Shown here: piece by piece, positions 1-43,946 of the stretch | Numbering within the stretch: position 1 is the first letter of the stretch | Layout: the number at the start of each line of letters is the position of its first letter | Source: a virus | Taxonomy: Duplodnaviria > Heunggongvirae > Uroviricota > Caudoviricetes | Reading direction: 5' to 3' (one strand) | Virus record (IMG/VR): IMGVR_UViG_3300045988_019467 | Length of the DNA stretch: 43,946 bases | Made by a program: the position numbers and the translations under genes | The notes under the pieces: generated by a model | Database searches by the model: none | The model's input: the letters and a program-made list of their open reading frames with translations, nothing else | Told to the model about the DNA's origin: nothing

Positions 1-1145
1 CCCGCGCGGCCACTATGCGTCTCCTGTATCTCATGTTGCGCGAGCGCGGGATAAACACCCTATACACCATGCCTACGTATGACCTGTTGAAGCTGCGCGC
101 CATCCCTGGTGTGGTTGATGACCTGAATATGATGGGGCTTAAGTATGACCTCAACAAATCGGAATACAGTATCCACGTTAAGGGGTACGGTACTATGTTT
201 TTCAGGTCCTATGACAACCCGAACCGTCTAATCGCTTTTGAAGTAGCCCATTCTGTCGCCGATGAACTTGACGTTCTTACTAAAGAACAGGCGTCTCTGG
301 TGTGGCGTAAAATTTCAGAGCGTACCCGACAGCCTTGCAGAGGGGGTAACAGTATTGCTGCTGTGACCACACCTGACCAGGGATTCTCTGGATTTGTGTA
401 TGACTATTGGGTTACTAACGCTGACAGTTCTACGGAACTGATTAAGGCGTCTACATTGTCGAACCCATATTTACCTGAAGGCTACGTCGAACAGATACGC
501 AGGAACTACGACGCGGCTTTGGCTGATATGTATATCAACGGTGAATTTGTCAGTTTGACGGCCAATAAGGTGTATCACTATTTCAAACGAAGCACACATG
601 ACTCCACTCGCACCCTGCAGAATGAAGACGCTCTGCACATAGGGCTGGACTTTAATATAGGCGGATGCTGCGCCACTGTGAGCATTATCGAAGACGGCAA
701 CCCGACGGTTGTTGATGAGTTTGTCAGCCATAATACCGACGACTTCGTCAATAATGTCAGGATACGGTATCCGGGCCATACGGTTACGGTTTACCCTGAC
801 GCCTCTGGTCGCTCAGGCCACACTAACGCATCATTATCCGACATAGGTATCATCGAAAAAGCCGGCTTGCGTGTTAACGCTCCAAGTAAGAACCCATTCG
901 TTAAAGACAGAATAAACGCGGTTAACGCTCTTTTGTCACATAGCCGTTTGAGGGTTAACACTTCAAAATGCCCTAAATTAACACAGTCACTGGAAACGCA
1001 GGGGTATAACGATAATGGTGAGCCGGAGAAGTTTAAAACTCACCCGGCTATTGACGACTGGAACGACAGTTTAGGTTATTGTATGCATAGGTTGTTCCCT
1101 GTCGTCCGCCCGGTTATCAGCACTCCTGTCAGATTCGCACTTTAA
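1..1145 (+). CDS. terL: terminase large subunit, C-terminal part (N-terminal part is 43757..43946 across the circular junction)
   Basis: Frame open from window start and in frame with the ATG at 43757, whose N-terminus has a Walker A P-loop (GLGAGKS); lies between the putative terS and a portal-sized ORF; bases 1..99 duplicate 43848..43946. Confidence 0.8.
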   Translation, partial: RAATMRLLYLMLRERGINTLYTMPTYDLLKLRAIPGVVDDLNMMGLKYDLNKSEYSIHVKGYGTMFFRSYDNPNRLIAFEVAHSVADELDVLTKEQASLVWRKISERTRQPCRGGNSIAAVTTPDQGFSGFVYDYWVTNADSSTELIKASTLSNPYLPEGYVEQIRRNYDAALADMYINGEFVSLTANKVYHYFKRSTHDSTRTLQNEDALHIGLDFNIGGCCATVSIIEDGNPTVVDEFVSHNTDDFVNNVRIRYPGHTVTVYPDASGRSGHTNASLSDIGIIEKAGLRVNAPSKNPFVKDRINAVNALLSHSRLRVNTSKCPKLTQSLETQGYNDNGEPEKFKTHPAIDDWNDSLGYCMHRLFPVVRPVISTPVRFAL

Positions 1146-1157
1146 GAGGATTATTCA

Positions 1158-2651
1158 ATGTTAACTATGAACGGTCAGAATCAGGGTGTTAAGACAAAAC
1201 ACTGGGAATGGCTGCATCACTTTAGTAAATGGCAGAAGGTCCGCCACGCTCTGGAAGGCGACCTTATTCGCTATCTGCGCAACGTCGGGAAGAACGAGCC
1301 TGACCCTACCTACGCGGCACAGCGCCAGGAAGAATACGAGAACGGCGCCATCTGCTACAACTTCACCAAGAGAACGCTGGCAGGGATGGTCGGCAGTGTC
1401 ATGCGCAAAGACCCTGAGCAGATTATCCCGCCTGAGCTTGAGTACCTGTTACGTAATGCAGACGGTTCCGGTGTCGGGCTGTGGCAGCACGCGCAGGACA
1501 CTTTGATGGAGATTGACTCGGTAGGCCGTGGCGGGTTGCTGGTGGACGCGCCAGAGACAGCCGCGGCAACGGCAGCCGAACAGAACGCGGGATTATTAAA
1601 CCCGGTCATTGCATTCTACACTGCTGAGAACATCATCAACTGGCGATTGACTCGCGTCGGTTCGGTTAACCGGGTGACAATGGTAGTGTTGCGTGAGGTA
1701 TGGGAATACTCGGAACCGGGTGCAGAGTTCGAAACAAAGTTCGGTGAGCAATACCGCGTTCTCGATTTGATTGACGGGCGCTACCGCCAGCGCATTTACC
1801 GCTTCGATGCCGAAGGTGGTGCTCAGGGTGAAGTAATCGAAATATTCCCGGAACTTGGCGAACAGTTGCGCGGCAAAATCCCGTTCACGTTCATTGGCGC
1901 AAGCAACAACGATGCAACCATCGACGATGCGCCTTTGCTACCGTTGGCTGAGCTCAATATCGGACATTTCCGCAACAGCGCTGACAATGAGGAATCCAGC
2001 TTCGTTGTAGGCCAGCCTACTTTGTTCATCGCCCCCGGTGAGAACATGAGCATGGAGCAGTGGAAAGAGGTTAACCCTCACGGCGTTCGTATGGGGTCGC
2101 GTTCAGGCCATAATATCGGTTACGGCGGCAACGCGTTTCTGGTTCAGGCAGGAGAGAACAACCTCGCCAAACAGAATATGCTGGATAAAGAGAACCAGGC
2201 CATCCAGATTGGCGCACAGCTTATCACCCCGACGCAGCAAATCACCGCCGAATCAGCCCGTCTGCAACGCGGCGCTGATACGTCCGTTATGGCGACAATC
2301 GCACGTAACGTAAGCATGGCTTATACAGATGCATTGCGCTGGGTAGCCGCGATGTTAGGGCTGCGTGAAGGCACAGAGATTGAGTTCAAACTGAATATGG
2401 AGTTCTTCCTGCAACCGATGACCGCGCAGGACCGTGCACAGTGGATGGCAGACATTAACGCTGGTCTGTTACCGGCTACTGCTTACTATGCTGCGTTGCG
2501 TAAAGCGGGTGTAACTGACTGGACTGACGAGGATATTCAGAACGCTATTGAAGATGCGCCGCTGCCATTAGGTGCTGTTGCTCAGGTACAGGGGGAAATT
2601 CCTGCTACAGCAAGACAGGAACAATCCCCGCAAGACCAACAGCAGCTATAA
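1158..2651 (+). CDS. portal protein (putative)
   Basis: 497-aa ORF directly after terL with RBS AAGAGGA 7 nt upstream; size and position typical of portal genes; no motif directly recognised. Confidence 0.65.
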   Translation: MLTMNGQNQGVKTKHWEWLHHFSKWQKVRHALEGDLIRYLRNVGKNEPDPTYAAQRQEEYENGAICYNFTKRTLAGMVGSVMRKDPEQIIPPELEYLLRNADGSGVGLWQHAQDTLMEIDSVGRGGLLVDAPETAAATAAEQNAGLLNPVIAFYTAENIINWRLTRVGSVNRVTMVVLREVWEYSEPGAEFETKFGEQYRVLDLIDGRYRQRIYRFDAEGGAQGEVIEIFPELGEQLRGKIPFTFIGASNNDATIDDAPLLPLAELNIGHFRNSADNEESSFVVGQPTLFIAPGENMSMEQWKEVNPHGVRMGSRSGHNIGYGGNAFLVQAGENNLAKQNMLDKENQAIQIGAQLITPTQQITAESARLQRGADTSVMATIARNVSMAYTDALRWVAAMLGLREGTEIEFKLNMEFFLQPMTAQDRAQWMADINAGLLPATAYYAALRKAGVTDWTDEDIQNAIEDAPLPLGAVAQVQGEIPATARQEQSPQDQQQL

Positions 2652-2654
2652 GAA

Positions 2655-2674
2655 AAGGCCCCGAAAGGGGCCTT
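2655..2674. terminator. bidirectional intrinsic terminator hairpin (AAGGCCCC-GAAA-GGGGCCTT)
   Basis: Perfect 8-bp GC-rich stem with GAAA loop, flanked by an A-run upstream and T-rich run downstream; sits between convergent genes; identical 20-mer at 12429..12448. Confidence 0.6.
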
Positions 2675-2678
2675 AATT

Positions 2679-2999
2679 TTATAGCTTAAGTTCTTCCGGC
2701 ACATCCGGCACGGCGTTATATTCCCACCATTCAGAACCATCGTATTCTCCGCGAGAAGACCATGTACCATCTTCGTACCAAATTACCCCGAAGAAGTTTT
2801 GACCGCCATAACCGTTGTGATATTCAAAATCAAGTGCGACCATTAGGCTTTCCCATTCTCCGCGGGAGTAATTCTCCCGCAGGATCCATTTACTCCCCTC
2901 AACGAAACCGTAATCCGCGTCATAGTCTGCAAACCAGGCGCATTTAACTACATCTTTACCATCCAGATGGGCGAGCAACTCTTCTTTAGCATTAATCAT
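2679..2999 (-). CDS. hypothetical small acidic, aromatic-rich protein (moron)
   Basis: 106-aa minus-strand ORF inside the plus-strand head module; strong RBS AAGAGGAAG upstream of ATG 2999; about 22 D/E versus about 8 K/R with many W/Y/F. Confidence 0.55.
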   Translation of the reverse strand: MINAKEELLAHLDGKDVVKCAWFADYDADYGFVEGSKWILRENYSRGEWESLMVALDFEYHNGYGGQNFFGVIWYEDGTWSSRGEYDGSEWWEYNAVPDVPEELKL

Positions 3000-3024
3000 G
3001 TTTTCTTCCTCTTTGCCGTTTAAC

Positions 3025-3056
3025 TGAATAGTACCCTATTATATTGGTGTCTGCAA
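3025..3056 (-). promoter_or_regulatory. class-1 promoter-like element, copy 1 (on minus strand: TTGCAG-N7-TATAAT-AGGGTACTATTCA)
   Basis: Perfect TATAAT on the minus strand about 40 nt upstream of ATG 2999; conserved about 30-bp motif repeated at 5180, 15061, 37806 and 39002, each oriented toward the adjacent operon. Confidence 0.5.
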
Positions 3057-3100
3057 ATATTATTTTTATGCGTTACACTGGCGATACTACAGGAGGGCAC

Positions 3101-4144
3101 ATGAGCTTACTTACATCCCTAATCAGCCACCAGATATGGCTGCAACGCGCCGCATCCGGTGAGGTGAAAGACCTTGCACCGTTTCTTCAGGAAATGCGGG
3201 ACGAAATCAAACGGCAGGTCCTGTTATTCGGCGACGACAGGCGAAGCACCGCGCGACTGAATAAACTGTTACGTGACCTTGAAGAAGCATTAACCGGACT
3301 TACGGGTGACTGGCGGACAAAGCTGACAGAAGACCTTAAGGAACTGGCGGCGTATGAGGCCGAGTGGAACGTAAAGACACTTACCGCCAACGTAGACGCG
3401 GAATTTGTTACGCCTACCGCCGAACAGGTGTGGGCCGCTGCCGAGTTTCAGCCCTTATCGTTAAGCGACAAGCCCGTCGATTTCACGAAACTTATGGAAG
3501 GCTGGGGTGAAACAGAAGTATCACGCCTCGTTACCGGCGTTAAGATGGGCTTTGTCCAGGGCCAGACGACACGGCAGATTATCAAGAGCGTGGTCGGCTC
3601 TGGCGGACTGGCGGACATCTCGGAACGCAATGCAGCTACCGTAATCCGCACTGCGCTGTCTCACGTGTCCAACGAAGCACGCAACGAGACGTACCGCCAG
3701 AACTACGACATCATCGAGAAATACGAATGGGTGTCAACGCTGGACAGCCGTACCAGTACGATTTGCAGAGCCAGAGACGGAATGACGTGGGAAATTGGTA
3801 AAGGGCCGATGCCTCCGGCCCATTTTGGGTGCAGAAGTACCACGGCCCCGGTAATTAGTTCCGAGTTTGACTTCCTCGATAAAGGCGCAAAACGAGCGGC
3901 TAAGGGCGCGGACGGCGGCACTCAGGTAAGCGAAGACACCACTTATTACGAGTTCCTCAAACAACAACCGGCATGGTTTCAGGACCAAGCGCTCGGGCCG
4001 ACCCGCGGTAAGATTTTCCGTAACAGCGGTATATCGCCGGAGGAGTTTCGCGTAATATCTGTAGATGGTTTCGGGAATCCGCTCACGCTTAAGCAGATGG
4101 CGGAACTCGATAAACGTGTTGCCGATTATCTGAAAGGGGAATAA
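3101..4144 (+). CDS. head morphogenesis protein (putative, Mu F / SPP1 gp7-like by position)
   Basis: ORF downstream of portal; start chosen at ATG 3101 with RBS AGGAGGG at 3091..3097; assignment is by synteny and size, not a recognised motif. Confidence 0.5.
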   Translation: MSLLTSLISHQIWLQRAASGEVKDLAPFLQEMRDEIKRQVLLFGDDRRSTARLNKLLRDLEEALTGLTGDWRTKLTEDLKELAAYEAEWNVKTLTANVDAEFVTPTAEQVWAAAEFQPLSLSDKPVDFTKLMEGWGETEVSRLVTGVKMGFVQGQTTRQIIKSVVGSGGLADISERNAATVIRTALSHVSNEARNETYRQNYDIIEKYEWVSTLDSRTSTICRARDGMTWEIGKGPMPPAHFGCRSTTAPVISSEFDFLDKGAKRAAKGADGGTQVSEDTTYYEFLKQQPAWFQDQALGPTRGKIFRNSGISPEEFRVISVDGFGNPLTLKQMAELDKRVADYLKGE

Positions 4145-4146
4145 TT

Positions 4147-4605
4147 ATGGGCTTTTTCAAAGTAACTGATGTGCCGTCGCGCCGTGTCGTCCAGTACGCT
4201 CGCGTGTCTGGCTCCGGGGAGAGCGTGGTGTTTATTGAAGATGAAAGTGTGCTCGGTACACCCGTAGACGATATGCCGTTTGCGGATAAAACCGGTATTG
4301 CGCTGCCAGCGGCGGGCATGCTTTACGAGATTCCGTATCTGGCCGATGCTGGTGATGTGTATTTCTCTATGCAACCGAAAGACACTGAATTGGTGGACGG
4401 CAGCGCAACTATCACTGTCGAAGTTAAGGCAGGCAAAGCGCCGTATGTTCTGACCTGGTACAAAGATGGTAAGGAAGTAGTAAACGCCCCGGAAGAGGCT
4501 TTGTCTCTGACGGTTAACGCGGTGGGTGAATACTTCGTTAAAGTTACTGATGCCGATGGTGTAGAGGCCGTCAGTAAAGCGGCGAAGGTCACCAAACCAG
4601 AATGA
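4147..4605 (+). CDS. Ig-like domain protein (possible capsid decoration or accessory structural protein)
   Basis: C-terminal region has an Ig-like beta-sandwich sequence pattern (TITVEVKAGKAPYVLTWYKDGKEV...GEYFVKVTDADG); a similar pattern recurs in 8306..8647. Confidence 0.5.
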   Translation: MGFFKVTDVPSRRVVQYARVSGSGESVVFIEDESVLGTPVDDMPFADKTGIALPAAGMLYEIPYLADAGDVYFSMQPKDTELVDGSATITVEVKAGKAPYVLTWYKDGKEVVNAPEEALSLTVNAVGEYFVKVTDADGVEAVSKAAKVTKPE

Positions 4606-4608
4606 TAT

Positions 4609-4629
4609 AAGGCCCCTTAACGGGGCCTT
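4609..4629. terminator. bidirectional intrinsic terminator hairpin (AAGGCCCC-TTAAC-GGGGCCTT)
   Basis: GC stem followed by TTAGTTTTATTT; between convergent genes 4147..4605 (+) and 4634..5155 (-); same stem sequence as 2655, 12429 and 24233. Confidence 0.6.
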
Positions 4630-4633
4630 AGTT

Positions 4634-5155
4634 TTATTTAAATCGCGCAGGCATTAACACCATAAAGGCCGTGTTTGAAAATGATATTTTGCATCCTCTG
4701 GTTTGGTCCTGGAAATCGAAACGAGAAATTTCATTTTTGTACGCCTTAGAAATCTTGTACGCGTCTGCCAAATAACGCAGAGTGAACCCTATACTATCGA
4801 CAACACCCGGTGTGATGTGCGCCACGCGTTTCCAGTCAGGAAAGTTTCCTTCTACAACATCTACCGGAAGTGTACATATAAGCGCGCGACTATCGTCATA
4901 GAAAGAAACACTGCCGTTGTCGTGGTCTACCTCTGCGTAGTTAAATTTAGAAGGCTCTCTCCCTTTGATATCAATGAGAACCCCTTTCTCAACGTTTGTC
5001 TTCACATTGTCGCAGAACAATCTATGCCCATTCGTAGACACTATCAACCCCTCAGGTTCTATGTAAAAAGCGTTCAAATAGTAGCGCACATCGTTTTTAG
5101 CCCTGCAGATTTTCGCCCCTACATACGCAGGGAAAGTAATTACCGTAGTAACCAT
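4634..5155 (-). CDS. hypothetical protein (moron, unknown function)
   Basis: 173-aa minus-strand ORF with RBS AGGAGATG before ATG 5155; own promoter-like element and terminator; no motif recognised. Confidence 0.55.
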   Translation of the reverse strand: MVTTVITFPAYVGAKICRAKNDVRYYLNAFYIEPEGLIVSTNGHRLFCDNVKTNVEKGVLIDIKGREPSKFNYAEVDHDNGSVSFYDDSRALICTLPVDVVEGNFPDWKRVAHITPGVVDSIGFTLRYLADAYKISKAYKNEISRFDFQDQTRGCKISFSNTAFMVLMPARFK

Positions 5156-5179
5156 TTCTCATCTCCTGTTTAAGTTAAC

Positions 5180-5211
5180 TGAATAGTACCCTATTATATT
5201 GGAGTATGCAA
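5180..5211 (-). promoter_or_regulatory. class-1 promoter-like element, copy 2 (on minus strand: TTGCAT-N7-TATAAT-AGGGTACTATTCA)
   Basis: Same motif as 3025..3056; TATAAT on the minus strand about 40 nt upstream of ATG 5155. Confidence 0.5.
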
Positions 5212-5263
5212 ACTATTTGTTTACGCATTCCAGTTATTACACTCAATTGTAAATGTTGGAATA

Positions 5264-5306
5264 AACTATTCGAATAGTTGACTTTTCACTAAAAATATGC
5301 TAAGCT
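5264..5306 (+). promoter_or_regulatory. 16-bp perfect palindrome AACTATTCGAATAGTT overlapping a sigma70-like promoter (TTGACT-17-TAAGCT)
   Basis: Perfect palindrome at 5264..5279 built from the same CTATTC/GAATAG half-sites as the repeated operator; TTGACT at 5278..5283 and TAAGCT at 5301..5306. Confidence 0.35.
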
Positions 5307-5487
5307 CCACCTGAGCTTGTGAAGTATGAACAAGCGACCGCGTCGCGGGCAGGTAACGGAGCTGGACGTAAGTCCTGAGTGTAGTTACGCTGACGCGTCC
5401 GGAAGGGCCATACTCTATTGCTTGTGTAAAAAAGTAACTGATTTACTGAGATTACGCCGTTTCTGTGTTTAAATGATAAGGACTAGC

Positions 5488-5512
5488 GCCCCGCTTTAAG
5501 GCGGGGCTTTAC
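5488..5512 (+). terminator. intrinsic terminator or attenuator hairpin just upstream of the spanin genes
   Basis: GCCCCGC-TTTAAG-GCGGGGC stem-loop followed by TTTACTT; lies 20 nt before the i-spanin RBS. Confidence 0.4.
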
Positions 5513-5531
5513 TTATCGAGAAAGGAGAAAC

Positions 5532-5918
5532 ATGAATCTTAAAGCAACTGTCGTAGCGGGAGCATGTTTCATCATCCTGGCTTACGCACACGGCATCTAC
5601 CAGTACCACAGCGGCTGGAACGAAGGCCGGGCGAATCTCGTTTCGCAGCAACAGCAGAAAGCACAGGCTGAGTTAGCGAAGAAAACACAACGGCAGCAGC
5701 AAGATGAATCGAAGGCCGCAGCCGCCGACAACGAAGGCAAGACGAAATCAGAGGTGATTACCCGTGAAGTCGTTAAGTACATTAAAACGCCTGGCCGCAG
5801 CGTGTGCACTTTCGACGATGCTCGCGTCCTGCTCAAGTCCCGCGCCGTCGCAAACGCCAATTCCATCCCCGGATACGACAATGATGCAGCCTCCGTGCAA
5901 ACTGGCGCCGCCAAGTAG
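5532..5918 (+). CDS. i-spanin (Rz-like inner-membrane spanin)
   Basis: N-terminal transmembrane helix (VVAGACFIILAYAHGIY) followed by a Q/A/K-rich coiled-coil-like region; an o-spanin-like lipoprotein ORF overlaps its 3' end in another frame; RBS AAAGGAGA. Confidence 0.65.
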   Translation: MNLKATVVAGACFIILAYAHGIYQYHSGWNEGRANLVSQQQQKAQAELAKKTQRQQQDESKAAAADNEGKTKSEVITREVVKYIKTPGRSVCTFDDARVLLKSRAVANANSIPGYDNDAASVQTGAAK

Positions 5919-6027
5919 CGACGCTGACGAGGATTTAGCTATCGACGTCCAGAACGCCGAATGCGTACGGCAGCTGAGGCTGAAAGTGTTCATGTTGCAG
6001 GATTACGTGAGGAATATTCTGGAATAG
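5764..6027 (+). CDS. o-spanin (Rz1-like outer-membrane lipoprotein), overlapping the i-spanin gene
   Basis: Signal peptide with lipobox L-A-S-C, proline-rich mature region; GTG start with RBS GAGGTGA; begins inside the i-spanin gene in a different frame and extends past it. Confidence 0.65.
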   Translation: MKSLSTLKRLAAACALSTMLASCSSPAPSQTPIPSPDTTMMQPPCKLAPPSSDADEDLAIDVQNAECVRQLRLKVFMLQDYVRNILE

Positions 6028-6109
6028 TTGCCTTGCATGTTGGAATAATTTATTCTTGACATGTAAATCCGGGTGGCCCGGGTTCCAACGTCCAGGGGAC
6101 ATACTGACT

Positions 6110-6811
6110 ATGAATCGTTTTTTACGTTATCCGTTCCAGGAAGAAGCTGGGGCAGAAGATAAAGCTGGTGGCGGTGACGCGCCAAAAATGTTCACAGCCG
6201 AAGAAGTTCAGGCGCTGATTGAGAAAGAAGTCGCCGGTCTTAAGGCTAATCAGGAAGCATTGCTGGCGGAGAAGAAAGAAGCCGCTCGTAAAGCAAAAGA
6301 GGCCGAAGAAGAACGGCAGCGCGCGCACCAGGAGGCACTAAAAGCCGCCGGTAAGATGGACGAGTTCGAAAAGACGATTCGTAGCCAGTATGACCCGGTG
6401 TTAGCCGAGAAAGATGGTCGCATCTCCAAAATGGCGGAGCGCATCCTCGGCAGCGAACGTAAAGCGGTGTTAGGCTCTTTCGCAGGTGACTTCATCACCC
6501 CGGAAGCAGTGGACATTCTTGCACCGTTCGTTAAGACTGAGTTCGAAGGCGATGATGTGGTTACTAAGTTTGTTGGCGCAGATGGCAACGTAATCACGAC
6601 TGACCCTGAACAGTTCCGCAAATACCTGCGCGAACATAAAGCGTTTTCGCATTTGATTAAAGCAAATGCAGCTTCCGGCGGCGGGGCTTCCGGTGGCAAA
6701 GGCGGCGGGGCCGCACCAGCGTTTAAAGACATGAGTGAATCGGAGCGTTTAGCTCTGTATAAATCGAACCCTGCCGAATTTGAACGGCAACTTAAAGCCC
6801 TGAGGAAATAA
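6110..6811 (+). CDS. capsid scaffolding protein (putative)
   Basis: Highly charged, Ala/Glu/Lys-rich, coiled-coil-like protein immediately upstream of the major capsid gene; start taken at ATG 6110. Confidence 0.55.
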   Translation: MNRFLRYPFQEEAGAEDKAGGGDAPKMFTAEEVQALIEKEVAGLKANQEALLAEKKEAARKAKEAEEERQRAHQEALKAAGKMDEFEKTIRSQYDPVLAEKDGRISKMAERILGSERKAVLGSFAGDFITPEAVDILAPFVKTEFEGDDVVTKFVGADGNVITTDPEQFRKYLREHKAFSHLIKANAASGGGASGGKGGGAAPAFKDMSESERLALYKSNPAEFERQLKALRK

Positions 6812-6813
6812 TA

Positions 6814-7863
6814 ATGGCAATTACCACTATCGGCGATATCGTAACTGGCAACATCCCGGTCCTGGCGTCTTATATGACCGAGGACCCGGTGGAAAAAACC
6901 GCGTTCTTTCAGTCCGGTATTCTGACCCCGACTCCGTACGCTGCCGAGATTGCTCGCGGCCCGTCCAACATCGCCAACATTCCTTTCTGGAAAGCGATTG
7001 ATACTTCTATCGAGCCTAACTACTCGAACGATGTGTACCAGGACATTGCAACCCCGCGCAACGTGCAAACCGGCGAGATGATGGCCCGTGTTGCGTACCT
7101 GAACGAAGGTTTTGGTCAGGCGGACCTGACTGTTGAACTTACCAGCCAGAATCCGCTGCAATCCGTGGCTTCTCGTCTGGATAACTTCTGGCAGCGCCAG
7201 GCACAACGCCGTCTGATCGCTACCGCGCTCGGTCTGTACAACGACAACGTAGCCGCTACCGACGCGTACCACGAGCAGAACGACATGGTTGTAGACGTGT
7301 CCGCTACTCTGGGCTTCGATGCTGGCGCGTTCATCGACGCTACCCAGACTATGGGTGATGCACTGATGGGTAACGGTGGTGAAGTGCTGGGCGCTATCGC
7401 TATGCACAGCTTCGTATACGCGCAGGCGCGTAAGCAGCAGCTCATTGACTTCATCAAAGACGCTGACAACGACACCCTGTTTGCCACCTACCAGGGCTAC
7501 CGTGTGATTGTTGACGACAGCATGACCGTAGTCGGCACCGGCGGCAGCCGTAAGTTCATCTCCATCATCTTCGGCAACGGCGCTATCGGTTATGGAGAAG
7601 GTAACCCGACCAATCCGCTGGCATATGAGCGCGAAGAGTCCCGCGGCAACGGCGGTGGCGTCGAAACCCTGTGGACCCGTAAGACATGGTTGCTGCACCC
7701 GTTTGGTTACAGCTTCACCAGCGCGGTGATCACCGGCAACGGCACCGAGACTGTTGCACGCTCCGCTTCCTGGCAGGACCTGGCGAACGCATCCAACTGG
7801 AACCGTGTTGTTGAGCGTAAGCACGTACCGATTGCCTTCCTGGTAACTGGTGTAGGGGCTTAA
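6814..7863 (+). CDS. major capsid protein (putative)
   Basis: 349-aa ORF right after the scaffold-like gene and followed by a terminator hairpin; assignment by synteny and size. Confidence 0.65.
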   Translation: MAITTIGDIVTGNIPVLASYMTEDPVEKTAFFQSGILTPTPYAAEIARGPSNIANIPFWKAIDTSIEPNYSNDVYQDIATPRNVQTGEMMARVAYLNEGFGQADLTVELTSQNPLQSVASRLDNFWQRQAQRRLIATALGLYNDNVAATDAYHEQNDMVVDVSATLGFDAGAFIDATQTMGDALMGNGGEVLGAIAMHSFVYAQARKQQLIDFIKDADNDTLFATYQGYRVIVDDSMTVVGTGGSRKFISIIFGNGAIGYGEGNPTNPLAYEREESRGNGGGVETLWTRKTWLLHPFGYSFTSAVITGNGTETVARSASWQDLANASNWNRVVERKHVPIAFLVTGVGA

Positions 7864-7879
7864 GGTTAAGCTATAATCG

Positions 7880-7907
7880 AGAGGGACTTCGGTCCCTCTT
7901 TTCATTT
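7880..7907 (+). terminator. intrinsic terminator after the capsid gene
   Basis: AGAGGGAC-TTCG-GTCCCTCT stem-loop followed by TTTCATTT. Confidence 0.55.
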
Positions 7908-7922
7908 ACTAAGAGGTGAATT

Positions 7923-8294
7923 ATGGCTAAGACCGGAAAAGGCTTGCCGCGCAGCCTTCAGAATGTCGACTTCGGCGACCTGGACATCAGCGTAGGCTGG
8001 GGAGAAGTAACAGGTAAACCGGCGGTAATCGCGGCGGGGGCGACCCAAGAGGCGGCACGTACCGCTATTGGTGCAGGTACGTCAAGCCTTGCGATCGGAA
8101 CAACTTCGACTACCGCGATGGCGGGAAATAAGTTCGTTCAGGGTGCTGCGGTTACAGACGTCGGCACGCAGACCGTTACGGGTGAAGAGGCTGCCGCGGT
8201 TGCTACGTCCGCACAGACTGCGGTTAACGCGGTAGGCACTCAACTTAACGCCTTACTGGCACAACTTCGTGCCGCTAAAATCATCGCATCCTGA
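7923..8294 (+). CDS. hypothetical Ala/Thr-rich structural protein
   Basis: 123-aa ORF with RBS-like AAGAGGTG upstream; inside the head gene block. Confidence 0.45.
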   Translation: MAKTGKGLPRSLQNVDFGDLDISVGWGEVTGKPAVIAAGATQEAARTAIGAGTSSLAIGTTSTTAMAGNKFVQGAAVTDVGTQTVTGEEAAAVATSAQTAVNAVGTQLNALLAQLRAAKIIAS

Positions 8295-8305
8295 GGAGCT
8301 TAAAA

Positions 8306-8647
8306 ATGGTTGATGTAATTAAACGTCGTATTACTGGTGTGTCCGCCGATACCGTGGGTGCTAAAATCGATATGGCAAATATCTCGCCAGCGTCTTTCTC
8401 TTCCGCGCTGGCGGCTACTACCTCCGTTACCGCAGGTGGAACCATGACACTGACCGTAACCGTAACGGGCGGTCTGGAGCCGTATTCCTACCAGTGGTAC
8501 AAGAACAACAACGCTATCGCCGGGGCGAACGCTGCTTCCTATGTGAAGGCGTCCACTACTACCGCAGATTCCGGTACGTATAAAGTGGTTGTTCGCGATG
8601 TGTATGGTAATATTATCTCCAGCAGCACTGTAGCAACTGTGTCTTAA
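8306..8647 (+). CDS. Ig-like domain protein
   Basis: Ig-like pattern (TMTLTVTVTGGLEPYSYQWYKNN...SGTYKVVVRDVYG) similar to 4147..4605; RBS GAGGAG. Confidence 0.5.
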   Translation: MVDVIKRRITGVSADTVGAKIDMANISPASFSSALAATTSVTAGGTMTLTVTVTGGLEPYSYQWYKNNNAIAGANAASYVKASTTTADSGTYKVVVRDVYGNIISSSTVATVS

Positions 8648-8683
8648 TGCGACGGCCCTTCGGGGCCGTAATAAGGAAAGGTC

Positions 8684-8863
8684 ATGGCAGATAATTATGT
8701 AATCCGCGAAAAATACACCCACGTTGATGTTGTTGACGGTCAGGTGATACCAGTTCGCGGTGTTGTAGAAGCGGACGAGCTGGTTGCAACCCAACCGGAC
8801 AGCGAAGAAGCGCACAACAACGGCGGCGGTACTAAGCGTCGTCGCCGTAAGTCAGAGGAATAA
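8684..8863 (+). CDS. small hypothetical protein with basic C-terminus (KRRRRK)
   Basis: 59-codon ORF with RBS AAGGAAAGG; fills the gap between neighbouring + genes; preceded by a GC hairpin at 8652..8669. Confidence 0.35.
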   Translation: MADNYVIREKYTHVDVVDGQVIPVRGVVEADELVATQPDSEEAHNNGGGTKRRRRKSEE

Positions 8864-8866
8864 TTT

Positions 8867-9379
8867 ATGCCGCTAATCGTGGAAACGGGAGAAATCGTAC
8901 CTGGCGCGGACAGTTACATTAGCCTGGCTGACGCCTGCGCGTTAGCGGCTAATTATGGCCTTGAGCTACCGGAAGACGATACCGCAGCAGAGGTGGCCTT
9001 GCGCAACGGCGCTACTTATGTCGGGCTTGCAGAACCGCAGATGTGCGGTAGACGCGTGTCGGCAGAACAGTCTCTTGCGTATCCTCGCACCGGCGTAACG
9101 TTAAATGGCTTCCCTGTAGCGAACAGTGTTATCCCGAAACAGATAATTCTTGCGCAGGTAATCGCCGCAGTTACGTATGGCGCAGGCACCGAAGTGCGGG
9201 CTAACTCAGACGGCCGTTCCGTGCAGACTGAGCGTGTCGAGGGTGCAGTGACAGTGACCTACTTCAACAACGGCAACAGTGGCGCTACGACCGCGATTAC
9301 GGCTGCGGACGACGCCTTACGCCCGTTACTGTGCGGCGGTCTTAACAATGGCTTCTCGTTTAACGTGTACCGGGGTTAA
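8867..9379 (+). CDS. head-tail connector / head completion protein (putative)
   Basis: Position between capsid and tail genes; no specific motif recognised. Confidence 0.4.
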   Translation: MPLIVETGEIVPGADSYISLADACALAANYGLELPEDDTAAEVALRNGATYVGLAEPQMCGRRVSAEQSLAYPRTGVTLNGFPVANSVIPKQIILAQVIAAVTYGAGTEVRANSDGRSVQTERVEGAVTVTYFNNGNSGATTAITAADDALRPLLCGGLNNGFSFNVYRG

Positions 9380-9381
9380 AA

Positions 9382-9996
9382 ATGGCGAATACTAAAACAG
9401 AGATATTCACGCTAATCGGTTCCGAGCTACCAGACAACACGACCGGACTTATCACGCCAGCGAAGCTGCGCGAGGTATTAACCCAGATGGCGGACTCACC
9501 TATTTACGCCACTCCCGGTGTTAAAGAGGTTGAAGTTCTCCGCGCAGCGTCAACAGTAGCGCAAGCGCCCGCCGCAGTAGATACAGCATTGCAGTTAACT
9601 TTCGGCTCTGCTCAGGGTAGCGCATCTGACCCGGTAATGCTTAATGCTGCGGGGCTGGTTACGTTCAACACCGCGGGTAATTATGCCGTCCGCATCAAGT
9701 TACAGGCGGGGCGCACTGGAGCGAGCGGTACATCTATCCTGTTATCGCGCATCCTCATCAACGGTGCTCAGTACGGCTCTCCCGCTGCCACAAAAATAGT
9801 CAGCGCCGACATAACAATTCCTATTGAGTCCCGCGTCGTTATTAACCCAACCGCAGGCCAGACGTTTGCCGTTCAGATTATGCGGGATAGCGCCGGGGCC
9901 AACTTCGGCGGTGTATACCCACAAGCGGCTACAGTAACCTCATGGGGCACGGCACCGTCGGCGCTACTGGTTATCTCGAGACTGGAGGCCGCTTGA
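9382..9996 (+). CDS. hypothetical structural protein
   Basis: 204-aa ORF tightly spaced within the structural block. Confidence 0.4.
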   Translation: MANTKTEIFTLIGSELPDNTTGLITPAKLREVLTQMADSPIYATPGVKEVEVLRAASTVAQAPAAVDTALQLTFGSAQGSASDPVMLNAAGLVTFNTAGNYAVRIKLQAGRTGASGTSILLSRILINGAQYGSPAATKIVSADITIPIESRVVINPTAGQTFAVQIMRDSAGANFGGVYPQAATVTSWGTAPSALLVISRLEAA

Positions 9997-10090
9997 TGAA
10001 TAAGTTCGCATGTGGTTTAGTTTTTGGTTTTCTTACCGCGGTAGTCTTGCACAGTTACGGTGTTCTTTTGACGCTGCAAGAGGTGTTAAA

Positions 10091-10450
10091 ATGAGCACCG
10101 CTTTCAGTAAACGTATGCAAGGCGTGGGTACACGTCTGCTAACCAAATTCGGTAGCACGGTATCTCTGGTTCGTGCTGGCTCGAAAGTGTGGGATGAAGT
10201 TCTCGGTGAGTACGTCTGGTCTGCGGATGAAGTGTTGCCGTTGAAGGCGGTTCCGGTTCCGGTAAACGCGGGACTGGTAAACGGTACGACGATTCAGGCT
10301 GGCGACATGATTGTTAAAGCGGATTGCAGTGTTGTACCGAAGATGGAAGACAAGGTGCAATTCGGCGGCGAGCAATGGTCTGTCGTAGCCATTGAGAAGA
10401 AGATGGTTAACGATGATGTCGTGGCATACTTTATCCAGGTGAGAAAATGA
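10091..10450 (+). CDS. head-tail adaptor protein (putative)
   Basis: Start chosen at ATG 10091 with RBS AAGAGGTG; neck-module position. Confidence 0.4.
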   Translation: MSTAFSKRMQGVGTRLLTKFGSTVSLVRAGSKVWDEVLGEYVWSADEVLPLKAVPVPVNAGLVNGTTIQAGDMIVKADCSVVPKMEDKVQFGGEQWSVVAIEKKMVNDDVVAYFIQVRK

Positions 10451-10842
10451 GTTTCGCGCTTGATGTCTCTAAGTTCGTGGAAAAGGCGAAGAAGAATCCT
10501 GAGAAGGTGATGCGTCAGGTGTCTATCAAGCTGTTTTCCGCTATTATAAAGGCGAGTCCGGTAGATACAGGCCGATTTCGTATGAACTGGATGGCATCTG
10601 GCGGTACTCCTGCTTCCGGGATTACGGACGCTACGGATAAATCAGGAAACATAGCAATCGGAAACGCTACAGGTTTCGTACTGAAAGCCACCGACTGGCG
10701 CGAGTTCACGCTGACAAATAATCTGCCGTATGCACAACGACTGGAGTATGGTTGGTCGCAGCAAGCGCCCGCCGGGATGGTCAGGACTAACGTGTCTCGC
10801 TTCCAGCAACTCATTAATGAAGAAGCCAACAAGGTGAAATAA
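10447..10842 (+). CDS. neck / tail completion protein, HK97 gp10-like (putative)
   Basis: Overlapping start and stop with neighbours; size and VDTGRFR-type motif consistent with gp10-like neck proteins. Confidence 0.45.
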   Translation: MSFALDVSKFVEKAKKNPEKVMRQVSIKLFSAIIKASPVDTGRFRMNWMASGGTPASGITDATDKSGNIAIGNATGFVLKATDWREFTLTNNLPYAQRLEYGWSQQAPAGMVRTNVSRFQQLINEEANKVK

Positions 10843-11255
10843 TGGGCTACTTTGAGGACTTAACCAAAGCGTTTGATGTGCCGTTGGTAGCCTTCGGGAA
10901 CGCAAACGGCATCAAGGTTGCGCTTGAAAACATCGACGCGCCGACGTCAACAGATACGCCGTATCTGGCGAGTTACATGTTGCTGGCGGATACGGAACAG
11001 GCGGATTTGTTCTTCACCGAGCAACGCTCTGGTATCTATCAGGTCGACATTAACTACGCATCGGTGAAAGGTAGCGCGCCAATCAATAAAATGGCAGACT
11101 TACTTAACACGGCGTTTAAAGCAGGTAAGTCATTTTCACGTAACGACATCTGCGCCGAGGTTCAATCGGTTAGCCTGGGGCCGCTGATTGTAGAAAACGG
11201 ATGGGCCAAACGACCATTGTCAATTAACTTTATTGCATTCACCAAGAGGCTGTGA
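10842..11255 (+). CDS. tail terminator / tail completion protein (putative)
   Basis: 137-aa ORF immediately upstream of the tail-tube-sized gene. Confidence 0.4.
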   Translation: MGYFEDLTKAFDVPLVAFGNANGIKVALENIDAPTSTDTPYLASYMLLADTEQADLFFTEQRSGIYQVDINYASVKGSAPINKMADLLNTAFKAGKSFSRNDICAEVQSVSLGPLIVENGWAKRPLSINFIAFTKRL

Positions 11256-12424
11256 ATATGGCTACAACTCCTTTTAAGGGCGCGACTACCGCGCAATTCT
11301 ATGTGGCGGAAACTACCCCTGGCGTAACACCGACTAACCCGGTATGGTCGCCGTTGCGTAACACAGGTGGCGTTCCTGCTATTACCCGTGACACGCTGAC
11401 CTCCAACGAACTGGACGGCAGCCGTGAAACTACATCCATCCGAACCGGTAACAAACAGGTTAGCGGTGAATACGCGGTCGAGCTTAGCTCTAAAAGCCAG
11501 GACGACTGGCTGGCGGGTGCTTTAGGCTCTACGTGGCAATCCGGTGTTTCTCTGTCGGGGCTGTCGATTACCGTCGCACCGGTGGGCAAGACGTTCACCC
11601 GTGCCGAAGGTAGCTTTATTACTGACGGTGTGGAAGTAGGCGACCTGATTGCGTTTACTGACTTAACCGGCGATAACGCTAAACCGTTTATTGTTACTGC
11701 GGTAGAGGCACTGGTGGTAACTGGTGCGGGTATTCAACACACTCTGATCGCCGAGACTGCTACTACCGCGGCTAAGACCGGCGACAAACTGGAAACCGGC
11801 AGCCAGTGTAAGACGTTCTCTATTCTCACCTGGTACAAGGGCCAGTGCGGCGGGACAGACGCGTACACGCTTACCAAAGGCGTGGAAGTTTCTGGTTTCA
11901 CTGTTGAACAGGCCGTTAACGCGATGGTGACGGGCAGCTTCCCGTTCATCGGGCGCAGCCAGGAGATTCTTACCGCGGCGCCGTCTGGTTCCGACTTCTC
12001 CTCTGTTACGTTTGGTGACGAGCCGTTCTCCTCGGTTGACGTTTCCGTGTTCGATGGTTCTACGCCGTTGCGTTGCGACAGCCTGACCATCACCAACGAC
12101 AACAGCGCGTCCGCACAGTTCGAACTCGGCAACACTAACGTTGCATTTGTTGAGCGTAGCCGCGCGGCTAACACCTTCTCTATCTCTGGCAAGCTGTACG
12201 ACATGGCGATGATTCAGAAGTTTATCAACGAACAGCAGGTAGAGATTAACTCTATTCTGGCTGGGGTAAACGGGGCTATGTCTTTCAGTTTGAAACGTGC
12301 AGAACTCACGGCGGTCACACCGGAGATTGGCGGACCTGAGTCAATCACTCAGTCTATTGAAGGCCAGGCTACTGGCAACCAGTACCAGTCGTCTATTGTT
12401 ATCCAGCGTATCACCTACGCATAA
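11252..12424 (+). CDS. major tail (tube) protein (putative)
   Basis: 390-aa Thr/Ser/Gly-rich ORF between neck genes and the tail chaperone/tape measure genes; followed by a strong terminator. Confidence 0.5.
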   Translation: MNMATTPFKGATTAQFYVAETTPGVTPTNPVWSPLRNTGGVPAITRDTLTSNELDGSRETTSIRTGNKQVSGEYAVELSSKSQDDWLAGALGSTWQSGVSLSGLSITVAPVGKTFTRAEGSFITDGVEVGDLIAFTDLTGDNAKPFIVTAVEALVVTGAGIQHTLIAETATTAAKTGDKLETGSQCKTFSILTWYKGQCGGTDAYTLTKGVEVSGFTVEQAVNAMVTGSFPFIGRSQEILTAAPSGSDFSSVTFGDEPFSSVDVSVFDGSTPLRCDSLTITNDNSASAQFELGNTNVAFVERSRAANTFSISGKLYDMAMIQKFINEQQVEINSILAGVNGAMSFSLKRAELTAVTPEIGGPESITQSIEGQATGNQYQSSIVIQRITYA

Positions 12425-12428
12425 AACT

Positions 12429-12454
12429 AAGGCCCCGAAAGGGGCCTTTTTCTT
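12429..12454. terminator. bidirectional intrinsic terminator (AAGGCCCC-GAAA-GGGGCCTT + TTTTTCTT)
   Basis: 20-mer identical to 2655..2674 followed by a T-run; separates the tail tube gene from the convergent moron operon. Confidence 0.65.
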
Positions 12455-12629
12455 ACTCACTTTTGAATGCCATTTCGTAGAAGTTAGTTAACTGACCTCT
12501 GTCACTCCGTTCTGTCATCTCTTTTGCGGCCTCTTCCTTGCTACCTACGGCGTAAATATCAACCCACTCATCCCATTCTTCGTCATATACGCGGATAACG
12601 TATATTGTTCCCATTGTGCCTTCACGCAT
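12453..12629 (-). CDS. hypothetical small acidic protein (last gene of moron operon; start uncertain)
   Basis: ORF in frame to 12659; start placed at the internal ATG 12629 to limit overlap with the upstream gene. Confidence 0.35.
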   Translation of the reverse strand: MREGTMGTIYVIRVYDEEWDEWVDIYAVGSKEEAAKEMTERSDRGQLTNFYEMAFKSE

Positions 12630-13191
12630 TTGGGTAAATCCCCAGGATTCTATTAGCAATCGCGGCCGCTGTTAATGTAATCTCGCCTGGGATGACCACA
12701 ACGTCATGACATACCGCACCATCAATACCGTACAGGTAACCACGACTATCCCCGTCAAACGTATAGCCGTCTCTGCGCAAGCGAACGATTTTTACGTCAT
12801 GCCCTGCGGCGACGATAGGGGACACTTCACTGGCGAATCCACCGTCTGACACTACAAAAACGTCATCGCCGTCGGGCAAGTTTTCAGCAAGATACTTACC
12901 GAAATAATCGCCGCCGAGAACCGGTTTAATGAATTGCTCAGAAATGGCAATCATGAACTGACGACGAGACAAACCATTAAGGAAACCCTCTGGCTTTTCT
13001 TTCCGCGCCCGGTCGTCGTAGCCGTCGAGAAACTCGTGGTACGCATCCGGACCTAACGCTGCCAGAGCAATATTGAACATTGGATTTTTGAAACTGGTAG
13101 CACCCTTCGCAAAGCCCATTTCTACCAGCGCCATAGCAAGTGTGTCTTTCCCACAACCCGCCGGGCCATTAAGAATAATTACCTTAGCCAT
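12622..13191 (-). CDS. P-loop kinase (dNMP kinase-like or polynucleotide 5'-kinase-like)
   Basis: N-terminal Walker A GPAGCGKDT resembling phage dNMP kinase and PNK P-loops; translationally coupled to the upstream HAD gene. Confidence 0.55.
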   Translation of the reverse strand: MAKVIILNGPAGCGKDTLAMALVEMGFAKGATSFKNPMFNIALAALGPDAYHEFLDGYDDRARKEKPEGFLNGLSRRQFMIAISEQFIKPVLGGDYFGKYLAENLPDGDDVFVVSDGGFASEVSPIVAAGHDVKIVRLRRDGYTFDGDSRGYLYGIDGAVCHDVVVIPGEITLTAAAIANRILGIYPNA

Positions 13192-13676
13192 TATTTATCG
13201 CTCCCGTGTGATTTTAAGTGTGTAGAATTCCCGTTACAGTCGTATTCAGTAACCGCGTGAGTGGTTATACCGAGTCCGCGGAAATGCTTTATTACCGCCG
13301 GAGAGTCGTCGAATGCGCACAATATTCTTTCCAGCCCGATAGCACGTAACACCTCTTCTTTAATTACGATGTCTTTTCTGTTGTCGTGTTTGCTGCGCAT
13401 GATTAACTGATAAAATTCGACGCGGTGGCGCTGCAACCACATTCTGGTTTCTTTTTCTGCATCATCACTGCGACCAGTTAAAATAATAACGGCGTAGCGA
13501 CGATTAAGGGCGTTACACAGTTCGATGTTATCTCTAATTGGTTCATCATCTTTGCACGCCATGTTAAAGGGTTTCCACGCCCATGTTTCGTTGTAGTTAT
13601 CTTTCGGCAGCAGGTGTAAACGATGTGTACCATCTGCCAATGTTCCATCTAAATCGAAAATTACAATATCTTTCAT
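13191..13676 (-). CDS. HAD-superfamily phosphatase (T4 Pnkp phosphatase-like motif I)
   Basis: N-terminal IVIFDLDGTL (DxDGT catalytic motif I of HAD phosphatases, as in the T4 Pnkp 3'-phosphatase domain). Confidence 0.6.
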   Translation of the reverse strand: MKDIVIFDLDGTLADGTHRLHLLPKDNYNETWAWKPFNMACKDDEPIRDNIELCNALNRRYAVIILTGRSDDAEKETRMWLQRHRVEFYQLIMRSKHDNRKDIVIKEEVLRAIGLERILCAFDDSPAVIKHFRGLGITTHAVTEYDCNGNSTHLKSHGSDK

Positions 13677-14803
13677 CCCAGCATCTCCGGTGAAATAGTT
13701 AAACGTGCGACCTCGCCGTATTCGGCGCTATAAGTAATTACATTTGCACTGCGTCCTGACATCCATCCGCCGCGAGAGGCGTAGGCGTCTTTCGCCGCTA
13801 AGGTGCGGTGTTGCTCAACAATCATGTTACGGCTTTCTACAATCTTCTGGTGGTGCAGGTGGCCTACGTGGGCGTAGCTGTACACGCTTTCGCCAAATGC
13901 TTTGCGGAACTTGGCAATCATAACCGGTTCGATAGCGTCGAATCGTGCTTTATGCCCGTGGTGAAAGAACAACGTCGTTTTGCCGTGTTGCACCATCTTG
14001 TAAACATCCGGCGACGTATCGACGAACACACGCGGCTCATTGTCGTACAGCGTGTTGAACATCTCAGCCAGCCAAATCATACCCGATTCGTCGTGGTTCC
14101 CTTGCACGATAAGCAAGCGAACGGTTTTATGTTTAACAAGCGCCATATCAACAACACGGCGCACCATACGAATCATGTAGCGAACCAGTTTCTGATAGCG
14201 AGTATCGGCGTCCAACACATGGCGCGACTCAGGTGTAACGGCGTCCAGGCTATCGAAGTGAGCAAAGTCACCCAGCAGGTTAATAACCCCGGTTCCCGCA
14301 TCTGGTGCTTTCTGAAACGCCGCATCGAACCAGCGAGAAAACAGGTCTTCCGCAATCTTCATATCCCAGTCGTCGCCGCTCTCGTCAGCCCAGGCCAGCA
14401 TACCGAGATGGAAATCAGATACCGTGTAAAGATTGAGCAGCTTGTCGTCGCGTTTGGTGCGGGCGGCTTTAACAGGCGCAACTGGAGTAATCTCTGACTT
14501 CATGCCCTCGATTACGGCTTTCATCAATTCGACCTGACGTTCGGCATCGGTATCGGTCTTAACCCATTGCAACTTAGTGTTGCCGAACTCGTCCACAAGT
14601 GACGATGTTCCTTTAATCTTGTAGCCGTCCGGCACAAGGTGGCTAACGTCACGCCCATGACCCACGCCTTTCTTCGCCAGCTTCGCTTTACGGATACGAA
14701 TAACGCGGTCTGAGATTCCGTACTTACGTGCGATATCAATAATCTTCATTCCGGCGTTCAATTCTTCCTGTAACTGTTCGTCGGTTATTTTCTTCTGGGC
14801 CAT
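13673..14803 (-). CDS. calcineurin-like metallophosphoesterase with N-terminal HTH domain
   Basis: MPE motifs D-x-H (VSDFHLG), GDxxH (LLGDFAHFD), GNHD (VQGNHDES), HHGH and GHLHH; N-terminal HTH-like segment (IARKYGISDRVIRIRKA); start at ATG 14803 with RBS GAGGAAG. Confidence 0.6.
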   Translation of the reverse strand: MAQKKITDEQLQEELNAGMKIIDIARKYGISDRVIRIRKAKLAKKGVGHGRDVSHLVPDGYKIKGTSSLVDEFGNTKLQWVKTDTDAERQVELMKAVIEGMKSEITPVAPVKAARTKRDDKLLNLYTVSDFHLGMLAWADESGDDWDMKIAEDLFSRWFDAAFQKAPDAGTGVINLLGDFAHFDSLDAVTPESRHVLDADTRYQKLVRYMIRMVRRVVDMALVKHKTVRLLIVQGNHDESGMIWLAEMFNTLYDNEPRVFVDTSPDVYKMVQHGKTTLFFHHGHKARFDAIEPVMIAKFRKAFGESVYSYAHVGHLHHQKIVESRNMIVEQHRTLAAKDAYASRGGWMSGRSANVITYSAEYGEVARLTISPEMLG

Positions 14804-14841
14804 GCTTACTTCCTCGTGTTTAGGATTTGTCTTATAGTAGC

Positions 14842-15033
14842 TTACTTCTCTTTCACGTTCGAGTTGCAAGCCCAGATTAAAATAAATACCCACGGCAGCA
14901 GAACCCAACCAAGAAACAGGTTAGCCATGAATATAGCTAACTTCGCTTTATGGTTACGGAAGTACGCAACCAGGAAAGGTGCGAAATAAGCGAGCAGTGC
15001 AAACAGAATTAAGGAAACTGGTAAACTGGACAT
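14842..15033 (-). CDS. small membrane protein (two predicted TM helices), first gene of moron operon
   Basis: Hydrophobic 63-aa ORF; start taken at ATG 15033 preceded by AAGGGG (an upstream ATG at 15048 is also possible). Confidence 0.4.
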   Translation of the reverse strand: MSSLPVSLILFALLAYFAPFLVAYFRNHKAKLAIFMANLFLGWVLLPWVFILIWACNSNVKEK

Positions 15034-15060
15034 TTTAAACCCCTTCATTGTTGGTGTAAG

Positions 15061-15092
15061 TGAATAGTACCCTATTATATTGGGGTGTGCAA
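15061..15092 (-). promoter_or_regulatory. class-1 promoter-like element, copy 3 (on minus strand: TTGCAC-N7-TATAAT-AGGGTACTATTCA)
   Basis: Same conserved motif; TATAAT on the minus strand about 40 nt upstream of ATG 15033. Confidence 0.5.
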
Positions 15093-15199
15093 GTAATATG
15101 GTAGAATAATTTTGCGCCTAGTGTCGCACACGAAAAGCGGGTGGTTCCCGTCTGGCGCATTTCCTTTAACCAGTAACCTCTTAACCAAAGGATTAAAGA

Positions 15200-15616
15200 A
15201 TGAAACTTTCTGATTTTTATTACGAAGCTGAAGCCGAAAAGGGTGCGCGTATGCCGATACCGTTAAAAGACGGTACCGATTCTGGGGAATGGCTTAATGT
15301 TGTTTCTCCTGAGGCAGACGTTGCCGTTAAGGCTATGCGCGCGTTCACCCTTGCATACCGGGCAGTGTTAGGGAAATTAAAACCGCTTCGTGATAAGTGC
15401 GAAGAGATGAAAGATTTCTCTGAATACAACCTGAAGATGGAAGATGCGGCCACGGACCTTAACCGACAGTTAGCAATTGAATTGATTAACGGGTGGAGCC
15501 TGGACGACGAATTCAATAAAGAGAATCTGAACACACTCCTGACGCAATATAAACGACTCGCGGAACTTGTTGTTGTGTTTCATAACGAACAACTGCGCCA
15601 GTTACAGGAAAAGTAG
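15200..15616 (+). CDS. tail assembly chaperone (gpG-like, putative)
   Basis: 138-aa acidic ORF immediately upstream of the tape measure gene; a -1 frame ORF overlaps its end. Confidence 0.5.
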   Translation: MKLSDFYYEAEAEKGARMPIPLKDGTDSGEWLNVVSPEADVAVKAMRAFTLAYRAVLGKLKPLRDKCEEMKDFSEYNLKMEDAATDLNRQLAIELINGWSLDDEFNKENLNTLLTQYKRLAELVVVFHNEQLRQLQEK

Positions 15617-15981
15617 ACGCGTTGCTCCAGTTCGCTCGTTGGAACTTCATAACCCGCCACAAACGGCGGGAATTTGACAGTATCGCCGACGGGCATAAAG
15701 CCGCGCTAATTGCTATGGGGGTTATGCAAGACGCGCCGGAAGCAACGCAGGACACCGGGCCGGAATGTCCCCCTGAGCTATTAACCACCTTCGAGAAGTA
15801 CCGGGAAATCAAATTTACCCGCCGAGTAGATGACGACGACATCAAGATGTACCCGCGAGAACAGTTACGATGGTCGGATTTAGTGGCGTACAGCACCGTT
15901 TCGGGCCAGAATATAGGCATGTTTGAATCTGACATCATCATGAGCTTAGACGCTATTTTCGAGGGTAGAAACGATGGCTGA
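15586..15981 (+). CDS. candidate -1 frameshift extension of the tail chaperone (gpGT-like)
   Basis: -1 frame is open from 15586 through 15981 and overlaps the chaperone stop; near-canonical slippery heptamer GGAAAAG at 15607..15613 (lambda uses GGGAAAG). Confidence 0.3.
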   Translation, partial: RTTAPVTGKVDALLQFARWNFITRHKRREFDSIADGHKAALIAMGVMQDAPEATQDTGPECPPELLTTFEKYREIKFTRRVDDDDIKMYPREQLRWSDLVAYSTVSGQNIGMFESDIIMSLDAIFEGRNDG

Positions 15982-18313
15982 TGTAGCTAGTTTAGTCGTA
16001 AAAGTATCAGAGCAAGGCGCGAAAGCCACGTCAGACCGTCTTGACAACCTTTCAAAGTCCGCAAAAGTAGCGGGGGCCGCTGTAGCAGGCCTTGCTTCTA
16101 TCGTAGCGGCTACCGCATATAAAGCCGCGCAAGAACTGGTTGACTCACAGCGGCAACTGGACAAGATGTCCGCTAGTTTGAAGACCTTAACCGGAAGTAC
16201 CCAGGGCGCTAAACAGGCGCTTAGTATCCTGCAAGATTTTGCGCGCGACACCCCATACGGGCTTGAGCAGGCGGTGGAAGGCTTCCGTAAGCTGGTGGCT
16301 CTGGGCCTTACCCCATCCGAGGAGGCGTTGCGGTCCTACGGCAATACCGCATCGGCTATGGGTAAGGACCTTAATCAGATGATTGAGGCGGTAGCCGACG
16401 CCAGTACGTTCGAGTTCGAACGCCTCAAAGAATTCGGCATCAAAGCCAAGCAGAACAAAAACGACGTAGAGTTTACGTTCCAGGGAACGACAACGGTAGT
16501 TAAGAAAAGCGCTGCCGATATCGAGCAGTATTTACTCAATATTGGTAACGTAAATTTTGCGGGGGCTATGGCGGACCAAGCCAACACCCTTAATGGCGCT
16601 ATCGCGAGTGCCAGTGACTCATGGTCGCAGCTAAAAATGACGCTTGCCACCGGTCTTGATGTTGGCGCACTTGCTGAACCTATCAGGTATATCGATGACT
16701 TGATTCAGGAATTAAACGCGTCTGTTGCTTCCGGTGAATTAGCCGCTGAAATGCAGATGTGGGGCGACATCGCGTCGGAAGTAGGAAGCGCTATCGAGAT
16801 GTCATTCGACGCTGCGTTTGGCTTTGTCGGCGACGCCATCAACGGGCTTAATGAACTGTGGGATTTCAGCAGCAAGAGTATTACCGATAGCGGAGAACAA
16901 ACAGCTACCACCATCGCGGAATCCGCTGCCGATGCGCTTGACTTCATCGCGGAAGAGTTCACCGCGATGGAGAGATTCTTTGAAGATATGGTTAAAGGTG
17001 CGCAGGACGCGGGCCGTCTTGTACGAGCCGCTTTCACCCCCGGGGAATCAGTAGACGTAGCTAAAAATATCAACTTCCAGCTTGGCTTGGCTTTGGATAC
17101 CCAGCGCGATGTCGCCGACGTTACGCGTAAAAGTTTCCGCGAACAGGTAGAAGCTCAACAGGATATTGTAGCGTTAAAACGCGCGGCATATGACATCGAT
17201 AAGGAATCCGCAAAAGCTGAGGGGTTAAACAAATTTAAGGTAACCGGAACTGGTGGCGGTTCTGACGATGACGGGTCCTCCGCAAAAGCCGCTAAGAAAG
17301 CAGCGGACGCGTTCGAGCGCCAGAAAAAAGCGGCGGAAGACTTCTACTATCAGTCAATCCATCTTAATGATGACGTATTCCAGAAAATAGAAGCTAACCA
17401 GGAAGAGCAACTGTCTAAGTTGCAGGATTTCTATAGCAATAAGCTTCTTAGCGACCAGCAATACGAAAACGCCAAGACGCAGATTATGTTATCCGCTGAG
17501 CAGGCCCGCCAGGAAGAACTGGACAAGAAAAGGAAGGAGGCCCAGGAAAAGCAACAGAAAGGTGACGATTTCATGGCTCAGATTATGGGCCAGAATGCCA
17601 CCGAGCTTGAGCTTCTGGATATTCAGGAACAGCAGAAACTGGCGGTAGCGGATAAGTACCGGGAACAGGGTCTTATTAATGAAGAACAATACCAGGCTGC
17701 GCTTAACGCCATCAACGAACAGTACGCAACCAAGCGTGCTGACGCAACGGCAACAGCTTTTGGCAATATGGCATCCAACATTGGGTCCGCGTTAGGTGAA
17801 GCATCTGGCGCTTATAAAGCGTTCGCTATCGTACAAGCCACTATCGCTACGTACACCGCAGCTATTGAGGCATATAAGTCAACTGCTGCTATCCCGGTTG
17901 TCGGACCGTTCCTTGCACCGGTAGCTGCTGCTGCTGCCGTTGGGGCAGGTATGGCGCAGGTTTCCGCTATCAGGTCTGCGCGTGAACAGGGTGGTCAGTT
18001 ATCCGCAGGGCAGGCTTCCACCATCGCAGAACGTGGTAAACCCGAAGTTATCATGCCAGCTGGCGCATCGCGTGTTCGCACCGCGCAGCAGATGAAAGAA
18101 ATTATGGGGCAAAACGGGTCTTCTTCCGGCCCGTCTAATGTTACTATCGTAAACAACACATCGAGTCAGATTGGCAATGTATCCACTGAGCAGGATGACG
18201 AAGGCCGCTTACGCATCATCATCGAAGAGCAAGTGGCAGCCTCTTTGCAGAACAGCAACAGTAAGATTAGCAAGGCCCGCAAGGCCACAAGAAACGCGCC
18301 GGGGTTCAAATAA
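15974..18313 (+). CDS. tail tape measure protein
   Basis: 779-aa Ala/Gln/Glu-rich, coiled-coil-like protein with a hydrophobic Gly/Ala segment near the C-terminus; canonical position after the chaperone pair. Confidence 0.8.
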   Translation: MADVASLVVKVSEQGAKATSDRLDNLSKSAKVAGAAVAGLASIVAATAYKAAQELVDSQRQLDKMSASLKTLTGSTQGAKQALSILQDFARDTPYGLEQAVEGFRKLVALGLTPSEEALRSYGNTASAMGKDLNQMIEAVADASTFEFERLKEFGIKAKQNKNDVEFTFQGTTTVVKKSAADIEQYLLNIGNVNFAGAMADQANTLNGAIASASDSWSQLKMTLATGLDVGALAEPIRYIDDLIQELNASVASGELAAEMQMWGDIASEVGSAIEMSFDAAFGFVGDAINGLNELWDFSSKSITDSGEQTATTIAESAADALDFIAEEFTAMERFFEDMVKGAQDAGRLVRAAFTPGESVDVAKNINFQLGLALDTQRDVADVTRKSFREQVEAQQDIVALKRAAYDIDKESAKAEGLNKFKVTGTGGGSDDDGSSAKAAKKAADAFERQKKAAEDFYYQSIHLNDDVFQKIEANQEEQLSKLQDFYSNKLLSDQQYENAKTQIMLSAEQARQEELDKKRKEAQEKQQKGDDFMAQIMGQNATELELLDIQEQQKLAVADKYREQGLINEEQYQAALNAINEQYATKRADATATAFGNMASNIGSALGEASGAYKAFAIVQATIATYTAAIEAYKSTAAIPVVGPFLAPVAAAAAVGAGMAQVSAIRSAREQGGQLSAGQASTIAERGKPEVIMPAGASRVRTAQQMKEIMGQNGSSSGPSNVTIVNNTSSQIGNVSTEQDDEGRLRIIIEEQVAASLQNSNSKISKARKATRNAPGFK

Positions 18314-18813
18314 TGAGCGACTTATATTTCCCACGTAGCCTTAAGCCTATTGTGTCGAAAGGCTACTCAATGACCAGGCGCAACAACGTCTGGAGCGTTG
18401 ATTTAGCCGGTGGAGGTGTGCGTCAGGGGCGAGACACGTATTATGACGTGTTCCCGATAAGCGTAACCCTGATTACATCTGCACTAGGGCGGCAGGCGTT
18501 TCTGTCGTTCCTTGAGAAAGTCGACGGCGGTGCGTCAAGTTTCTGGATGGCGCATGACTTCGGAATGGGTATTGAGGATTATCAGGTAACAATCACGTCA
18601 ACCATCGCCGAGTCCACCGAAGACGGGGTCAACTGGACTATTACTTTTACGGCAACCGCAGAGAAATCGCCGTTCCAGAACCTTGAGAACCAGTGCCTTG
18701 TTAACAATCTGCCGGACTTGTATGGTTGCTATGGTGATGGGCTGGGATGTTTCCTTAAAGCCTACGGAACCGCGCAATCAACGTTTCCACGAATTTGGGA
18801 CCCGATGCAATGA
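18313..18813 (+). CDS. minor tail protein (lambda gpM-like position)
   Basis: Start overlaps the tape measure stop; first of the tail-tip gene series. Confidence 0.45.
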   Translation: MSDLYFPRSLKPIVSKGYSMTRRNNVWSVDLAGGGVRQGRDTYYDVFPISVTLITSALGRQAFLSFLEKVDGGASSFWMAHDFGMGIEDYQVTITSTIAESTEDGVNWTITFTATAEKSPFQNLENQCLVNNLPDLYGCYGDGLGCFLKAYGTAQSTFPRIWDPMQ

Positions 18814-19325
18814 GCCAGGAATCAGTAGAAGCCTCCTATCGCCGTAAGCTGGCCTCAAATCCCGACGGCGAGATGGACTACATCACGTTGCAAGTCAGCC
18901 ACCCGTTGCTGTCAAAGACGTACTATCTTGTGCGCGGACTGCAGGAACTTACGGCAACGCTGGAGACAGGCGAAACAATCACGTTCGAACCAACCCCGAT
19001 GGAGGCGTCGGGGGCTGCTAACAATAACGACATGGACCAGACGACGACGTTTACCCTTCCTGACGTCGGAAATTTACTGGACGATGAGCTGGATAATATT
19101 CCGATGGATAGCACTGAGTTGCCGAAGTTCATATTTCGCCGTTATGTCAGCACCGACCTGTCATACCCGGCAGATGGCCCCGTGGTATATGAGGCGCAGA
19201 CCATAGCTCAGGACAAGGGGCGGTTCTCTGCTAATTTAGGGACGCCTATGCTGAACCAACGAAGCACTGGTATACTTATGACACCTAAAGAGATACCGTT
19301 ATTACGCGGTCTGTTAATCACATGA
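18810..19325 (+). CDS. minor tail protein (lambda gpL-like position)
   Basis: ATGA start/stop overlap with the preceding gene; synteny only. Confidence 0.4.
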   Translation: MSQESVEASYRRKLASNPDGEMDYITLQVSHPLLSKTYYLVRGLQELTATLETGETITFEPTPMEASGAANNNDMDQTTTFTLPDVGNLLDDELDNIPMDSTELPKFIFRRYVSTDLSYPADGPVVYEAQTIAQDKGRFSANLGTPMLNQRSTGILMTPKEIPLLRGLLIT

Positions 19326-19687
19326 ACATTAACGACTACACGGGAATACCTTACGACTTTCGCAAACGCAATTGCTGGCATCATGTGCGTATTGTCCGTG
19401 CGGATGCCGGGTTAGCAACCCCGGCGTTCGACGCTACAAGCCCAACGGCAATTAACGAAGCGTTTGATGAAGGTCATCGTGACACGAAGGGGCTTACGAA
19501 AATTGATAAGCCTGAAAACTTGTGCGCGGTTCTTATGGGTAGGCGCCGCGGCGGCAGAATCGTGTGGCACGCCGGGGTCTACTTTGACGGAATGGTGAGT
19601 CATTGCGAAATGGCCTCCCGTCAGGTACGGCTTGACAGGCTTGTTGACCTAAGAGACTTGTACACGGAGATTGAATTTTGGCGATAA
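19322..19687 (+). CDS. tail assembly protein K-like (NlpC/P60-type fold)
   Basis: Cys/His pattern (NCWHHV ... VWHAGVYFDGMVSHCE) resembling NlpC/P60 catalytic residues found in gpK; position before the I/J-like gene. Confidence 0.5.
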   Translation: MNINDYTGIPYDFRKRNCWHHVRIVRADAGLATPAFDATSPTAINEAFDEGHRDTKGLTKIDKPENLCAVLMGRRRGGRIVWHAGVYFDGMVSHCEMASRQVRLDRLVDLRDLYTEIEFWR

Positions 19688-22224
19688 TCCTGCACTACAC
19701 GCGAAATGCTAACGGTGTTTTCGACCGTACAAAACACGTCGGGATGCCAATGGAGTTTGTTGTTAACCATATCCCTGACGGCGTTCCTGTGCGCGTATAT
19801 CTCGGTGAGATTGGTGACGACACCGATATCACTGACGACTTCGACGCGCTTAAAGACGAAGACGCGGTGTATCACATAGTAGAAGGAGCTGGTGGAGGTG
19901 CGCTTGTAGTAGGTGCGCTTGTTGCTTTGGTCGTCGTTGCGGCTACGGTTTTACTAACTAAGAAACCGAGTCTGGCGGTAACAGCGACAAATAACCAAGC
20001 AAAATCCGCTAATAACAGCCTAACAGACCGCTCCAACAAGCCGCGTCCTTACGAGCGCTCTTATGACATATGCGGGACTGTGCAGACAATCCCTAACGAC
20101 CTTATGCAGACGTACAAGGCGTTCAACTCCACTGGTGCTTTGCTGGAGTATTCGTACTATGACGCTGGTCGCGGGCATCTGCATATTGAGGCTGATGGCG
20201 TCACGGAAGGCGACACCCTGATAAGCGACATCACAGGTTCTTCTGTTGCCGTGTACGCCCCCTATACATCACCAAACAATACAACTACCCCGCAACTACA
20301 AATCGGCGACGTCATTGACCAGAAACTCTATGTGACGTACTCCAACGACGACGTTGACGGTATTGTACTGAAAGCACCGAACGATATCGGGGCCAACCCA
20401 AGCGCCGACGGCACCGCTAAACGTATTTCAAACACCGGCTACATCTATGACCCGTCAGGAGACTCTGCTTTTTCTGAGTTTCTTAGCGTCGGTGATGTGG
20501 CGGTGCTGAGCAACTTTGACGTTGCGGATGTCACTAACCTGAACGGCTCGTTTGAGGTTTTATACGTTGACGACTTCGAAGTAAGATTAGCCGTAAACGG
20601 TGCGTCTAACTGGGCCGCGTTGACCAGCGGACAGACGTACACGCTAACAGAGCGTTCAGATACGTTTATCGGCCCGAGCAACACATATGACGTATCTCTT
20701 ACGGACTGGTATTACATGGTACGCGGAGAAGTTGACCGGGTACTTGCTAACGTTGCCGGGCAGAACGGCCTCTACAAATACGACGGCGGCTATAACCGTA
20801 CCAGCGTAACCGTAGAACTCCAGTATCAGATGATTGACTCTCAGCGTAACCCGTTGGGCGATATTTACACGGTACAGGCTACAATTACAGGCAACAATAC
20901 GGATTACGTCGGTACGTCTATCTATGGCCAATTGCCGACAGCGTCTCGTTTCCGTGCCCGCATGCGCCGCGTAACGAATTTCGACAAGGACTACGACGGG
21001 ACGGTAAGTGACGAGATAACCTTCATCAACCTGTACGGGCAGTCACTGGACACAACCCCACACTACGGCAACCGAACTACCGTACATTGTGCCCGTAAAC
21101 AGACGCCGCGCGCTGCCAGTATTGATAACCCTGAACTGCGCATGATCGCGACCGAGATGTGCTACAAATACTTAGGCAATGGGGTATTCGATACGGTAAT
21201 GACACCAAACACTCAGGCCGTGCAGTCGCTAATCAGGCTGGCGCGCGACCCGGCGGTGGGTAATCTGGAACTGACAACGGCAAACATGGATAAGTTACTA
21301 TCCGTGCAGGAAGAAATAGAGTCCTATTTCGGAAGTGAATTAGCGGGGCAGTTCTGCTACACGTTCGACGACTACGACACCACGATGCAGGACATCGTTC
21401 AGACCATAGCGGAAGCCGTGTTCTGTACTGCGTACCGTAAAGGCGCGGATATTATGCTGCGATTCGACCGTCCTGTCGCGGGGCCTGAAATGGTATTCAC
21501 ACACCGCAGTAAGACAACTGGTACGGAGAAATGGACCCGCACGTTCAACGATTCGACAACCTACGATAGCCTGTCGTTCTCGTACATTGACCCTGATACT
21601 AACGTACAGGAAACGATTTATATCCCGGAAGAACTCGGCGCAAACACCGAGGAGTACGAATCGAAGGGGGTGCGCAACTACCAGCAGGCGTACTGGCTGG
21701 CGTGGCGCCGCTACCAGCGCAACACGTTAAGTAAAGTTGTCGTAGAGTTTGAAGCTACGGAAGAAGGTGCGCTCGCCACCCCCGGCGGGGTAATCAGCGT
21801 TGTTAAAGGCTCTCGCATTGCGCCGCAAGATGGTTATGTTGTTGCCGTTAATGGGCTTACACTGACATTGTCCCAGCCTGTTACGTTTACCCCCGGAGAC
21901 GACCACTCCATCATTCTTAAGAAGCGCGACGGCTCCGTACAGAGTATCTCCGTTATCAAAGGAAGTCATGACCGCGAAGTGGTTATGCTCTCCGCGCCGG
22001 AGGAGGCAATCTACACGGGGAATAGCGCGCTAAAAACTGAGTTTTCATTCGGCAACGAAGCAAGGCATAATGCTCAGAAGATAGTTGTTTCTTCAATAGA
22101 CCCGGGCGATGACCGCACGGTCAAGATTACTGGCTACAACTATGACGACGGATTCTATAAATACGACGGCGTCGCACCTTTAGGCCGCGGTTTCTCCGAC
22201 GGATTCAGCAATGGTTTTAATTAA
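19678..22224 (+). CDS. tail tip protein: gpI-like N-terminal segment fused to a host-specificity gpJ-like region
   Basis: N-terminal region ends in a Gly-rich hydrophobic stretch (GAGGGALVVGALVALVVVAATVLL); downstream RARMRRVT resembles the lambda J IRMRRMT motif; start uncertain (TTG 19678 or ATG 19744). Confidence 0.55.
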   Translation: MAIILHYTRNANGVFDRTKHVGMPMEFVVNHIPDGVPVRVYLGEIGDDTDITDDFDALKDEDAVYHIVEGAGGGALVVGALVALVVVAATVLLTKKPSLAVTATNNQAKSANNSLTDRSNKPRPYERSYDICGTVQTIPNDLMQTYKAFNSTGALLEYSYYDAGRGHLHIEADGVTEGDTLISDITGSSVAVYAPYTSPNNTTTPQLQIGDVIDQKLYVTYSNDDVDGIVLKAPNDIGANPSADGTAKRISNTGYIYDPSGDSAFSEFLSVGDVAVLSNFDVADVTNLNGSFEVLYVDDFEVRLAVNGASNWAALTSGQTYTLTERSDTFIGPSNTYDVSLTDWYYMVRGEVDRVLANVAGQNGLYKYDGGYNRTSVTVELQYQMIDSQRNPLGDIYTVQATITGNNTDYVGTSIYGQLPTASRFRARMRRVTNFDKDYDGTVSDEITFINLYGQSLDTTPHYGNRTTVHCARKQTPRAASIDNPELRMIATEMCYKYLGNGVFDTVMTPNTQAVQSLIRLARDPAVGNLELTTANMDKLLSVQEEIESYFGSELAGQFCYTFDDYDTTMQDIVQTIAEAVFCTAYRKGADIMLRFDRPVAGPEMVFTHRSKTTGTEKWTRTFNDSTTYDSLSFSYIDPDTNVQETIYIPEELGANTEEYESKGVRNYQQAYWLAWRRYQRNTLSKVVVEFEATEEGALATPGGVISVVKGSRIAPQDGYVVAVNGLTLTLSQPVTFTPGDDHSIILKKRDGSVQSISVIKGSHDREVVMLSAPEEAIYTGNSALKTEFSFGNEARHNAQKIVVSSIDPGDDRTVKITGYNYDDGFYKYDGVAPLGRGFSDGFSNGFN

Positions 22225-22236
22225 AGAGGACTCTAT

Positions 22237-24228
22237 ATGTCAAGCGGATGCGGTGATGTTTTAAGCCTGGCGGATTTACAAACCGCCAAGAAACACCAGA
22301 TTTTCGAAGCAGAGGTAATTACCGGTAAATCTGGCGGAGTAGCCGGGGGTGCAGATATTGATTACTCCACCAATCAGGTTACTGGACAGACCCAGAAGAC
22401 GTTACCTGCCGTGTTGCGCAGCCTGGGTCTAGCCCCTGCATCTTTCGATTTCACATCTGGGGGTACTTTAACTACTGACGACAGGAACAAGGCCGTGTTA
22501 TGGCCCTCTACGGACGGCGGCGACGGGGACTGGTACTATTGGGCAGGTAGTTTGCCGAAGACTATACCGGCATCATCTACACCCGCATCTTCCGGCGGTG
22601 TAGGGGGAGGCGCATGGTTGTCTGTTGGGGGGGTTATTTTACGACAGGACCTGGCTGCTTTTGGTGGAGCATCATTGATTGGTCCAGGTGTAATGTCCCG
22701 CGGAAACGATAAGTTTTCTATCATGCAAGGGAGAACCGGGGAGTATCAAAACGATGGTATGACATACGGGATAGGAGTTATCCTTACGGACCCTATCACT
22801 GGCACTATACCCAACGCCAGCACTGCAAAATTTAACTACCTTGCTATCATAGACGACCAGGTTAATGCTGTTGACGATTTAACGGCCGGGACAAAAGTTG
22901 ACGGGCTACAGGTAAACCATGTTTTCGGCGGCACCGCAGCCAAAGGTGGCAGGCACGCGGCAGAATTTGTATCTACCCATAAATCACCTACCAGTGTCGA
23001 CAACCCGGACCGTAACTATGTGGGTGTGGTTGGGTTGGCAGTGTCGCAAAATGGCGACGGAGGGGCAGTATCAACGTCCCCGAGCACATTCAAAGGTGGG
23101 TACTTTGGCGGGAATATGTACGGTAGTTTGAGCCCATCCGCCGTTGGTGTATATAACGTGACCGCATGTGAGTTTAACACAGTAGCCTCCGAAGGGTCGT
23201 CTGTATGGTATAGGTCAGGGATTCAGGTCATTGGTGGTGGGGCCGTACAAGGAAGCGCCGTAGACGTTGGGGTTGCCTTGTCGAATCTTTCGACAGCTAC
23301 GGTCCGATGGAGAAACGCCTTTCGTATAGGGAACATGAATGGGGGGCACGCGTTAGCATCGGACAGCAAAATACTTGTAGCGTTTACCGATGTGACGTCG
23401 ATCGCATCTGGGTTCGAGATACCAAAGTGCTCAACTACTATTTTAACATCCGGAGACGTTAATTTACAGAACGATAAATTAATCATGAGCGCTTCTGGGT
23501 CTGCTATTGAACTGGGAAGCACCACAGCCCCAGGTACGGCATACATAGACTTTCACTCAAGCGGAAACCCTAACGATTATGATGCAAGGGTTGTGGTTAG
23601 TGGCGGGGCGTCGTCTTCCGGGCAAGGCACTTATGGGGTTAACGCGGGTGTTATTCAGCTTAATGCTTCTACTGAAGTCATAGCCGCCGCCAACATAAGA
23701 CCCTCTACGGACAATACCATATCGAATGGCACCGCGTCTAGACGGTGGTCTGTGGTATACGCGGGAACCGGGACGATAAACACATCAAATGAAGACCTCA
23801 AAGTACGGGATAAGATACTTGAAGCCGAACGTGCCGCGGCCCTGGAAATAAAGAATGACATATGGAAATTTAGATTCAAAGATGCTATCGCCGAGAAAGG
23901 CAACGGTGCCAGGTATCACTTTGGCGTAGGTGCGCAATCTATAGGTAAAATTTTGCGTAAGCATGGACTGGACCCTGAAATGTACGCTTTCTACTGCCAC
24001 GATACCTGGGACGCGGAGTATGAGCCAATCATGGCTAAGCGTACCGTACTTAAGGACCAAGAAGTAACGGAAATAGACGACCTAACCGGCAAAACTATTA
24101 CTACCACTAAGACGATTGAAGTCGAGGAAGAGTACGACACCGGGGAAAAGAGATGCACCTTAGAGGCAGGTGAAAACTTCGGCGTTCGCTATGAGGAACT
24201 TCTTTGTTTTATTATGGCGGCCCTGTAA
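22237..24228 (+). CDS. tail fibre with C-terminal intramolecular chaperone (peptidase S74-like) domain
   Basis: C-terminal region (...RAAALEIKNDIWKFRFKD...YHFGVGAQSIGKILRKHGLDPEMYAFYCHDTWDAEY...) matches the self-cleaving chaperone domain of endosialidase and L-shaped tail fibres; Gly-rich central region. Confidence 0.65.
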   Translation: MSSGCGDVLSLADLQTAKKHQIFEAEVITGKSGGVAGGADIDYSTNQVTGQTQKTLPAVLRSLGLAPASFDFTSGGTLTTDDRNKAVLWPSTDGGDGDWYYWAGSLPKTIPASSTPASSGGVGGGAWLSVGGVILRQDLAAFGGASLIGPGVMSRGNDKFSIMQGRTGEYQNDGMTYGIGVILTDPITGTIPNASTAKFNYLAIIDDQVNAVDDLTAGTKVDGLQVNHVFGGTAAKGGRHAAEFVSTHKSPTSVDNPDRNYVGVVGLAVSQNGDGGAVSTSPSTFKGGYFGGNMYGSLSPSAVGVYNVTACEFNTVASEGSSVWYRSGIQVIGGGAVQGSAVDVGVALSNLSTATVRWRNAFRIGNMNGGHALASDSKILVAFTDVTSIASGFEIPKCSTTILTSGDVNLQNDKLIMSASGSAIELGSTTAPGTAYIDFHSSGNPNDYDARVVVSGGASSSGQGTYGVNAGVIQLNASTEVIAAANIRPSTDNTISNGTASRRWSVVYAGTGTINTSNEDLKVRDKILEAERAAALEIKNDIWKFRFKDAIAEKGNGARYHFGVGAQSIGKILRKHGLDPEMYAFYCHDTWDAEYEPIMAKRTVLKDQEVTEIDDLTGKTITTTKTIEVEEEYDTGEKRCTLEAGENFGVRYEELLCFIMAAL

Positions 24229-24232
24229 AACT

Positions 24233-24258
24233 AAGGCCCCAAACGGGGCCTTTTCTCT
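24233..24258. terminator. bidirectional intrinsic terminator (AAGGCCCC-AAAC-GGGGCCTT + TTCTCT)
   Basis: Same stem as 2655, 4609 and 12429; between the tail fibre gene and the convergent minus-strand replication module. Confidence 0.6.
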
Positions 24259-24394
24259 ACTCTTCTGATAACTTCTCCAGTACAAACTCCAGTTGCGCAT
24301 TAGCGGCATCTCTCTGTTGCCGTAGTCGTAGAACCTCCTCCTCAAGTTCCTTGATACGTTTTTGCAATGCCGGAATCGGGGCTATGATGTTCAT
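24257..24394 (-). CDS. small coiled-coil-like hypothetical protein
   Basis: 45-aa ORF whose ATG overlaps the stop of the upstream Toprim gene (ATGA); ends at the terminator. Confidence 0.3.
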   Translation of the reverse strand: MNIIAPIPALQKRIKELEEEVLRLRQQRDAANAQLEFVLEKLSEE

Positions 24395-24906
24395 CTGGTA
24401 AATTTCCTCGCAAGATACGTTATTTCTTCTTCACAAAGTTCATCAAGGTCGTTAGATACAAATCCTCTGGTGAATGTTTTGCGGAACTTTAATCCAGCTT
24501 TATCATTGTCACCAGCGCACACCCAGTCATACGGCAAAAGTGACATTTGCTGCCGTAGGTCGGTTGATATATTTGACCCCAACGCGCTAACTGCATTAAA
24601 CCCGCAATTCATCAAAGCAACAGCTTTAAATATGCTTTCGGTAACAAATACCACCCCGCTACTTGGCAAATACTCAAGCCCCCATAAACACGGCCTTGTT
24701 GTTCGGGTAAAGTACCGCGCGTCTTTAGGGTTTTTACAGTTCTTTTCTGCGTGTGGTTTGTAGTGCTGGTATCCGCGTAGCTTACCGTCAAAACCCCACA
24801 GGTAAAACGTAGCTACTCCAGCGCCTAAGACTACACGTAAACGGTCGGCGTCAAAACCACGCGACAGCAGATGCGCCTTAAGTAGAAGCTCCTCACCATT
24901 CATCAT
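24391..24906 (-). CDS. Toprim-domain protein (primase-like)
   Basis: Toprim signature: conserved Glu (VFVTESIF) and DxD (CAGDNDKAG). Confidence 0.5.
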   Translation of the reverse strand: MMNGEELLLKAHLLSRGFDADRLRVVLGAGVATFYLWGFDGKLRGYQHYKPHAEKNCKNPKDARYFTRTTRPCLWGLEYLPSSGVVFVTESIFKAVALMNCGFNAVSALGSNISTDLRQQMSLLPYDWVCAGDNDKAGLKFRKTFTRGFVSNDLDELCEEEITYLARKFTR

Positions 24907-26327
24907 TTCTTACCTCTGCGCTTCATATAATTAAGTAGTTCGTCCTGTACAGACCTTTTCTCGTCTGTACGCGCGGCGACAACTTCATCAAGAGTATCTC
25001 TGGCTATTATTTGATAAATGAATACAGACCGTTTGTATCCAGATTGCATCTGCCTTACCGGGCCTATGCGCTCGATAACCTGCAGATAATGCTCCAGGTT
25101 CCACCCCTGACTCATAAATGCCATGTGGTGTCCGCCGTGTTGTAGCGACAGCCCGTGACCCGCGGAGGCCGGGTGTATCAGGAGCATAGGTATTTCACCG
25201 CGGTTCCATGCTTCCATCTGCTTATTACCCTTAGCACCTTTGGCAAACGCCTGCGCCTGAGGGAATCGCTTAAGGATGCGCTCCAGTTCGTGCTTGAACT
25301 GATAGGCCACCAGCAACGGCGCGCCCTGTAACTCCTCTACAATGGACTCGAGCGCATCAAGTTTCGTGTCGTGCACTTTTTCCCAATCTTTGGTTGCTTC
25401 GCCGTCGGGGCCCGACACATATACGGCACCGGATGCAATCTGCAAGCACTTCGACGTCTTCGCCGCGGCGTTAGCCGCTTCAACTTCCCCACTTTCCAGT
25501 TCTGCGAATAGCTTCTCCTCCATATCTATGTACGCCTGACGCGCTTTCTTCGGCAGGTCAATTTCCACCGGCACGATAATAGGTGCTTCACAACCAAACC
25601 ACTCGGCAGCGTCAATCGTGAGACTAATGTCCTTCATCTTCTGGTGAATCTCGTTATCTGCTCCCGGGCGGGCATGGTACTCGCGTGCCATCGCTGATTT
25701 GCCTTTCTGTACCGAGTTAAACCATCTGTCGGTGAATGCCGTGTACGAGGAACCCAGGCGCTCACCTGCGTCGATAAACCAGTTCTGACCCCACAAGTCC
25801 TTGAGGCCGTTTGGCGAGGGCGTACCGGTCAGGTTGATAAAACGCTTAACCTTTCCGAATGCCACTTTACTAAGTGCCTTTGCCCTCTTGCTACCACCTG
25901 AACGGCTGCGGAACGATTTCAGCTTCGTGCTCTCATCAGCAACGATAACCGTAAAAGGCCAGTCGTCTTTGCCGTAGTAGTCAATCAGCCACTCTATTAC
26001 CTCGTAGTTGATACAAATCACATTGGCGTCTGACTCCAGCGCCGCGATGCGGCGCTTCTCTGAACCAGTTGCATCGGCGACACGCAGACAAGGGAATTTC
26101 CATTTCTCTTGTTCCGCGGGCCACGTACCCGACGCAACGCGTAAAGGGGCAAGAATTAACACTCGGTCGTCGTCATTAAGTTGCCCATTACGGAACAGGC
26201 GGTTTAAAGTCCACAAGACGCTGCCCGTCTTCCCGGCGCCCATGCTTGCCCATATGTTGCAGCGATGGTGCCGCAACATGAACGAAGTCATTAGCTTCTG
26301 GTACTCGCGCCTTTGAAACTTACTCAT
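24903..26327 (-). CDS. SNF2 / DEAD-DEAH-type superfamily 2 helicase
   Basis: Walker A SMGAGKTGS, DExx-like box VIVADEST, and C-terminal helicase-domain-like region. Confidence 0.65.
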   Translation of the reverse strand: MSKFQRREYQKLMTSFMLRHHRCNIWASMGAGKTGSVLWTLNRLFRNGQLNDDDRVLILAPLRVASGTWPAEQEKWKFPCLRVADATGSEKRRIAALESDANVICINYEVIEWLIDYYGKDDWPFTVIVADESTKLKSFRSRSGGSKRAKALSKVAFGKVKRFINLTGTPSPNGLKDLWGQNWFIDAGERLGSSYTAFTDRWFNSVQKGKSAMAREYHARPGADNEIHQKMKDISLTIDAAEWFGCEAPIIVPVEIDLPKKARQAYIDMEEKLFAELESGEVEAANAAAKTSKCLQIASGAVYVSGPDGEATKDWEKVHDTKLDALESIVEELQGAPLLVAYQFKHELERILKRFPQAQAFAKGAKGNKQMEAWNRGEIPMLLIHPASAGHGLSLQHGGHHMAFMSQGWNLEHYLQVIERIGPVRQMQSGYKRSVFIYQIIARDTLDEVVAARTDEKRSVQDELLNYMKRRGKK

Positions 26328-27117
26328 TTACGGCCCCCATGAACGCCTTTATAAATTCAGCGGCTACTTGCGGGACGATAGCATTGCCGTAACCGCGCAG
26401 GCGCCCCACTCTGGCGGGAACCCCATTATCTGACGAGCCATAATCGGGTGGAATGATTCGAGTTTTACCATCTGCTCCTTTGTCGGTTTTCCATTCGGAC
26501 CAAAAGTGTGTAGCCACATCTGGCGATATAGCGTGTCGTTTCTCATCCTCCCATCGTTTCTCATGAATGACCGACTTAAATCCCCTGAATCCCTGTGTGA
26601 CCGTGTTGTAGCGGTAGCCCAGGGTTGCCCCAAAGAAGAGTCTTTCTCTTTTGTGCGGTGCGCCGACGCTACAAGCTGGGAGTACGGCAAACCCGACGGC
26701 GTAGTCTTCTCCTTCCAGGTGAGTTTGTAAATCGCACATCCACGATTTTGCAATTGCTGGCGCAACCTGCTCCCCAAAGAGGACTGGAGGGTGGCACTCG
26801 CTGATGAGGTCGAGGAAGACTGGCGCGAGGTGTCTCGGGTCGAACTGTCCGAGTTGTTTTCCTGCCGCGCTAAACGGTTGGCAAGGCGGGCTTCCCGTCC
26901 AGAGAGGCGTATCTTCCGAAACTCCCGCAAGTCTGAGCGCGAGAGGCCAGCCGCCGATACCAGCGAAAAAATGACACTGGGTGAATCCGTCAAGGTCTTC
27001 TGGTCTAATTTCGGTAATGCTTCTTTCATCTACAACTCCAAAGGGTATTTGACCCTGTTTTATTAATTCACGCAGCCACGCGGCGGCGCCTTTATCCCAT
27101 TCATTGTAATAGTTCAT
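26320..27117 (-). CDS. DNA (cytosine-5) methyltransferase, orphan
   Basis: C5-MTase motif I FFAGIGG, motif IV GSPPCQPFSAAGK (catalytic PCQ), ENV-like GEQV, C-terminal GYGNAIVPQV; no adjacent restriction endonuclease. Confidence 0.7.
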   Translation of the reverse strand: MNYYNEWDKGAAAWLRELIKQGQIPFGVVDERSITEIRPEDLDGFTQCHFFAGIGGWPLALRLAGVSEDTPLWTGSPPCQPFSAAGKQLGQFDPRHLAPVFLDLISECHPPVLFGEQVAPAIAKSWMCDLQTHLEGEDYAVGFAVLPACSVGAPHKRERLFFGATLGYRYNTVTQGFRGFKSVIHEKRWEDEKRHAISPDVATHFWSEWKTDKGADGKTRIIPPDYGSSDNGVPARVGRLRGYGNAIVPQVAAEFIKAFMGAVNE

Positions 27118-27305
27118 TTCGCCACCAGAACTAACTCTTTACGCCCGAACGCCGTAACGTTACCCGTTACATCTTCGATAACCAGTTTCCCGTTCGACTC
27201 GACGAACACCGTATCAACGGCAACAGGACGACGTGTCTTAACGTTGAAAATCATGTCACCCGGTACGATGTCACGTGCTGGTTTGCGGTCATATTCGTGT
27301 TTCAT
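27114..27305 (-). CDS. hypothetical protein
   Basis: 63-aa ORF with start overlapping the downstream MTase gene. Confidence 0.4.
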   Translation of the reverse strand: MKHEYDRKPARDIVPGDMIFNVKTRRPVAVDTVFVESNGKLVIEDVTGNVTAFGRKELVLVAK

Positions 27306-27323
27306 TTCTCAATTCCTTATAGT

Positions 27324-27340
27324 TAAGGCCCCGAAGGGCC
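27324..27340 (-). other. intergenic GC hairpin (AGGCCC-CGAA-GGGCCT), possible attenuator or RNA stability element
   Basis: Stem-loop between two co-oriented genes, without a clear U-tract. Confidence 0.3.
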
Positions 27341-27344
27341 TGTA

Positions 27345-27599
27345 TTAGTTAGATAATTCGGCTTGAACTTGCTTAATAAGTTCTCCAGCCGTTGTGAAAT
27401 CTACAGACAGCCCTTTAGCGACGTCTTCCGCAAGCACCTTGCGGCCAACTGACCCGAAACCGAGAATACGGTTTACTTCCGAAACCTTCATAGACCATGA
27501 GTAATTAGCTGACGCTCCTGTGTATTTACAGATACGAACAGATGAATCGATTGAACCCATAACCATGGTGTTTACTGACAGTTGAAGTTCGATAGCCAT
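27345..27599 (-). CDS. hypothetical protein
   Basis: 84-aa ORF with RBS AAGGAA, downstream of class-2 promoter copy 7. Confidence 0.4.
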   Translation of the reverse strand: MAIELQLSVNTMVMGSIDSSVRICKYTGASANYSWSMKVSEVNRILGFGSVGRKVLAEDVAKGLSVDFTTAGELIKQVQAELSN

Positions 27600-27600
27600 T

Positions 27601-27918
27601 TTATAATTCCTTATATTGTTGGGGTATGTGCTTACTATAATAGTTCGCTATTAGGGTGTCAACCTGTTTTATCGAACCAACGACAAAAACATTTGCACCG
27701 CGTTTACGCATACGCTCATGCTCTCGTAACTGGTGGGGGTCTGGCTTCGTGTTTTCGTCTTTCTTAACCTCGACGAACCAGACGATGCTGTAGGGGAGAA
27801 TTACCAGCAGGTCAGGAGCGCCCACTCTATTTTCGTAGGAAAGTTTACGAACGAGGCCCCCCAGGGCCTCGAATCGCTCTTTTGCGTATTTCTGCACGCG
27901 CCCCTCAGGCGTACTCAT
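27601..27918 (-). CDS. VRR-NUC domain nuclease (PD-(D/E)xK fold)
   Basis: PD...(D/E)xK-like signature (GAPDLLVIL ... VEVKK) in an approximately 105-aa protein; start taken at ATG 27918. Confidence 0.55.
   Translation of the reverse strand: MSTPEGRVQKYAKERFEALGGLVRKLSYENRVGAPDLLVILPYSIVWFVEVKKDENTKPDPHQLREHERMRKRGANVFVVGSIKQVDTLIANYYSKHIPQQYKEL
27623..27662 (-). promoter_or_regulatory. class-2 promoter, copy 7 (minus strand: TTGACACC-N12-TATTATAGT), inside the 3' end of the VRR-NUC CDS
   Basis: Minus-strand TTGACA (plus 27657..27662) and TATAGT (plus 27634..27639) with about 18-bp spacer; near-identical elements at 31214..31242 and 34199..34228. Confidence 0.5.
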
Positions 27919-27994
27919 AATACACACCCCTCACGTTTCGTATGTTCAATCCCGCAGCGCGGACAGATTCGACAGTCTTCTTCGTAGAACCAAT

Positions 27995-28132
27995 AAATTT
28001 TCACTCCATCACCCACAGATAAATTGCGATGAACATGCCCAATACAGCAACCATCATGCTGTATTGACTCTCGTGACAGTAGACACCGGCGGCGAATCCC
28101 GCCAGTACCGCAATAATCAGTTTACTTGGCAT
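27995..28132 (-). CDS. small hydrophobic protein (putative, very short)
   Basis: 45-aa ORF with two hydrophobic segments between the DNA polymerase and VRR-NUC genes; too short for confident calling. Confidence 0.2.
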
Positions 28133-30323
28133 AGCGTTTTAACTCCTGACCTTCTGCTACAAGAGGGAACCCTTCAGCCCACTCAGGCAACGCGCACATT
28201 AATTTTTCCAGTTCAGCCACCGTGTACTCGGGGGTGTCCGGAGTTTCACATACCAGTTCATCGTGTACCGAAAGCACGATGGGGTACCCGCCGCCCTCAA
28301 CATTAATCATCGCATATGCGAGTAAATCACGGCACAGCGCCTGAACAATGTTTTCGCAGGCTTTGCCGCCGTGGGTGTACAGGGTAGTCCATTGACGGGT
28401 TAACTGGTTTTCGCCCTGATACTTGATTCGCACATTCGTATTCACCCGTCCATCTTCATCTGTTTCCTTTGTCACACTAACGCCGATTCCCGGATACGAG
28501 AGGACGCGACCTGACGGCAACTCCATGCATAACCACCAACCAGGAACCTTCCTGCCGGATGAATCAAATTCTACCGTACGCCATATGCGGATAGCCCTTC
28601 CCCCCTTCCTGCGCAAGTGTGCTCCCGCCCAAAATTCACGACCAGGATTACGAACAGCGGCTAAAATTCCGTCTTTAAGGTCGCGCCAGAACGCTACTGT
28701 TTCCGGGTGTGACTCGCGCCACATACGCTTGATTGCGTCGCAGGTACGCCACACCTTCTTGTCCAGAATATACGACGGTCGGTCGTCCTTTTCACCAGGA
28801 TGTGGTGGTCGCTTTGCTTCCTGGATACGCGCCCATTCATAACCACGTGCAGTAGCCGCCCATATATGATCAGGGAAAGTCCCGTCCATTGTTTTTGCCA
28901 TCTCAATAAGGTCAAGACCTAAATTTTTAGCGAACGTAACGAACGCTCCGACGCCCCCCTCGTAGCCGAGGCCAAGCTCGCAGGCCTTGCCTATCTGTCT
29001 GATTTCCTTGAAGTTTTTCTTAATATCATCTGGGTCCATGCCGAACATCTTACCCGCGGTTACACAGTAAATATCAAGGCCGGCGCGGAACGTATCGAGC
29101 GCGGTTTCTTCACCGGCTAGCCACGCTAAACCGCGACCTTCGACGTTAGAATAATCGGCAACAACAAACTTATGTCCTGCTTCCGGTATGATGCAGCTAC
29201 GCACTGTCGACGCCGTTAGCTTGGCTACGTCGAAACGGCGATGAGCACGACCCTTAAGTAACGCAGAAATGCCTTTATCCAGTTCATCATCGTGATAGTA
29301 ACCGCGCGCCAGGTTCTGTGGCTGGAAGCCTTTACCTGCCCATCGCAGGGTACGTTTTGCTCCGCCGTACTGTAAGCAACCGCGGCGTCGGTCGTCCGAA
29401 GAGCGACCCAACAGCAGCGGGTTATATTTCGTTGATGCGGTGGACGCAGCCCCGAGGCGCATTTCGATAATCGCGCGGGCGTCGTCCGGTAAATCGTCGT
29501 TGGCAAGCAGGTCGTTAAGCGTTGACTTCTGCGCGTTGTGGATTCGGTGTGCTGGTGCGAGTTCCCGCAAAATAGGCAGAAAGTCCTTTCCAGTAAGCGA
29601 GCCGCCGTATTTGCGCTGTGCTTCTTCCTGTAACTGCGCTTTGTGTTTCTCCACGGCTTCAATCGCGGCTTCCGCCAGTGCGACGTCAACCTTAAAGCCT
29701 CGGTCGTTGATTAACTGGTCCAGTTCCAGCACACGGTCCTCAAACTCGGAGTTACCCCAACGCGGCAGCTTATGGAAGACTTCACGCATTGCGGTGATGT
29801 CGCTAACGGCGTACTTGATGAACAGCGCCCACTCGTCTGGGTGCGTTTCTGCGGTGTAACGGCGGATTTTGTAGTTCTTCGGTGTTGGTTTAGAGAAACG
29901 CTGAATCAGCGCCTTACCGCGTTTGTCTTTTGCATTGTCCGCGGATACGCCAAGCACTTCGCACAAGGCATCAAGAGAACCCGGCAGCGCGTGACGAAAC
30001 GCCCAAATCATCGTATCAATGGTGTTGCTCACCGGAATATCAAAGTCCCAACAGTGCTTCATGATGAGCCTGTCGAACATTGATCCGTTGTGCCACACCA
30101 TCTTGATACGGCTGTTCGGCTTAACCAGGCGGCGTAGAGCGCGGTGCAAATCCCCCGGCATGTCGCTGCCATCGGTGCAATCCCACACCTGCACAGGCTC
30201 GTCATCGAAAGCATAGGTACAGATTAGCACTTCGGTAGTTGGGTGTTCTGCGTAAGCATAGGAACCGACTTTCTTTAAATCGGCTTCGGAGAATGTTTCA
30301 AAGTCCAGGTATAAGTAGCTCAT
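28122..30323 (-). CDS. DNA polymerase, family A (Pol I-like) with N-terminal 3'-5' exonuclease domain
   Basis: N-terminal exonuclease motif LYLDFETFS (DxE); C-terminal polymerase motif C (VLSVHDELVCE); 733 aa. Confidence 0.8.
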   Translation of the reverse strand: MSYLYLDFETFSEADLKKVGSYAYAEHPTTEVLICTYAFDDEPVQVWDCTDGSDMPGDLHRALRRLVKPNSRIKMVWHNGSMFDRLIMKHCWDFDIPVSNTIDTMIWAFRHALPGSLDALCEVLGVSADNAKDKRGKALIQRFSKPTPKNYKIRRYTAETHPDEWALFIKYAVSDITAMREVFHKLPRWGNSEFEDRVLELDQLINDRGFKVDVALAEAAIEAVEKHKAQLQEEAQRKYGGSLTGKDFLPILRELAPAHRIHNAQKSTLNDLLANDDLPDDARAIIEMRLGAASTASTKYNPLLLGRSSDDRRRGCLQYGGAKRTLRWAGKGFQPQNLARGYYHDDELDKGISALLKGRAHRRFDVAKLTASTVRSCIIPEAGHKFVVADYSNVEGRGLAWLAGEETALDTFRAGLDIYCVTAGKMFGMDPDDIKKNFKEIRQIGKACELGLGYEGGVGAFVTFAKNLGLDLIEMAKTMDGTFPDHIWAATARGYEWARIQEAKRPPHPGEKDDRPSYILDKKVWRTCDAIKRMWRESHPETVAFWRDLKDGILAAVRNPGREFWAGAHLRRKGGRAIRIWRTVEFDSSGRKVPGWWLCMELPSGRVLSYPGIGVSVTKETDEDGRVNTNVRIKYQGENQLTRQWTTLYTHGGKACENIVQALCRDLLAYAMINVEGGGYPIVLSVHDELVCETPDTPEYTVAELEKLMCALPEWAEGFPLVAEGQELKRYAK

Positions 30324-30475
30324 TTCTTTTTCCTTAAATCCAGTGCCTTCGTTTCACTTAATCTTATTTTCATACAATCACGGCAAATCCACACATGCCT
30401 GTACCCGGCCCGGTACTCATCTGCGTACCACGGAAGCGGTTTCATATAGCGGTATACGTGCTTACAGAAAATCAT
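30320..30475 (-). CDS. small Cys-containing (zinc-ribbon-like) hypothetical protein
   Basis: 51-aa ORF whose stop overlaps the DNA polymerase ATG (ATGA); contains C-x25-C-x2-C. Confidence 0.3.
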   Translation of the reverse strand: MIFCKHVYRYMKPLPWYADEYRAGYRHVWICRDCMKIRLSETKALDLRKKK

Positions 30476-30495
30476 TATTTTCGACCCTTAGTAAA

Positions 30496-30515
30496 AAGGC
30501 CCAATGAAGGGCCTT
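30496..30515 (-). terminator. intrinsic terminator-like hairpin after the SSB-like gene
   Basis: AAGGCCC/GGGCCTT stem followed on the minus strand by TTTTTAC. Confidence 0.4.
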
Positions 30516-30534
30516 AGTTAAATTGATTCAGATA

Positions 30535-31161
30535 TTAACGGCGACGACGTTCACGGCGTGGTGCTCCATCTTCTTCGTCGTCTTCCAGGTCGTCGACACT
30601 TGCGGCGACTTTAGAGCCGCCGAACGCTTTACCTTCGCCGACGTATTTAATGGCCAGCAGGTTAACGCCGAGAACTTTGTATTTCTGGCTAAACCAGATT
30701 TCAACGCTTACGTTGGCAACACAGCCACTGTAAACCTGTTCGCCTTCAATCTGTTCTCCGTCTACATTAAAGTCCTGCTCTACCTGAGTCTCACCTTTTT
30801 TAGAGGTTACAATCAGTGGCTGTTTCTGTGCCTTCGCTTTGAAGTAGAATCCTTCCGGGAAATCTTCAAACGGATTGTCGCGCTCAGCAATATCTTTAAT
30901 CGCACATTTATCCATGTGCTTACCCTCGCCGTAGTTGGATTTCATCCATTTCTCGGCAGCGGCTGCGCCTAACGCTTCTTCAACTACGGCGTAAACAGTG
31001 TCGTAGAGCGCATCGATTTGAGCATGGTCAGACGGCAGGATAATAGTCGCGCTGTACTGGCCTTTAGTGATTGAGCCATCATCGTTTTCACGGTCTTTTT
31101 CGCGTTCGAATACGTTAACCCATGCAGTGTTTACTTTACGCAGATTCAGTTTCAGTCCCAT
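30535..31161 (-). CDS. single-stranded DNA-binding protein, T7 gp2.5-like (putative)
   Basis: Size, position upstream of the DNA polymerase, and an FGG-plus-acidic stretch (AFGGSKVAASVDDLEDDEEDG) recalled as similar to the gp2.5 C-terminal region; basic extreme C-terminus is atypical. Confidence 0.4.
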   Translation of the reverse strand: MGLKLNLRKVNTAWVNVFEREKDRENDDGSITKGQYSATIILPSDHAQIDALYDTVYAVVEEALGAAAAEKWMKSNYGEGKHMDKCAIKDIAERDNPFEDFPEGFYFKAKAQKQPLIVTSKKGETQVEQDFNVDGEQIEGEQVYSGCVANVSVEIWFSQKYKVLGVNLLAIKYVGEGKAFGGSKVAASVDDLEDDEEDGAPRRERRRR

Positions 31162-31213
31162 TTGATTTCTCGCTTTTAAGTTTACTCCGGGAGCTGCCCG
31201 GCCAGTGATTAGA

Positions 31214-31242
31214 ACTATAATAGCTAACTATTCAGGTGTCAA
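31214..31242 (-). promoter_or_regulatory. class-2 promoter, copy 8 (minus strand: TTGACACC-N12-TATTATAGT)
   Basis: Minus-strand TTGACA (plus 31237..31242) and TATAGT (plus 31214..31219); about 50 nt upstream of the SSB-like ATG at 31161. Confidence 0.5.
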
Positions 31243-31397
31243 CGCTTAATTTTAGAAACTTTCTCACACCAAAGAAAATAGCGCTCGATTGACTCACTAT
31301 CGCGAAGTTTACGGTCTACCCACGCGATAGACGAAGTGAACGCGCCTATTACTATAAAAGGAGAAACAAGCGCCCAATACTTAATTTTACGAATCAT
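31239..31397 (-). CDS. small membrane protein (one TM helix)
   Basis: 52-aa ORF with hydrophobic core (YWALVSPFIVIGAFTSSIAWV); ATG overlaps the stop of the upstream gene (ATGA). Confidence 0.35.
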   Translation of the reverse strand: MIRKIKYWALVSPFIVIGAFTSSIAWVDRKLRDSESIERYFLWCEKVSKIKR

Positions 31398-32644
31398 TCT
31401 AAATCCTCCTCTGTTACCTGATTCCACTCAGGCCGTTTGTCGTCTGCCGCTGCAACACATGGTGCCCCCGGCTTGCGTGTGATAAATGGCTCAAGCGCAG
31501 CCATCTCGTCCGCCGACAGAACTTTGGCGGCTTCTGTTGGTGACATCAAAACCTCTTTTTTGAGGATATCGCCGTGTGAAACTTCAATCGCGTCCGCGTC
31601 TTTCCACGCACGATTACCAGGGCGACCCTCAACCAGCTTGTACCCCGGCACTTTCTTGCCGGAATGCAACGCGGCAGACATCGCTTTCTCAACCTTGTCG
31701 ATGTGCTGGCGCAACAACGGCAGCTTCTCATACTCAGTTACGAGTTGCTCCGGTGTCAGTTCCGGCGCAAAGTCGTCTTCAAGTTCTTCCGCCAGCACCG
31801 CGTTAACGGTTTTTGTACGCGCAGCACACTGTTCAGAGAACCGGCACCACTGACAACCACCGACAGACGGCCTGAAGTCAGACGCTTTCAGATTCTTCTT
31901 GCCACGGAAATACGCATCAAGAGCCAACAGTGCACGTTTCTGCGCAAACTTAGCGAACAGTTCCAGACCTTCAACCGAGATGTCCCACTCCGACGCACCG
32001 CCAGCATACGGCTGGAAGATGACCAGACGAACCACGGTGATGTTATAACGCCTCTTTAGTCGGCGATAAACACCGAGAGCGTAAAGCATAAGCTGCTTGT
32101 TTTCTTTCGCTTCGACACGATGCCGCCCGGTTTTCAGGTCGCCGACGGTAAGCATGTGCTCGTCAGTGTTAGCCAATTCCTGAACGGCAACAAGGTCAGC
32201 GGTTCCGAACGTCTCAACGCCTTCGTAACCGGGATGCAATACCTCAGTAAGATTGACACGCATTTCCAGCTTGGCGTAAGTCGCTACATCGATAATCGCT
32301 TTGCAGTAGTCGGTATACTTGCGTACCTGCTCAATCATATCAGCCGTAATCAGTACCGCGCCTTTCATCGGACTGATTAGCGCCTTAATCTGGCCTTTAC
32401 CCTCATCCAGCACATAAGCACCGACTTCACGCTCTAACGGCAACGCAGTACCTTTGATGTACTGATTTAAATGGACCTCGGCTATGGTGTGACACGCGGT
32501 CCCTGTAACGGCAGCTTTACCAGACGTGTTAGGAATATCTTTTTCACAGGCCAGTGATGCACTGCACGTCAGCCACTTCTTAGCACCTGACGGCGATAAT
32601 AAGGCGTGCACATCGTTATTGCCACCGCGTTCTTTTAGAATCAT
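31394..32644 (-). CDS. PD-(D/E)xK exonuclease, Cas4-like (DUF2800-type) with C-terminal Cys cluster
   Basis: N-terminal HALLSPSGAKKWLTCSASL signature; C-terminal Cys cluster (GGCQWCRFSEQC) as in Cas4/AddB-type Fe-S nucleases. Confidence 0.6.
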   Translation of the reverse strand: MILKERGGNNDVHALLSPSGAKKWLTCSASLACEKDIPNTSGKAAVTGTACHTIAEVHLNQYIKGTALPLEREVGAYVLDEGKGQIKALISPMKGAVLITADMIEQVRKYTDYCKAIIDVATYAKLEMRVNLTEVLHPGYEGVETFGTADLVAVQELANTDEHMLTVGDLKTGRHRVEAKENKQLMLYALGVYRRLKRRYNITVVRLVIFQPYAGGASEWDISVEGLELFAKFAQKRALLALDAYFRGKKNLKASDFRPSVGGCQWCRFSEQCAARTKTVNAVLAEELEDDFAPELTPEQLVTEYEKLPLLRQHIDKVEKAMSAALHSGKKVPGYKLVEGRPGNRAWKDADAIEVSHGDILKKEVLMSPTEAAKVLSADEMAALEPFITRKPGAPCVAAADDKRPEWNQVTEEDLE

Positions 32645-33153
32645 TTCTCAGCCCCGTTAACTGTAAACCCATATTTAATCTCGGCTTGCCTACGAGCCTT
32701 AGCCGCGTTCTCTAACTTATCGTAGGCCCCTAAATAAATCGGCCTGCCGTCTACATAAATTCTCGCGACCCACTTACCGTAGCGTTTATGAAACCCAACA
32801 CCTTTAACCCCTGAAGTATTGTCCGTCCGTATGTTGGTGCCGTGTGCGATACTACCTCGGCGCATTTTTATAAGATTTTCTATTCTGTTATCAGTTCTAT
32901 CTTTATTTTTATGACGAATTACTTCCCCCGGCGCTATCGGCCCGTTAAACATCTCCCAAACTACGTGGTGGATAAGTTTAGTAGTCCCGTTAAAACGTAG
33001 TATTTTAAATTCACTCCCGTCGTTGTCCTCCCTCGTACTGCCAGCTTCTTGCCCTATTTTTACAGATTTTGACGGACTTATTTTCCAAAATAATTTACCG
33101 GTATCAGGGTCATAGTCAAAAACTTCATGCCAATTCATACTCTGCTCTCCCAC
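32641..33153 (-). CDS. HNH homing endonuclease with AP2-type DNA-binding domain
   Basis: HNH-like motif (IRHKNKDRTDNRIENL) and AP2-like segment (GVKGVGFHKRYGKWVARIYVDGRPIYLGAY). Confidence 0.65.
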   Translation of the reverse strand: MGEQSMNWHEVFDYDPDTGKLFWKISPSKSVKIGQEAGSTREDNDGSEFKILRFNGTTKLIHHVVWEMFNGPIAPGEVIRHKNKDRTDNRIENLIKMRRGSIAHGTNIRTDNTSGVKGVGFHKRYGKWVARIYVDGRPIYLGAYDKLENAAKARRQAEIKYGFTVNGAEK

Positions 33154-33407
33154 TGGTCAATTAAATGTCGTGTCTGGTGGTGGCAATGCATCGCCCATCC
33201 ATACATCGACTCGAAGACATAAAAGTCAGGTTTGGCGAAAGTCGTGCGCTTAATCTGCGACACGTGACGGCCTATATCTTTAGGCCGTGGTACTTTGCCT
33301 AAGTACGCCATCTCTTCCATCTGGTGCGCACCGGACGGCGCGCGCAACAGCCATAACGCCTCTGTGTTATCCCGCCGGTCAACGGCGCGGTAGAGTTGGT
33401 AAATCAT
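33135..33407 (-). CDS. hypothetical protein
   Basis: Start set at internal ATG 33407 (RBS GAGGG) to avoid overlap with the upstream gene; His/Cys-containing C-terminus. Confidence 0.35.
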   Translation of the reverse strand: MIYQLYRAVDRRDNTEALWLLRAPSGAHQMEEMAYLGKVPRPKDIGRHVSQIKRTTFAKPDFYVFESMYGWAMHCHHQTRHLIDQWESRV

Positions 33408-33419
33408 AATTCTGACCCT

Positions 33420-33443
33420 CAGTTTGGTGCCCTCAATAGCGAG
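33420..33443 (-). other. perfect 9-bp stem hairpin (GGTGCCCTC-N6-GAGGGCACC) in intergenic spacer
   Basis: Perfect inverted repeat between two co-oriented minus-strand genes; no U-tract. Confidence 0.35.
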
Positions 33444-33462
33444 GGCACCATAAGTTAAGTAG

Positions 33463-33990
33463 TTATTCTTCTTCGAAATACTTGTTCTTGATTGCCGTGA
33501 GGCGTTCCAGATATTCAGCCAGGTCTTCGTCTTTAATCGCGGCAATCTTCATTTTCTTACCGGTGAACTCTTCCAGTATTTCATCGGAATCGTCGCACGC
33601 GGCATCGCTCGGACCTTCGTTAATCGCATCGTCGATAGCCTGAATCTGGTCACGCAGAGACTGGTAATCGACTTCTTCTTCCGGCTCCGGTGTTGGTTCC
33701 TCTACAGGTTTAGGGGCTGGTTTTGATTTGCCAGGCTTGCGTTTCGGCTTCTCATCTTCTGCCGGTTTAGTGTCAACGACGTCTTCACCTTCAACCGGGA
33801 TTTCTTTCGCCTTCTCGACTTCTTCAAGTGCTTTAGCCAGTTCTTTTTTAACTGTCTCTACCCCCGTTACCGCGACGTCAACAGTCAATTCACCTACAGA
33901 TTTATTAGTCGGTTGTTTCACACTGTTCGCAGCAATCAGTTCATGCGCAACTACGAAACGTTCCAGTAATACTAAGAATTTCTCTAACAT
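33463..33990 (-). CDS. hypothetical acidic, Pro/Glu/Lys-rich protein
   Basis: 175-aa ORF with low-complexity PKPx/EEE region; stop and start coupled to neighbours. Confidence 0.45.
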   Translation of the reverse strand: MLEKFLVLLERFVVAHELIAANSVKQPTNKSVGELTVDVAVTGVETVKKELAKALEEVEKAKEIPVEGEDVVDTKPAEDEKPKRKPGKSKPAPKPVEEPTPEPEEEVDYQSLRDQIQAIDDAINEGPSDAACDDSDEILEEFTGKKMKIAAIKDEDLAEYLERLTAIKNKYFEEE

Positions 33991-34166
33991 TATTTGTTCT
34001 CCTGTTCGGCGATATTGTTAAGTTCTTTAAGAATGTCTTTCTGCATGTTTTCGGGTAAGAAACGGAATGCCTGAGTAATCATACCTTCAACATCCCCACG
34101 TCCTTCTAGGATGACGTTGGGAAACCACACTTTCCAGTTAGCATCATAATCTTTACGTTTAGCCAT
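33990..34166 (-). CDS. small hypothetical protein (first gene of leftward operon)
   Basis: 58-aa ORF with RBS GAGAGGAAAG downstream of class-2 promoter copy 6; stop overlaps the next ATG (TAATG). Confidence 0.4.
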   Translation of the reverse strand: MAKRKDYDANWKVWFPNVILEGRGDVEGMITQAFRFLPENMQKDILKELNNIAEQENK

Positions 34167-34187
34167 TTTGTTTCTTTCCTCTCGTTT

Positions 34188-34228
34188 GGTATGTGCTAAC
34201 TATAATAGCGAACTATTCATGGTGTCAA
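34188..34228 (-). promoter_or_regulatory. class-2 promoter, copy 6 (minus strand: TTGACACC-N13-TATTATAGT)
   Basis: Minus-strand TTGACA (plus 34223..34228) and TATAGT (plus 34199..34204); divergent from the Cro-like gene. Confidence 0.5.
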
Positions 34229-34292
34229 TGGGCTTTTCTAAAATAATTAATATGGTACTATTCACATATCAACTGACTAAGGAGTAATTGAC

Positions 34293-34508
34293 ATGCAACC
34301 ATCTGAACTAGGCATCCGTGTAGAACAACGCCGTAAAGAACTCGGTATCTCCCAGCGCCGTCTGGCTGTCCTGACCGGCGTTTCTCAGGGCGCGATTAAC
34401 CAACTGGCACTTGGGGTAACTCAGGACGTCCGCCCGGCGACGCTGTTTAAACTGGCGGAAGTGCTGGAAGTAGACGCTAAGTGGCTGGCGTTCGGTGAAG
34501 GGGCTTAA
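34293..34508 (+). CDS. XRE-family HTH transcriptional regulator (Cro/CI-like)
   Basis: Classic HTH_XRE pattern (ELGISQRRLAVLTGVSQGAINQLALG); RBS AAGGAG; transcribed opposite to the surrounding replication operon. Confidence 0.7.
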   Translation: MQPSELGIRVEQRRKELGISQRRLAVLTGVSQGAINQLALGVTQDVRPATLFKLAEVLEVDAKWLAFGEGA

Positions 34509-34524
34509 TGCCCCTTTCTTTTTA
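34498..34524 (+). terminator. intrinsic terminator of the Cro-like gene
   Basis: AAGGGGC-TTAAT-GCCCCTT stem overlapping the stop codon, followed by TCTTTTTA. Confidence 0.5.
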
Positions 34525-34525
34525 C

Positions 34526-36808
34526 CTACTCCAAATCTTCCTCTGTCACCACCAGCATTTCATTCGGTTCGTATATTGTCTTCGGCCTTAATCTATCCCC
34601 TATTCTTTCAGGTATACGATATGTTCTCGGTACTACTTCGCCGTTTGCATCGCAGCCAAGCATTAGTTCACCATCTTTCAACATTTTATCAAGATGGGTG
34701 TTAGTCACAGAGAAGTCACCAGAACGGGCCACTATCTGCTGCTGAGTAAAACCGCGTCCGGTGTCATCAGACTGTTGCAGGTCTTCCAGCGCCGAAAGTA
34801 TTGACTCCTTCCTTCCTTCATCCCTGCCGCGTTTAACCTCTTCCTTTACTTTTTCTTTACCTTTATCAGATAGCCCTTCTTCCCGCTCTTTCTCCTCGTC
34901 AGTTTTGAACGGCTCGAAGCCCCACGGCATCAACACAAGCGCCTTGTGTGGCTCTGGCAGGTCGAGGTTAACGATTGTGCCGTATTCCTCGGTGCTACCC
35001 AGGAACTCAACTGCGCGGTATTCTTTCGGCGGTGGCGCTTCACGGAACTGTACCGACTCCAGAACCATGCCAACCGTCTTCTGTTGAGGCCCGTGCTTAA
35101 ATTTAGAGTGGTATACGTTTATCTGACGGTCTGTAGCGCGTTCGATTGTCAGTTCCACGTCGACACCGGCATACAATGCCCCACTGCCACGGGCTTTCTT
35201 TCCGCCCTTCGGTGTATGGTGGACGACGCCCACCGCGGCTTTAGTTGCGTCACGTACTTCTTTCAGGATGGCGATAACTTTACCCATGCCGATTGCCGTT
35301 GATGAACTGTTCTCGTCGAACTTATCAATCGTCAGTGCCAGCGTCTGGTTGAGGGTGTCGAACGCCACCATGCCGATTGGCTCGCCCTCCGCAGTTTCGC
35401 GCATTAACTTAATCAGGTTTTTCAGTTTTCCGACTTCACCCATGTCGATGACATGTACATAATCTTTACCTTCCTCGCCATATTTAGCCGCGAGTGCGTC
35501 GATACGTGTGCGCGTAGCTGCGCCACCCTCACCGTCGATATAGAAATGGTGGCAACGCTGGGTGTCTGCCCCTGCAAACCGATATCCGGCGGCGCTGAGG
35601 TACATCATCCCCAGCGTATAGAACGACTTGTACGTACCAGACTCACCGACAATATCCCATATGCAATCTGACGGCATATACCCTTCGACGACGAAATCAG
35701 CCTTTACCGGTGCCGGTAACTCATCCTCCTCTGAGTCCTCATCGTCTTCCAGGTCGTCGAGGCTGCATGAAACAGATTCACGCGCACCCCAGCCGATAGC
35801 CTCTGCGACTTCACTGAACGGCAGGCCAGTCGCATCGCACGCATATTTCCACACCTCTTTCGGCGACATGCCTTCGGTTGCCGTAATGTCGGTGTTGTGA
35901 ATCATGGTTACGTTCGGCGCTTCATATCCTTCACGCGGGAAACACAGCAGGAAGTCGTCAGGACGCGGCGTCGGGTCGCTGTAGTTTTCTGCATGCTCTG
36001 GTGTGGCTGGCATCTTAAGGCCGCGCGGCGTCATGATGCCGCCGTACTCGAACGCCAGTGCCTCGAACGCATCAGTAAACGCGGTGCGCAGTTCTTCCGG
36101 TATCTGGTAATCCGATGCGCCGCTAACGTCAACGGCGGGGATGCCTTCCAGCAACTCGTCCGGGTCAATCAGGTCGTTGCGGCGCGACCAGATAACCTGC
36201 GAGCCGACCGGCGGCAGGTACATAGGCTGGGACAGAGTGAACCCGCTGCGGTCAGCACCCATGCCCTTAAAGAAATGCTCCAGCAACCCGTGGCGAACAC
36301 GGATGACGTCACCACCCTCAACCGGGCGGGCCAGTGGCATGACGACGCGAAAGCGCGGTGATTCATCGGTATGGGATGCCGTGGTGTAAATGCACATCGC
36401 CAGGCGGCTGCGCTTAACCAGGCGCACAGCTTCCTGGTACTCTTCCGGTGTTGCACTGTCGAAGTCCAGATACGCCAGCGACGATTTGCTTACAGACGCG
36501 TCACAGCGGTAAAAGAAGCCTTTACGCGCTTGCTTAAAGTCGCCTGTTTCCGGGTCTTTTACGGTGCTGCGTGTCGAGTCGCACGCGGCTGTGATATAGC
36601 CGGGCGCTGTCTTCGGGTTAATTCCATCACGAACAGCATCGAGCGGCTGGATTAACTCTTTCAGGTCGTCCAGTGTTGCCGTGTGTGTGGTTCTGACGTT
36701 TATATCCTTTTTCTCTGCCCGCGCGTTGCGACGGGACCAAGAGTAGGATAAAATTACATCGGACATGTTGTATATTCCTTCAGCAAGTAATTTGGCCTCG
36801 GCGTTCAC
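34526..36808 (-). CDS. DNA primase/helicase (RecA-like ATPase domain)
   Basis: 760-aa protein with Walker A-like GESGTYKS in the C-terminal half; calling the N-terminal half a primase domain is by analogy with P4-type replicases, not a recognised motif. Confidence 0.55.
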   Translation of the reverse strand: MNAEAKLLAEGIYNMSDVILSYSWSRRNARAEKKDINVRTTHTATLDDLKELIQPLDAVRDGINPKTAPGYITAACDSTRSTVKDPETGDFKQARKGFFYRCDASVSKSSLAYLDFDSATPEEYQEAVRLVKRSRLAMCIYTTASHTDESPRFRVVMPLARPVEGGDVIRVRHGLLEHFFKGMGADRSGFTLSQPMYLPPVGSQVIWSRRNDLIDPDELLEGIPAVDVSGASDYQIPEELRTAFTDAFEALAFEYGGIMTPRGLKMPATPEHAENYSDPTPRPDDFLLCFPREGYEAPNVTMIHNTDITATEGMSPKEVWKYACDATGLPFSEVAEAIGWGARESVSCSLDDLEDDEDSEEDELPAPVKADFVVEGYMPSDCIWDIVGESGTYKSFYTLGMMYLSAAGYRFAGADTQRCHHFYIDGEGGAATRTRIDALAAKYGEEGKDYVHVIDMGEVGKLKNLIKLMRETAEGEPIGMVAFDTLNQTLALTIDKFDENSSSTAIGMGKVIAILKEVRDATKAAVGVVHHTPKGGKKARGSGALYAGVDVELTIERATDRQINVYHSKFKHGPQQKTVGMVLESVQFREAPPPKEYRAVEFLGSTEEYGTIVNLDLPEPHKALVLMPWGFEPFKTDEEKEREEGLSDKGKEKVKEEVKRGRDEGRKESILSALEDLQQSDDTGRGFTQQQIVARSGDFSVTNTHLDKMLKDGELMLGCDANGEVVPRTYRIPERIGDRLRPKTIYEPNEMLVVTEEDLE

Positions 36809-36825
36809 CGCGTCGGGGCTTTCTT

Positions 36826-37059
36826 TTATTCCAGGTCTTCTAAAGTAGCGGTCATTCCGCGAACTTCGGCAACGGCACTATATTTCCCGCCAACATTTTT
36901 CACGACACCGGATTTAACCAGTACACGTAACGACCCTTCAATAATGGCTGAACTATAGTACTTAAAATAACTACGGCGCAAGTCCATAACGCTGCACGAC
37001 CTTTTTTTACGGGTTAATGAAACGACCGCCGTAAATACGCGTGACTGGAACTCTGTCAT
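36826..37059 (-). CDS. hypothetical protein (C-terminal ...TLEDLE)
   Basis: 77-aa ORF; ATG overlaps the stop of the upstream gene (ATGA). Confidence 0.4.
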   Translation of the reverse strand: MTEFQSRVFTAVVSLTRKKRSCSVMDLRRSYFKYYSSAIIEGSLRVLVKSGVVKNVGGKYSAVAEVRGMTATLEDLE

Positions 37060-37226
37060 TTCACATTCTCCTTAATCCAGGCTTCCACTTTCTCCGGGTC
37101 AAACGTACCGGGCTGACGACGACCCATAATACGGATACAGCAATCAGGGAACTTCCCACTCTTTAACCAGTTATTCAGCGTGCGACGAGTAACCCCGATA
37201 CGCTCAGCTACTTCATTCTGCGTCAT
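37056..37226 (-). CDS. small HTH DNA-binding protein (AlpA/excisionase-like fold, putative regulator)
   Basis: 56-aa ORF with HTH-like segment (QNEVAERIGVTRRTLNNWLKSGKFP). Confidence 0.4.
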   Translation of the reverse strand: MTQNEVAERIGVTRRTLNNWLKSGKFPDCCIRIMGRRQPGTFDPEKVEAWIKENVK

Positions 37227-37365
37227 CTTTAATCTCCTTAATTACTTCCCGTGCGAACGCTGTAGCTGTGCCGTATTTATTAGGGCAGTATCTGCTCTCG
37301 TCATGCCCGTTAAACCACGCCTCTATCAGCAACTCTTTCAACTGTTCTTCTGTCAAAGTAACCAT
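37213..37365 (-). CDS. small hypothetical protein (first gene after the leftward early promoter)
   Basis: Start taken at ATG 37365 with RBS GAGGGT. Confidence 0.3.
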   Translation of the reverse strand: MVTLTEEQLKELLIEAWFNGHDESRYCPNKYGTATAFAREVIKEIKDDAE

Positions 37366-37397
37366 TCTCAAACCCTCATTATCAGTTAACGAAACCA

Positions 37398-37426
37398 AGT
37401 ATACATTGCGAATAATGGGAAATCAA
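37398..37426 (-). promoter_or_regulatory. sigma70-like promoter for the leftward operon (TTGATT-17-TATACT on minus strand)
   Basis: Minus-strand TTGATT (plus 37421..37426) and TATACT (plus 37398..37403) with 17-bp spacer, about 30 nt upstream of ATG 37365. Confidence 0.4.
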
Positions 37427-37703
37427 ACATAATCGCACCTATTGACATTATGAAAATCTTCGTTTAAGGTGCTTCTATATCTTAGTTACTTTGATTCCTG
37501 TTCACCTTGTAAGAATGTTTAACCCGTGCGTCAAGCAAAGGGTTAAACACAGGCTTACTGAACACAAGAATTATCGTAACTTTCCTTCCTTAGTATCTCC
37601 GGTTGCCCTGGGCAAGCTCTATTCTCATCAGCGGCATATCTCTTAAGTATCTGATTTTCTTAATGTGCCGTAGATTCGCAACCGTAAAAATGTAACGATT
37701 ATT

Positions 37704-37724
37704 GGGCAGGCTTAAGGCCTGCCC
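37704..37724. other. GC-rich hairpin (GGGCAGG-CTTAAGG-CCTGCCC) in the large intergenic control region
   Basis: Inverted repeat around a CTTAAG core, with only a short T-tract after it. Confidence 0.3.
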
Positions 37725-37805
37725 TTTAGTTACCAAGTAACAAGAATAAAGGCACAACCTTTCCTGAAGAATCACAACGGCAACGTAACCATTTTCAATG
37801 AATCT

Positions 37806-37838
37806 CTTGCGCACCCCAACATAATAGGATACTATTCA
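37806..37838 (+). promoter_or_regulatory. class-1 promoter-like element, copy 4 (TTGCGC-N7-CATAAT-AGGATACTATTCA)
   Basis: Same motif as the minus-strand copies, here on the + strand about 45 nt upstream of ATG 37870. Confidence 0.5.
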
Positions 37839-37869
37839 CTTATCGAAACGAGACAGAGGAGTGAGGGTT

Positions 37870-38061
37870 ATGTTTAAGAAGGGTCAGTTGGTTAAATACT
37901 CCGACGATAAACACGGCATAATTGAATTAAAATCTGCTTTATTTCCAGGAAAGTACGTAGTTACCGTGCAAAATGTGAGAGGAGTAAATTCACAAATATA
38001 CGTAGCGGAGGAGAACTTAAAACTAATCGGCAACAATTTTAAATTCAAAGAGGCGAAGTGA
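37870..38061 (+). CDS. hypothetical small protein
   Basis: RBS GAGGAG 9 nt upstream of ATG 37870; first gene of the rightward block. Confidence 0.45.
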   Translation: MFKKGQLVKYSDDKHGIIELKSALFPGKYVVTVQNVRGVNSQIYVAEENLKLIGNNFKFKEAK

Positions 38062-38267
38062 TGGAAGAATTATTTGAAGAACTGAAACACCATAAACTGG
38101 AAGAAGTGCATTCCATAATTACCCAGTACAGGGTTACTTTATTAGACGGTCCAACTATTTCTTCCGGGTCATGCGAGGATTCGCGGAAATTTTTACGTTT
38201 ACTACGAACGGCATCGAATCATGGTGCCAGTGCCGACGACTCTGAGGGAGGTTGCCGTGTTAAGTAA
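38058..38267 (+). CDS. hypothetical small protein
   Basis: ATGA start/stop overlap with the preceding gene. Confidence 0.4.
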   Translation: MMEELFEELKHHKLEEVHSIITQYRVTLLDGPTISSGSCEDSRKFLRLLRTASNHGASADDSEGGCRVK

Positions 38268-38466
38268 ATACCGCATAGTTAGTGTAGAGTGGGTTACCGC
38301 CTTCGGTGAGAAACGAATTACACCCGCCGTGCAGGTGCGGGTTGGCTTTTTCTGGTGGGTTACTCTGACCCATTGCGAAAGCGTCAAGCAGGCGCGTTAC
38401 TACATCGAACACGGTTGCACCCGGCGCGAGAAATCTAAAGTTATCGGAGTTATTAGTTATGAATAG
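38221..38466 (+). CDS. hypothetical small protein (start uncertain)
   Basis: ORF overlaps the previous gene by 47 nt; the true start may be downstream. Confidence 0.3.
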   Translation: MVPVPTTLREVAVLSKYRIVSVEWVTAFGEKRITPAVQVRVGFFWWVTLTHCESVKQARYYIEHGCTRREKSKVIGVISYE

Positions 38467-38635
38467 CCGCACCTTTATTTTGAGAGAAGCGTTCGAACGG
38501 TGGGCCGTCGTTGAGGGTCTGCCGGTTAACAAGGGTTCAAAGAAAGAGTACCTGAACGTTAAGACGCGTCTCGCGTGGCGGGCGTGGAAAGCTGGTGTGC
38601 AATCCTTGATTGAAAGAGGTGTGAGATATGGGTAA
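38459..38635 (+). CDS. hypothetical small protein
   Basis: 58-aa ORF overlapping both neighbours at start and stop. Confidence 0.3.
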   Translation: MNSRTFILREAFERWAVVEGLPVNKGSKKEYLNVKTRLAWRAWKAGVQSLIERGVRYG

Positions 38636-38840
38636 GTGGATTAAGTGTAGTGAGCGGATGCCGCCGAAAATGACAGGCGTTCTTGTAGCTACAGAGTTTG
38701 GACATAAAGGCGATTGGCGGATGAAGTGGGCTACTTATATCCCCGGTCATCCTGACGCTGATGATGGGTGGCTAATTCCTGGGGCTTCCTGGAAACCGTC
38801 ACACTGGATGCCGCTACCTGAGCCACCTTCGCTGGTATAA
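38628..38840 (+). CDS. DUF551-like small protein
   Basis: Pattern W-x-C-SERMP...GVLVAT...W...P...WMPLPEPP, recalled as typical of the phage DUF551 family. Confidence 0.45.
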   Translation: MGKWIKCSERMPPKMTGVLVATEFGHKGDWRMKWATYIPGHPDADDGWLIPGASWKPSHWMPLPEPPSLV

Positions 38841-38885
38841 CAGGTGGTGTAACAGGTCAATAGCTTACTATTTTACTGAGTGACT

Positions 38886-38925
38886 TACGCTGCTACACAG
38901 CAGCGTATCATTTTTCTCATTTTTG
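38886..38925 (+). terminator. intrinsic terminator (TACGCTGCT-ACAC-AGCAGCGTA + T-rich tail)
   Basis: 9-bp perfect stem followed by TCATTTTTCTCATTTTTG. Confidence 0.6.
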
Positions 38926-39001
38926 TTCTATTTCACCAAACGCAACAATCGAAGCGACTATTGCAGGAGATGCAACAATATAACACACCAATAAAATTTA
39001 C

Positions 39002-39033
39002 TTGCACACTGGGATAGAATAGGCTACTATTCA
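39002..39033 (+). promoter_or_regulatory. class-1 promoter-like element, copy 5 (TTGCAC-N7-TAGAAT-AGGCTACTATTCA)
   Basis: Same motif; + strand, about 45 nt upstream of ATG 39062 and just after the terminator. Confidence 0.5.
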
Positions 39034-39061
39034 TTTACACAAACGAGAGGAGAGACGGAAG

Positions 39062-39181
39062 ATGTATAAGTATCTGACGGTTGAGAAACTGGAACAGCTT
39101 TATGCTGAGTTGCGAGTTTGCAGTGTATGCAGCGGCGACAACGAGCATGTTTACGGCGAACTGGAGGTAGCTGATGAGTAA
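39062..39181 (+). CDS. very small hypothetical protein (CxxC-containing)
   Basis: 39-aa ORF with RBS GAGAGGAGAG; overlaps the next gene start. Confidence 0.25.
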   Translation: MYKYLTVEKLEQLYAELRVCSVCSGDNEHVYGELEVADE

Positions 39182-39599
39182 CAAAAACGAAGTATTCGAG
39201 TACCTGATTGACCAGCTACGGCAGCAGGTGAACAACAGCCCGTACAAGCAACAGTGCGAAGACCTGGCGCACGAGGTGTTGTCACTCAAGAATCAGTTAC
39301 GTGATGCTTCGGCGCAGATTAAGGAGTTGCATCTGGCTCTGGCCCAAGCTACGGGTGACGTGGAGGCGTATAAACTTATCCGCAAAGGTGGGTACGTTTC
39401 CGCAGGCCAGCGCTACGTGGTTGGCGAACATGCGCCAGGGCCAACGGTAAATTGTCGGTGCACACAGACGCCTGTACCGCCGGAGCAATCTGGTTGCCGT
39501 AAGGAAGATACGCAGGAGTGCCGCCACGACTTTGAATACATATACCCTGAAAGCGGGGTGCACCGTCATTGTATTAAATGTGGATGGATAACCGAATGA
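39174..39599 (+). CDS. hypothetical Cys-rich protein
   Basis: 141-aa ORF; coiled-coil-like N-terminus, Cys/His-rich C-terminus (CRC...CRKE...CRHD...HRHCIKCGW). Confidence 0.45.
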   Translation: MSNKNEVFEYLIDQLRQQVNNSPYKQQCEDLAHEVLSLKNQLRDASAQIKELHLALAQATGDVEAYKLIRKGGYVSAGQRYVVGEHAPGPTVNCRCTQTPVPPEQSGCRKEDTQECRHDFEYIYPESGVHRHCIKCGWITE

Positions 39600-39799
39600 C
39601 CAGCATCTTATTTATCTGGGTACTGTCTGCGGGCCAGATGCACCTGGCGGCATCGGAAACGTTTTACTCGATGGAGGCGTGCCAGTCAGCGGCACGCGCC
39701 GCAGAGAACGCGCACTTCCTGTTTCAGGGCGACAAGCCCAACGATTCAGAGGTACGCGCTATCTGCTCACCTAAGCGACTTGGTAAACAGGAGAAGTGA
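39596..39799 (+). CDS. small protein with N-terminal signal-like hydrophobic segment
   Basis: ATGA overlap with the previous stop; N-terminus MTSILFIWVLSAGQMHLAAS followed by a polar Cys-containing region. Confidence 0.35.
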   Translation: MTSILFIWVLSAGQMHLAASETFYSMEACQSAARAAENAHFLFQGDKPNDSEVRAICSPKRLGKQEK

Positions 39800-40092
39800 T
39801 GTCTCTTGCAACTGACATCCTGAAACGAAGCGGCCTTGCGCCGCTGTCGCCGAGGGCAAACACACGGATATACAAGCGCCGCCGTAATGCGCTGTACCCA
39901 GAGATTCAGGCCAGACGCAAAGCTATCCGCGCCTGTGGATTCCAGAACGGTAAGGCCGTGAACCTCGGTGAGTTTAAAACACAGGAACGTGCGGCTATCG
40001 CTAATCGGCTATTTAATTACTGGAAATCGCTGGGGTACGAGGATATTCCGACGAAACCGCAGAGACGACAATACATCTGGAGACACAAATAA
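39796..40092 (+). CDS. hypothetical basic protein
   Basis: 98-aa ORF with ATGA overlap to the previous gene. Confidence 0.4.
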   Translation: MMSLATDILKRSGLAPLSPRANTRIYKRRRNALYPEIQARRKAIRACGFQNGKAVNLGEFKTQERAAIANRLFNYWKSLGYEDIPTKPQRRQYIWRHK

Positions 40093-40167
40093 ACTGTTAT
40101 TAAGATAATTCCTACCCGTGCTATCCTCCAGTTACTGCATACTTAATACGCACCTGGAGGATTCATC

Positions 40168-40476
40168 TTGGATAAATTTACTGAAACAGTGACAGGCTGG
40201 CTTCTGGCTGCCGCGCTAGCCGGAGGGGTCATCGGACTACGACAACATAAGTCCGTTATTTCTGGCCCTATCGACGGCTTCTGCTTTATTGCTACCGGCT
40301 TCACTTGCGCCGTATTTGGCGCACCTCTCGCGGCTCAATGGTTTGGCATTACCGGTGAGCGTGAGATAGCTGGCCTCGGATTCATCATTGCCATTCTCTG
40401 GATGCCCATCTATTCCCGCCTATCCGGTATCGTCGCCGGAGAATACATCGCACGTCGAGGAGGCACAGATGAATGA
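40168..40476 (+). CDS. holin (three predicted TM helices; TTG start)
   Basis: Three hydrophobic helices and a charged C-terminus; RBS GGAGG 7 nt upstream of TTG; immediately upstream of a second membrane protein and the endolysin. Confidence 0.5.
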   Translation: MDKFTETVTGWLLAAALAGGVIGLRQHKSVISGPIDGFCFIATGFTCAVFGAPLAAQWFGITGEREIAGLGFIIAILWMPIYSRLSGIVAGEYIARRGGTDE

Positions 40477-40741
40477 GTTATTCTGGTTCGGTGGTATGCT
40501 GGCAATCGGAGGCGCATCGCTGTTTAATGTGTATCACCCCCGCGTGGACGACGGACTATTTGGCCGGGTGCTCTATATCCTGACTGCTATTGTCTGCGCC
40601 GCCGGAGGCATTCACCTGTTACAGGGCAGCATGTCGCCCACGTTGCCTGAGACCTTAATCACATTAGTTGCGCTGCGTCAGATTCGTCAGGCGTGGCTGT
40701 CGTACGGAGGGCATAAGCGTGTCTCGAAACATTTCAGATAA
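40469..40741 (+). CDS. second holin-like membrane protein (holin or antiholin; two predicted TM helices)
   Basis: RBS GAGGAGG; two hydrophobic segments; overlaps the holin 3' end and the endolysin 5' end. Confidence 0.4.
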   Translation: MNELFWFGGMLAIGGASLFNVYHPRVDDGLFGRVLYILTAIVCAAGGIHLLQGSMSPTLPETLITLVALRQIRQAWLSYGGHKRVSKHFR

Positions 40742-41207
40742 TGGATTGCATTTTACCGCTGCGTTTGAGGGATTCCGTGGAACTGCGTATCGCGCTACGC
40801 CGAATGAGAAGTACCTGACTATTGGGTATGGAAGCTATGGCCCTCATGTGTATGAAGGGCAGAAGATTACGAAGGGGCAAGGCCTCCTGTTACTGAATCG
40901 TGATATGGCTAAGGCCGTAGCCGCGGTTGACGCCGCAGCGCACCATTCACTGACACAATCACAGTTCGACGCTGTGTGTGACCTGGTCTACAACGCGGGA
41001 GCTGGTGTGATTGCCGCAACTACCGGCACAGGTAAAGCGCTGCGTTCTGGCGATATTGCTACGCTGCGGGCTAAGCTGGCGCTGTTCATCAACCAGAACG
41101 GCAAACCGTTACTCGGCCTGCGTCGCCGCACTGCGGGACGTCTGGCCTTGTTCGACGGTAAACCGTGGCAGGAGGCTGAGGCTATTGGGCGCGCGGTGAA
41201 AGGTTGA
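40719..41207 (+). CDS. endolysin, lysozyme-like (GH24-type)
   Basis: N-terminal motif GLHFTAAFEGFRGTAYRA...TIGYG typical of phage lysozymes; GTG start with RBS GGAGGG 8 nt upstream (the frame is open from 40668). Confidence 0.65.
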   Translation: MSRNISDNGLHFTAAFEGFRGTAYRATPNEKYLTIGYGSYGPHVYEGQKITKGQGLLLLNRDMAKAVAAVDAAAHHSLTQSQFDAVCDLVYNAGAGVIAATTGTGKALRSGDIATLRAKLALFINQNGKPLLGLRRRTAGRLALFDGKPWQEAEAIGRAVKG

Positions 41208-41273
41208 CACCTAAGACTAATCCGCCGATACTTAAATCACCTCCTGTTCCATCCCTCTGCTCTCCAGTTTTAT

Positions 41274-41303
41274 CCCGGCCCTGACCCAGCCGGGATTTTT
41301 TTT
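41274..41303 (+). terminator. intrinsic terminator after the lysis cassette
   Basis: CCCGGC-N9-GCCGGG stem followed by a run of eight T. Confidence 0.7.
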
Positions 41304-41324
41304 ATCTATTTTCTGCTATGACTA

Positions 41325-41353
41325 GTTGACTAATACCATCGACCCTATTATAT
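41325..41353 (+). promoter_or_regulatory. sigma70-like promoter (TTGACT-17-TATATT) containing the CCCTATTATATT half-motif
   Basis: TTGACT at 41325..41330 and TATATT at 41348..41353; shares CCCTATTATATT with the class-1 elements. Confidence 0.4.
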
Positions 41354-41387
41354 TTACTCCATCGACAACGAGAACGGAGTAGAGAAG

Positions 41388-41585
41388 ATGAGTAACGTAT
41401 CGACGATAGAAATAACCGAGGAACTTGAAGCTAAATGCATCGCGTCTGCTATGGGTGGGGATTCGGTGGAAAAACTACAGATGAGGGCCGCTGCGGGCTA
41501 CATACGCAGAGCTAATTCCGCGATGACTGATGTTTTACGTAAACGTTACCTCGTGAAAGCGTTAGAAATCCTGGAGAATAACTAA
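41388..41585 (+). CDS. hypothetical small protein
   Basis: 65-aa ORF with RBS-like GGAGTAGAGAAG; first gene after the promoter. Confidence 0.4.
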   Translation: MSNVSTIEITEELEAKCIASAMGGDSVEKLQMRAAAGYIRRANSAMTDVLRKRYLVKALEILENN

Positions 41586-41734
41586 TGAAAATCACAGATA
41601 TTGAAGCATTCGAAGACGCGCAACTGATGGCACGCATCGCCGTTAGTAACCTGAGCAACAGCATTCCGGCTGACGCGTTCTGGTTCGCCGCAATGCAGAC
41701 ACTTAAAGCAGCTTATGCAGGAGAGAAGAAATGA
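41585..41734 (+). CDS. hypothetical small protein
   Basis: 49-aa ORF with TAATG coupling to the preceding gene. Confidence 0.3.
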   Translation: MKITDIEAFEDAQLMARIAVSNLSNSIPADAFWFAAMQTLKAAYAGEKK

Positions 41735-41892
41735 GCGAACAAGGTCAAGTAAGTCAACCCTTACGAGTAGGCCGTAAAGTCAGTCACACCCCGTTCCCGA
41801 CACGTGAGGAACTGATGAAACGTAACAGTTTCCCGGGGCCGGACAAGAACAAGTATCTCAATCGCATGTGGGGAGAGCGTAAAAATGACTGA
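41731..41892 (+). CDS. hypothetical small protein
   Basis: 53-aa ORF with ATGA coupling. Confidence 0.3.
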   Translation: MSEQGQVSQPLRVGRKVSHTPFPTREELMKRNSFPGPDKNKYLNRMWGERKND

Positions 41893-42070
41893 CCGTGAAT
41901 ATGAAAAGATGATGGTAGAGGCCGTTAACAGTGGCGTAGACATCGGTCACGTGATGCACGTCCTGAATACTAAAATCGCGGTAGCCGAGCAAATGGTTGA
42001 GTCACTTTACGAGACGCGCCGTGAACTGATTAATCGCTTCAACCTGAACAAAGGTGACACCAATGCCTAA
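41885..42070 (+). CDS. hypothetical small protein
   Basis: 61-aa ORF overlapping its neighbours. Confidence 0.35.
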   Translation: MTDREYEKMMVEAVNSGVDIGHVMHVLNTKIAVAEQMVESLYETRRELINRFNLNKGDTNA

Positions 42071-42311
42071 AATCACAATCGCATCACTTGAGCGCCGTAT
42101 TCTGGTGCTCGAGTCAGAGAAACAGACGTTAGGTGGGCAACTGTCGATTAACGGTGAGTACCAGTTAGCCGCATTTAAGGTTCTTCTCATGTTGTTGAGA
42201 GGAGAAGAGGAAAAGATGAACGCCTGCGAGCATGATTACCGCCTGCATTTAGTTGATGGGGTGCATCGAGTCACATGCTTAAAATGCGGTAAAGCGTATG
42301 AAGTCGCCTGA
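42063..42311 (+). CDS. hypothetical small protein with C-terminal Cys/His cluster
   Basis: 82-aa ORF; coiled-coil-like N-terminus and CEHDYRLH...CLKCGK. Confidence 0.35.
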   Translation: MPKITIASLERRILVLESEKQTLGGQLSINGEYQLAAFKVLLMLLRGEEEKMNACEHDYRLHLVDGVHRVTCLKCGKAYEVA

Positions 42312-42480
42312 ACCAGTAGTTATAGATGGCGTCCTGTGGAAACCTTACTCGGTTAACCACATCGACGCCGACGGGAAGAAGTTCAGCTTCTACATTTTTG
42401 CAATTAGCCGTGAGCACGCCGCCTGTGTGGTAGACGATATACGAGAAACGGCGTGGCTCGGTGATGAGATAGTGGGGTGA
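42298..42480 (+). CDS. hypothetical small protein
   Basis: 60-aa ORF overlapping the previous stop. Confidence 0.35.
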   Translation: MKSPEPVVIDGVLWKPYSVNHIDADGKKFSFYIFAISREHAACVVDDIRETAWLGDEIVG

Positions 42481-42484
42481 GAGT

Positions 42485-42568
42485 ATGAGTCTGGAGGTGG
42501 TTATCGGTCTGGTTGGCCTTAGTTACTTCATTGGGTTGTTGGTTGGCCTTCTGTGGGGTAGATACTAA
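42485..42568 (+). CDS. 27-aa hydrophobic peptide (putative)
   Basis: Short ORF encoding a single TM-like helix; TAATG-coupled to the next gene; very short. Confidence 0.2.
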   Translation: MSLEVVIGLVGLSYFIGLLVGLLWGRY

Positions 42569-42738
42569 TGTTCAGTGACATTAACGCGGCAATCGAAGAA
42601 GCAATCTGGCGGCGCTACAACGGCGAGCAGCAGCGGCACTTCTGCCTCGTACAACGAGGTAACATGATTGCCGTAGTGCAGGACCGCGATAACAAATATC
42701 CGAATGCGATGTGGACAACGAGGAATTTCTTAGGATGA
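42568..42738 (+). CDS. hypothetical small protein
   Basis: 56-aa ORF coupled to its neighbours. Confidence 0.3.
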   Translation: MFSDINAAIEEAIWRRYNGEQQRHFCLVQRGNMIAVVQDRDNKYPNAMWTTRNFLG

Positions 42739-42971
42739 TTACCAGCATTCCGAACCTGATTAAAGAATACGGCACGATGGCTGAGACATGCCGACAAACC
42801 GGCATCAATGAAATGACTATTGCGAAGTACAGCAAAGACGTTGATTGCGAACGCCACGTAATTTATAACAACCGTCTGATGACGCACGTTAAGACAAGCC
42901 CGGTGTTATTCACGCGCCGGGGTATCACTAAAACTGAGCAACGTATTGCTAAAGAGGAGAGTGGGAAATGA
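42735..42971 (+). CDS. hypothetical small protein
   Basis: ATGA overlap; 78-aa ORF. Confidence 0.35.
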   Translation: MITSIPNLIKEYGTMAETCRQTGINEMTIAKYSKDVDCERHVIYNNRLMTHVKTSPVLFTRRGITKTEQRIAKEESGK

Positions 42972-43117
42972 TTGAATTCGATGATGTTTCATTCACGGAG
43001 AACGTAGACAGGGTTGTTTTAATTGTTTCCTGGGGTTATTACGTGAAAGCGTTCGAAGGTTACACGAAAGCCGATTGCGTAAATCAATTACTGCAATGGG
43101 TGTCAAGCCGGAAATAA
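42968..43117 (+). CDS. hypothetical small protein
   Basis: 49-aa ORF with ATGA overlap; followed by a terminator. Confidence 0.3.
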   Translation: MIEFDDVSFTENVDRVVLIVSWGYYVKAFEGYTKADCVNQLLQWVSSRK

Positions 43118-43127
43118 CCAACCAACA

Positions 43128-43151
43128 AGCCCTCTACGGAGGGCTTTTCTG
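43128..43151 (+). terminator. intrinsic terminator (AGCCCTC-TACG-GAGGGCT + TTTCTG)
   Basis: 7-bp GC-rich stem followed by a T-rich tract; separates the small-gene block from the terminase genes. Confidence 0.55.
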
Positions 43152-43173
43152 TACATCCCGCCCAATCCCCTTA

Positions 43174-43204
43174 TATAATCCCTTTAGACGCGTAGGGCGC
43201 GTCT
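43174..43204 (+). promoter_or_regulatory. TATAAT box followed by inverted repeat AGACGCG-N5-CGCGTCT upstream of terS
   Basis: TATAAT at 43174..43179 with no good -35; perfect 7-bp inverted repeat at 43186..43204; AGACGC recurs at 43222. Confidence 0.3.
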
Positions 43205-43244
43205 GGTGCGCTCTGATGGTCAGACGCATATGCAAGGGGATTCT

Positions 43245-43757
43245 ATGAAGCTGAAACTTAAGCAGCCATCGCCAGAGGTGGTGCAAGCTGCACATGAAGA
43301 AGCTGTTAGCGCAAACCGTCGCCGTAAACGGCCGCGCGGTAAACAGAGCCTTTATCAATCATCCCGTAATTCCGCTGCGTTGTGGGACCCGGACTATTGC
43401 GACGAATTAATCGAGTTCTTCGACAGAACGTCGTGGGAGCTTGTGCCCACATCTAAGGGTGATGAACGCCCGCTGATTCAGGATAAACCACCGTCACTGG
43501 CTCGCTTTGCCTTACACATCGGCGTCACTATCCCGATTATTAAGCTGTGGCTGCGCGAGATTCCTGCATTTGCAGAAGCATACGAAACGGCGCTGGCGCT
43601 GGAAGAGGCGTACTTCACTGAGACAGGGGCTGCAGGTATCTCTGCTACGTTTGCTGCTGCTAAACTGGGACTGAATAAGAAAGAAGAATCGACTGGCGAG
43701 GGTTCTGAACCTATAGAGATTCGTTTCGTTAAGGCTGTTAAACCGGAGGGCGAGTAA
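43245..43757 (+). CDS. terS: terminase small subunit (putative)
   Basis: 170-aa ORF immediately upstream of and translationally coupled (TAATG) to the Walker-A-bearing terL; basic N-terminal region; start at ATG 43245 with RBS AAGGGGA. Confidence 0.55.
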   Translation: MKLKLKQPSPEVVQAAHEEAVSANRRRKRPRGKQSLYQSSRNSAALWDPDYCDELIEFFDRTSWELVPTSKGDERPLIQDKPPSLARFALHIGVTIPIIKLWLREIPAFAEAYETALALEEAYFTETGAAGISATFAAAKLGLNKKEESTGEGSEPIEIRFVKAVKPEGE

Positions 43758-43946
43758 TGGATATCCCATTAACAGAACCCCAACAGGATTTTGTATTCAG
43801 TACAAAGACACATCCAGCTATTGTCGCGGGACTGGGGGCAGGCAAGTCCCGCGCGGCCACTATGCGTCTCCTGTATCTCATGTTGCGCGAGCGCGGGATA
43901 AACACCCTATACACCATGCCTACGTATGACCTGTTGAAGCTGCGCG
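43757..43946 (+). CDS. terL: terminase large subunit, N-terminal part (continues at window start)
   Basis: ATG 43757 overlapping the terS stop; Walker A GLGAGKS; frame continues into 1..1145 through the duplicated 99 bp. Confidence 0.8.
   Translation, partial: MDIPLTEPQQDFVFSTKTHPAIVAGLGAGKSRAATMRLLYLMLRERGINTLYTMPTYDLLKLR
43848..43946. repeat. 99-bp exact duplicate of window bases 1..99 (circular-closure overlap)
   Basis: Direct comparison: the last 99 nt equal the first 99 nt, and the duplication lies inside the terL coding sequence. Confidence 0.9.

Follow-up and report, generated by a model that had tools for sequence, protein, structure and literature searches.

The gene studied here lies on the minus strand of a 43,946-nucleotide stretch of viral DNA (IMG/VR record IMGVR_UViG_3300045988_019467; Caudoviricetes), which is referred to in its whole length as the window. 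It sits in a Kagunavirus-like coliphage, between a gene for a 90-aa protein and a gene for a DUF2800/PD-(D/E)XK exonuclease, and encodes an HNH-like domain followed by an AP2-type domain (the HNH-AP2 gene). An earlier note had placed it between a Cas4-like nuclease gene and a small ORF, and these are indeed its neighbours (31394–32644 and phrog_4965, respectively). Other HNH-AP2 alleles occur at the same position in related phages, and the one carried by the window is termed type A. The features of the locus are as follows.

34199–34228, minus strand: promoter-like site TTGACA-18-TATAGT (11/12 match), the nearest strong candidate upstream of the HNH-AP2 gene
33135–33407, minus strand: upstream flanking gene, 90 aa, phrog_4965 (probable real extent; ORF listing, PHROG)
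33147–33150, minus strand: GGAG, Shine-Dalgarno-like, 8 nt upstream of ATG 33138
33135–33138, minus strand: upstream ATGA junction, where the stop of the 90-aa gene overlaps the HNH-AP2 start; left indel boundary
32641–33138, minus strand: HNH-AP2 gene, type-A allele, 165 codons plus stop (maximal ORF reaches GTG 33153)
33073–33138, minus strand: 5′ block, aa 1–22, MNWHEVFDYDPDTGKLFWKISP, with 83–100% nucleotide identity in all HNH alleles of the slot
32641–32644, minus strand: downstream ATGA junction, where the HNH-AP2 stop (32643–32641) overlaps the exonuclease ATG; right indel boundary
31394–32644, minus strand: downstream flanking gene, DUF2800 + PDDEXK_1 (Cas4-like) exonuclease (ORF listing, Pfam, PHROG)

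The ORF listing gives a minus-strand ORF of 170 aa (32641–33153) with a GTG start. The ATG at 33138–33136, giving 165 aa, is the likelier start codon, because it forms an ATGA overlap with the TGA of the 90-aa gene, because GGAG (33150–33147) is suitably placed before it, and because three out of four orthologues or near-relatives are annotated from it; the HNH-AP2 gene of SE-W109 is annotated with GTG as start. In phages with an empty site, the GGAG motif is the Shine-Dalgarno-like site of the exonuclease gene, and the 3′ end of the HNH-AP2 gene carries a G-rich Shine-Dalgarno-like stretch of its own (GGGG, 9 nt before the exonuclease ATG). To judge from the sequence, the HNH-AP2 gene appears to take over the ribosome-binding site of the exonuclease gene. 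It also appears to be part of the early replication operon, with the two ATGA overlaps probably coupling its translation to that of both neighbours. The nearest strong promoter candidate lies at 34199–34228, and the gene is therefore probably transcribed within the operon, without a strong promoter of its own.

The protein is a free-standing short ORF product with an HNH_3 domain and then an AP2 domain, an arrangement far beyond chance. The two domains map as follows.

32839–32970, minus strand: HNH_3 (beta-beta-alpha-Me-like) domain, aa 57–100 (Pfam, AlphaFold model)
32671–32820, minus strand: AP2-type DNA-binding domain, aa 107–156, three strands and a helix (AlphaFold model, PDB sequence matches)

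The match to Pfam HNH_3 scores 53.2 bits (cut-off 24.8; E = 2.3e-14), and the protein falls in phrog_99, 'HNH endonuclease' (E = 9e-52). The HNH_3 match spans only positions 2–37 of the 46 in the profile, while the canonical alleles found in this slot match it as far as position 44–45. The Pfam AP2 match (27.1 bits, E = 5e-6) falls under the cut-off of 33.3; PDB sequences of plant AP2 domains were also matched, WRI1 with E = 1.1e-5 from the single sequence and 4e-9 from the family profile. The AlphaFold2 model (pLDDT 87.6) has strands at 72–76 and 89–93 and a helix at 94–100. Its best PDB match by Foldseek is I-HmuI, 1u3e (E = 5.8e-4, probability 1.00), and it superposes on AtERF1, 1gcc, with an rmsd of 1.4 Å over 49 columns. 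Pfam, PHROG and AlphaFold/Foldseek thus bear out the earlier note's description of a free-standing HNH gene with an AP2 domain in the replication module. By homology, the gene is a member of the I-HmuI-like HNH_3 + AP2 ('HNN-AP2') homing-endonuclease family. The generic 'HNH' label would also suit a packaging-associated protein that assists terminase in the manner of HK97 gp74, a role that has been suggested for the HNH genes of fBC-Eco01 (PMC9825357). That proposal is exceedingly improbable for the window's gene, which lies in the replication operon away from the terminase genes, is of the HNH_3 + AP2 type rather than the short PF01844 type, and cannot be essential, as most relatives lack it; position and dispensability effectively refute it.

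A tblastn search of the window with the HNH-AP2 protein, for a paralogue or a canonical partner acting in trans, returned only the gene itself. One weak match, at 19307–19405, was rejected as it is out of frame and inside the tail genes. Pfam scans detected no further HNH domains among the other minus-strand ORFs of the window.

Alignment with related genomes gave the result that the earlier note had anticipated: the flanking genes are contiguous without the HNH gene, and the indel is exactly the ORF. The gene is far from universal, as the junction is uninterrupted in 73 phage records, with the flanking genes abutting at a single ATGA (K1G, K1H, ORH_001, Bas70/74, SE2 and wksl3 among them), against four distinct carriers of type A. 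Compared with the empty sites of ORH_001, K1G and LM08P2, the window has an exact, ORF-only insert of 494 bp with ATGA at both ends. The type-A allele was found in four distinct phages (five GenBank/RefSeq records) and three distinct metagenomic copies, a sample of about seven distinct sequences. Its GC fraction is 0.43, compared to 0.51–0.53 in the flanks. Across 17 loci, the carriers fall into three flank clades, and the non-nuclease cassettes of the slot are equally patchy. Transposon-like ends were not seen, as there are no flanking inverted repeats and only the 4-nt ATGA is repeated, where it doubles as the start/stop overlap. A transposable element or insertion sequence was rejected, there being neither inverted repeats nor a target duplication beyond ATGA. 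No junction polymorphism consistently separates HNH+ from HNH− phages. A sliding comparison of 30-nt identity between carriers gave no clear co-conversion tract beyond the gene, a comparison that could hardly reveal one, as the 90-aa gene is conserved throughout.

An active free-standing homing endonuclease, as the earlier note had it, could produce this distribution. It would nick or cut the empty junction, or a site nearby, by means of His76 and a non-canonical metal site (e.g., His99), repair from an HNH+ genome would copy the gene in, and its own site, split by the insertion, would be immune. This is a real but minority possibility. The family architecture and fold, the many empty sites that could serve as targets and the ORF-only indel at a conserved junction are all consistent with it. 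Unrelated cassettes without a nuclease are, however, just as patchy and lie at the same exact junctions, and mobility in the slot therefore needs no nuclease.

The slot between the 90-aa gene and the exonuclease gene is a cassette hot spot, because elsewhere in the Guernseyvirinae the same position is taken by other HNH-AP2 alleles or by unrelated small genes. At least five unrelated occupants share the ATGA junctions. Besides several HNH types, these are an 85-aa DUF551 gene, a phrog_20588 gene of 115 aa, two small ORFs that occur as a pair, and an ORF of 57 aa. In Jerseyvirus, phage Jersey included, related HNH-AP2 alleles lie at exactly this position, and altogether three divergent HNH-AP2 types occupy the slot across two genera; two of the three types keep the canonical catalytic residues. 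The canonical slot alleles (Jersey, horsemountain, UPWr_S2-4, SE-W109, TUMS_E15; BCH953P1) have the same insertion point and architecture as that of the window. Their first ~22 codons are 83–100% identical to it in nucleotide sequence, with 45–57% amino-acid identity overall; past this 5′ block, the allele types of the slot are only 40–60% identical over the rest of the gene. The canonical alleles keep D-H...N..N, whereas type A does not. A second variable slot is found directly upstream of the 90-aa gene. The association of HNH-AP2 genes with the slot is old, and not a one-off recent event.

The slot might also be a general recombination hot spot in which the HNH gene is a mere passenger, spread by ordinary homologous recombination between the flanks and owing nothing to endonuclease activity, past or present. 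The variety of occupants with the exact ATGA junctions, the second variable slot nearby and the lack of transposon-like ends would all fit. Three divergent HNH-AP2 types at one site in two genera, two of them canonical, nevertheless exceed random expectation, and the pattern suits a nuclease-seeded exchange of the kind in which phage homing-endonuclease genes lie at recombination boundaries (PMC10448857). A pure passenger is improbable, and for the present-day type-A copy it overlaps with the explanation preferred below.

Type A departs from the rest of the family at the active site. The conserved catalytic residues of I-HmuI are D74, H75 and N96 (PMC12724721). The family profile aligns its D-H pair and helix Asn with D74-H75 and N96, the mapping being by sequence alignment together with the secondary structure and pLDDT of the model. 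The window protein has R75, H76, I97 and G100 in place of the family residues D, H, N and N. In the alignment, R75 and I97 stand opposite D74 and N96, so that of the three catalytic residues in I-HmuI only the general base, His76, is kept, and a third near-invariant Asn, N100, is a glycine in type A. Among 87 single-domain cluster representatives, D75 is present in 84, N97 in 83 and N100 in 85, and the R/I/G combination at 75/97/100 is found in type A only. All four phage copies have the same remodelled motif (IRHxNKDRTDNRIENLIKMRRGSIAHG), differing at position 77 only. One metagenomic type-A copy (L026) has a serine at position 75, so this position is unconstrained. Non-type-A homologues have 33 columns with at least 85% conservation; the window protein deviates at seven, five of them in the HNH core region (R58H, D75R, R90I, N97I and N100G). 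The N-terminal motif and the AP2 domain contain none of the seven and retain every conserved residue. The helix block has a pLDDT of 68 in the window model, compared to 86 in a canonical allele, although the secondary structure is the same, and the short helix is flanked by two glycines in type A. In tandem proteins of the HNH-AP2 family, the first domain is recurrently a degenerate, 'R/K/E-H' HNH-like domain without the helix Asn.

In Cas9, the HNH domain is inactivated by the corresponding changes D839A and N863A, and T4 endonuclease VII is inactivated by N62D. Some His-Me nucleases, such as I-PpoI and the Serratia nuclease, use a single protein ligand. For an active type-A enzyme speak His76 and the structural N84/N88, all intact, and His99, which is conserved in type A, lies two residues past I97 and could substitute as a metal ligand, giving a literal H-N-H. 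Against it stand the replacement of both aligned I-HmuI metal-binding residues together with N100 to G, which is unique among the representatives, the change of basic core residues as well (R58H and R90I), and the glycines on either side of the short helix, where model confidence is lower. The term 'homing endonuclease' in the earlier note, taken as a present activity, is at best weakly borne out by a protein in which the D has become R or S, the N has become I and a near-invariant Asn has become G.

The type-A allele is under strong purifying selection. Its dN/dS is 0.06–0.13, similar to that of the adjacent exonuclease gene, and no known type-A copy has a disrupted ORF. Continued homing also predicts such a dN/dS. 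In six of six carrier pairs, the dS of the HNH gene (0.14–0.44) is lower than that of the exonuclease gene (0.43–0.74), which, with the patchy distribution across backbone clades, fits ongoing mobility. The carriers' dS values, the related alleles at the identical position in Jerseyvirus and the unrelated cassettes in the slot lend little to the idea of a recent insertion, as put forward by the earlier note. Loss of catalytic residues could alternatively mark a functionless remnant, late in the cycle of gain, degeneration and loss, that is passively carried and eventually deleted. Decay is known elsewhere in the slot, the type-B copy of fBC-Eco01 being frameshifted (141 aa and a remnant), most relatives have lost the gene or never had it, and HNN-AP2 degeneration has been described in Xanthomonas and T5 phages (PMC2248197). 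Such a remnant is nonetheless quite improbable, given the intact ORFs, a constraint as strong as that on the exonuclease gene at dS of up to 0.44, and the retention of all conserved residues outside the active site.

The explanation preferred here, to which roughly an even chance is given, is that type A may be a nuclease-impaired derivative of a homing endonuclease that selection keeps as a DNA binder. It is favoured because the metal-site residues are lost, the N-terminal motif and AP2 domain are kept, and purifying selection is strong. The cassette would have arrived and spread by homologous recombination across the conserved flanks during co-infection, an exchange perhaps first triggered by a break from an active ancestral nuclease, with breakpoints probably within the first 60–95 nt of the HNH-AP2 gene and at the beginning of the exonuclease gene. 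Lacking both side chains predicted to hold the catalytic metal, type A would not perform canonical one-metal His-Me cutting, and would be retained as a sequence-specific DNA-binding protein. As a guess, its target could be the ancestral site around the junction of the 90-aa gene and the exonuclease gene, or a GC-rich site. A GCC-box-like sequence, GCGGCGGC, 16–23 nt into the exonuclease gene, is found in empty and occupied genomes alike (GCGGTGGC in the window), and its role as the AP2 target is pure speculation.

A more specific form of this explanation, put forward tentatively and at somewhat less than even chance, is that type A would be a naturally nuclease-dead 'pseudo-homing-endonuclease', its metal site removed by selection and the protein kept in a lytic phage as a DNA-binding factor. 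If true, type A would represent a surviving intermediate on the route that has been proposed to lead from HNH-AP2 endonucleases to regulators of the AP2 type, and might block or compete with the canonical, presumably active alleles of the same slot. A catalytically dead yet selected type A would mean that, within phages, an HNH-AP2 endonuclease has been domesticated as a DNA binder, and the label 'HNH endonuclease' on orthologues (e.g., EcoPhCCP1) may overstate the activity of the protein. Within the replication module of a phage, a gene of the homing type is an ordinary element, here with a modest twist. The slot is a clean natural system, in which three divergent HNH-AP2 alleles and several unrelated cassettes meet the flanks at one ATGA, which stands uninterrupted in dozens of empty alleles. 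Its hosts are easily grown coliphages and Salmonella phages, convenient for testing how accessory hot spots are seeded by homing-endonuclease genes and how such genes come to be replaced. A literature search on HNH genes of Kagunavirus and Jerseyvirus turned up annotation-level remarks only.

Among known systems, I-HmuI is the HNH nicking homing endonuclease encoded in an intron of Bacillus phage SPO1 (PDB 1U3E; His-Me finger group 2, Pfam HNH_3), whereas the window gene is free-standing. The two proteins have in common an N-terminal beta-rich region and a beta-beta-alpha core. Residues 32–103 of I-HmuI align with the family profile, including D74-H75, N83/N87 and N96. The window protein retains the general-base His of I-HmuI as well as its structural Asn residues, while D74 and N96 correspond to R (or S) and I in type A. 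The C-terminal DNA-binding part of I-HmuI consists of NUMOD/helix-turn-helix modules, in contrast to the AP2 domain of the window protein.

The HNH-AP2 family numbers tens of thousands of members. Free-standing HNH-AP2 or 'HNN-AP2' genes occur in phages, cyanobacteria and ciliates, according to Magnani et al. (2004) as cited in PMC10448857 and PMC5714182; examples are those of Xanthomonas phages Xp10, OP1 and Xop411 (PMC2248197) and the 'IPA-HNH' of ICP1 (PMC10448857). They resemble the window gene in the order HNH then AP2, a length of ~160–180 aa, presence/absence polymorphism and a position beside replication genes. The window protein shares the HNN-AP2 boxes HR..W, DH, DNR and NL(R), but type A has neither the 'D' of the D-H pair nor the 'EN' box. 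The window gene and its divergent alleles keep to one fixed position in two genera, while the genes of the Xanthomonas phages are scattered through the genome.

Reuse of homing-endonuclease modules, AP2 included, as pure DNA binders or repressors has precedents (PMC10448857; bioRxiv 10.64898/2026.02.23.707548), namely the plant AP2/ERF factors, PLE CapR, derived from T5orf172 genes, and the CasPR anti-CRISPR repressors with CapR and AP2. AP2/ERF, CapR and CasPR are wholly without a nuclease domain, whereas the window protein keeps an HNH-like domain with an altered predicted metal site.

The genome in the window is that of a siphophage of about 44 kb belonging to the Kagunavirus/Jerseyvirus group (Guernseyvirinae), and a 4-kb query around the HNH-AP2 gene matched 447 phage records, the best being Escherichia phage EcoPhCCP1 (94%). 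The interval singled out in the earlier note corresponds exactly to a listed ORF:

32641-33153, minus strand, HNH-AP2 ORF in its longest form (ORF listing; 170 aa, GTG start)

The true start is taken as the ATG at 33138 (165 aa, the numbering used below), because this codon (33138-33136) overlaps the TGA of the upstream gene as ATGA, a GGAG is located 8 nt upstream, and the EcoPhCCP1 and ZCEC5 orthologues are annotated in the same 498-nt form. The stop codon overlaps the ATG of the downstream gene, also as ATGA. The neighbours, described previously as a Cas4-like nuclease gene and a small ORF, are a DUF2800/PD-(D/E)XK exonuclease gene downstream (phrog_69; Cas4-like in some records) and a 90-aa gene upstream (phrog_4965).

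The proposed HNH and AP2 architecture holds: HNH_3 scores above its Pfam cut-off (53.2 bits, cut-off 24.8), and AP2, sub-threshold in Pfam (27.1 bits versus 33.3), is backed by a match to plant AP2 domains in a PDB sequence search and by Foldseek. The PHROGs match is phrog_99, 'HNH endonuclease' (E = 9e-52), and the family profile also matches I-HmuI (PDB 1u3e, E = 3e-6). AlphaFold2 (pLDDT 87.6) predicts a beta-beta-alpha unit (strands 72-76 and 89-93, helix 94-100) and an AP2 unit of three strands and a helix; the model's best Foldseek matches are I-HmuI, then AP2 domains, with AtERF1 superposing at 1.4 Å. By homology, the gene belongs to the HNH_3/AP2 protein family, which is assigned to His-Me group 2 (PMC5714182) and numbers 63,948 cluster representatives at E ≤ 1e-3. 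This kind of element is very well known, and the GenBank orthologues are already labelled 'HNH endonuclease' or 'hypothetical protein'.

The HNH_3-AP2 gene is an exact presence/absence polymorphism of the ORF only. Compared with vB_Eco_ORH_001, window nt 31394-32644 and 33135-34003 align on either side of a single TCAT. In phages where the slot between the two neighbours is empty, one ATGA combines the stop codon of the 90-aa gene with the exonuclease start; the window has two, with exactly the HNH ORF between them (net 494 bp), and no inverted repeats or target duplication were found around the insert. A 68-nt probe spanning an artificial empty junction, searched with an E-value limit unreachable by either half alone, matched 73 phage records (69 of the 73 covering at least 80% of the probe), including K1G, K1H, K1ind2/3, ORH_001, Hrm2, Bas70, Bas74, SE2 and wksl3. 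The empty-site alleles that the earlier note had suggested looking for therefore exist, the flanks being contiguous without the HNH gene in these records, so the gene is not universal. A probe over the occupied junction, covering the last part of the 90-aa gene and the beginning of the HNH gene, matched 19 records, phage Jersey among them. The only phages with a full-length close copy of the window's allele (type A) are EcoPhCCP1 (96.5% nt), ZCEC5 (92.2%) and LM02P1 (88.9%); three more distinct copies are on viral and metagenome contigs, in an identical slot each time. Other occupants of the slot are as follows (L numbers denote compared slot loci):

Type A2 HNH-AP2, 173 aa, 54-57% aa identity: horsemountain, UPWr_S2-4, SE-W109, TUMS_E15, Jersey
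Type B HNH-AP2, 164 aa, 45-47% identity: BCH953P1; frameshifted in fBC-Eco01
L010 1597-1944, 115-aa phrog_20588 protein: phiEc3; Golestan too, by span
L011 1598-1855, DUF551 85-aa protein: Schulenburg
L012/L013 1597-1901, two small ORFs: XY1, VIPECOTH07
L016 1616-1789, 57-aa ORF: fFiEco02

Every alternative occupant starts at the same ATGA junction, and the slot is therefore a shared cassette hot spot, with which HNH-AP2 genes are associated across two genera. That type A is purely a passenger of this hot spot is very improbable, as it leaves three HNH-AP2 types at one site under-explained. The four occupants that are not HNH-AP2 genes are unrelated cassettes of other Kagunaviruses: the 115-aa protein has a weak Phage_ProQ_C_like match, below cut-off, and the DUF551 protein opens with ATGAATTGG (MNW), as the HNH genes do. 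The type B copy of fBC-Eco01 (L008 2065-2560) has a frameshift in the AP2 region, being annotated as 141 aa followed by a 72-bp remnant, and is an allele in decay at this slot.

Neighbour-joining trees built from the slot flanks put the window and EcoPhCCP1 together with the empty-site phages K1G and ORH_001; ZCEC5 clusters with phiEc3 and LM02P1 clusters with horsemountain, so type A is spread over more than one backbone clade. When one allele type is compared with another, the 90-aa gene and the opening 60-95 nt of the HNH gene are 83-100% identical in nucleotides; the figure then falls to 40-60% and rises again where the exonuclease gene starts. The breakpoints of exchange thus map within the 5′ end of the HNH coding sequence and to its 3′ edge. 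Among the four type A phage carriers, dS is 0.14-0.44 for the HNH gene, 0.17-0.34 for the 90-aa gene and 0.43-0.74 for the exonuclease gene, the last exceeding HNH dS in all six carrier pairs. It follows that the type A cassette either postdates the divergence of the exonuclease genes or was exchanged afterwards. The insertion had been thought recent, but the cassette predates the split from EcoPhCCP1 and so is no fresh arrival in the window phage. It would move by recombination across the conserved flanks during co-infection, which an active ancestor may originally have promoted; this step agrees with the way nuclease genes mark the borders of exchanged segments in phage genomes (PMC10448857).

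With a GC content of 0.43, the HNH gene lies below its flanking genes (0.52-0.53) and the window as a whole (0.51). The window holds no paralogue of the HNH-AP2 gene. A GGAG within the closing stretch of the 90-aa gene serves the exonuclease gene in empty phages and the HNH gene in the window; at its own 3′ end the HNH gene is G-rich and SD-like, with GGGG 9 nt before the exonuclease ATG. Two near-consensus sigma-70-like promoter sites (TTGACA-17/18-TATAGT, 11/12) lie nearby:

34228-34199, minus strand, nearest strong promoter-like site upstream of the HNH gene
31242-31214, minus strand, second promoter-like site, after the exonuclease gene

Each seems to lead one of the two early/replication transcription units, and their placement suggests that the HNH gene is read as part of an operon, translationally coupled on both sides. 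Both sites lie on a sequence of about 30 bp apparently present twice, and BLAST aligns window 31213-31242 to an additional position in related loci, apparently the upstream promoter region. A packaging role was excluded by gene position and dispensability.

Other parts of the window also vary. A second variable slot just upstream of the 90-aa gene (33408-33462), without insert here, holds extra ORFs in XY1, VIPECOTH07 and fFiEco02 (phrog_444, a DUF2591-like ORF) and about 200 extra bp in LM08P2. A 163-bp stretch (34004-34166) aligns only to EcoPhCCP1 and is absent, with contiguous flanks, from ORH_001, ZCEC5, LM02P1, BCH953P1 and fBC-Eco01; it is a further small indel cassette. GC is low (0.40-0.45 versus 0.51 overall) at 37001-38000 and 4501-5500, which may be further foreign cassettes. 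Features of these and other regions are:

33990-34166, minus strand, 58-aa ORF spanning the 163-bp stretch, no PHROG match
4634-5155, minus strand, 173-aa ORF amid plus-strand genes, inside low-GC 4501-5500, no Pfam match
26320-27117, minus strand, C-5 cytosine DNA methylase-like, 265 aa, partial profile match
24903-26327, minus strand, SNF2-type helicase
13191-13676, minus strand, PNKP-type HAD phosphatase

In an alignment of 33 homologues, H76, N84, N88, N107, S109, G110, G113 and A145 are invariant, and D75, N97 and N100 are conserved in 90% or more. The family profile 'iDH...DNRieNLr...seNakN' aligns to I-HmuI 'VDHKDGNKDNNLSTNLRWVTQKINVEN', and D75-H76 therefore correspond to D74-H75 and N97 to N96; D74, H75 and N96 are the conserved catalytic residues of I-HmuI (PMC12724721), and HNN-AP2 proteins have the same boxes D/H, DNR, NLRE and EN (PMC2248197). 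The window sequence, VIRHKNKDRTDNRIENLIKMRRGSIAHG, has R75, H76, I97 and G100, a firm mapping because the alignment is ungapped between invariant N88 and N107. Of 87 representatives with a single domain, drawn from 50%-identity clusters of 15 billion proteins, 84 have D75, 83 have N97 and 85 have N100, and only two clusters, both type A, combine R, I and G. One metagenomic type A copy has S75, so the constraint on position 75 has gone in type A. The 33 columns at least 85% conserved in homologues outside type A show seven departures in the window (G43E, Y44F, R58H, D75R, R90I, N97I, N100G), five of them in the HNH core region and none in the N-terminal motif or AP2 domain. The HNH_3 profile match stops at 37/46 in the window and at 44-45/46 in the canonical (D-H...N..N) A2 and B alleles; a canonical allele modelled from the same alignment has equal secondary structure, with a helix confidence of 86 versus 68 in the window. 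In His-Me nucleases the Asp and Asn at these positions bind the metal, and their substitution inactivates the Cas9 HNH domain (D839A, N863A) and T4 endonuclease VII (N62D). The alignments show these predicted canonical ligands to be lost in type A. The gene is not filed here as a bona fide homing endonuclease, as it was first labelled, because the full set of catalytic residues is not retained.

Many metagenomic relatives of 260-390 aa are tandem proteins (P0006, P0047, P0080, P0106, P0107, P0116). Degenerate 'R/K/E-H' copies without the helix Asn are common as their first domain: the first N-motif and HNH-like unit has 'RH', lacks the helix Asn and looks degenerate, and the second is canonical D-H...N..N with AP2. 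HNH-like modules that are apparently nuclease-dead are therefore kept elsewhere in the family, in what looks like a recurrent pseudo-nuclease/nuclease pairing.

The dN/dS ratios of type A copies are 0.06-0.13, those of the exonuclease gene 0.06-0.11, and the remodelled motif is identical in all type A copies except at positions 75 and 77. The HNH-AP2 gene is therefore under purifying selection and is not a drifting pseudogene; passive decay is at odds with these ratios and very improbable. We hold with about even confidence that type A would no longer cut by the canonical mechanism and is retained as a DNA-binding protein. An active enzyme with a rewired site, using His99 as ligand, also accounts for the purifying selection and patchiness, and is a possible, less probable alternative. 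What is new is a single-domain allele whose metal site is remodelled, yet which is under purifying selection, in a multi-allelic slot: whereas I-HmuI has D74 and N96, type A carries R75 (S in one copy) and I97 at the aligned positions.

Follow-up and report, generated by a model that had tools for sequence, protein, structure and literature searches.

The segment at positions 34,188 to 34,292 of the window (by which we mean the whole stretch of DNA analysed, 43,946 nucleotides long) holds two copies of one palindrome, AATAG-N4-CTATT, each within a predicted promoter and both close to the gene of a small Cro-like helix-turn-helix (HTH) protein. The window is a Kagunavirus genome (Guernseyvirinae), that of a virulent E. 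coli phage. The following features make up the locus.

34199..34228, minus strand: predicted class 2 promoter TTGACA-N18-TATAGT, 11/12 consensus, driving a leftward operon from 34166
34204..34217: perfect copy of the candidate operator (AATAGCGAACTATT), an exact match in the spacer of this leftward class 2 promoter, adjoining the Cro-like gene
34249..34262: imperfect copy AATAT-GGTA-CTATT, one mismatch, in the Cro-like gene's own predicted promoter
34293..34508, plus strand: Cro/CI-type HTH protein of 71 aa (Pfam HTH_3, E 2.3e-12)

The Cro-like gene stands back-to-back with a palindrome-bearing promoter and has a weak copy in its own promoter, in both Kagunavirus and Jerseyvirus. The perfect copy at 34204 has a counterpart at the orthologous position, -88/-89 relative to the HTH gene, in practically every one of the 36 Kagunavirus loci. 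The gene's own promoter is predicted to have its -10, TACTAT, at 34256..34261 and a weak -35. The initial annotation saw a mere half-site here, at 34254..34265; we find instead a full one-mismatch copy, which is imperfect in all Kagunavirus relatives, the left arm reading AATAT and never AATAG. The corresponding Jerseyvirus promoter reads TACTATT with a degenerate left arm.

The palindrome is by no means confined to this locus. Exact matches number 10 in the window (starting at 3027, 5182, 15063, 21315, 27639, 31219, 34204, 37823, 38859, and 39018) against 0.04 expected, and none of 100 shuffles got to 10. In a scan of every 5+gap+5 palindrome with gaps of 0-8, AATAG with gap 4 ranks first with its 10 copies, the second-ranked palindrome having 4. 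The earlier claim of at least ten copies, far over chance, thus holds. The distance from AATAG to CTATT is 4 in all ten, other gaps occurring at most once each. A further three conserved copies carry one or two mismatches (34249, 5273, and 41321). Eight of the ten exact copies lie inside sigma-70-type promoters, three of class 2 and five of class 1, confirming that the same palindrome is embedded in both classes. Outside the locus, the sites and the one palindrome-free promoter are as follows.

3027..3040: perfect copy, in a leftward class 1 promoter at ~3028..3056 (minus strand) of a 106-aa ORF cassette
5182..5195: perfect copy, in a leftward class 1 promoter at ~5183..5211 (minus strand) of the 173-aa ORF 4634..5155
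5273..5286: imperfect copy AATAG-TTGA-CTtTT, over the -35 of a rightward class 3 promoter, TTGACT (5278..5283)-N17-TAAGCT (5301..5306)
15063..15076: perfect copy, in a leftward class 1 promoter at ~15064..15092 (minus strand) of an Imm / exonuclease / PNKP-phosphatase cassette
21315..21328: exact copy inside the tail gene 19678..22224
27639..27652: perfect copy, exact, in the spacer of the class 2 promoter 27634..27662 (minus strand), upstream of helicase and methyltransferase genes
31219..31232: perfect copy, exact, in the spacer of the class 2 promoter 31214..31242 (minus strand), upstream of ssDNA-binding protein and DNA polymerase genes
37398..37426, minus strand: palindrome-free sigma-70-type promoter TTGATT-N17-TATACT, driving an operon of HTH_17, a 77-aa protein, and a helicase-primase
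37823..37836: perfect copy, overlapping the -10 of a plus-strand class 1 promoter (TTGCGC 37807..37812, N17, TACTAT 37830..37835) driving small rightward ORFs
38859..38872: perfect orphan copy lacking a convincing -35, flanked by the stop of ORF 38628..38840 and the terminator 38886..38907
39018..39031: perfect copy, overlapping the -10 of a plus-strand class 1 promoter (TTGCAC 39002..39007, N17, TACTAT 39025..39030), upstream of small ORFs and lysis genes
41321..41334: imperfect copy AcTAG-TTGA-CTAaT, over the -35 of a rightward promoter at 41326..41354 (TTGACT-N17-TATATT), ahead of small ORFs and terminase genes

Both the 27639 and the 31219 copies have orthologues in Kagunavirus, Jerseyvirus, and the Serratia phage Smarc3. 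The 3027 copy is overlapped by a rightward promoter match, TTGCCG-N18-TATTAT, and its class 1 cassette (2679..3043, with the 106-aa ORF) is absent from Bas73, so promoter and gene appear to travel together. The 5273 copy had first been taken for a 16-bp perfect palindrome at 5264..5279 with no obvious promoter. It is better read as a one-mismatch copy whose centre and right arm form the -35 TTGACT, with an extra CTATT upstream, and it is identical in Bas73. The copy at 41321 reads AcTAG-TTGA-CTATT in most relatives, and the Jerseyvirus orthologue is AATAG-TTGA-CTAgT. As had been noted before, the 38859 copy has no obvious promoter; it is conserved in ~8 Kagunavirus loci and decayed in Bas73. 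The intragenic copy at 21315, on the other hand, should be dropped from any functional tally: it is probably due to chance or lineage-specific, since its Bas73 counterpart (AATtG..gTATT) has two mismatches. The promoter at 37398..37426 is the sole good sigma-70-type promoter that lacks the palindrome, and in relatives it lies directly before the HTH_17 start codon.

The promoters fall into three classes, which differ in where the palindrome lies. Class 2 (TTGACA-N17/18-TATAGT, three sites) matches the consensus at 11 of 12 positions with spacers of 17-18 bp, and the best three sigma-70 matches within 24-44 kb are exactly these three sites. Here the palindrome lies wholly within the spacer, between -35 and -10 as originally described; the opposite strand reads CTATTAGGG or similar and has no usable -10. 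Class 1 (TTGCAC-N17-TACTAT, five sites) is weaker and stays under the promoter-scan threshold, with invariant spacing; the palindrome overlaps the -10, its right arm forming part of TACTAT. The initial annotation placed the class 1 palindrome downstream of the -10, with TATAAT in that role. This would put TTGCAC only 7-8 bp upstream, whereas its distance to TACTAT is exactly 17 bp, and the final two centre bases are invariably TA in class 1 only. For both reasons we prefer TACTAT, and most likely the palindrome is not downstream of the -10 at all. Class 3 comprises two rightward promoters with an imperfect palindrome over the -35, the left arm lying upstream of that hexamer. The one at 41326 matches the consensus at 10 of 12 positions (a CTATT separate from the operator copy also precedes its -10); the one at 5278 has fewer consensus matches and is uncalled by the promoter scan. 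Taking the start as 7 nt past the -10, the predicted registers are ~ -40 to -27 for class 3, ~ -25 to -12 for class 2, and ~ -19 to -6 for class 1. The palindrome thus overlaps the consensus -35, spacer, and -10 of predicted promoters, respectively. A reading as an RNA hairpin was set aside: the sites fall upstream of the predicted start, and five A/U-rich base pairs would make a weak stem.

Comparison among 37 Kagunavirus and 12 Jerseyvirus sequences reveals arms that are nearly invariant and a centre and flanks that vary freely. Counts for classes 1 and 2 were anchored on the promoter hexamers only, so that the arms themselves played no part in selecting the sequences. Of 64 unique Kagunavirus sequences in class 2, 57 are exact in both arms and another six show one mismatch, and in class 1 the arms are exact in 25 of 26 unique sequences. 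The N4 centre and the 4-5 nt adjoining the -35 take many values. Since CTATT touches the -10 in classes 1 and 2, either adjoining or overlapping it, part of this arm conservation could be promoter-related. Where the arms deviate, they do so mostly at half-site position 2 or at position 13, which mirrors it. The class 3 copy with ACTAG is kept imperfect among relatives, and the weak half-site is the left one in Kagunavirus and the right one in Jerseyvirus. A two-fold symmetric reader would not tell a left-weak from a right-weak class 3 site; the symmetric deviations and the half-site swap therefore fit a symmetric dimer, not RNA polymerase. Jerseyvirus has the same palindrome in the same promoter classes, and in Smarc3 four sites deviate from it by no more than one mismatch (0.53 expected); three of the four occupy orthologous promoters. 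The Cornellvirus-type phages vB_STM-ZS and FSL SP-031 have no palindrome enrichment; their orthologous promoters are kept and the arms have decayed. In short, this 14-base palindrome in nearly every promoter of the phage and its relatives is genuine and well conserved. The earlier proposal that it may be the operator of a dimeric regulator in most promoters gains strong comparative support from the arms, the symmetry, the three registers, and the conserved imperfect copies.

As to the protein that would bind it, the 71-aa Cro-like protein is the best candidate. Its closest PDB sequence is phage 434 Cro (E 2.1e-6, residues 6-68), likewise of 71 aa. The AF2 model has five helices (pLDDT 77.6), and in a Foldseek search it comes closest to 434 Cro and to the DNA-binding domain of the 434 repressor. 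The protein is found in Kagunavirus, Jerseyvirus, and Smarc3, and no other recognisable DNA-binding protein is common to all the palindrome-bearing lineages examined; in Smarc3 no palindrome copy adjoins the HTH gene. Kagunavirus and Jerseyvirus versions are 49% identical, most shared proteins being at 70-92%. The recognition helices read SQGAINQL in Kagunavirus, SQSLITHL in Jerseyvirus, and SQGMLNHL in Smarc3, with the same operator arms in all three, and the Cornellvirus-type homologue has a Jerseyvirus-like helix, TQSAISHL, and no palindrome. Across these four groups, the helix neither co-varies with the operator half-site nor is conserved alongside it. All this counts against the Cro-like protein, as do its low identity between the two genera and the missing copy beside its gene in Smarc3. 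Its first Gln is conserved; in phage 434, whose operators are 14 bp, the outer A is read by the first Gln of helix 3. No prophage homologues with the same helix and nearby palindromes were found: an alignment scan of genome contigs gave one Jerseyvirus contig and unrelated XRE proteins, and word-indexed protein searches with both HTH proteins returned close relatives only. One locus with a 36% HTH match (L057) proved unrelated and had no palindrome.

Two other small proteins come into consideration, both encoded behind the palindrome-free promoter.

37056..37226, minus strand: 56-aa HTH_17 (Xis/MerR-like) protein, Pfam PF12728
36826..37059: 77-aa protein adjoining HTH_17, which looks winged-helix by eye

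The match of HTH_17 to MerR_1 is weak and falls short of the Pfam cut-off, and the helix-turn-helix of this protein hardly differs between Kagunavirus and Jerseyvirus. A 90-aa protein (phrog_4965, within 33135..33545) at first seemed to share the palindrome's phylogenetic profile. It was dropped because relaxed tblastn found a weak ZS homologue (E 9e-5) and the protein has no DNA-binding signature.

Several known systems resemble this arrangement in part. The 434 operator is, like this palindrome, a two-fold symmetric 14-bp site with an outer A and a non-conserved centre that overlaps the promoter core. The half-sites differ, however, AATAG (5+4+5) here against ACAA-N6-TTGT (4+6+4) in 434, and the equivalent of 434 Gln29 is Gly or Ser in the Cro-like proteins here. 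Unlike in the 434/lambdoid switch, there is no CI partner, OR1-3 triplet, integrase, or lysogeny module, judging from the Bas73 annotation. The operators are scattered over ~11-12 promoters in three registers, whereas those of 434 cluster at two control regions. A lambdoid immunity switch is thus not what we find, as neither CI nor integrase is annotated in Bas73 and the sites are dispersed rather than tripartite. The lambdoid Enterobacter phage CobraSix has a Cro homologous to the Cro-like protein (38% identity), and in its genome the same scan picks out five 14-bp ACAG-N6-CTGT sites, placed at the OL and OR positions. CobraSix is temperate (CI, CII, integrase, Q antiterminator), and its operators, unlike those here, are confined to the immunity region. 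The restriction-modification (R-M) controller proteins C.AhdI and C.BclI are also among the fold-search matches. Such C proteins are small HTH_3 dimers whose palindromic sites (C-boxes) lie in their own promoters, and the switching they bring about is delayed and depends on concentration. Their targets are one or two R-M promoters, which they both activate and repress, whereas here there is no R-M context and the sites are genome-wide. Finally, MerR-type activators bind a dyad between -35 and -10, as in class 2, and HTH_17 has a MerR-like helix-turn-helix. The spacers here are of an optimal 17-18 bp and not the 19-20 of MerR-type promoters, and HTH_17, at 56 aa, would from its length be too short for the dimerising coiled coil. 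Moreover, unlike MerR-type sites, the palindrome also lies over the -10 and -35 and persists in a phage that lacks HTH_17.

That the operator is real and its binder another phage protein (HTH_17, the 77-aa protein, or an unrecognised small protein) strikes us as unlikely, despite some points in its favour. HTH_17, at 88% identity between Kagunavirus and Jerseyvirus, is much easier to reconcile with an unchanged operator than the Cro-like protein, at 49%. Cornellvirus-type phages have neither HTH_17 nor the 77-aa protein, and no palindrome either, and HTH_17 is the first gene behind the only good palindrome-free promoter. A Kagunavirus RNA-seq study with coarse time points (PMC12645636) lists an 'HTH domain' gene among four early genes, which by gene order would be HTH_17. 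However, proteins of the HTH_17/Xis type generally act as monomers on single sites or direct repeats, a mode unlike recognition of a 14-bp inverted repeat, and the 77-aa protein has no Pfam match. Smarc3, too, speaks against this reading: its entire 40 kb yields no homologue of HTH_17 or the 77-aa protein by tblastn, even at E up to 10, and it keeps the palindrome in three orthologous promoters. HTH_17 was downgraded for this reason. Of the two binders originally put forward, the Cro-like protein therefore stays the best, being 434-Cro-like and present in all the lineages, and the 56-aa HTH protein is disfavoured. Very unlikely, in our view, is a host (Enterobacterales) transcription factor that ties the phage promoters to host physiology. 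The motif is indeed common to Escherichia, Salmonella, and Serratia phages while the phage candidate diverges, but we know of no E. coli regulator with an AATAG-N4-CTATT site, and Cornellvirus phages also infect Salmonella yet lack the motif. Imperfect copies, graded and conserved, at the promoter of the phage regulator itself in turn suit autoregulation by a phage protein.

A different matter is whether a dedicated regulator is needed at all. The element could be intrinsic to the promoters, a portable core spread by cassette duplication, its two CTATT-type arms acting as -10-like elements for divergent or bidirectional transcription or otherwise favouring polymerase. The contact of CTATT with the -10 in classes 1 and 2, and its place before the -10 at 41326, would agree with this, as would the Bas73-lacking cassette 2679..3043, in which promoter and gene move as a unit. 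At the three structural-region class 1 sites, moreover, the opposite strand reads CTATTATATT (TATTAT/TATATT) and faces the rightward late genes; one of these is the TTGCCG-N18-TATTAT promoter called by the scan. Still, we regard this as quite improbable. Both class 2 arms fall within the spacer, a region in which sigma-70 is largely indifferent to sequence and the reverse strand offers no usable -10, and the left arm of class 3 falls upstream of the -35. The arms stay invariant while the adjoining spacer bases drift, and their symmetric deviations and the swap of half-sites between genera suit a two-fold reader rather than polymerase. Further, the orphan copy is conserved in several genomes although it lacks promoter hexamers, and Cornellvirus retains the orthologous promoters without the palindrome. 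The motif itself is already reported as a 'phage promoter' by PHIRE. The promoter passage of the fBC-Eco01 (Kagunavirus) genome note gives the consensus tgAATAGTa-ccTATTat-T (PMC9825357), which matches the class 1 core once reverse-complemented and is thus the same sequence. That passage lists the motif as a promoter, with seven copies labelled by the authors as phage-RNA-polymerase promoters. The corresponding passage for VB_EcoS-Golestan gives seven PHIRE hits by number and not their sequences, and in neither passage do dyad symmetry, class 2 or 3 copies, or a repressor appear. Our literature searches found no operator description for Jersey-like phages. That a phage-encoded RNA polymerase reads the motif is, however, scarcely conceivable. 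No RNA polymerase gene occurs among the ORFs of the window, and none is annotated in Bas73, a close and carefully annotated relative. All window ORFs above 600 aa match Bas73 tail, tailspike, tape-measure, DNA polymerase, or helicase-primase genes, and canonical sigma-70 hexamers at 17-18 bp spacing accompany the sites.

On balance, we lean towards AATAG-N4-CTATT being the 14-bp operator of a phage homodimeric HTH repressor, likeliest the 71-aa 434-Cro-like protein, that would act as a Cro-style temporal switch. We infer here the transcription start sites, the identity of the binder, repression upon binding, and the temporal order. The operator would be built into host sigma-70-type promoters in three registers, in each of which a dimer on the site would keep RNA polymerase out. 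The perfect copies lie on the strong leftward replication promoters, the promoters of the leftward accessory cassettes, and the rightward promoters of small ORFs and lysis genes. Copies with one weak half-site, which would be weak by design, lie on the regulator's own promoter and the two rightward promoters toward the head and packaging genes. As the protein level rises, the early promoters would be shut first, and the late promoters and the regulator's own would be affected last. If nearly all promoters carry a site, late-gene escape would rest on this proposed graded affinity. The outcome would be a Cro-style temporal switch with negative autoregulation in a phage that has no lysogeny module. 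Such a palindrome with a putative small Cro-like repressor is a familiar type of phage circuit, and this reading does not open up a new type of mechanism.

A bolder extension, which we put forward tentatively and with rather less than even confidence, is that the single Cro-like protein serves as the genome-wide clock of a strictly virulent phage, with register and half-site strength tuned and cassettes bringing their own promoter-operator. About a dozen host-type promoters would each carry one operator, with the tuning conserved across genera, and one rising repressor level would order replication, accessory, lysis, and structural transcription. Accessory cassettes arriving with their own promoter-operator unit would plug in at once.

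Guernseyvirinae (Kagunavirus and Jerseyvirus) are among the phages most often isolated on E. coli and Salmonella for therapy and food biocontrol, and a 'repressor' annotation in this subfamily regularly leads workers to ask about hidden lysogeny. Should the Cro-like protein time the lytic cycle by way of these operators, this would explain why a virulent phage retains a repressor. It would also correct the published label of the motif as a phage-RNA-polymerase promoter and provide a compact map of the transcription programme, with ~12 promoters, three operator registers, and graded sites. For those who engineer Guernseyvirinae phages, it would supply orthogonal promoter-operator parts.

The palindrome AATAG-N4-CTATT is a real, strongly selected regulatory element. 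The window holds 10 exact matches where 0.04 are expected, which confirms the enrichment claimed in the initial annotation, and in a scan of all 5+gap+5 palindromes it ranks first with these 10 copies, the next best having 4. The same palindrome is also top-ranked (7 copies) in the close relative GertrudWoker_Bas73 (Bas73). The arm-to-arm spacing is 4 without exception. Permitting one mismatch adds three sites (5273, 31277, and 34249); with two, the total of 22 is no longer enriched over the 15.4 expected by chance, so only near-exact copies matter. Over the whole window, the + strand contains 60 CTATT and 27 AATAG half-sites, each being expected ~43 times, an asymmetry that may be a codon or strand-composition effect.

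The window itself represents all or nearly all of the genome of a virulent E. coli siphovirus, a Kagunavirus (Guernseyvirinae). Its 30-40 kb stretch is ~90% identical to phages ZCEC5, phiWAO78-1, and Bas73, and its gene order is that of Bas73, in which no integrase, CI-type repressor, or RNA polymerase is annotated. The layout is as follows:

1-24 kb, rightward: packaging, head, and tail genes, broken by three short leftward cassettes
24.4-34.2 kb, leftward: replication block
34293..34508, rightward: small helix-turn-helix (HTH) gene
34.5-37.4 kb, leftward: helicase-primase operon
after the helicase-primase operon, rightward: small ORFs, lysis genes, further small ORFs, and the small terminase

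Within the replication operon, a 170-aa ORF (32641..33153, - strand) is probably a mobile insertion. It is 36-37% identical to its counterparts in the Jerseyvirus wksl3 and in vB_STM-ZS, against 80-94% to wksl3 for the neighboring genes, and its C-terminal part resembles, by eye, the AP2-type DNA-binding domain of a homing endonuclease. Judged from flanking-feature coordinates, ~360 bp between two divergent promoters (37440..37800) are apparently missing from Bas73. None of the ORFs in this stretch is convincing; it has a TTGACA-like box near 37443, and the hairpin at 37704..37724 resembles a strong terminator. The stretch may be an inserted element or may encode a small RNA. In vB_STM-ZS, noncoding positions 14883..15243, 3' of the helicase-primase gene, carry dense GGGGGAGA-type repeats and could form an iteron-like origin region.

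Read in their own direction of transcription, the copies fall into three arrangements relative to the predicted promoters, next to a few single cases:

27639, 31219, and 34204, all leftward: class 2, TTGACA-N4/5-AATAG-N4-CTATT-ATAGT
3027, 5182, and 15063, leftward, and 37823 and 39018, rightward: class 1, cTTGCAc-N10-AATAG-nnTA-CTATT-CAnTTA
41321: class 3, a near-match whose center and right arm contain the -35 TTGACT of the rightward promoter TTGACT-N17-TATATT (41326..41354)
5273: class 3, a near-match whose center and right arm contain the -35 TTGACT of the rightward promoter TTGACT-N17-TAAGCT (5278..5306)
34249..34262: promoter of the HTH gene itself, with a one-mismatch copy of class 1 type, AATAT-GGTA-CTATT
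38859: orphan copy between a stop codon and a terminator
21315: intragenic copy within a tail gene

In class 2, the promoter comes close to the sigma-70 consensus (TTGACA-N17/18-TATAGT) and holds the palindrome entirely inside its spacer; the three sites are the best promoter matches within 24-44 kb. For class 1, the initial annotation had put the palindrome downstream of the -10, for which it took a TATAAT-like sequence; lying just 7-8 bp from TTGCAC, this sequence was rejected. Exactly 17 bp separate the conserved TTGCAC from TACTAT, to which the final two center bases and the right arm contribute, and the center ends in TA in 26/26 unique class 1 sequences, being free in class 2. Given this spacing and the class 1-specific TA, we infer that the class 1 palindrome instead spans the spacer and the predicted -10. 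Likewise, what had been described as a half-site at 34254..34265 belongs to the one-mismatch full copy at the HTH gene's promoter. Both class 3 promoters lead to terminase and head genes.

On the opposite (+) strand, the three leftward class 1 sites, all in the structural region, read CCCTATTATATTGG (TATTAT/TATATT; 3013..3042, 5190..5200, and 15071..15081), facing the rightward late genes, and one of them was scored by the promoter scan as an opposite-strand TTGCCG-N18-TATTAT promoter; these modules may be bidirectional promoters around one common operator. The leftward cassette at 2655..3043 comprises a 106-aa ORF (2679..2999) with a class 1 promoter-operator of its own, plus a bidirectional terminator (2655..2674). 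It is flanked by the portal and head-morphogenesis genes; Bas73 lacks it, with 36 bp separating the two genes. Accessory genes appear to travel together with their own promoter-operator unit. Directly 5' of the orphan palindrome, a tandem repeat (38835..38858) reads GGTATAACAGGT then GGTGTAACAGGT, and a terminator follows at 38886..38907, an arrangement kept in several relatives.

We compared 36 Kagunavirus loci around the HTH gene, 12 Jerseyvirus loci, and the whole genomes of wksl3, the Serratia phage Smarc3, vB_STM-ZS, and FSL SP-031, anchoring sequences on promoter hexamers only, so that the arms were not conditioned on. The palindrome occurs at matching relative positions in essentially every Kagunavirus. 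Both arms are exact in 57 of the 64 unique class 2 sequences (one mismatch in 6) and in 25/26 of class 1, with wide variation in the four center bases and in those between the -35 and the left arm. Where an arm deviates, the change is almost always at position 2 of the half-site or at its mirror, position 13. Imperfect copies are kept imperfect: the one in the promoter of the HTH gene itself always reads AATAT in the Kagunavirus loci, and 22/25 unique class 3 sequences contain one, and only one, ACTAG half-site. Jerseyvirus shows the palindrome in the same promoter classes, with one arm fixed as AATcG at the promoter adjoining the HTH gene; its class 3 (AATAG-TTGA-CTAgT) carries the same weak half-site on the opposite side of the dyad. 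The intragenic copy is not conserved, and the orphan is kept in ~8 loci, not in Bas73.

Such a pattern is what a two-fold symmetric DNA-binding protein would predict. RNA polymerase contacts do not predict it; both class 2 arms lie in the spacer and one class 3 arm lies upstream of the -35. The repeated sequence itself is already known, not new: in Kagunavirus fBC-Eco01, PHIRE recovered it (consensus tgAATAGTa-ccTATTat-T) and the authors attributed it to a phage RNA polymerase (PMC9825357), an enzyme that these phages lack. For VB_EcoS-Golestan, a similar count of seven PHIRE promoters is reported. We consider AATAG-N4-CTATT likely to be a protein operator. The earlier idea of a dimeric regulator's operator holds up in that arms, symmetric deviations, and half-site swap fit a two-fold symmetric binder, the class 1 position relative to the -10 being one part that had to be revised.

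The 12 Jerseyvirus loci also keep a one-mismatch copy, AATAT-TTTT-CTATT, ~+3700 to +4700 from the HTH gene (window ~38915..38930), directly after the terminator preceding the second class 1 promoter; being T-rich, it may be a mere terminator tail. A 19-kb contig of a 'Taishania pollutisoli' assembly (Bacteroidota; NZ_JACVEL010000022.1), of which 8.2 kb were examined, has palindromes at the usual offsets and a Jerseyvirus-type Cro-like protein equal to that of wksl3 over the first 70 residues, and is probably a contaminating phage contig.

The window encodes two recognizable HTH proteins and one winged-helix look-alike. The 71-aa product of 34293..34508 is of Cro/CI type (Pfam HTH_3). Among solved structures, 434 Cro, of the same 71-aa length, is its closest relative (E 2e-6), and its AF2 model is a five-helix bundle with 434 repressor and 434 Cro as top fold matches. 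In 434, each operator is a two-fold symmetric 14-bp site whose central bases are not contacted; the first glutamine of helix 3 reads the outer adenine, and Gln29 reads positions 2-3. The present operator has the same length and likewise an outer A, and the first glutamine of the recognition helix is kept; unlike in 434, the Gln29 equivalent is Gly or Ser, which, speculatively, fits the tolerance of half-site position 2. As a positive control for the scan, the lambdoid Enterobacter phage CobraSix, whose Cro is a 38%-identical homologue, has five 14-bp ACAG-N6-CTGT sites (11106, 11130, 11915, 11938, and 11960) that flank the genes for CI and Cro, where OL and OR would be expected. In Bas73 (PQ850603.1), the 97%-identical gene (34027..34239) was revealed only by tblastn, the record annotating an opposite-strand 31-aa ORF (Bas73_0051) there.

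The other HTH protein, HTH_17 (37056..37226; 56 aa, Xis/MerR-like), adjoins a 77-aa protein (36826..37059), the winged-helix look-alike, which has no Pfam match. Both belong to the sole good promoter without the palindrome, TTGATT-N17-TATACT (37426..37398, - strand), whose spacer holds a unique 14-bp dyad, CATT-ATTCGC-AATG (37404..37417), which may be a second, separate operator. Ahead of this HTH_17/helicase-primase operon, all 17 nt of the spacer are invariant across 11 unique Kagunavirus sequences, and the sequence 3' of the -10 varies.

Occurrence of the palindrome and its candidate binders
Kagunavirus: palindrome present; Cro-like protein present; HTH_17 and 77-aa protein present
Jerseyvirus: palindrome present; Cro-like protein present; HTH_17 and 77-aa protein present
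Smarc3: palindrome present; Cro-like protein present; HTH_17 and 77-aa protein absent
Cornellvirus type (vB_STM-ZS, FSL SP-031): palindrome absent; Cro-like protein present; HTH_17 and 77-aa protein absent

This distribution cuts both ways for the Cro-like protein. Its Kagunavirus and Jerseyvirus versions share just 49% identity, against 70-92% for most proteins that the two have in common and 88% for HTH_17, and its recognition helix is not conserved alongside the operator, reading SQGAINQL or SQSLITHL in lineages with the same operator. Moreover, Cornellvirus-type phages keep a homologue (TQSAISHL) and orthologous promoters without the palindrome, HTH_17 being missing there too. On the other hand, Smarc3, a syntenic relative with 50-75% protein identity, has the palindrome in three orthologous promoters (TTGACA-gctg-AATAG-AATA-CTATT; TTGACA-gcct-AATcG-CAAA-CTATT-ATAGT; and one of class 1 type), with four sites of at most one mismatch versus 0.53 expected, and its genome encodes the Cro-like protein and no HTH_17 or 77-aa homologue. 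No other small protein common to all palindrome-bearing lineages has a DNA-binding signature. For these reasons the Cro-like protein is, on balance, the most likely binder; given the divergent helices, we hold this identification more loosely than the view that the system works like a Cro operator.

Depending on the promoter, the operator would span about -40 to -27, -25 to -12, or -19 to -6. Such varied positions make it implausible that the site activates from one fixed geometry; the simple reading would be repression by occlusion. Perfect operators lie on the strong replication promoters, on the leftward accessory cassettes (one encoding an Imm superinfection-immunity protein and a PNKP-type phosphatase), and on the two rightward class 1 promoters; weakened ones lie on the promoter of the regulator itself and on the pair of rightward promoters that lead into the late genes. 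Judged from sequence, this suggests a Cro-like timer with negative autoregulation, and we infer that increasing amounts of the regulator would silence the early promoters before, or more than, the late ones. The one transcriptome found, with a time resolution too coarse for promoter order, lists an HTH-domain gene among four early genes and, among the middle genes, a 'specific DNA binding' gene beside an AAA-domain gene (PMC12645636).

Our literature search found no paper that describes the site as a dyad, places it in the spacer or over the -35, notes that imperfect copies are conserved, or links it to the Cro-like protein. By analogy, the system would work like a 434-type Cro-operator pair; with no CI, tripartite operators, or lysogeny genes, it is not a lambdoid immunity switch. 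There is a clear and cheap experimental path to testing this regulatory palindrome.

Follow-up and report, generated by a model that had tools for sequence, protein, structure and literature searches.

We propose that a 71-amino-acid (71-aa) XRE-family protein of the 434 Cro type, encoded in a Kagunavirus genome, binds as a dimer to a 14-bp palindrome, AATAG-N4-CTATT, turning down at least nine promoters in a one-repressor, Cro-like circuit; we put the probability of this reading at roughly 0.55. The proposed binding draws on the architecture of the operators, the position of the palindrome within promoter cores, its conservation, its co-occurrence with the gene and half-sites that are in part mirrored between lineages. 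The gene and the motif were each known before, and the link between them is new: our literature search found no report that connects the XRE protein to the repeated motif or tests either of them, and it turned up no data on binding, transcription starts or mutants for any of the family's members.

The window (the whole 43,946-nt stretch of DNA that we analysed) is, by its sequence matches, an essentially complete genome of a Kagunavirus (Guernseyvirinae), a lytic E. coli phage. This assignment follows from a BLAST search with positions 33900..34700, which returned 194 phage records at 80–99% identity, most of them from Guernseyvirinae that infect Escherichia or Salmonella, and from the helix-turn-helix (HTH) protein itself, which is 100% identical to its counterpart in Escherichia phage BEU33 and 96–99% identical to those in many Kagunavirus records. 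Published descriptions of Kagunavirus-type phages report no integrase or lysogeny genes (PMC9825357; PMC13216507). An earlier, sequence-only reading of this DNA had seen neither a CI-type repressor nor an integrase, which we confirm; neither is annotated in the relatives SE2 or fBC-Eco01. Hundreds of phage records already label the XRE gene "HTH", "transcriptional repressor" or "DicA", gp52 of fBC-Eco01 being an annotated example, and the '8 kDa' protein of Salmonella phage MB78 is its Jerseyvirus-type homologue. The record names '8 kDa' and '13.88 kDa late protein' both stem from MB78.

A Cro-like gene with its own signals

The gene occupies positions 34293..34508 on the plus strand. Its 71-aa product scores 47.2 bits with Pfam HTH_3 (cut-off 23; E=2.3e-12), and the HTH_19 and HTH_31 profiles also exceed their cut-offs. 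Within a 13.0-kb run of minus-strand genes (24391–37398) it is the sole plus-strand gene, set between the primase/helicase gene and a divergent class-2 promoter that we denote P_L, so that the sequence-only reading was right on the gene, its isolation and its neighbours. This layout is shared with annotated relatives (fBC-Eco01 genes 045–056; SE2 gp01–gp15). The features of the locus are as follows.

34199..34228, minus strand: P_L, leftward sigma-70-type promoter (class 2), TTGACA-18-TATAGT, predicted from consensus
34204..34217, no strand assigned: O_L, candidate operator, a perfect copy (AATAGCGAACTATT) inside the P_L spacer, from the palindrome search
34234..34261, plus strand: putative promoter of the XRE gene, with -35 TTTTCT at 34234..34239, a 16-nt spacer, and TGg plus TACTAT at 34253..34261, from sequence and analogy with class 1
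34249..34262, plus strand: O_R, candidate operator, a one-mismatch copy (AATATGGTACTATT) over the XRE gene's own -10, from the palindrome search
34279..34284, plus strand: Shine-Dalgarno sequence AAGGAG, 8 nt 5' of the ATG, from sequence
34293..34508, plus strand: coding sequence of the 71-aa XRE/Cro-type HTH protein, ATG start, from the open reading frame list, Pfam, and PDB sequence and fold matches
34497..34524, plus strand: predicted intrinsic terminator with stem GAAGGGGC / GCCCCTTT, the stop codon within the TTAAT loop and a T-run after the hairpin, from sequence, folding and conservation
34526..36808, minus strand: primase/helicase gene (AAA_25), convergent with the HTH gene, from the open reading frame list and Pfam

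The gene is monocistronic, with a terminator at its stop codon and the convergent primase gene beyond. The terminator stem-loop (34497..34517) has eight pairs, five of them G–C, runs on into CTTTTT and folds with z = -3.15; the stop codon TAA (34506..34508) lies within its loop. It thus has the G+C-rich hairpin followed directly by a T-run that characterizes intrinsic terminators, and the overlap between terminator and stop codon noted in the sequence-only reading stands. The hairpin is retained in all 25 Kagunavirus sequences, and Jerseyvirus SE2 has a hairpin with a different stem sequence. The minus-strand version also folds (z = -3.35) but has no T-run after it, so the predicted terminator is probably one-directional, halting the HTH transcript only and not read-through from the convergent primase/helicase gene.

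Upstream, a 126-bp intergenic region holds two palindrome sites only, 45 bp apart from centre to centre. The divergent promoter P_L, proposed earlier and upheld here, matches the consensus at 11 of 12 positions (TTGACA at 34228..34223, a spacer of 18 and TATAGT ending at 34199), with its hexamers at the 16–18 bp spacing of sigma-70 promoters, and the same architecture recurs at 31242..31214 and 27662..27634. On this consensus assignment, P_L would drive the adjacent 58-aa gene (33990..34166) and the genes downstream of it. These divergent neighbours encode the 58-aa protein and a 175-aa protein, neither with a Pfam match, followed by an HNH endonuclease and an exonuclease gene; the 58-aa gene, which lies on the other strand from the XRE gene, has no family match and is missing from most relatives.

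On the other side, a 'half-copy' of the motif had been placed at 34254..34265 by the sequence-only reading. A copy is indeed present in the 5' region, but it is a full 14-bp palindrome with one mismatch, at 34249..34262 (O_R). The mismatch creates a TG two bases upstream and hence an extended -10. The XRE gene's putative own promoter would therefore pair a poor -35 with an extended -10, and appears to be a weak, class-1-like promoter. An 11-mer of O_R, GGTACTATTCA, is identical in three other palindrome copies.

We compared the 135 nt 5' of the ATG among 24 distinct Kagunavirus sequences. Neither arm of O_L changes in any of them, its N4 varies (CGAA, CTAA, TGAA, CGAG, CAAA), and the 3–5 nt that adjoin O_L towards the -35 are hypervariable and include an indel. 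Hardly any change affects the block with O_R and the -10 of the XRE gene. The -35 and the -10 of P_L are each conserved in 23 of the 24, and the Shine-Dalgarno AAGGAG is kept in 23, the remaining one reading AAGGAA. In the coding sequence, 25 Kagunavirus sequences vary at 43 codons by synonymous changes only and at 8 codons by changes of amino acid, and 47 of the 57 variable bases fall at third codon positions. This dominance of synonymous variation, together with the retention of the terminator in all 25, marks the gene as real and under strong purifying selection.

The same pattern bears on a reading in which the gene is a decaying relic of a temperate ancestor's immunity region and is now functionless. 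Such an origin would fit a genome with no CI and no integrase that carries other temperate-looking pieces, namely an excisionase-like HTH_17 gene, a superinfection-immunity gene and an int-alpA RNA motif. The codon variation, however, comes close to refuting it; moreover, records of the XRE gene are about as numerous as those of the primase gene, and the Shine-Dalgarno sequence, the promoter block and the terminator are all conserved. We regard this reading as highly improbable.

Sequence and predicted fold both place the protein in the XRE/434-Cro fold family. Among solved structures the best match by sequence is 434 Cro, itself 71 aa long (E=2.1e-6, residues 6–68 against 4–64, nearly end to end). 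An AlphaFold2 model built with 56 homologues (pLDDT 92.1) predicts helices at residues 5–17, 21–28, 32–40, 48–57 and 62–67, the compact five-helix fold with the HTH at helices 2–3 that typifies 434 Cro, and Foldseek again returns 434 Cro (2cro) as the best PDB match (TM 0.81/0.88, 40% identity), with the SinR N-terminal domain, P22 C2, 434 repressor, the C proteins C.AhdI and C.BclI, and HipB as further neighbours. The predicted recognition helix comprises residues 32–40 (QGAINQLAL), whose first Gln is nearly invariant (at least 90%) across the 56 relatives. Beyond the Guernseyvirinae, homologues at about 40–44% identity occur in lambdoid phages and enterobacterial genomes; in the lambdoid Klebsiella phage GZ7, a 44%-identical homologue occupies the cro position, between cI and cII. 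A search of a representative library gave 1451 matches at E<=1e-3, mostly multi-HTH proteins, which says only that the superfamily is large.

A palindrome repeated in promoter cores

No other 5-N-5 palindrome in the window is repeated nearly as often as AATAG-N4-CTATT: it has 10 exact copies and 13 copies at no more than one mismatch, where 1.2 are expected, and in none of 100 shuffles did the count reach 13. Nine of the copies lie 14–57 nt 5' of start codons and overlap promoter cores (-35/-10 pairs), in two registers. In class 2 (27639, 31219 and 34204, all leftward), TTGACA is followed after 4–5 nt by the palindrome, which fills the spacer, and then by ATAGT. In class 1 (3027, 5182 and 15063 leftward; 37823 and 39018 rightward), TTGCAn is followed after 10 nt by the palindrome, whose right arm forms the -10 TACTAT. 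Apart from the two sites beside the XRE gene, the candidate operators listed from palindrome and promoter matches are the following.

3027..3040, minus strand: within a class-1 promoter (TTGCAG...TACTAT) that precedes 2679..2999
5182..5195, minus strand: within a class-1 promoter that precedes 4634..5155
15063..15076, minus strand: within a class-1 promoter that precedes the superinfection-immunity gene 14842..15048
27639..27652, minus strand: within a class-2 promoter (TTGACA-17-TATAGT) that precedes 27345..27599
31219..31232, minus strand: within a class-2 promoter that precedes the ssDNA-binding-like gene 30535..31161 and the gene for DNA polymerase
37823..37836, plus strand: copy in a class-1 promoter, upstream of a rightward small-gene cluster from 37861
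38859..38872, no strand assigned: exact palindrome copy just 5' of a terminator at 38886..38907, with no clear promoter
39018..39031, plus strand: copy in a rightward class-1 promoter (TTGCAC...TACTAT)

The promoters with a palindrome, at least nine in number, are sigma-70-type by consensus and belong to non-structural genes. The palindromes at 3027, 5182 and 15063 may also lie in rightward promoters for structural genes, which would blur a picture of control over early promoters only. Two other promoter regions may escape control by the XRE protein: that of the primase operon itself (candidate at 37398..37426) contains no copy of the palindrome, and the rightward promoter ahead of the packaging genes (41326..41354) contains one half-site only. 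The gene-poor stretch 37400..37860 yielded no convincing iterons. We rejected TAGTTGAC as the marker of a third, 'late' promoter class (2 occurrences against 1.04 expected, which is not significant).

A palindrome so closely tied to promoters could be an intrinsic promoter feature, such as an AT-rich -10-like or spacer element, with no dedicated binder, in which case the target of the HTH protein would lie elsewhere. In class 1 the right arm CTATT contributes to the -10, and in class 2 the arm borders directly on that hexamer; this overlap with -10-like sequence means that promoter constraint could account for part of the motif's conservation. PHIRE-based papers likewise treat the motif as a promoter: seven 'phage promoters' with the consensus tgAATAGTa-ccTATTat-T have been published and ascribed to a phage RNA polymerase (PMC9825357). 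However, the SE2 annotation, consulted for the relatives, includes no gene for such an enzyme. The two registers relative to the -35 also argue against a mere promoter element, as does the left arm, which lies outside any hexamer and yet is invariant while the bases adjoining it vary; among 24 Kagunavirus loci the 152 instances of the palindrome contain 24 distinct N4 spacers. In two other lineages, moreover, the arms change in mirror image (see below). We therefore consider the promoter-element explanation improbable and favour a dedicated binder, for which the XRE protein is our candidate.

The locus and the motif across Guernseyvirinae

None of the Guernseyvirinae-like genomes or loci that we examined by locally run tblastn lacks the XRE gene, although its setting differs between lineages. 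In Kagunavirus and Jerseyvirus (35 loci), the primase gene lies on the opposite strand to the XRE gene, whereas in all other lineages examined (Tsm2, TS33, TS6/Shemara (Cornellvirus), L010, L011, L046–L053, L057 and L068) the XRE gene precedes the primase gene, reads in the same direction and is divergent from the operon of exonuclease, ssDNA-binding and polymerase genes. The sequence-only reading had described the gene as transcribed against the replication operon; that orientation is present here, but its co-directional state in all the other lineages indicates that it is a derived one, reached in Kagunavirus and Jerseyvirus when the primase segment became inverted. What is constant across the lineages, as judged from these comparisons, is the divergent promoter pair with its candidate operators.

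Kagunavirus and Jerseyvirus also share a second HTH gene, the only other one in the window.

37056..37226, minus strand: HTH_17, excisionase-like, the first recognizable gene of the leftward primase operon (Pfam E=2.1e-7; PHROG 66)

Among the lineages examined, HTH_17 was detected only in these two genera, in all 31 of their loci that extend far enough; we did not detect it in the others. A scan of ten further genes of the window, mostly small leftward and island genes, found no other regulator domains. The presence of HTH_17 raises the question of which protein would occupy the dispersed sites: the XRE protein might control its own divergent region only, or act on host or prophage operators, and the dispersed palindromes might be bound by HTH_17, by an unrecognized phage protein or by a host protein. 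In keeping with this, Jerseyvirus shares the motif with Kagunavirus although its XRE protein is only 49–51% identical, and its HTH_17 is 86–89% identical. The distribution of the motif points the other way. AATAG..CTATT is common to Kagunavirus, Jerseyvirus and Tsm2, being enriched at orthologous promoters both in Jerseyvirus SE2 (7 copies, with 1.1 expected) and in Serratia phage Tsm2 (4 copies, with 0.8 expected); sites orthologous to the copy at 37823..37836, for instance, are present in both. Tsm2 and the L046 group carry the motif at orthologous promoters and have no detected HTH_17, so the motif exists there without it. In addition, the copies beside the XRE gene belong to the same family as the dispersed ones, sharing the 11-mer of O_R described above, and we know of no excisionase-type HTH_17 protein that recognizes 5-N4-5 palindromes, which counts against HTH_17 as the binder. 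A different binder is unlikely in our estimate, if the least unlikely of the alternatives, and we retain the XRE protein as the preferred one.

If the XRE protein is the binder, its recognition helix and the half-sites might be expected to vary together. Exact k-mer and genome-wide palindrome counts, meant for unbiased motif finding in the relatives, were swamped by GC-rich coding noise, and we therefore turned to a promoter-anchored pattern listing, which presupposes A[AT]TA..TA[AT]T and from which the following variants come. Kagunavirus has the helix SQGAINQ and AATAG-N4-CTATT. In L050, with the helix TQGGIGH, the promoters carry AATAC-N4-GTATT, positions 5 and 10 being changed in mirror image; in Cornellvirus, with TQSAISH, the class-1 promoters carry ATTAG-N4-GTAAT, positions 2 and 13 being so changed, and the class-2 promoters keep GTATT on one arm, so that the mirroring is incomplete. 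TS33 and L010 have mixed half-site variants. The Jerseyvirus motif is identical to that of Kagunavirus, although the two helices are rather dissimilar (SQSLITH against SQGAINQ), and the L057/L068 lineage has the XRE gene and lacks an AATAG-type motif. Half-site variants thus seem to track lineages with differing recognition helices and are mirrored in part, a pattern that is suggestive and not clean.

A proposed circuit and its relation to known systems

The position of the palindrome within promoter cores, in the spacer of class 2 and over the -10 of class 1, implies that its occupancy should exclude host RNA polymerase. We therefore envisage the following course, in which both the sign of regulation (repression) and its timing are conjectural. 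Host RNA polymerase would start at the strong operator-bearing promoters, while the XRE protein accumulates from its own weak promoter. Its dimer would then occupy the perfect copies and so lower the expression of replication, early and island genes, the affected promoters being probably the early and middle ones of the phage. The imperfect O_R, one mismatch from the palindrome and lying over the gene's own -10, would be filled later, at a higher protein concentration, giving negative autoregulation. The terminator would keep the XRE transcript from running antisense into the convergent primase gene. Such a circuit would serve as a shut-down and homeostasis device in an obligately lytic phage.

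The opposite sign of regulation deserves consideration. The XRE protein might activate, or, as C proteins do, activate and repress depending on its concentration, and would then bring about a delayed switch-on of the class-1 and class-2 promoters after infection. C.AhdI and C.BclI are among its structural neighbours, and a weak promoter with a site of its own is what C genes have. In K1B4, the source of the only Kagunavirus transcriptome available (PMC12645636), gene 004 and gene 008 correspond to the XRE gene and HTH_17, respectively, on gene order only; by this mapping, the XRE gene appears to be classed as middle and HTH_17 as early, and a middle rather than an early XRE gene would suit an activator if the mapping is right. 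The class-2 promoters, however, match the consensus at 11 of 12 positions and so should not need an activator, and the sites lie between the -35 and the -10 or over the -10, where a bound protein normally occludes RNA polymerase, not at about -41 or further upstream. We judge activation less probable than a different binder, yet more probable than the promoter-element explanation, and keep repression as the favoured sign. The K1B4 classification also makes 'early' timing of the XRE gene doubtful; of the earlier suggestion of a Cro-type early/late regulator, the Cro likeness holds by sequence and predicted fold (434 Cro), whereas the 'early' part is in question.

Extended to the subfamily, the proposal would be that a single Cro-like protein is the master temporal regulator of all Guernseyvirinae, as a subfamily of obligately lytic siphophages, acting through operators in essentially all non-structural promoters; that repressor and operator specificity co-diverged between genera (AATAG/CTATT, AATAC/GTATT, ATTAG/GTAAT) into orthogonal 434-type pairs; and that the inversion in Kagunavirus and Jerseyvirus uncoupled the primase operon. 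We offer this wider view tentatively, as somewhat less than an even bet.

Few phages are put forward for therapy and food biocontrol as often as Kagunaviruses and Jerseyviruses, and the 'repressor' label that their genomes routinely carry can be misread by lifestyle screens as a sign of lysogeny. If the protein were shown to be a regulator of the lytic cycle, with no CI or integrase partner, that ambiguity would be removed. A single repressor with about ten operators would be a simple, testable model for temporal control in Guernseyvirinae; if true, it would also correct the attribution of the motif to a phage RNA polymerase in the literature. Should the half-site variants match the changes in the recognition helix, they would supply compact natural repressor–operator pairs for synthetic circuits and a clean case for the evolution of 434-type specificity.

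Several known systems provide points of comparison. In the annotated Kagunavirus and Jerseyvirus records ('repressor' and PHIRE entries), the same gene and motif occur, but the gene is named by its domain only. An XRE-type antitoxin (HigA / HipB) was rejected as an identity for the protein: there is no co-directional neighbour to serve as a toxin partner. The controller (C) proteins of restriction–modification systems (C.AhdI, C.BclI, C.PvuII) resemble it as small XRE-fold dimers that act on palindromic boxes at their own promoters and serve as post-entry timing devices. Here, in contrast, no nuclease gene is linked, the sites are spread over many promoters, and their place in the promoter core predicts repression only. 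We likewise rejected identity with a C protein, given that no nuclease gene shares an operon with the XRE gene and that the terminator directly follows it.

Compared with the CI/Cro switch, the locus has no divergent cI-type gene (an HTH with an S24 peptidase/oligomerization domain) and, in place of three adjacent operators between PR and PRM, two sites only. Nor is the XRE gene, in the window, the first gene of a rightward early operon, although it heads a short operon, with the primase gene among its members, in the remaining Guernseyvirinae-like lineages that we examined. With no CI partner there is no bistable switch, and the 'genetic switch' of the sequence-only reading fails in that sense: a second repressor is missing, and the divergent partner is an operon of replication and unknown-function genes instead of cI. 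The Kagunavirus and Jerseyvirus gene further differs from lambdoid cro in being monocistronic, with its own terminator and convergent on a primase gene. What its product shares with lambdoid Cro is the character of a small, single-domain repressor encoded at a divergent promoter region, with a proposed role in turning down early transcription and its own synthesis.

From the 434 system it differs in having no CI partner and no tripartite OR/OL, the candidate operators being instead dispersed over at least nine promoters of a lytic genome; the half-site is AATAG and not ACAA(n), and Gly stands in place of the second Gln of the 434 'QQ' pair. Operators of 434 are 14 bp long, with the outer 5 + 5 bases contacted and the inner 4 not contacted (PMC1636474). 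The phage palindrome has the same layout (14 bp, 5 + 4 + 5), and the protein proposed to bind it matches 434 Cro in its length of 71 aa, its five predicted helices and the placement of the HTH at helices 2–3.

Orientation and alleles of the primase/helicase segment

The segment carrying the primase/helicase gene (window 34526..37226) was set against the corresponding loci of relatives L004, L006, L007, L008, L010, L011 and L046-L053. Its orientation in Kagunavirus and Jerseyvirus is inverted relative to that in all other Guernseyvirinae-like lineages examined, and the inverted state goes together with an excisionase-like gene leading the primase operon. The features of this region are as follows.

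32641..33153 (-), homing-endonuclease gene with HNH_3 and AP2 domains
33990..34166 (-), additional 58-aa gene that matches no family
34293..34508 (+), HTH gene encoding a 71-aa 434-Cro-like protein, the proposed repressor
34526..36808 (-), primase/helicase gene
37056..37226 (-), HTH_17, the excisionase-like gene
37400..37860, gene-poor stretch

In some Kagunaviruses (loci L012, L018-L020 and L028), the primase/helicase allele shares 32% identity with that of the window, its position and orientation being unchanged, and the genes of Bas72 and Bas75 match the window's in the C-terminal half only. These two patterns point to modular replacement, in which the primase gene would have been swapped beside a constant HTH gene in Kagunavirus loci.

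Variable genes and the gene-poor stretch

The 58-aa gene lies directly downstream of a class-2 promoter, in which the palindrome AATAG-N4-CTATT, the putative operator, falls between -35 and -10. It is missing from most Kagunavirus records, whose BLAST matches break into two pieces; it is found in EC3-1 (91% identity) and probably also in EcoPhCCP1, as a single unbroken match crosses the region there. The homing-endonuclease gene sits within the replication operon, and its presence and position differ between relatives (fBC-Eco01, Shemara and L010).

The gene-poor stretch spans roughly 450 bp between the leftward primase operon and a rightward cluster of small genes, and contains a hairpin (37704..37724). 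Nearby, 37354..37395 is a degenerate partial copy of the promoter region 37781..37849. The Jerseyvirus SE2 has about 1 kb of unannotated sequence in the equivalent place. Short repeats of iteron-like appearance (GGACAA or CTCCCCC runs) lie beside the primase gene in L010, L011 and the Cornellvirus TS6; no clear iterons were found in the window's gene-poor stretch.

Promoter-like sites, palindromes and an RNA motif

Further sites lie elsewhere in the window.

5262..5282 (+), everted palindrome CTATTCGAATAG adjoining a TTGACT -35-like hexamer
15111..15175 (+), full-length match to the Rfam int-alpA RNA (RF02996)
41276..41304 (approximate), terminator-like hairpin and T-run
41326..41354 (+), promoter-like TTGACT-17-TATATT

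The last of these, just after the terminator-like element, precedes genes leading to the packaging genes. Because it holds a single CTATT half-site, it is a candidate for a promoter free of the proposed repressor's control; SE2 has a similar site at ~15716. The string TAGTTGAC of the 5262..5282 site recurs before the 41326 promoter, its two occurrences in the window not differing significantly from the 1.04 expected.

The int-alpA match scores 36.6 bits (gathering score 35.8). It is flanked by a class-1 promoter copy (15063), with the palindrome over the -10, and by the plus-strand gene 15200..15616, which synteny with SE2 identifies as a predicted tail assembly chaperone. TS6 and TS33, the latter another Guernseyvirinae-like relative, have a similar 'gatagaataattttgcg' string in the equivalent position.

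The AATAG-type motif is absent from the lineage of L057 (9830..9880) and L068, whose XRE homologue (92-93 aa, provided that the script-chosen upstream ATG is the true start) is extended at its N-terminus. The divergent promoter of that lineage instead has a perfect palindrome of another sequence, AAAGTGCT-N5-AGCACTTT, with the -35 at its centre.

What the first reader, a model, noticed from the sequence alone, without database searches (positions are those of the whole stretch)
37399..37860. 460-bp intergenic control region between the divergent leftward and rightward blocks
This is the longest non-coding stretch. It contains a leftward sigma70-like promoter (37398..37426), a plus-strand TTGACA (37442..37447), a 9-bp inverted repeat GTTTAACCC...GGGTTAAAC (37517..37548), a GC hairpin (37704..37724), a direct repeat TAGTATCT (37576..37583 and 37643..37650) and class-1 copy 4. 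This density of repeats and structure is typical of a regulatory hub and possibly a replication origin.
Basis: inference. Interest (0 to 1): 0.4.

Follow-up and report, generated by a model that had tools for sequence, protein, structure and literature searches.

The report
Unannotated early RNA gene between promoters
The half-kilobase "empty" gap between the two gene blocks of this E. coli phage holds back-to-back early promoters and a conserved, tightly folded non-coding RNA of about 250 nt that no genome record annotates; nothing in it looks like a replication origin.

Summary
The window is a complete Kagunavirus genome (Guernseyvirinae). They are parts of one transcription unit.

An invariant TTGACA-17-TAAGGT promoter (37442-37470) faces right, back-to-back with the leftward promoter. 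Next come a conserved CU-rich linker, a sequence-conserved second domain, and the GC hairpin plus UUUAGUU (37704-37731). The rightward genes have their own operator-bearing "class-1" promoter (37807-37835).

This non-coding DNA is 77-78% identical to Salmonella Jerseyviruses, while the primase-helicase gene is 65-66% identical. No ORF is conserved. Helices are kept through compensatory changes, with 54 G·U cells against 1 A·C, which points to the + strand. No Rfam family matches, and there is no host homologue.

The 5' domain is one of at least four exchangeable folds. A paralogous promoter-RNA-hairpin unit sits at 5278-5510.

Iterons and other origin features are absent.

Best reading: an immediate-early structured RNA. 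A trans-acting product is favoured, and a cis-acting leader/attenuator is a close rival. Function is untested.

The parts
37398..37426 (-). Leftward early promoter PL (-35 TTGATT at 37426-37421, -10 TATACT at 37403-37398). It drives the small ORF 37213-37365, the HTH_17 gene 37056-37226, the 77-aa gene and the primase-helicase 34526-36808.
   Evidence: Scan hit with 9 of 12 matches. Both hexamers are invariant in 27 relatives. The HTH gene of a related Kagunavirus is an early gene in RNA-seq (PMC12645636).
37442..37470 (+). Rightward promoter P_A: TTGACA, 17 bp, TAAGGT. The inferred start of transcription is about 37477.
   Evidence: TTGACA and TAAGKT are invariant in 27 relatives. The motif TTGACW-N17-TAAGNT occurs only twice in the genome, here and at 5278, against 0.08 expected. 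The same site is annotated as a promoter in phage Jersey. The -10 hexamer matches 3 of 6 positions, so the scan did not list it.
37477..37731 (+). Predicted non-coding RNA ('RNA A'), about 250 nt. Both ends are inferred.
   Evidence: The + strand folds at -83.2 kcal/mol, z = -6.4; the minus strand gives z = -3.8. No ORF is conserved. The region is 77-78% identical to Jerseyviruses, against 65-66% for the primase gene. No Rfam match.
37484..37581 (+). 5' domain: a five-helix imperfect hairpin (P1 AGUUAC/GUAACU, then P2, P3, P4, P5) with a conserved 4-nt CCUU bulge.
   Evidence: MFE -37.7 kcal/mol, z = -7.2, and the MFE structure holds 50% of the ensemble. Independent folds of the E. coli-phage and Salmonella-phage versions give the same architecture. 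On the model-fitted alignment, 97.5% of 1072 cells are paired, 23 of 40 pairs change on both sides, and covariation is 0.549 against 0.03-0.10 when partners are slid. On the MAFFT-only alignment, 99.2% are paired against 31-50% when slid, with 3 compensatory pairs. G·U cells 54, A·C cells 1.
37516..37549 (+).
   Evidence: 10-bp perfect arms (I8). Relatives carry unrelated sequences here that also form hairpins.
37582..37602 (+). Conserved single-stranded CU-rich linker (UUCCUUCCUUAGUAUCU), containing the first AGTATCT copy.
   Evidence: Nearly invariant across both genera. Unpaired in all folds.
37603..37655 (+). Domain 2: small hairpin UGCC-YUG-GGCA (37604-37614), then UAUUCUCAUCGGC, the second AGTATCT copy, and the junction AAGTATCTGAT (37645-37655).
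   Evidence: Sequence-conserved in all 27 relatives, including the Jersey lineage. The junction motif is shared by all RNA types and by the 5.3-kb locus.
37656..37731 (+). 3' module closed by the GC hairpin 37704-37724 (GGGCAGGC/GCCUGCCC) plus UUUAGUU. Terminator-like.
   Evidence: Terminator scan hit. dG -17.1 kcal/mol. Compensatory variants GGGCAGGU/ACCUGCCC occur, and the alternative 3' module carries GGGUGGGC/GCCCACCC. The tail UUUAGUUAC is invariant wherever this module is present.
37773..37789 (+). Conserved box CACAACGGCAACGTAAC just upstream of the class-1 -35 hexamer.
   Evidence: Shared by both alternative 3' modules and by most Salmonella versions. Absent upstream of the other class-1 promoters. 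Role unknown.
37807..37836 (+). Class-1 promoter of the rightward genes (TTGCGC-17-TACTAT), overlapped by the operator-like palindrome AATAGGATACTATT (37823-37836).
   Evidence: The palindrome occurs 10 times against 0.04 expected and always sits over the spacer and -10 of a promoter-like site.
37858..37872 (+). Ribosome-binding site GGAGTGAGGG and the ATG (37870) of the first rightward gene.
   Evidence: ATGTTTAAGAAGGGTCAG is conserved in relatives. Downstream of it the genes differ between relatives.
5278..5510 (+). Paralogous RNA unit with the same design. It has a TTGACT-17-TAAGCT promoter (5278-5306), a folded 'B-like' domain (5311-5420), the junction AAGTAACTGAT (5432-5442) and the GC hairpin 5488-5507 plus TTTACTTAT. 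The RBS and ATG at 5532 follow directly.
   Evidence: BLAST of the type-B 5' domain against the window gives E = 1e-15. Sequence and scans. The same unit is present in PVP-SE2 with hairpins replaced by other hairpins, and in about 130 phage records at 60-80% identity.

Best explanation
The gap is a compact transcription-control region built around an unannotated non-coding RNA gene.

How it is arranged:
- Host sigma-70 RNA polymerase starts leftward at PL, into the small ORF / HTH / primase-helicase operon.
- 15 bp separate the two -35 hexamers. From the second, P_A (TTGACA-17-TAAGGT), the polymerase starts rightward.
- From about 37477, P_A makes an RNA of about 250 nt with these parts: a very stable 98-nt five-helix hairpin with a variable tip; a conserved unpaired CU-rich linker; a sequence-conserved second domain ending in AAGUAUCUGAU; and a 3' module closed by the GC hairpin plus UUUAGUU, where most transcripts should end.
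- The rightward genes are then served by their own operator-controlled class-1 promoter.

How it most likely works: because P_A is followed by a terminator and then by a separate promoter, the RNA itself is the most likely product of P_A. I read it as an immediate-early, abundant, stable riboregulator that acts in trans through its conserved unpaired stretches, on a host protein or host RNA. The folded 5' domain would be an exchangeable module.

Shown here: conservation above that of neighbouring genes; absence of coding potential; base-pair covariation and strand; promoter and terminator motifs; modular exchange; a second paralogous locus.

Inferred: that the RNA is made, its two ends, that it acts in trans, and its partner.

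Confidence that this is a transcribed structured RNA element rather than an origin or a loose set of repeats is about 0.85. Confidence that it acts in trans as a free RNA is about 0.4-0.45.
For: - Identity of the phage.
- The non-coding region is 77-78% identical between genera, against 65-66% for the primase-helicase gene. There are 450 phage records with a match and none annotates an RNA.
- No conserved ORF; ORF frames and ends differ, and the Jersey lineage has none.
- Fold: z = -6.4 for the whole RNA and -7.2 for the 5' domain on the + strand. The same architecture appears in independent folds of diverged versions.
- Covariation. Strand: 54 G·U cells against 1 A·C cell.
- Promoter: hexamers invariant. 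The motif is unique to the two RNA loci.
- Terminator-like hairpin with compensatory changes.
- A separate class-1 promoter lies downstream.
- The 5' domains A, B, C and D combine freely with the 3' modules.
- High sequence conservation of unpaired segments.
Against: - No transcript data were examined, so everything about expression is inferred.
- The -10 hexamer TAAGGT matches the consensus at only 3 of 6 positions.
- The hairpin has a usable U tract only in some variants. The alternative 3' module and the Jersey lineage lack one, so a discrete 3' end is not universal.
- At the paralogous 5.3-kb locus no promoter separates the hairpin from the next gene. That fits a leader better than a free RNA.
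- No convincing, conserved base-pairing target was found in the phage.
- Host targets could not be tested.
- The covariation alignment was fitted to the structure.
Confidence: 0.45

Rival explanations
1. Cis-acting leader or attenuator. P_A would be the early rightward promoter. Its structured leader plus the GC hairpin would gate read-through into the rightward (lysis and packaging) genes. Read-through would be either spontaneous or promoted by a phage factor or by the RNA itself. The logic is that of lambda PR'-6S RNA-tR', or of the nut/put modules placed after two early promoters.
For: - At the paralogous locus the hairpin (5488-5507) is followed after 24 nt by the ATG at 5532, the first gene of the spanin/scaffold/coat block. 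There is no class-1 promoter in between, so that operon must be read through the hairpin.
- Several variants have hairpins without U tracts.
- The Jersey lineage lost the terminator module but kept the core, so there the RNA must be a leader.
- Two loci with interchangeable modules recall nutL/nutR and putL/putR.
- Conservation continues beyond the hairpin up to the class-1 promoter.
- An HTH_17 (Xis/AlpA-like) protein is the first early gene next door.
Against: - At this locus a complete, conserved promoter follows the hairpin, so the downstream genes do not need P_A.
- Four unrelated folds are interchangeable, which is odd for a specific polymerase-modifying RNA.
- No boxA/boxB-like pair is conserved: GCUCUAUU becomes GCUAUAUU in the Salmonella versions.
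- The HTH protein matches HTH_17, not the Phage_AlpA family.
Confidence: 0.27
2. Generic 5' structure. The hairpin would serve only to stabilise or process the early transcript, as an RNase III-type processing site like those of T7 early mRNA or as a 5' protective stem. Any stable fold would do.
For: - Unrelated stable folds substitute for each other.
- The 5' domain is a coaxial helix of about 33 bp, 7 nt from the inferred 5' end.
- Pairing is conserved while the tips are free to vary.
Against: - Unpaired segments (the CCUU bulge, the linker, domain 2, the junction) are conserved in sequence between genera far better than a generic stabiliser needs.
- With the terminator in place there is no downstream message to stabilise at this locus.
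Confidence: 0.1
3. Replication origin. This could be an iteron/AT-rich origin. It could also be a single-stranded DNA hairpin used as a priming signal by the adjacent primase-helicase, possibly opened by transcription from P_A.
For: - The region adjoins the primase-helicase operon.
- GC content is 39.9% against 50.7% for the genome.
- The cumulative GC-skew minimum falls at 37-38 kb.
- GTWAC occurs 6 times against 1.04 expected.
- Base-pair covariation would also fit a hairpin in single-stranded DNA.
Against: - No direct-repeat family with three or more copies. TGTTCACC is at chance level.
- Four of the six GTWAC copies form the RNA stems P1 and the stem that brackets the terminator hairpin.
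- The skew minimum coincides with the switch in gene orientation.
- A phage whose primase is 94% identical carries an unrelated 5' domain, while phages with 87-88% identical primases carry this one.
- 37656-37789 is deleted in the Jersey lineage.
- A paralogous unit lies in the late region on the same strand.
- The hairpin is framed by a conserved promoter and a terminator-like site.
Confidence: 0.07
4. Small unannotated protein genes, for example the 74-aa minus-strand ORF 37590-37814 that some records annotate, or the 51-aa plus-strand ORF 37491-37646.
For: ORFs of this size exist in the window. Homologous stretches are annotated as 'hypothetical protein' in NTEC3 and a few other records.
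Against: - Starts, stops and frames differ between close relatives.
- Single-base indels separate the E. coli-phage and Salmonella-phage versions.
- The Jersey lineage has no ORF of 35 aa or more here.
Confidence: 0.02

Closest known systems
Lambda PR' - 6S RNA - tR' late leader (own knowledge)
   Same: A strong constitutive sigma-70 promoter, a short RNA of about 200 nt ended by an intrinsic terminator, and late genes (lysis, packaging, head) downstream.
   Different: Here the RNA has a conserved, covarying fold, and a separate regulated promoter follows the terminator. No Q-like protein, qut site or -10-like pause element was recognised. The lambda leader is not known to be structurally constrained.
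HK022 put RNAs and lambda nut sites (own knowledge)
   Same: Structured RNA modules placed just downstream of two promoters and upstream of terminators. Sequences differ while stems are kept.
   Different: put is two stem-loops of about 70 nt. nut is boxA plus a 15-nt boxB. Neither pattern is present. The modules here are 110-180 nt and come in at least four unrelated folds. No test of antitermination was possible.
Phage-encoded trans-acting small RNAs and leader-derived RNAs (DicF, P4 CI RNA, P1/P7 c4, lambda OOP; own knowledge)
   Same: Own promoter, GC hairpin at the 3' end, conserved unpaired stretches that could serve as seeds, and an exchangeable specificity domain.
   Different: Those RNAs come from temperate elements, are mostly 50-100 nt, and have known complementary targets. 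Here the phage is virulent, the RNA is about 250 nt, and no target was found. The C4 family and all other Rfam families gave no match.
phi29 pRNA (own knowledge)
   Same: An early-promoter RNA of about 170 nt whose structure is conserved among relatives with little sequence identity.
   Different: pRNA is part of the packaging motor of phages that lack a small terminase. This phage family has ordinary small and large terminase genes, and the fold is unrelated.
Phage and plasmid origins: lambda ori, P4 ori/crr, T7 primary origin, T4 oriF/oriG, RSF1010 ssi hairpins (own knowledge)
   Same: AT-rich intergenic DNA next to replication genes, a promoter nearby, and hairpin potential.
   Different: No iterons, no correlation with the initiator lineage, partial deletion in a viable lineage, and promoter/terminator framing on one strand.

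Membership tests
Any Rfam 15 RNA family | Covariance-model score at or above the family's gathering threshold | tested here: not met
   Whole window: the only hit is int-alpA at 15111-15175. Region 37350-37900 at E <= 10: only chance-level hits, Hrs12 at 19 bits against a threshold of 70 and DdR4 at 17 bits against 70. Nine relatives carrying the other RNA types: nothing.
tRNA / tmRNA | ARAGORN detection | tested here: not met
   0 genes in the window.
Sigma-70 promoter | -35 and -10 hexamers at 16-18 bp spacing | tested here: met
   PL: 9 of 12 matches. P_A: TTGACA (6 of 6), 17 bp, TAAGGT (3 of 6, with T1, A2 and T6 kept). P_A is below the scan threshold but invariant in 27 relatives, and the motif is unique to the two RNA loci. 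Activity was not tested.
Intrinsic (Rho-independent) terminator | GC-rich hairpin immediately followed by a U-rich tract | tested here: inconclusive
   Met in the window: 9-bp stem with 7 G-C pairs, dG -17.1 kcal/mol, tail UUUAGUU. The alternative 3' module (ACUGCGUUG) and the PVP-SE2 5.3-kb locus (UUAGCGUAU) have poor tails.
Structured functional RNA (generic) | Base pairs kept through compensatory changes; folding energy below that of shuffles | tested here: met
Protein-coding gene | ORF conserved in frame and extent among relatives | tested here: not met
   indels.
Iteron-type replication origin | Three or more direct repeats (iterons) next to an AT-rich stretch | tested here: not met
   Only two-copy short repeats were found. 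TGTTCACC occurs twice in the genome against 1.17 expected. The region is AT-rich, at 39.9% GC.
Origin matched to its initiator | Origin sequence type co-varies with the initiator (primase-helicase) lineage | tested here: not met
   L010 (type B) and L036 (type D) have primases 94% and 91% identical to the window's. Type-A phages L019, L025 and L016 have 87-88%.
Transcription- or RNA-primed origin / ssDNA priming hairpin | Replication start mapped at the site; dependence on the promoter or on the primase | not testable with these tools
   Needs marker-frequency analysis, 2-D gels or plasmid replication assays.
RNA anti-CRISPR (solitary repeat mimic) | Near-identity to a host CRISPR repeat | tested here: not met
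   Type I-E and I-F repeats: no match with up to 3 mismatches.
Base-pairing sRNA with a phage mRNA target | Conserved complementarity to a target, kept in relatives | tested here: not met
   The best window hit is linker against 13668-13692 (dG -30.7 kcal/mol, covering a start region). It has no counterpart in PVP-SE2, and neither does the second-best hit. Host targets were not tested.
nut / put antitermination RNA | boxA plus boxB, or two put stem-loops; read-through of downstream terminators | not tested
   No model was available. By eye, GCUCUAUU resembles boxA but is not conserved: it reads GCUAUAUU in the Salmonella versions. Function needs reporter assays.

The most novel reading that the evidence does not exclude
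Guernseyvirinae carry a family of exchangeable early RNA cassettes: the same promoter type, the same junction and 3' design, and at least four unrelated folded 5' domains, at two genome positions. These could be RNA effectors. One reading is that they are decoys or sponges that neutralise host factors or defences during takeover. The other is that they are protein-independent, put-like modules that reprogramme RNA polymerase at the heads of the late operons. Either would be a kind of phage RNA biology not yet described for virulent enterobacterial siphoviruses.
Probability: 0.2. Interest if true: 0.75.

Novelty: new member of a known kind. Interest (0 to 1): 0.5.

Why it matters
- Jerseyviruses and Kagunaviruses are among the most often isolated Salmonella and E. 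coli phages. They are used in biocontrol and therapy cocktails. At least 450 deposited genomes carry this element. None annotates it, and some place doubtful 'hypothetical protein' ORFs over it (for example in NTEC3; probably also gp54 of PVP-SE2 over the sister element).
- The non-coding stretch is better conserved than the replicative primase-helicase gene. It is strongly structured and sits behind a near-consensus early promoter, so it is likely to matter for the infection programme.
- Non-coding RNAs of virulent phages are little explored.
- Natural module swaps, the Jersey deletion and the second locus provide ready-made comparisons for experiments.
- For annotation and engineering: the gap is not free space for insertions, and it should not be assumed to be the origin.

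Tried and rejected
- **Rfam** at gathering and at E <= 10, on the window and on nine relatives: no family.
- **tRNA/tmRNA:** none.
- **P4-type iteron TGTTCACC:** one copy in the region, chance level.
- **Coding potential:** rejected.
- **Homology to E. coli genomes** for types A, B, C and D: none. Plasmid search: one 30-bp hit in a 44-kb 'plasmid' that is probably a Kagunavirus genome.
- **Pattern scan of viral contigs:** 21 contigs outside the family matched the loose pattern, but none scored with the covariance model.
- **Scan of bacterial genomes:** one hit. It is a Jerseyvirus-like contig inside a Taishania assembly, not a bacterial locus.
- **Exact repeats or complements of 11 nt or more** elsewhere in the genome: chance level.
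- **Duplex search for phage mRNA targets:** the top hits overlap ribosome-binding sites, as expected for a CU-rich probe. They are not conserved in PVP-SE2.
- **CRISPR-repeat mimicry:** rejected.
- **Long-range pairings in the 3' half:** the MFE pairing GGUUGCC/GCAACC is not kept in the Salmonella versions, and the 3' half shows little covariation because it hardly varies.
- **14-nt inverted repeat 37445-37458 / 37653-37666:** not conserved in the Salmonella versions.
- **Literature:** no paper describes an RNA here. The one Kagunavirus transcriptome study reports genes only. The search was too loose to be useful.
Full report
**What the window is.** Bases 1-99 repeat at 43848-43946, so the window is a circularly assembled genome of 43,847 bp. 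Megablast places it in Kagunavirus, subfamily Guernseyvirinae. The nearest record listed is Escherichia phage ZCEC5, at 95% identity over the matched stretch.

Left of the finding, on the minus strand, lie four genes:
- a 50-aa ORF (37213-37365);
- an HTH_17 protein (37056-37226);
- a 77-aa protein;
- a 760-aa primase-helicase (34526-36808, AAA_25 domain, phrog 'replicative helicase-primase').

On the right, small plus-strand genes start at the ATG at 37870. In the annotated relative PVP-SE2 the corresponding block continues into the holin, endolysin and terminase genes.

**Check of the observation.**
- The leftward promoter, the TTGACA, the inverted repeat, the GC hairpin and the class-1 palindrome are all at, or within a base of, the stated coordinates.
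- The direct repeat is misplaced. TAGTATCT occurs once (37591-37598). What repeats is AGTATCT, at 37592 and 37646. The stated coordinates read GTAACTTT and TTAAGTAT.
- The gap is the largest non-coding stretch. Its conserved limits are 37366 and 37869.
- Motif counts alone are unremarkable: 2 promoter-like sites against 2.9 expected, and 5 terminator-like sites against 1.3 expected.

**Conservation.** A blastn search with the gap found 450 phage records. In 238 of them the match covers at least 80% of the query. Most are Salmonella Jerseyviruses at about 79% identity. In pairwise global alignments between the window and ten Jerseyvirus loci:
- the promoter-to-hairpin stretch is 77-78% identical where the whole unit is present;
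- the primase-helicase gene is 65-66% identical;
- the 77-aa gene is 66-68% identical.

No record examined annotates an RNA here. Under the match the records list 'none', a promoter, or a hypothetical protein.

**Not coding.** ORFs in the gap change start, stop and frame among close relatives. Single-base indels separate the E. coli-phage and Salmonella-phage versions. The Jersey lineage has no ORF of 35 aa or more here.

**A structured RNA on the plus strand.**
- The stretch 37477-37735 folds at -83.2 kcal/mol (z = -6.4). Its complement gives z = -3.8.
- The first 109 nt form one imperfect hairpin (z = -7.2), and the MFE structure holds half of the ensemble.
- Sequences from E. coli and Salmonella phages, folded separately, give the same five helices:
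  - P1, AGUUAC/GUAACU, is constant.
  - P2 is UGAUUC/GAAUUA in one group and UAAGUUU/AAACUUA in the other.
  - P3 gains a compensated pair (GUUCA/UGAAC to GUUUCA/UGAAAC).
  - P4's closing pair is G-C, A-U or U-A.
- On a plain MAFFT alignment, 99.2% of cells pair, against 31-50% when partners are slid. Three pairs show double changes.
- A covariance model was built from eight E. coli-phage sequences and aligned to 27 distinct loci. On that alignment 97.5% of 1072 cells pair, 23 of 40 pairs change on both sides, and the covariation score is 0.549 against 0.03-0.10 when slid. This alignment is fitted to the structure, so it leans towards it.
- G·U cells number 54 and A·C cells 1. The plus strand is therefore the folded one.
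- The 3' half varies little, so its pairings are poorly tested. The terminator stem shows one compensated pair, and the alternative module carries a wholly different stem.

**Transcription signals.**
- TTGACA and TAAGKT, 17 bp apart, are invariant.
- The motif TTGACW-N17-TAAGNT occurs only twice in the genome, at 37442 and 5278, against 0.08 expected.
- The -10 hexamer is weak by consensus (3 of 6), but it keeps T1, A2 and T6.
- The hairpin at 37704-37724 (dG -17.1 kcal/mol) is followed by UUUAGUU.
- Next come a conserved box (37773-37789) and the class-1 promoter TTGCGC-17-TACTAT. The palindrome AATAG-N4-CTATT overlaps its -10 hexamer. That palindrome has 10 copies in the genome, most of them over the spacer and -10 of promoter-like sites.
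- In a related Kagunavirus, an HTH-domain gene (K1B4_008), probably the counterpart of the HTH gene next to PL, is one of four early genes (PMC12645636).

**Modularity and a second locus.** Other Kagunaviruses carry unrelated folded sequences at the same position, behind the same kind of promoter: type B, type C (K1H) and type D. All are joined through a shared junction, AAGYNACUGAU, to one of two 3' modules. The combinations seen are A, B or D with module 1, and A, B or C with module 2.

The Jersey lineage lost the equivalent of 37656-37789 by recombination between GTATCTGA and GTAACTGA.

Type B has a paralogue elsewhere in most members of the subfamily, including this window. That unit consists of:
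- the promoter TTGACT-17-TAAGCT (5278-5306);
- a folded domain (5311-5420);
- the junction AAGTAACTGAT (5432-5442);
- the GC hairpin 5488-5507 plus UUUACUUAU;
- then, with no promoter in between, the RBS and the ATG at 5532, at the head of the spanin/scaffold/coat block.

In PVP-SE2 the same unit has its hairpins replaced by other hairpins.

Outside this phage subfamily nothing was found in viral contigs, E. coli genomes or plasmids. The single 'bacterial' hit is a Jerseyvirus-like contig.

**Origin hypothesis.**
- In favour: the neighbouring replication genes, AT-richness (39.9% against 50.7% GC), and the cumulative GC-skew minimum at 37-38 kb.
- The skew turns exactly where gene orientation turns, so it does not discriminate.
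- There are no iterons.
- GTWAC is enriched (6 copies against 1.04 expected), and four of the six copies form RNA stems.
- The RNA type does not track the primase lineage.
- Part of the region is dispensable in the Jersey lineage.
- A single-stranded DNA priming hairpin, or a transcription-activated origin, would also show covariation. I cannot exclude this by sequence, and I rate it at about 0.07.

**Mechanism.** Two readings compete.

For this locus I favour a free RNA product. P_A is followed by a terminator-like hairpin whose tail is invariant wherever this module is present. A complete, separately regulated promoter then follows, so the RNA is the only obvious product of P_A. The sequence conservation of the unpaired segments points to specific contacts.

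The other reading is a cis-acting leader or attenuator. The 5.3-kb unit supports it, because there the downstream operon must be read through the hairpin. Hairpin variants without U tracts and the Jersey deletion point the same way.

Searches for base-pairing targets in the phage gave nothing conserved. Mimicry of CRISPR repeats was excluded. I therefore put the trans-acting RNA at 0.45, the leader/attenuator at 0.27, a generic stabilising or processing hairpin at 0.10, an origin at 0.07 and coding at 0.02.

**Comparison and novelty.**
- In layout the unit most resembles lambda PR'-6S RNA-tR'. In having two interchangeable RNA modules after promoters, it resembles nut/put.
- It is not a member of any curated RNA family.
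- It is best filed as a new family of phage-encoded structured RNA, a new member of a known kind. Its exchangeable-cassette organisation is unusual.
- No paper in the searchable library describes it.

**Caveats.**
- No expression data were analysed.
- Both RNA ends are inferred.
- The relatives are closely related, so many of the 'changes' are inherited rather than independent events.
- The 3' half of the structure is unsettled.

Noticed in passing
window 5278-5510 (+): A second promoter-structured RNA-GC hairpin unit, paralogous to the 'type B' cassette of other Kagunaviruses. It lies directly upstream of the ATG at 5532 (spanin/scaffold/coat block) and is conserved in both genera. PVP-SE2 annotates a 39-aa 'gp54' over it, which is probably spurious.
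   Followed up: partly
window 15111-15175 (+): The only Rfam hit in the genome: the int-alpA RNA motif (36.6 bits, threshold 35.8). It lies in the leader of the gene starting at 15200 and diverges from a class-1 promoter at 15063. This is unexpected in a virulent phage with no integrase.
   Followed up: no
window 3027, 5182, 15063, 21315, 27639, 31219, 34204, 37823, 38859, 39018: The palindrome AATAG-N4-CTATT occurs 10 times against 0.04 expected. It overlaps the spacer and -10 of two promoter classes: TTGCAN-17-TACTAT (five copies) and TTGACA-17-TATAGT (three copies). This suggests one dimeric regulator controls most promoters. Candidates are the 71-aa XRE-type protein at 34293-34508 and the HTH_17 protein.
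   Followed up: partly
window 5264-5279: A perfect 16-nt palindrome, AACTATTCGAATAGTT, abuts the -35 hexamer of the 5.3-kb RNA promoter. It uses the same half-sites as the class-1 operator in the opposite arrangement.
   Followed up: no
window 37870 onward; loci L001-L045: The first rightward gene keeps its ribosome-binding site and its first 8-9 codons (MFKKGQLV) in relatives. After that it continues into unrelated sequences, which looks like cassette exchange at a conserved boundary.
   Followed up: no
window 37213-37365 (-): An extra 50-aa ORF (phrog_20928) lies between the HTH gene and PL. It is present only in a few relatives (ZCEC5, EF2-1). In the others the same leader and start codon belong to the HTH gene.
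   Followed up: partly
window 13668-13692 (-) versus 37578-37603: The CU-rich linker of the RNA can pair (dG -30.7 kcal/mol, z = -6.2) with the ribosome-binding site and start codon of the 161-aa gene 13191-13676. No counterpart exists in PVP-SE2, so this is probably chance.
   Followed up: yes
window 37445-37458 / 37653-37666 and 37353-37362 / 37485-37494: Two long-range inverted repeats: 14 nt at 93% complementarity, and 10 nt at 100%. They link the promoter spacer, or the upstream ORF, with parts of the RNA. The first is not conserved in the Salmonella versions.
   Followed up: partly
window 1-99 = 43848-43946: An exact 99-bp duplication at the window ends. It is an assembly overlap of a circular or permuted genome, not a biological repeat.
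   Followed up: no
window 2648-2684, 12422-12458, 24226-24262: Three copies of a GC hairpin (GGCCCCGAAAGGGGCC) with A/T runs on both sides. They look like bidirectional terminators.
   Followed up: no
L089 (NZ_JACVEL010000022.1, Taishania pollutisoli) and CP088689.1: A 19-kb scaffold of a Bacteroidota genome assembly is syntenic with this phage, which suggests a Jerseyvirus-like contaminant. A 44-kb E. coli 'plasmid' record matched only 30 bp of the region (the conserved box); from its size it may be a Kagunavirus genome, which was not checked.
   Followed up: partly

Follow-up and report, generated by a model that had tools for sequence, protein, structure and literature searches.

The window (the whole 43,946-nt stretch of viral DNA analysed here) is a circular Kagunavirus-like genome. 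Positions 1-99 are an exact repeat of 43848-43946 (99 nt), and the assembly is therefore circular, with a unique genome of 43,847 bp; the last 1 kb is ~90% identical to Escherichia and Salmonella siphophages of Kagunavirus and Jerseyvirus (Guernseyvirinae). Near this end, on the plus strand, lies the small terminase gene terS (43245-43757, 170 aa; phrog_3064, E = 1.7e-71), whose stop codon overlaps the start of the large terminase gene terL in the sequence TAATG. The 5' part of terL occupies 43757-43946 (+) and, given that 1-99 duplicates 43848-43946, the gene resumes at 100-1145. The N-terminal region of TerS contains an arginine-rich stretch, ANRRRKRPRGKQ, at residues ~20-35 (within 43245-43400), and basic N-termini are also found in other TerS lineages. 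Upstream of terS is an operon of small genes, driven by a predicted sigma-70-type promoter at 41326-41354 and ended by a terminator-like hairpin at 43127. A NinH-like helix-turn-helix protein (42711-42971, +; Pfam PF06322, E = 1e-5, below the curated cut-off) is encoded two genes 5' of the leader described below, and a gene for a 'transcriptional regulator' occupies the equivalent spot in Cornellvirus.

The initial annotation had seen, immediately 5' of terS, a TATAAT box without a convincing -35, a perfect inverted repeat and a third copy of AGACGC, and had put these forward as a candidate packaging initiation (pac) site or late-gene activator site. The TATAAT box is indeed present (43174-43179), and a promoter scan that scored the -35/-10 pair against 12 consensus positions joins it, over an 18-nt spacer, to a -35-like TGTACA at 43150-43155 with a score of 10/12, so that a sigma-70-type promoter with a predicted +1 spans 43150-43179 (+). 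Just 5' of this promoter is the hairpin that ends the upstream operon, which the initial annotation had overlooked: it resembles an intrinsic terminator (AAGCCCTC TACG GAGGGCTT plus a T-rich tail, 43127-43153, +), the hairpin proper being 43127-43146. The perfect inverted repeat is as described (AGACGCG at 43186-43192, TAGGG at 43193-43197, CGCGTCT at 43198-43204) and in RNA would form hairpin 1 (43186-43204, +), with eight pairs (AGACGCGU/GCGCGUCU) and an AGG triloop (43194-43196), beginning at the predicted +1. The third AGACGC is also there, at 43222-43227, but it does not stand alone as a direct repeat: it forms the 3' arm of another inverted repeat, this one imperfect (GTGCG-C-TCTGA TGG TCAGA CGCAT, 43206-43229), that had likewise escaped notice. 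The corresponding hairpin 2 (43206-43229, +) has a lower stem GUGCG/CGCAU, an upper stem UCUGA/UCAGA, a bulged C at 43211 and a UGG triloop (43217-43219) closed by an A-U pair, and is separated from hairpin 1 by a single unpaired G (43205). With 15 nt between its end and the terS ATG, the element adjoins the small terminase gene; this interval holds a Shine-Dalgarno sequence, AAGGGG (43234-43239), 5 nt from the ATG at 43245.

By sequence alone the repeats are weakly unusual, barely above chance. Perfect 7-nt inverted repeats with 3-8 nt loops number 42 in the genome against ~15 in shuffles, and three AGACGC/GCGTCT hexamers fall within 45 nt in 3.4% of random placements; the weight of the repeats comes from conservation and covariation rather than from sequence alone. 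Genome-wide the hexamer occurs 41 times against 25.6 expected, a count as high as in none of 100 shuffles. No further copy of the element was found elsewhere in the genome (one per genome): a 10-nt palindrome that belongs to these hexamer occurrences and was considered as a second copy (AGACGCGTCT, 38562-38571) falls within an ORF, and degenerate matches are at chance level. No curated covariance model of Rfam 15 matched 43174-43250, even at E <= 10, and the lone match in a gathering-score scan of the window lies outside the element. The predicted leader folds at -23 kcal/mol and is the sole strongly structured one among the promoter leaders of the genome, the others lying between -3 and -14 kcal/mol.

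Two other sets of leaders in this genome deserve mention. Three near-identical promoters, close to consensus, on the minus strand (TTGACACC...CTATTATAGT, 11/12; 34228-34199, 31242-31214 and 27662-27634) head replication genes, and their leaders, unlike that of terS, are unstructured. A match to the int-alpA RNA (Rfam RF02996, 36.6 bits against a gathering score of 35.8) at 15111-15175 (+) lies directly 5' of a plus-strand gene at 15200-15616, with which the plus-strand structural block restarts past a minus-strand island (12622-15048); this match may be a second structured leader in the genome.

Regions 5' of terS were gathered from IMG/VR contigs and GenBank phages, and in ten lineages they share a common layout: terminator, promoter, hairpin 1, 0-2 nt, hairpin 2, Shine-Dalgarno sequence, terS ATG. 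The lineages are Kagunavirus, Jerseyvirus, the phiEap-2 group, Cornellvirus, the Klebsiella VLCpiS11a group, an IMG/VR lineage (L055, L098, L099), Dhillonvirus, a divergent Dhillonvirus (L086), Edwardsiella phage eiAU-183 (L216) and a contig related to Pantoea phage AH01 (L218). A counterpart of the terminator hairpin was present in all nine lineages whose upstream sequence was inspected. The -10 box of the relatives is TATAAT or TACAAT, in some with TTGCCT-17 as the -35, and in Dhillonvirus it is an extended -10 (TGnTATAAT); in every lineage 7-10 nt separate the -10 box from the start of hairpin 1. Among distant lineages the stem sequences are almost wholly different while pairing is kept, as in the arms of hairpin 1, which are AGACGCG/CGCGTCT here, GTGGCC/GGCCGC in VLCpiS11a, AGGTGG/CCACCT in the divergent Dhillonvirus and GGCGGGCC/GGTCCGCC in eiAU-183. 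The latter phage and the Pantoea-like contig retain both hairpins and their triloops on entirely different stems. The triloop of hairpin 1 is AGG or UGG with a Y-G closing pair in all lineages, and that of hairpin 2 is UGG with an A-U closing pair, a lone isolate having UGA. The two-hairpin element is absent from the more distant TerS relatives L056-L067 and L166-L184. Two of these, L056 and L057, have another leader (TATAAT, a GC hairpin with a U-run, GGAG, ATG), which looks like a promoter-proximal attenuator.

A model-based alignment of 35 distinct sequences was compared with 500 shuffles and with slid alignments as controls. Paired cells made up 89.7% of the total against 79.3% in shuffles, cells with both sides changed numbered 56 against 18.6, and the covariation score was 0.363 against 0.193; none of the 500 shuffles matched the observed pairing, double-change or covariation values, a comparison that overstates independence because the lineages are related, and the slid controls were far lower. 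Both MAFFT and the model shift hairpin 1 of Dhillonvirus by one pair and thereby inflate the 'not paired' cells, and alignment by hand eliminates these misregistered cells. When 11 representatives were aligned by hand on structure, all stem positions were Watson-Crick or G.U, bar one C.C; the non-Watson-Crick pairs, all but one, are thus G.U on the terS sense strand, and would read as A.C mismatches on the opposite strand. RNAalifold recovered both hairpins unaided, with compensatory changes in 8 of 14 pairs, and nine representatives folded singly gave an identical three-way junction. Compensated arms, invariant loop centres and sense-strand G.U pairs together argue for RNA rather than a double-stranded DNA site: as judged from the aligned sequences, the substitution pattern indicates sense-strand RNA structure and does not fit a protein site on double-stranded DNA. 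Plus-strand single-stranded DNA, in place of sense-strand RNA, is less likely.

The junction is closed by a third helix. The Shine-Dalgarno region AAGGGGATT (AAGGGG plus ATT, 43234-43242, +) is complementary both to an anti-Shine-Dalgarno arm, AATCCCTTT (43177-43185, +), which overlaps the end of the -10 box and the discriminator, and to an upstream copy of that arm in the promoter spacer, AATCCCCTT (43164-43172, +), its perfect complement. In most lineages an outer stem between the -10/discriminator segment and the Shine-Dalgarno region, the latter as its 3' arm, closes the three-way junction, by different pairs in each: CAAUCCU/AGGAUUG in Jerseyvirus, GAACCU/AGGUUC in L055, AACCUC/GAGGUU in L099, UAAUCACCUG/CAGGAGAUUA in phiEap-2 and UAUAAUCCC/GGGGGUUAUA in VLCpiS11a. 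The sister sequences L098 and L099 have the same Shine-Dalgarno sequence in different pairing registers. The outer stem was found in the minimum-energy fold of 9/9 representatives and was better than shuffles (p <= 0.04) in 8/9; it was not significant against shuffles in the divergent Dhillonvirus and does not form in the minimum-energy fold of eiAU-183. Since it is weak or absent in these two, occlusion of the Shine-Dalgarno sequence cannot be the universal function, and the outer stem is accessory, the two hairpins being the invariant core. The anti-Shine-Dalgarno arm lies 5' of the predicted +1 and would therefore be included only in transcripts reading in from upstream.

The explanation that we favour, and consider probable, is that these repeats specify a structured leader RNA at the 5' end of the message for terS and its downstream genes. 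Situated between a promoter and the gene that opens the packaging/structural block, it would be a conserved, previously undescribed cis-regulatory mRNA leader, which is more likely than a DNA packaging site. Transcripts from the leader's own promoter would start 0-3 nt before hairpin 1; being free of the anti-Shine-Dalgarno arm, they would leave terS translatable, and their double-stranded 5' end should shield the long late mRNA from 5'-end-dependent decay. Where transcription reads through the upstream terminator, the arm would be included, the junction would fold and terS would be silent, much as T4 gene e. The invariant GG loops would imply a further sequence-specific partner, for which RNA polymerase, the ribosome and proteins of the phage or the host are candidates; what points to such a partner is that the triloops are invariant while the stems vary freely. 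The promoter has a perfect -10 box, which leaves 'late' timing without an obvious cause. In the literature we found no transcription-start data for these phages, and one transcriptome paper without 5'-end resolution.

Parts of this proposed leader recall known systems. A hairpin at the 5' end, as in the Escherichia coli ompA leader, guards an mRNA from 5'-end-dependent attack by RNase E and RppH, and the hairpin here, beginning 0-3 nt from the predicted 5' end, may be analogous. Stabiliser hairpins have no loop-sequence requirement, however, whereas both triloops here are invariant across ten lineages, and a simple stabiliser does not explain them. For T4 e, soc, 49 and I-TevI, longer upstream transcripts are silent and transcripts from the gene's own promoter are translated, and in these leaders, as predicted here, the Shine-Dalgarno sequence pairs with an upstream segment that overlaps the gene's own promoter (PMC3014915). 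Escape of this type through an own promoter would here depend on a promoter that is predicted by consensus and conserved. The differences are several: T4 has a late promoter (TATAAATA, with gp55) where this siphophage has one of sigma-70 type; the simple T4 hairpin corresponds to a three-way junction enclosing two further conserved hairpins; the gene here is terS, at the head of a structural block; there is no sequence homology; and two lineages here have a weak occluding helix or none. T4-type occlusion is thus an analogue, not a homologue.

The invariant loops could also be accounted for if the 5' hairpins were a cis antiterminator, binding the elongating RNA polymerase directly, as HK022 put does at the zinc-binding domain of the beta' subunit, or recruiting a factor as in lambda N/boxB, by which transcription from the terS promoter would pass the terminators within the structural block. 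We consider this doubtful, and it could coexist with the structured-leader explanation. In put RNA, roughly one unpaired nucleotide lies between two stem-loops close to the start of a long phage transcript that contains terminators; the two stem-loops here, 0-2 nt apart at the predicted 5' end of the transcript, match the gross layout of putL (PMC9378689). Loops that are invariant on stems free to change suggest specific recognition, and the plus-strand block headed by terS contains strong terminator-like hairpins, GC-rich with T-rich tails, between genes (2655-2674, 4608-4630, 5488-5507, 7879-7900 and 12429-12448, all +) and no good internal promoter. The hairpins at 2655 and 12429 have a common sequence, AAGGCCCCGAAAGGGGCCTT, and are terminator-like on both strands. 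Against the proposal, late operons commonly hold terminator-like hairpins without antitermination, no antiterminator gene was identified, and the element is 44 nt of simple stems where put is ~73 nt with a triplex and multiple bulges. The motifs common to putL and putR (CGAACGG, GUCGGG and AAGGAUGA) are absent from the element, and the covariance model found no match in HK022 at E <= 10. Homology to put was accordingly rejected, the likeness of AGACG/CGUCU to putL not being common to putR. In HK022 (L104), putL (28312-28235, minus strand) opens with AUAGACG...CGUCU, five base pairs identical to the outer part of hairpin 1 at the equivalent position relative to the promoter; given that putR lacks it, the match is probably a coincidence.

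Lambda nut is similar in that its promoter-proximal leader carries a short hairpin whose loop is conserved and rich in purines, but the order of boxA and boxB would be reversed here and no N-like gene was identified. The boxA consensus is CGCUCUUA, which the Kagunavirus sequence CGCUCUGA resembles; the latter is not conserved in other lineages, and boxA was set aside as a component of the leader. RfaH ops and CsrA GGA motifs, compared by eye with the leader as consensus sequences, did not fit. That the (A/U)GG and UGG hairpins constitute a new class of cis RNA making the late operon terminator-resistant is unlikely in our estimation; if true, they would represent a compact, put-like device for processive antitermination, widespread in virulent siphophages of Enterobacterales.

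The packaging site proposed in the initial annotation, where TerS would recognise the DNA in double-stranded form and headful packaging would make its first cut at or close to the repeats, now seems improbable. The proposal has precedent in that the pac sites of P22, SPP1, Sf6 and P1 lie next to or within terS and consist of short repeated motifs; the phages related to the one analysed here also package by headful, and the repeats are clustered. The pac sites of P22, SPP1, Sf6 and P1 are, however, read as double-stranded DNA by the cognate TerS, whereas the leader here covaries as an RNA would, and its changes do not follow the divergence of TerS. The substitutions preserve a strand-specific pairing for which a double-stranded DNA site has no need, with compensated arms, fixed loops and sense-strand G.U pairs. 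Compared with the phiEap-2, Cornellvirus, VLCpiS11a, lineage X and Dhillonvirus groups, this phage has a leader that is 62-76% identical, whereas identity is only 27-31% for TerS and ~53-56% for the terS gene, and the N-terminal regions of TerS are unalignable. A pac site read by the DNA-binding region of TerS would be expected to change as that region is replaced, and the leader stays nearly constant. Published PhageTerm runs gave random ends for one Jerseyvirus, 'P1-like headful' without a coordinate for another and no termini for a Kagunavirus, and we found no pac mapping in the literature for Kagunavirus, Jerseyvirus or Dhillonvirus. The starts of database records were rejected as a proxy for pac: the inspected records with starts near this site begin at, or ~10 nt before, a terS start codon called by gene finders. 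Inverted repeats beside terS should not be equated with pac sites absent comparative evidence.

Still less probable is a palindromic operator for a dimeric regulator, either a repressor acting at +1 to +44 or a late activator, with the NinH-like protein (42711-42971) as the candidate binder. Two palindromes do lie directly 3' of the -10 box, and the NinH-like gene two genes upstream has its 'transcriptional regulator' counterpart at the equivalent site in Cornellvirus. An operator would be expected to have conserved half-sites, a free centre and two-strand symmetry; what we find is the reverse, with arms that vary and covary, invariant centres, asymmetries that are G.U on one strand only, and a bulge in hairpin 2. 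Dhillonvirus keeps the element with a phosphoesterase gene upstream and no adjacent regulator, and no second copy was found in the genome. The suggestion of a late-regulatory site thus holds in the broad sense of a strongly conserved element between a promoter and the packaging/structural block, but not, by the substitution pattern, in the sense of a double-stranded DNA site for an activator.

That the repeats are simply codons, with terS starting at GTG 43206 as in many GenBank records, is scarcely credible. Kagunavirus, Jerseyvirus, phiEap-2 and Cornellvirus do have an open frame over 43206-43245, and several database records begin at the equivalent of this start. But between Kagunavirus and Jerseyvirus the 13 codons 5' of 43245 have 7 non-synonymous changes and no synonymous one, whereas the first 40 codons of terS have 16 synonymous and 4 non-synonymous changes (the pattern on which we rejected a coding reading from 43206), two key substitutions are complementary to each other, lineage X has a stop codon in frame, VLCpiS11a has no start codon at the base of hairpin 2, and a strong Shine-Dalgarno sequence precedes the equivalent of 43245 in all lineages. 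The true start of terS, as predicted from this comparison, is ATG 43245 rather than GTG 43206. The gene is widely annotated from a GTG or ATG 39 nt upstream, several records having been cut to begin there, and in Dhillonvirus an upstream ATG (MNKRAYIM...) is annotated likewise as the terS start. Reading this segment as a leader would correct a widespread misannotation of the terS start codon.

Little is known of how packaging and structural genes are timed in virulent siphophages that have neither their own RNA polymerase nor a known late activator. The structured leader proposed here, compact (~75 nt) and experimentally tractable, heads that block in several hundred sequenced phages, and many of the phages that carry it are candidates for therapy. 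It is a candidate for a new RNA family, and if the partner of its invariant loops is RNA polymerase or a dedicated protein, it would represent a new regulatory mechanism.
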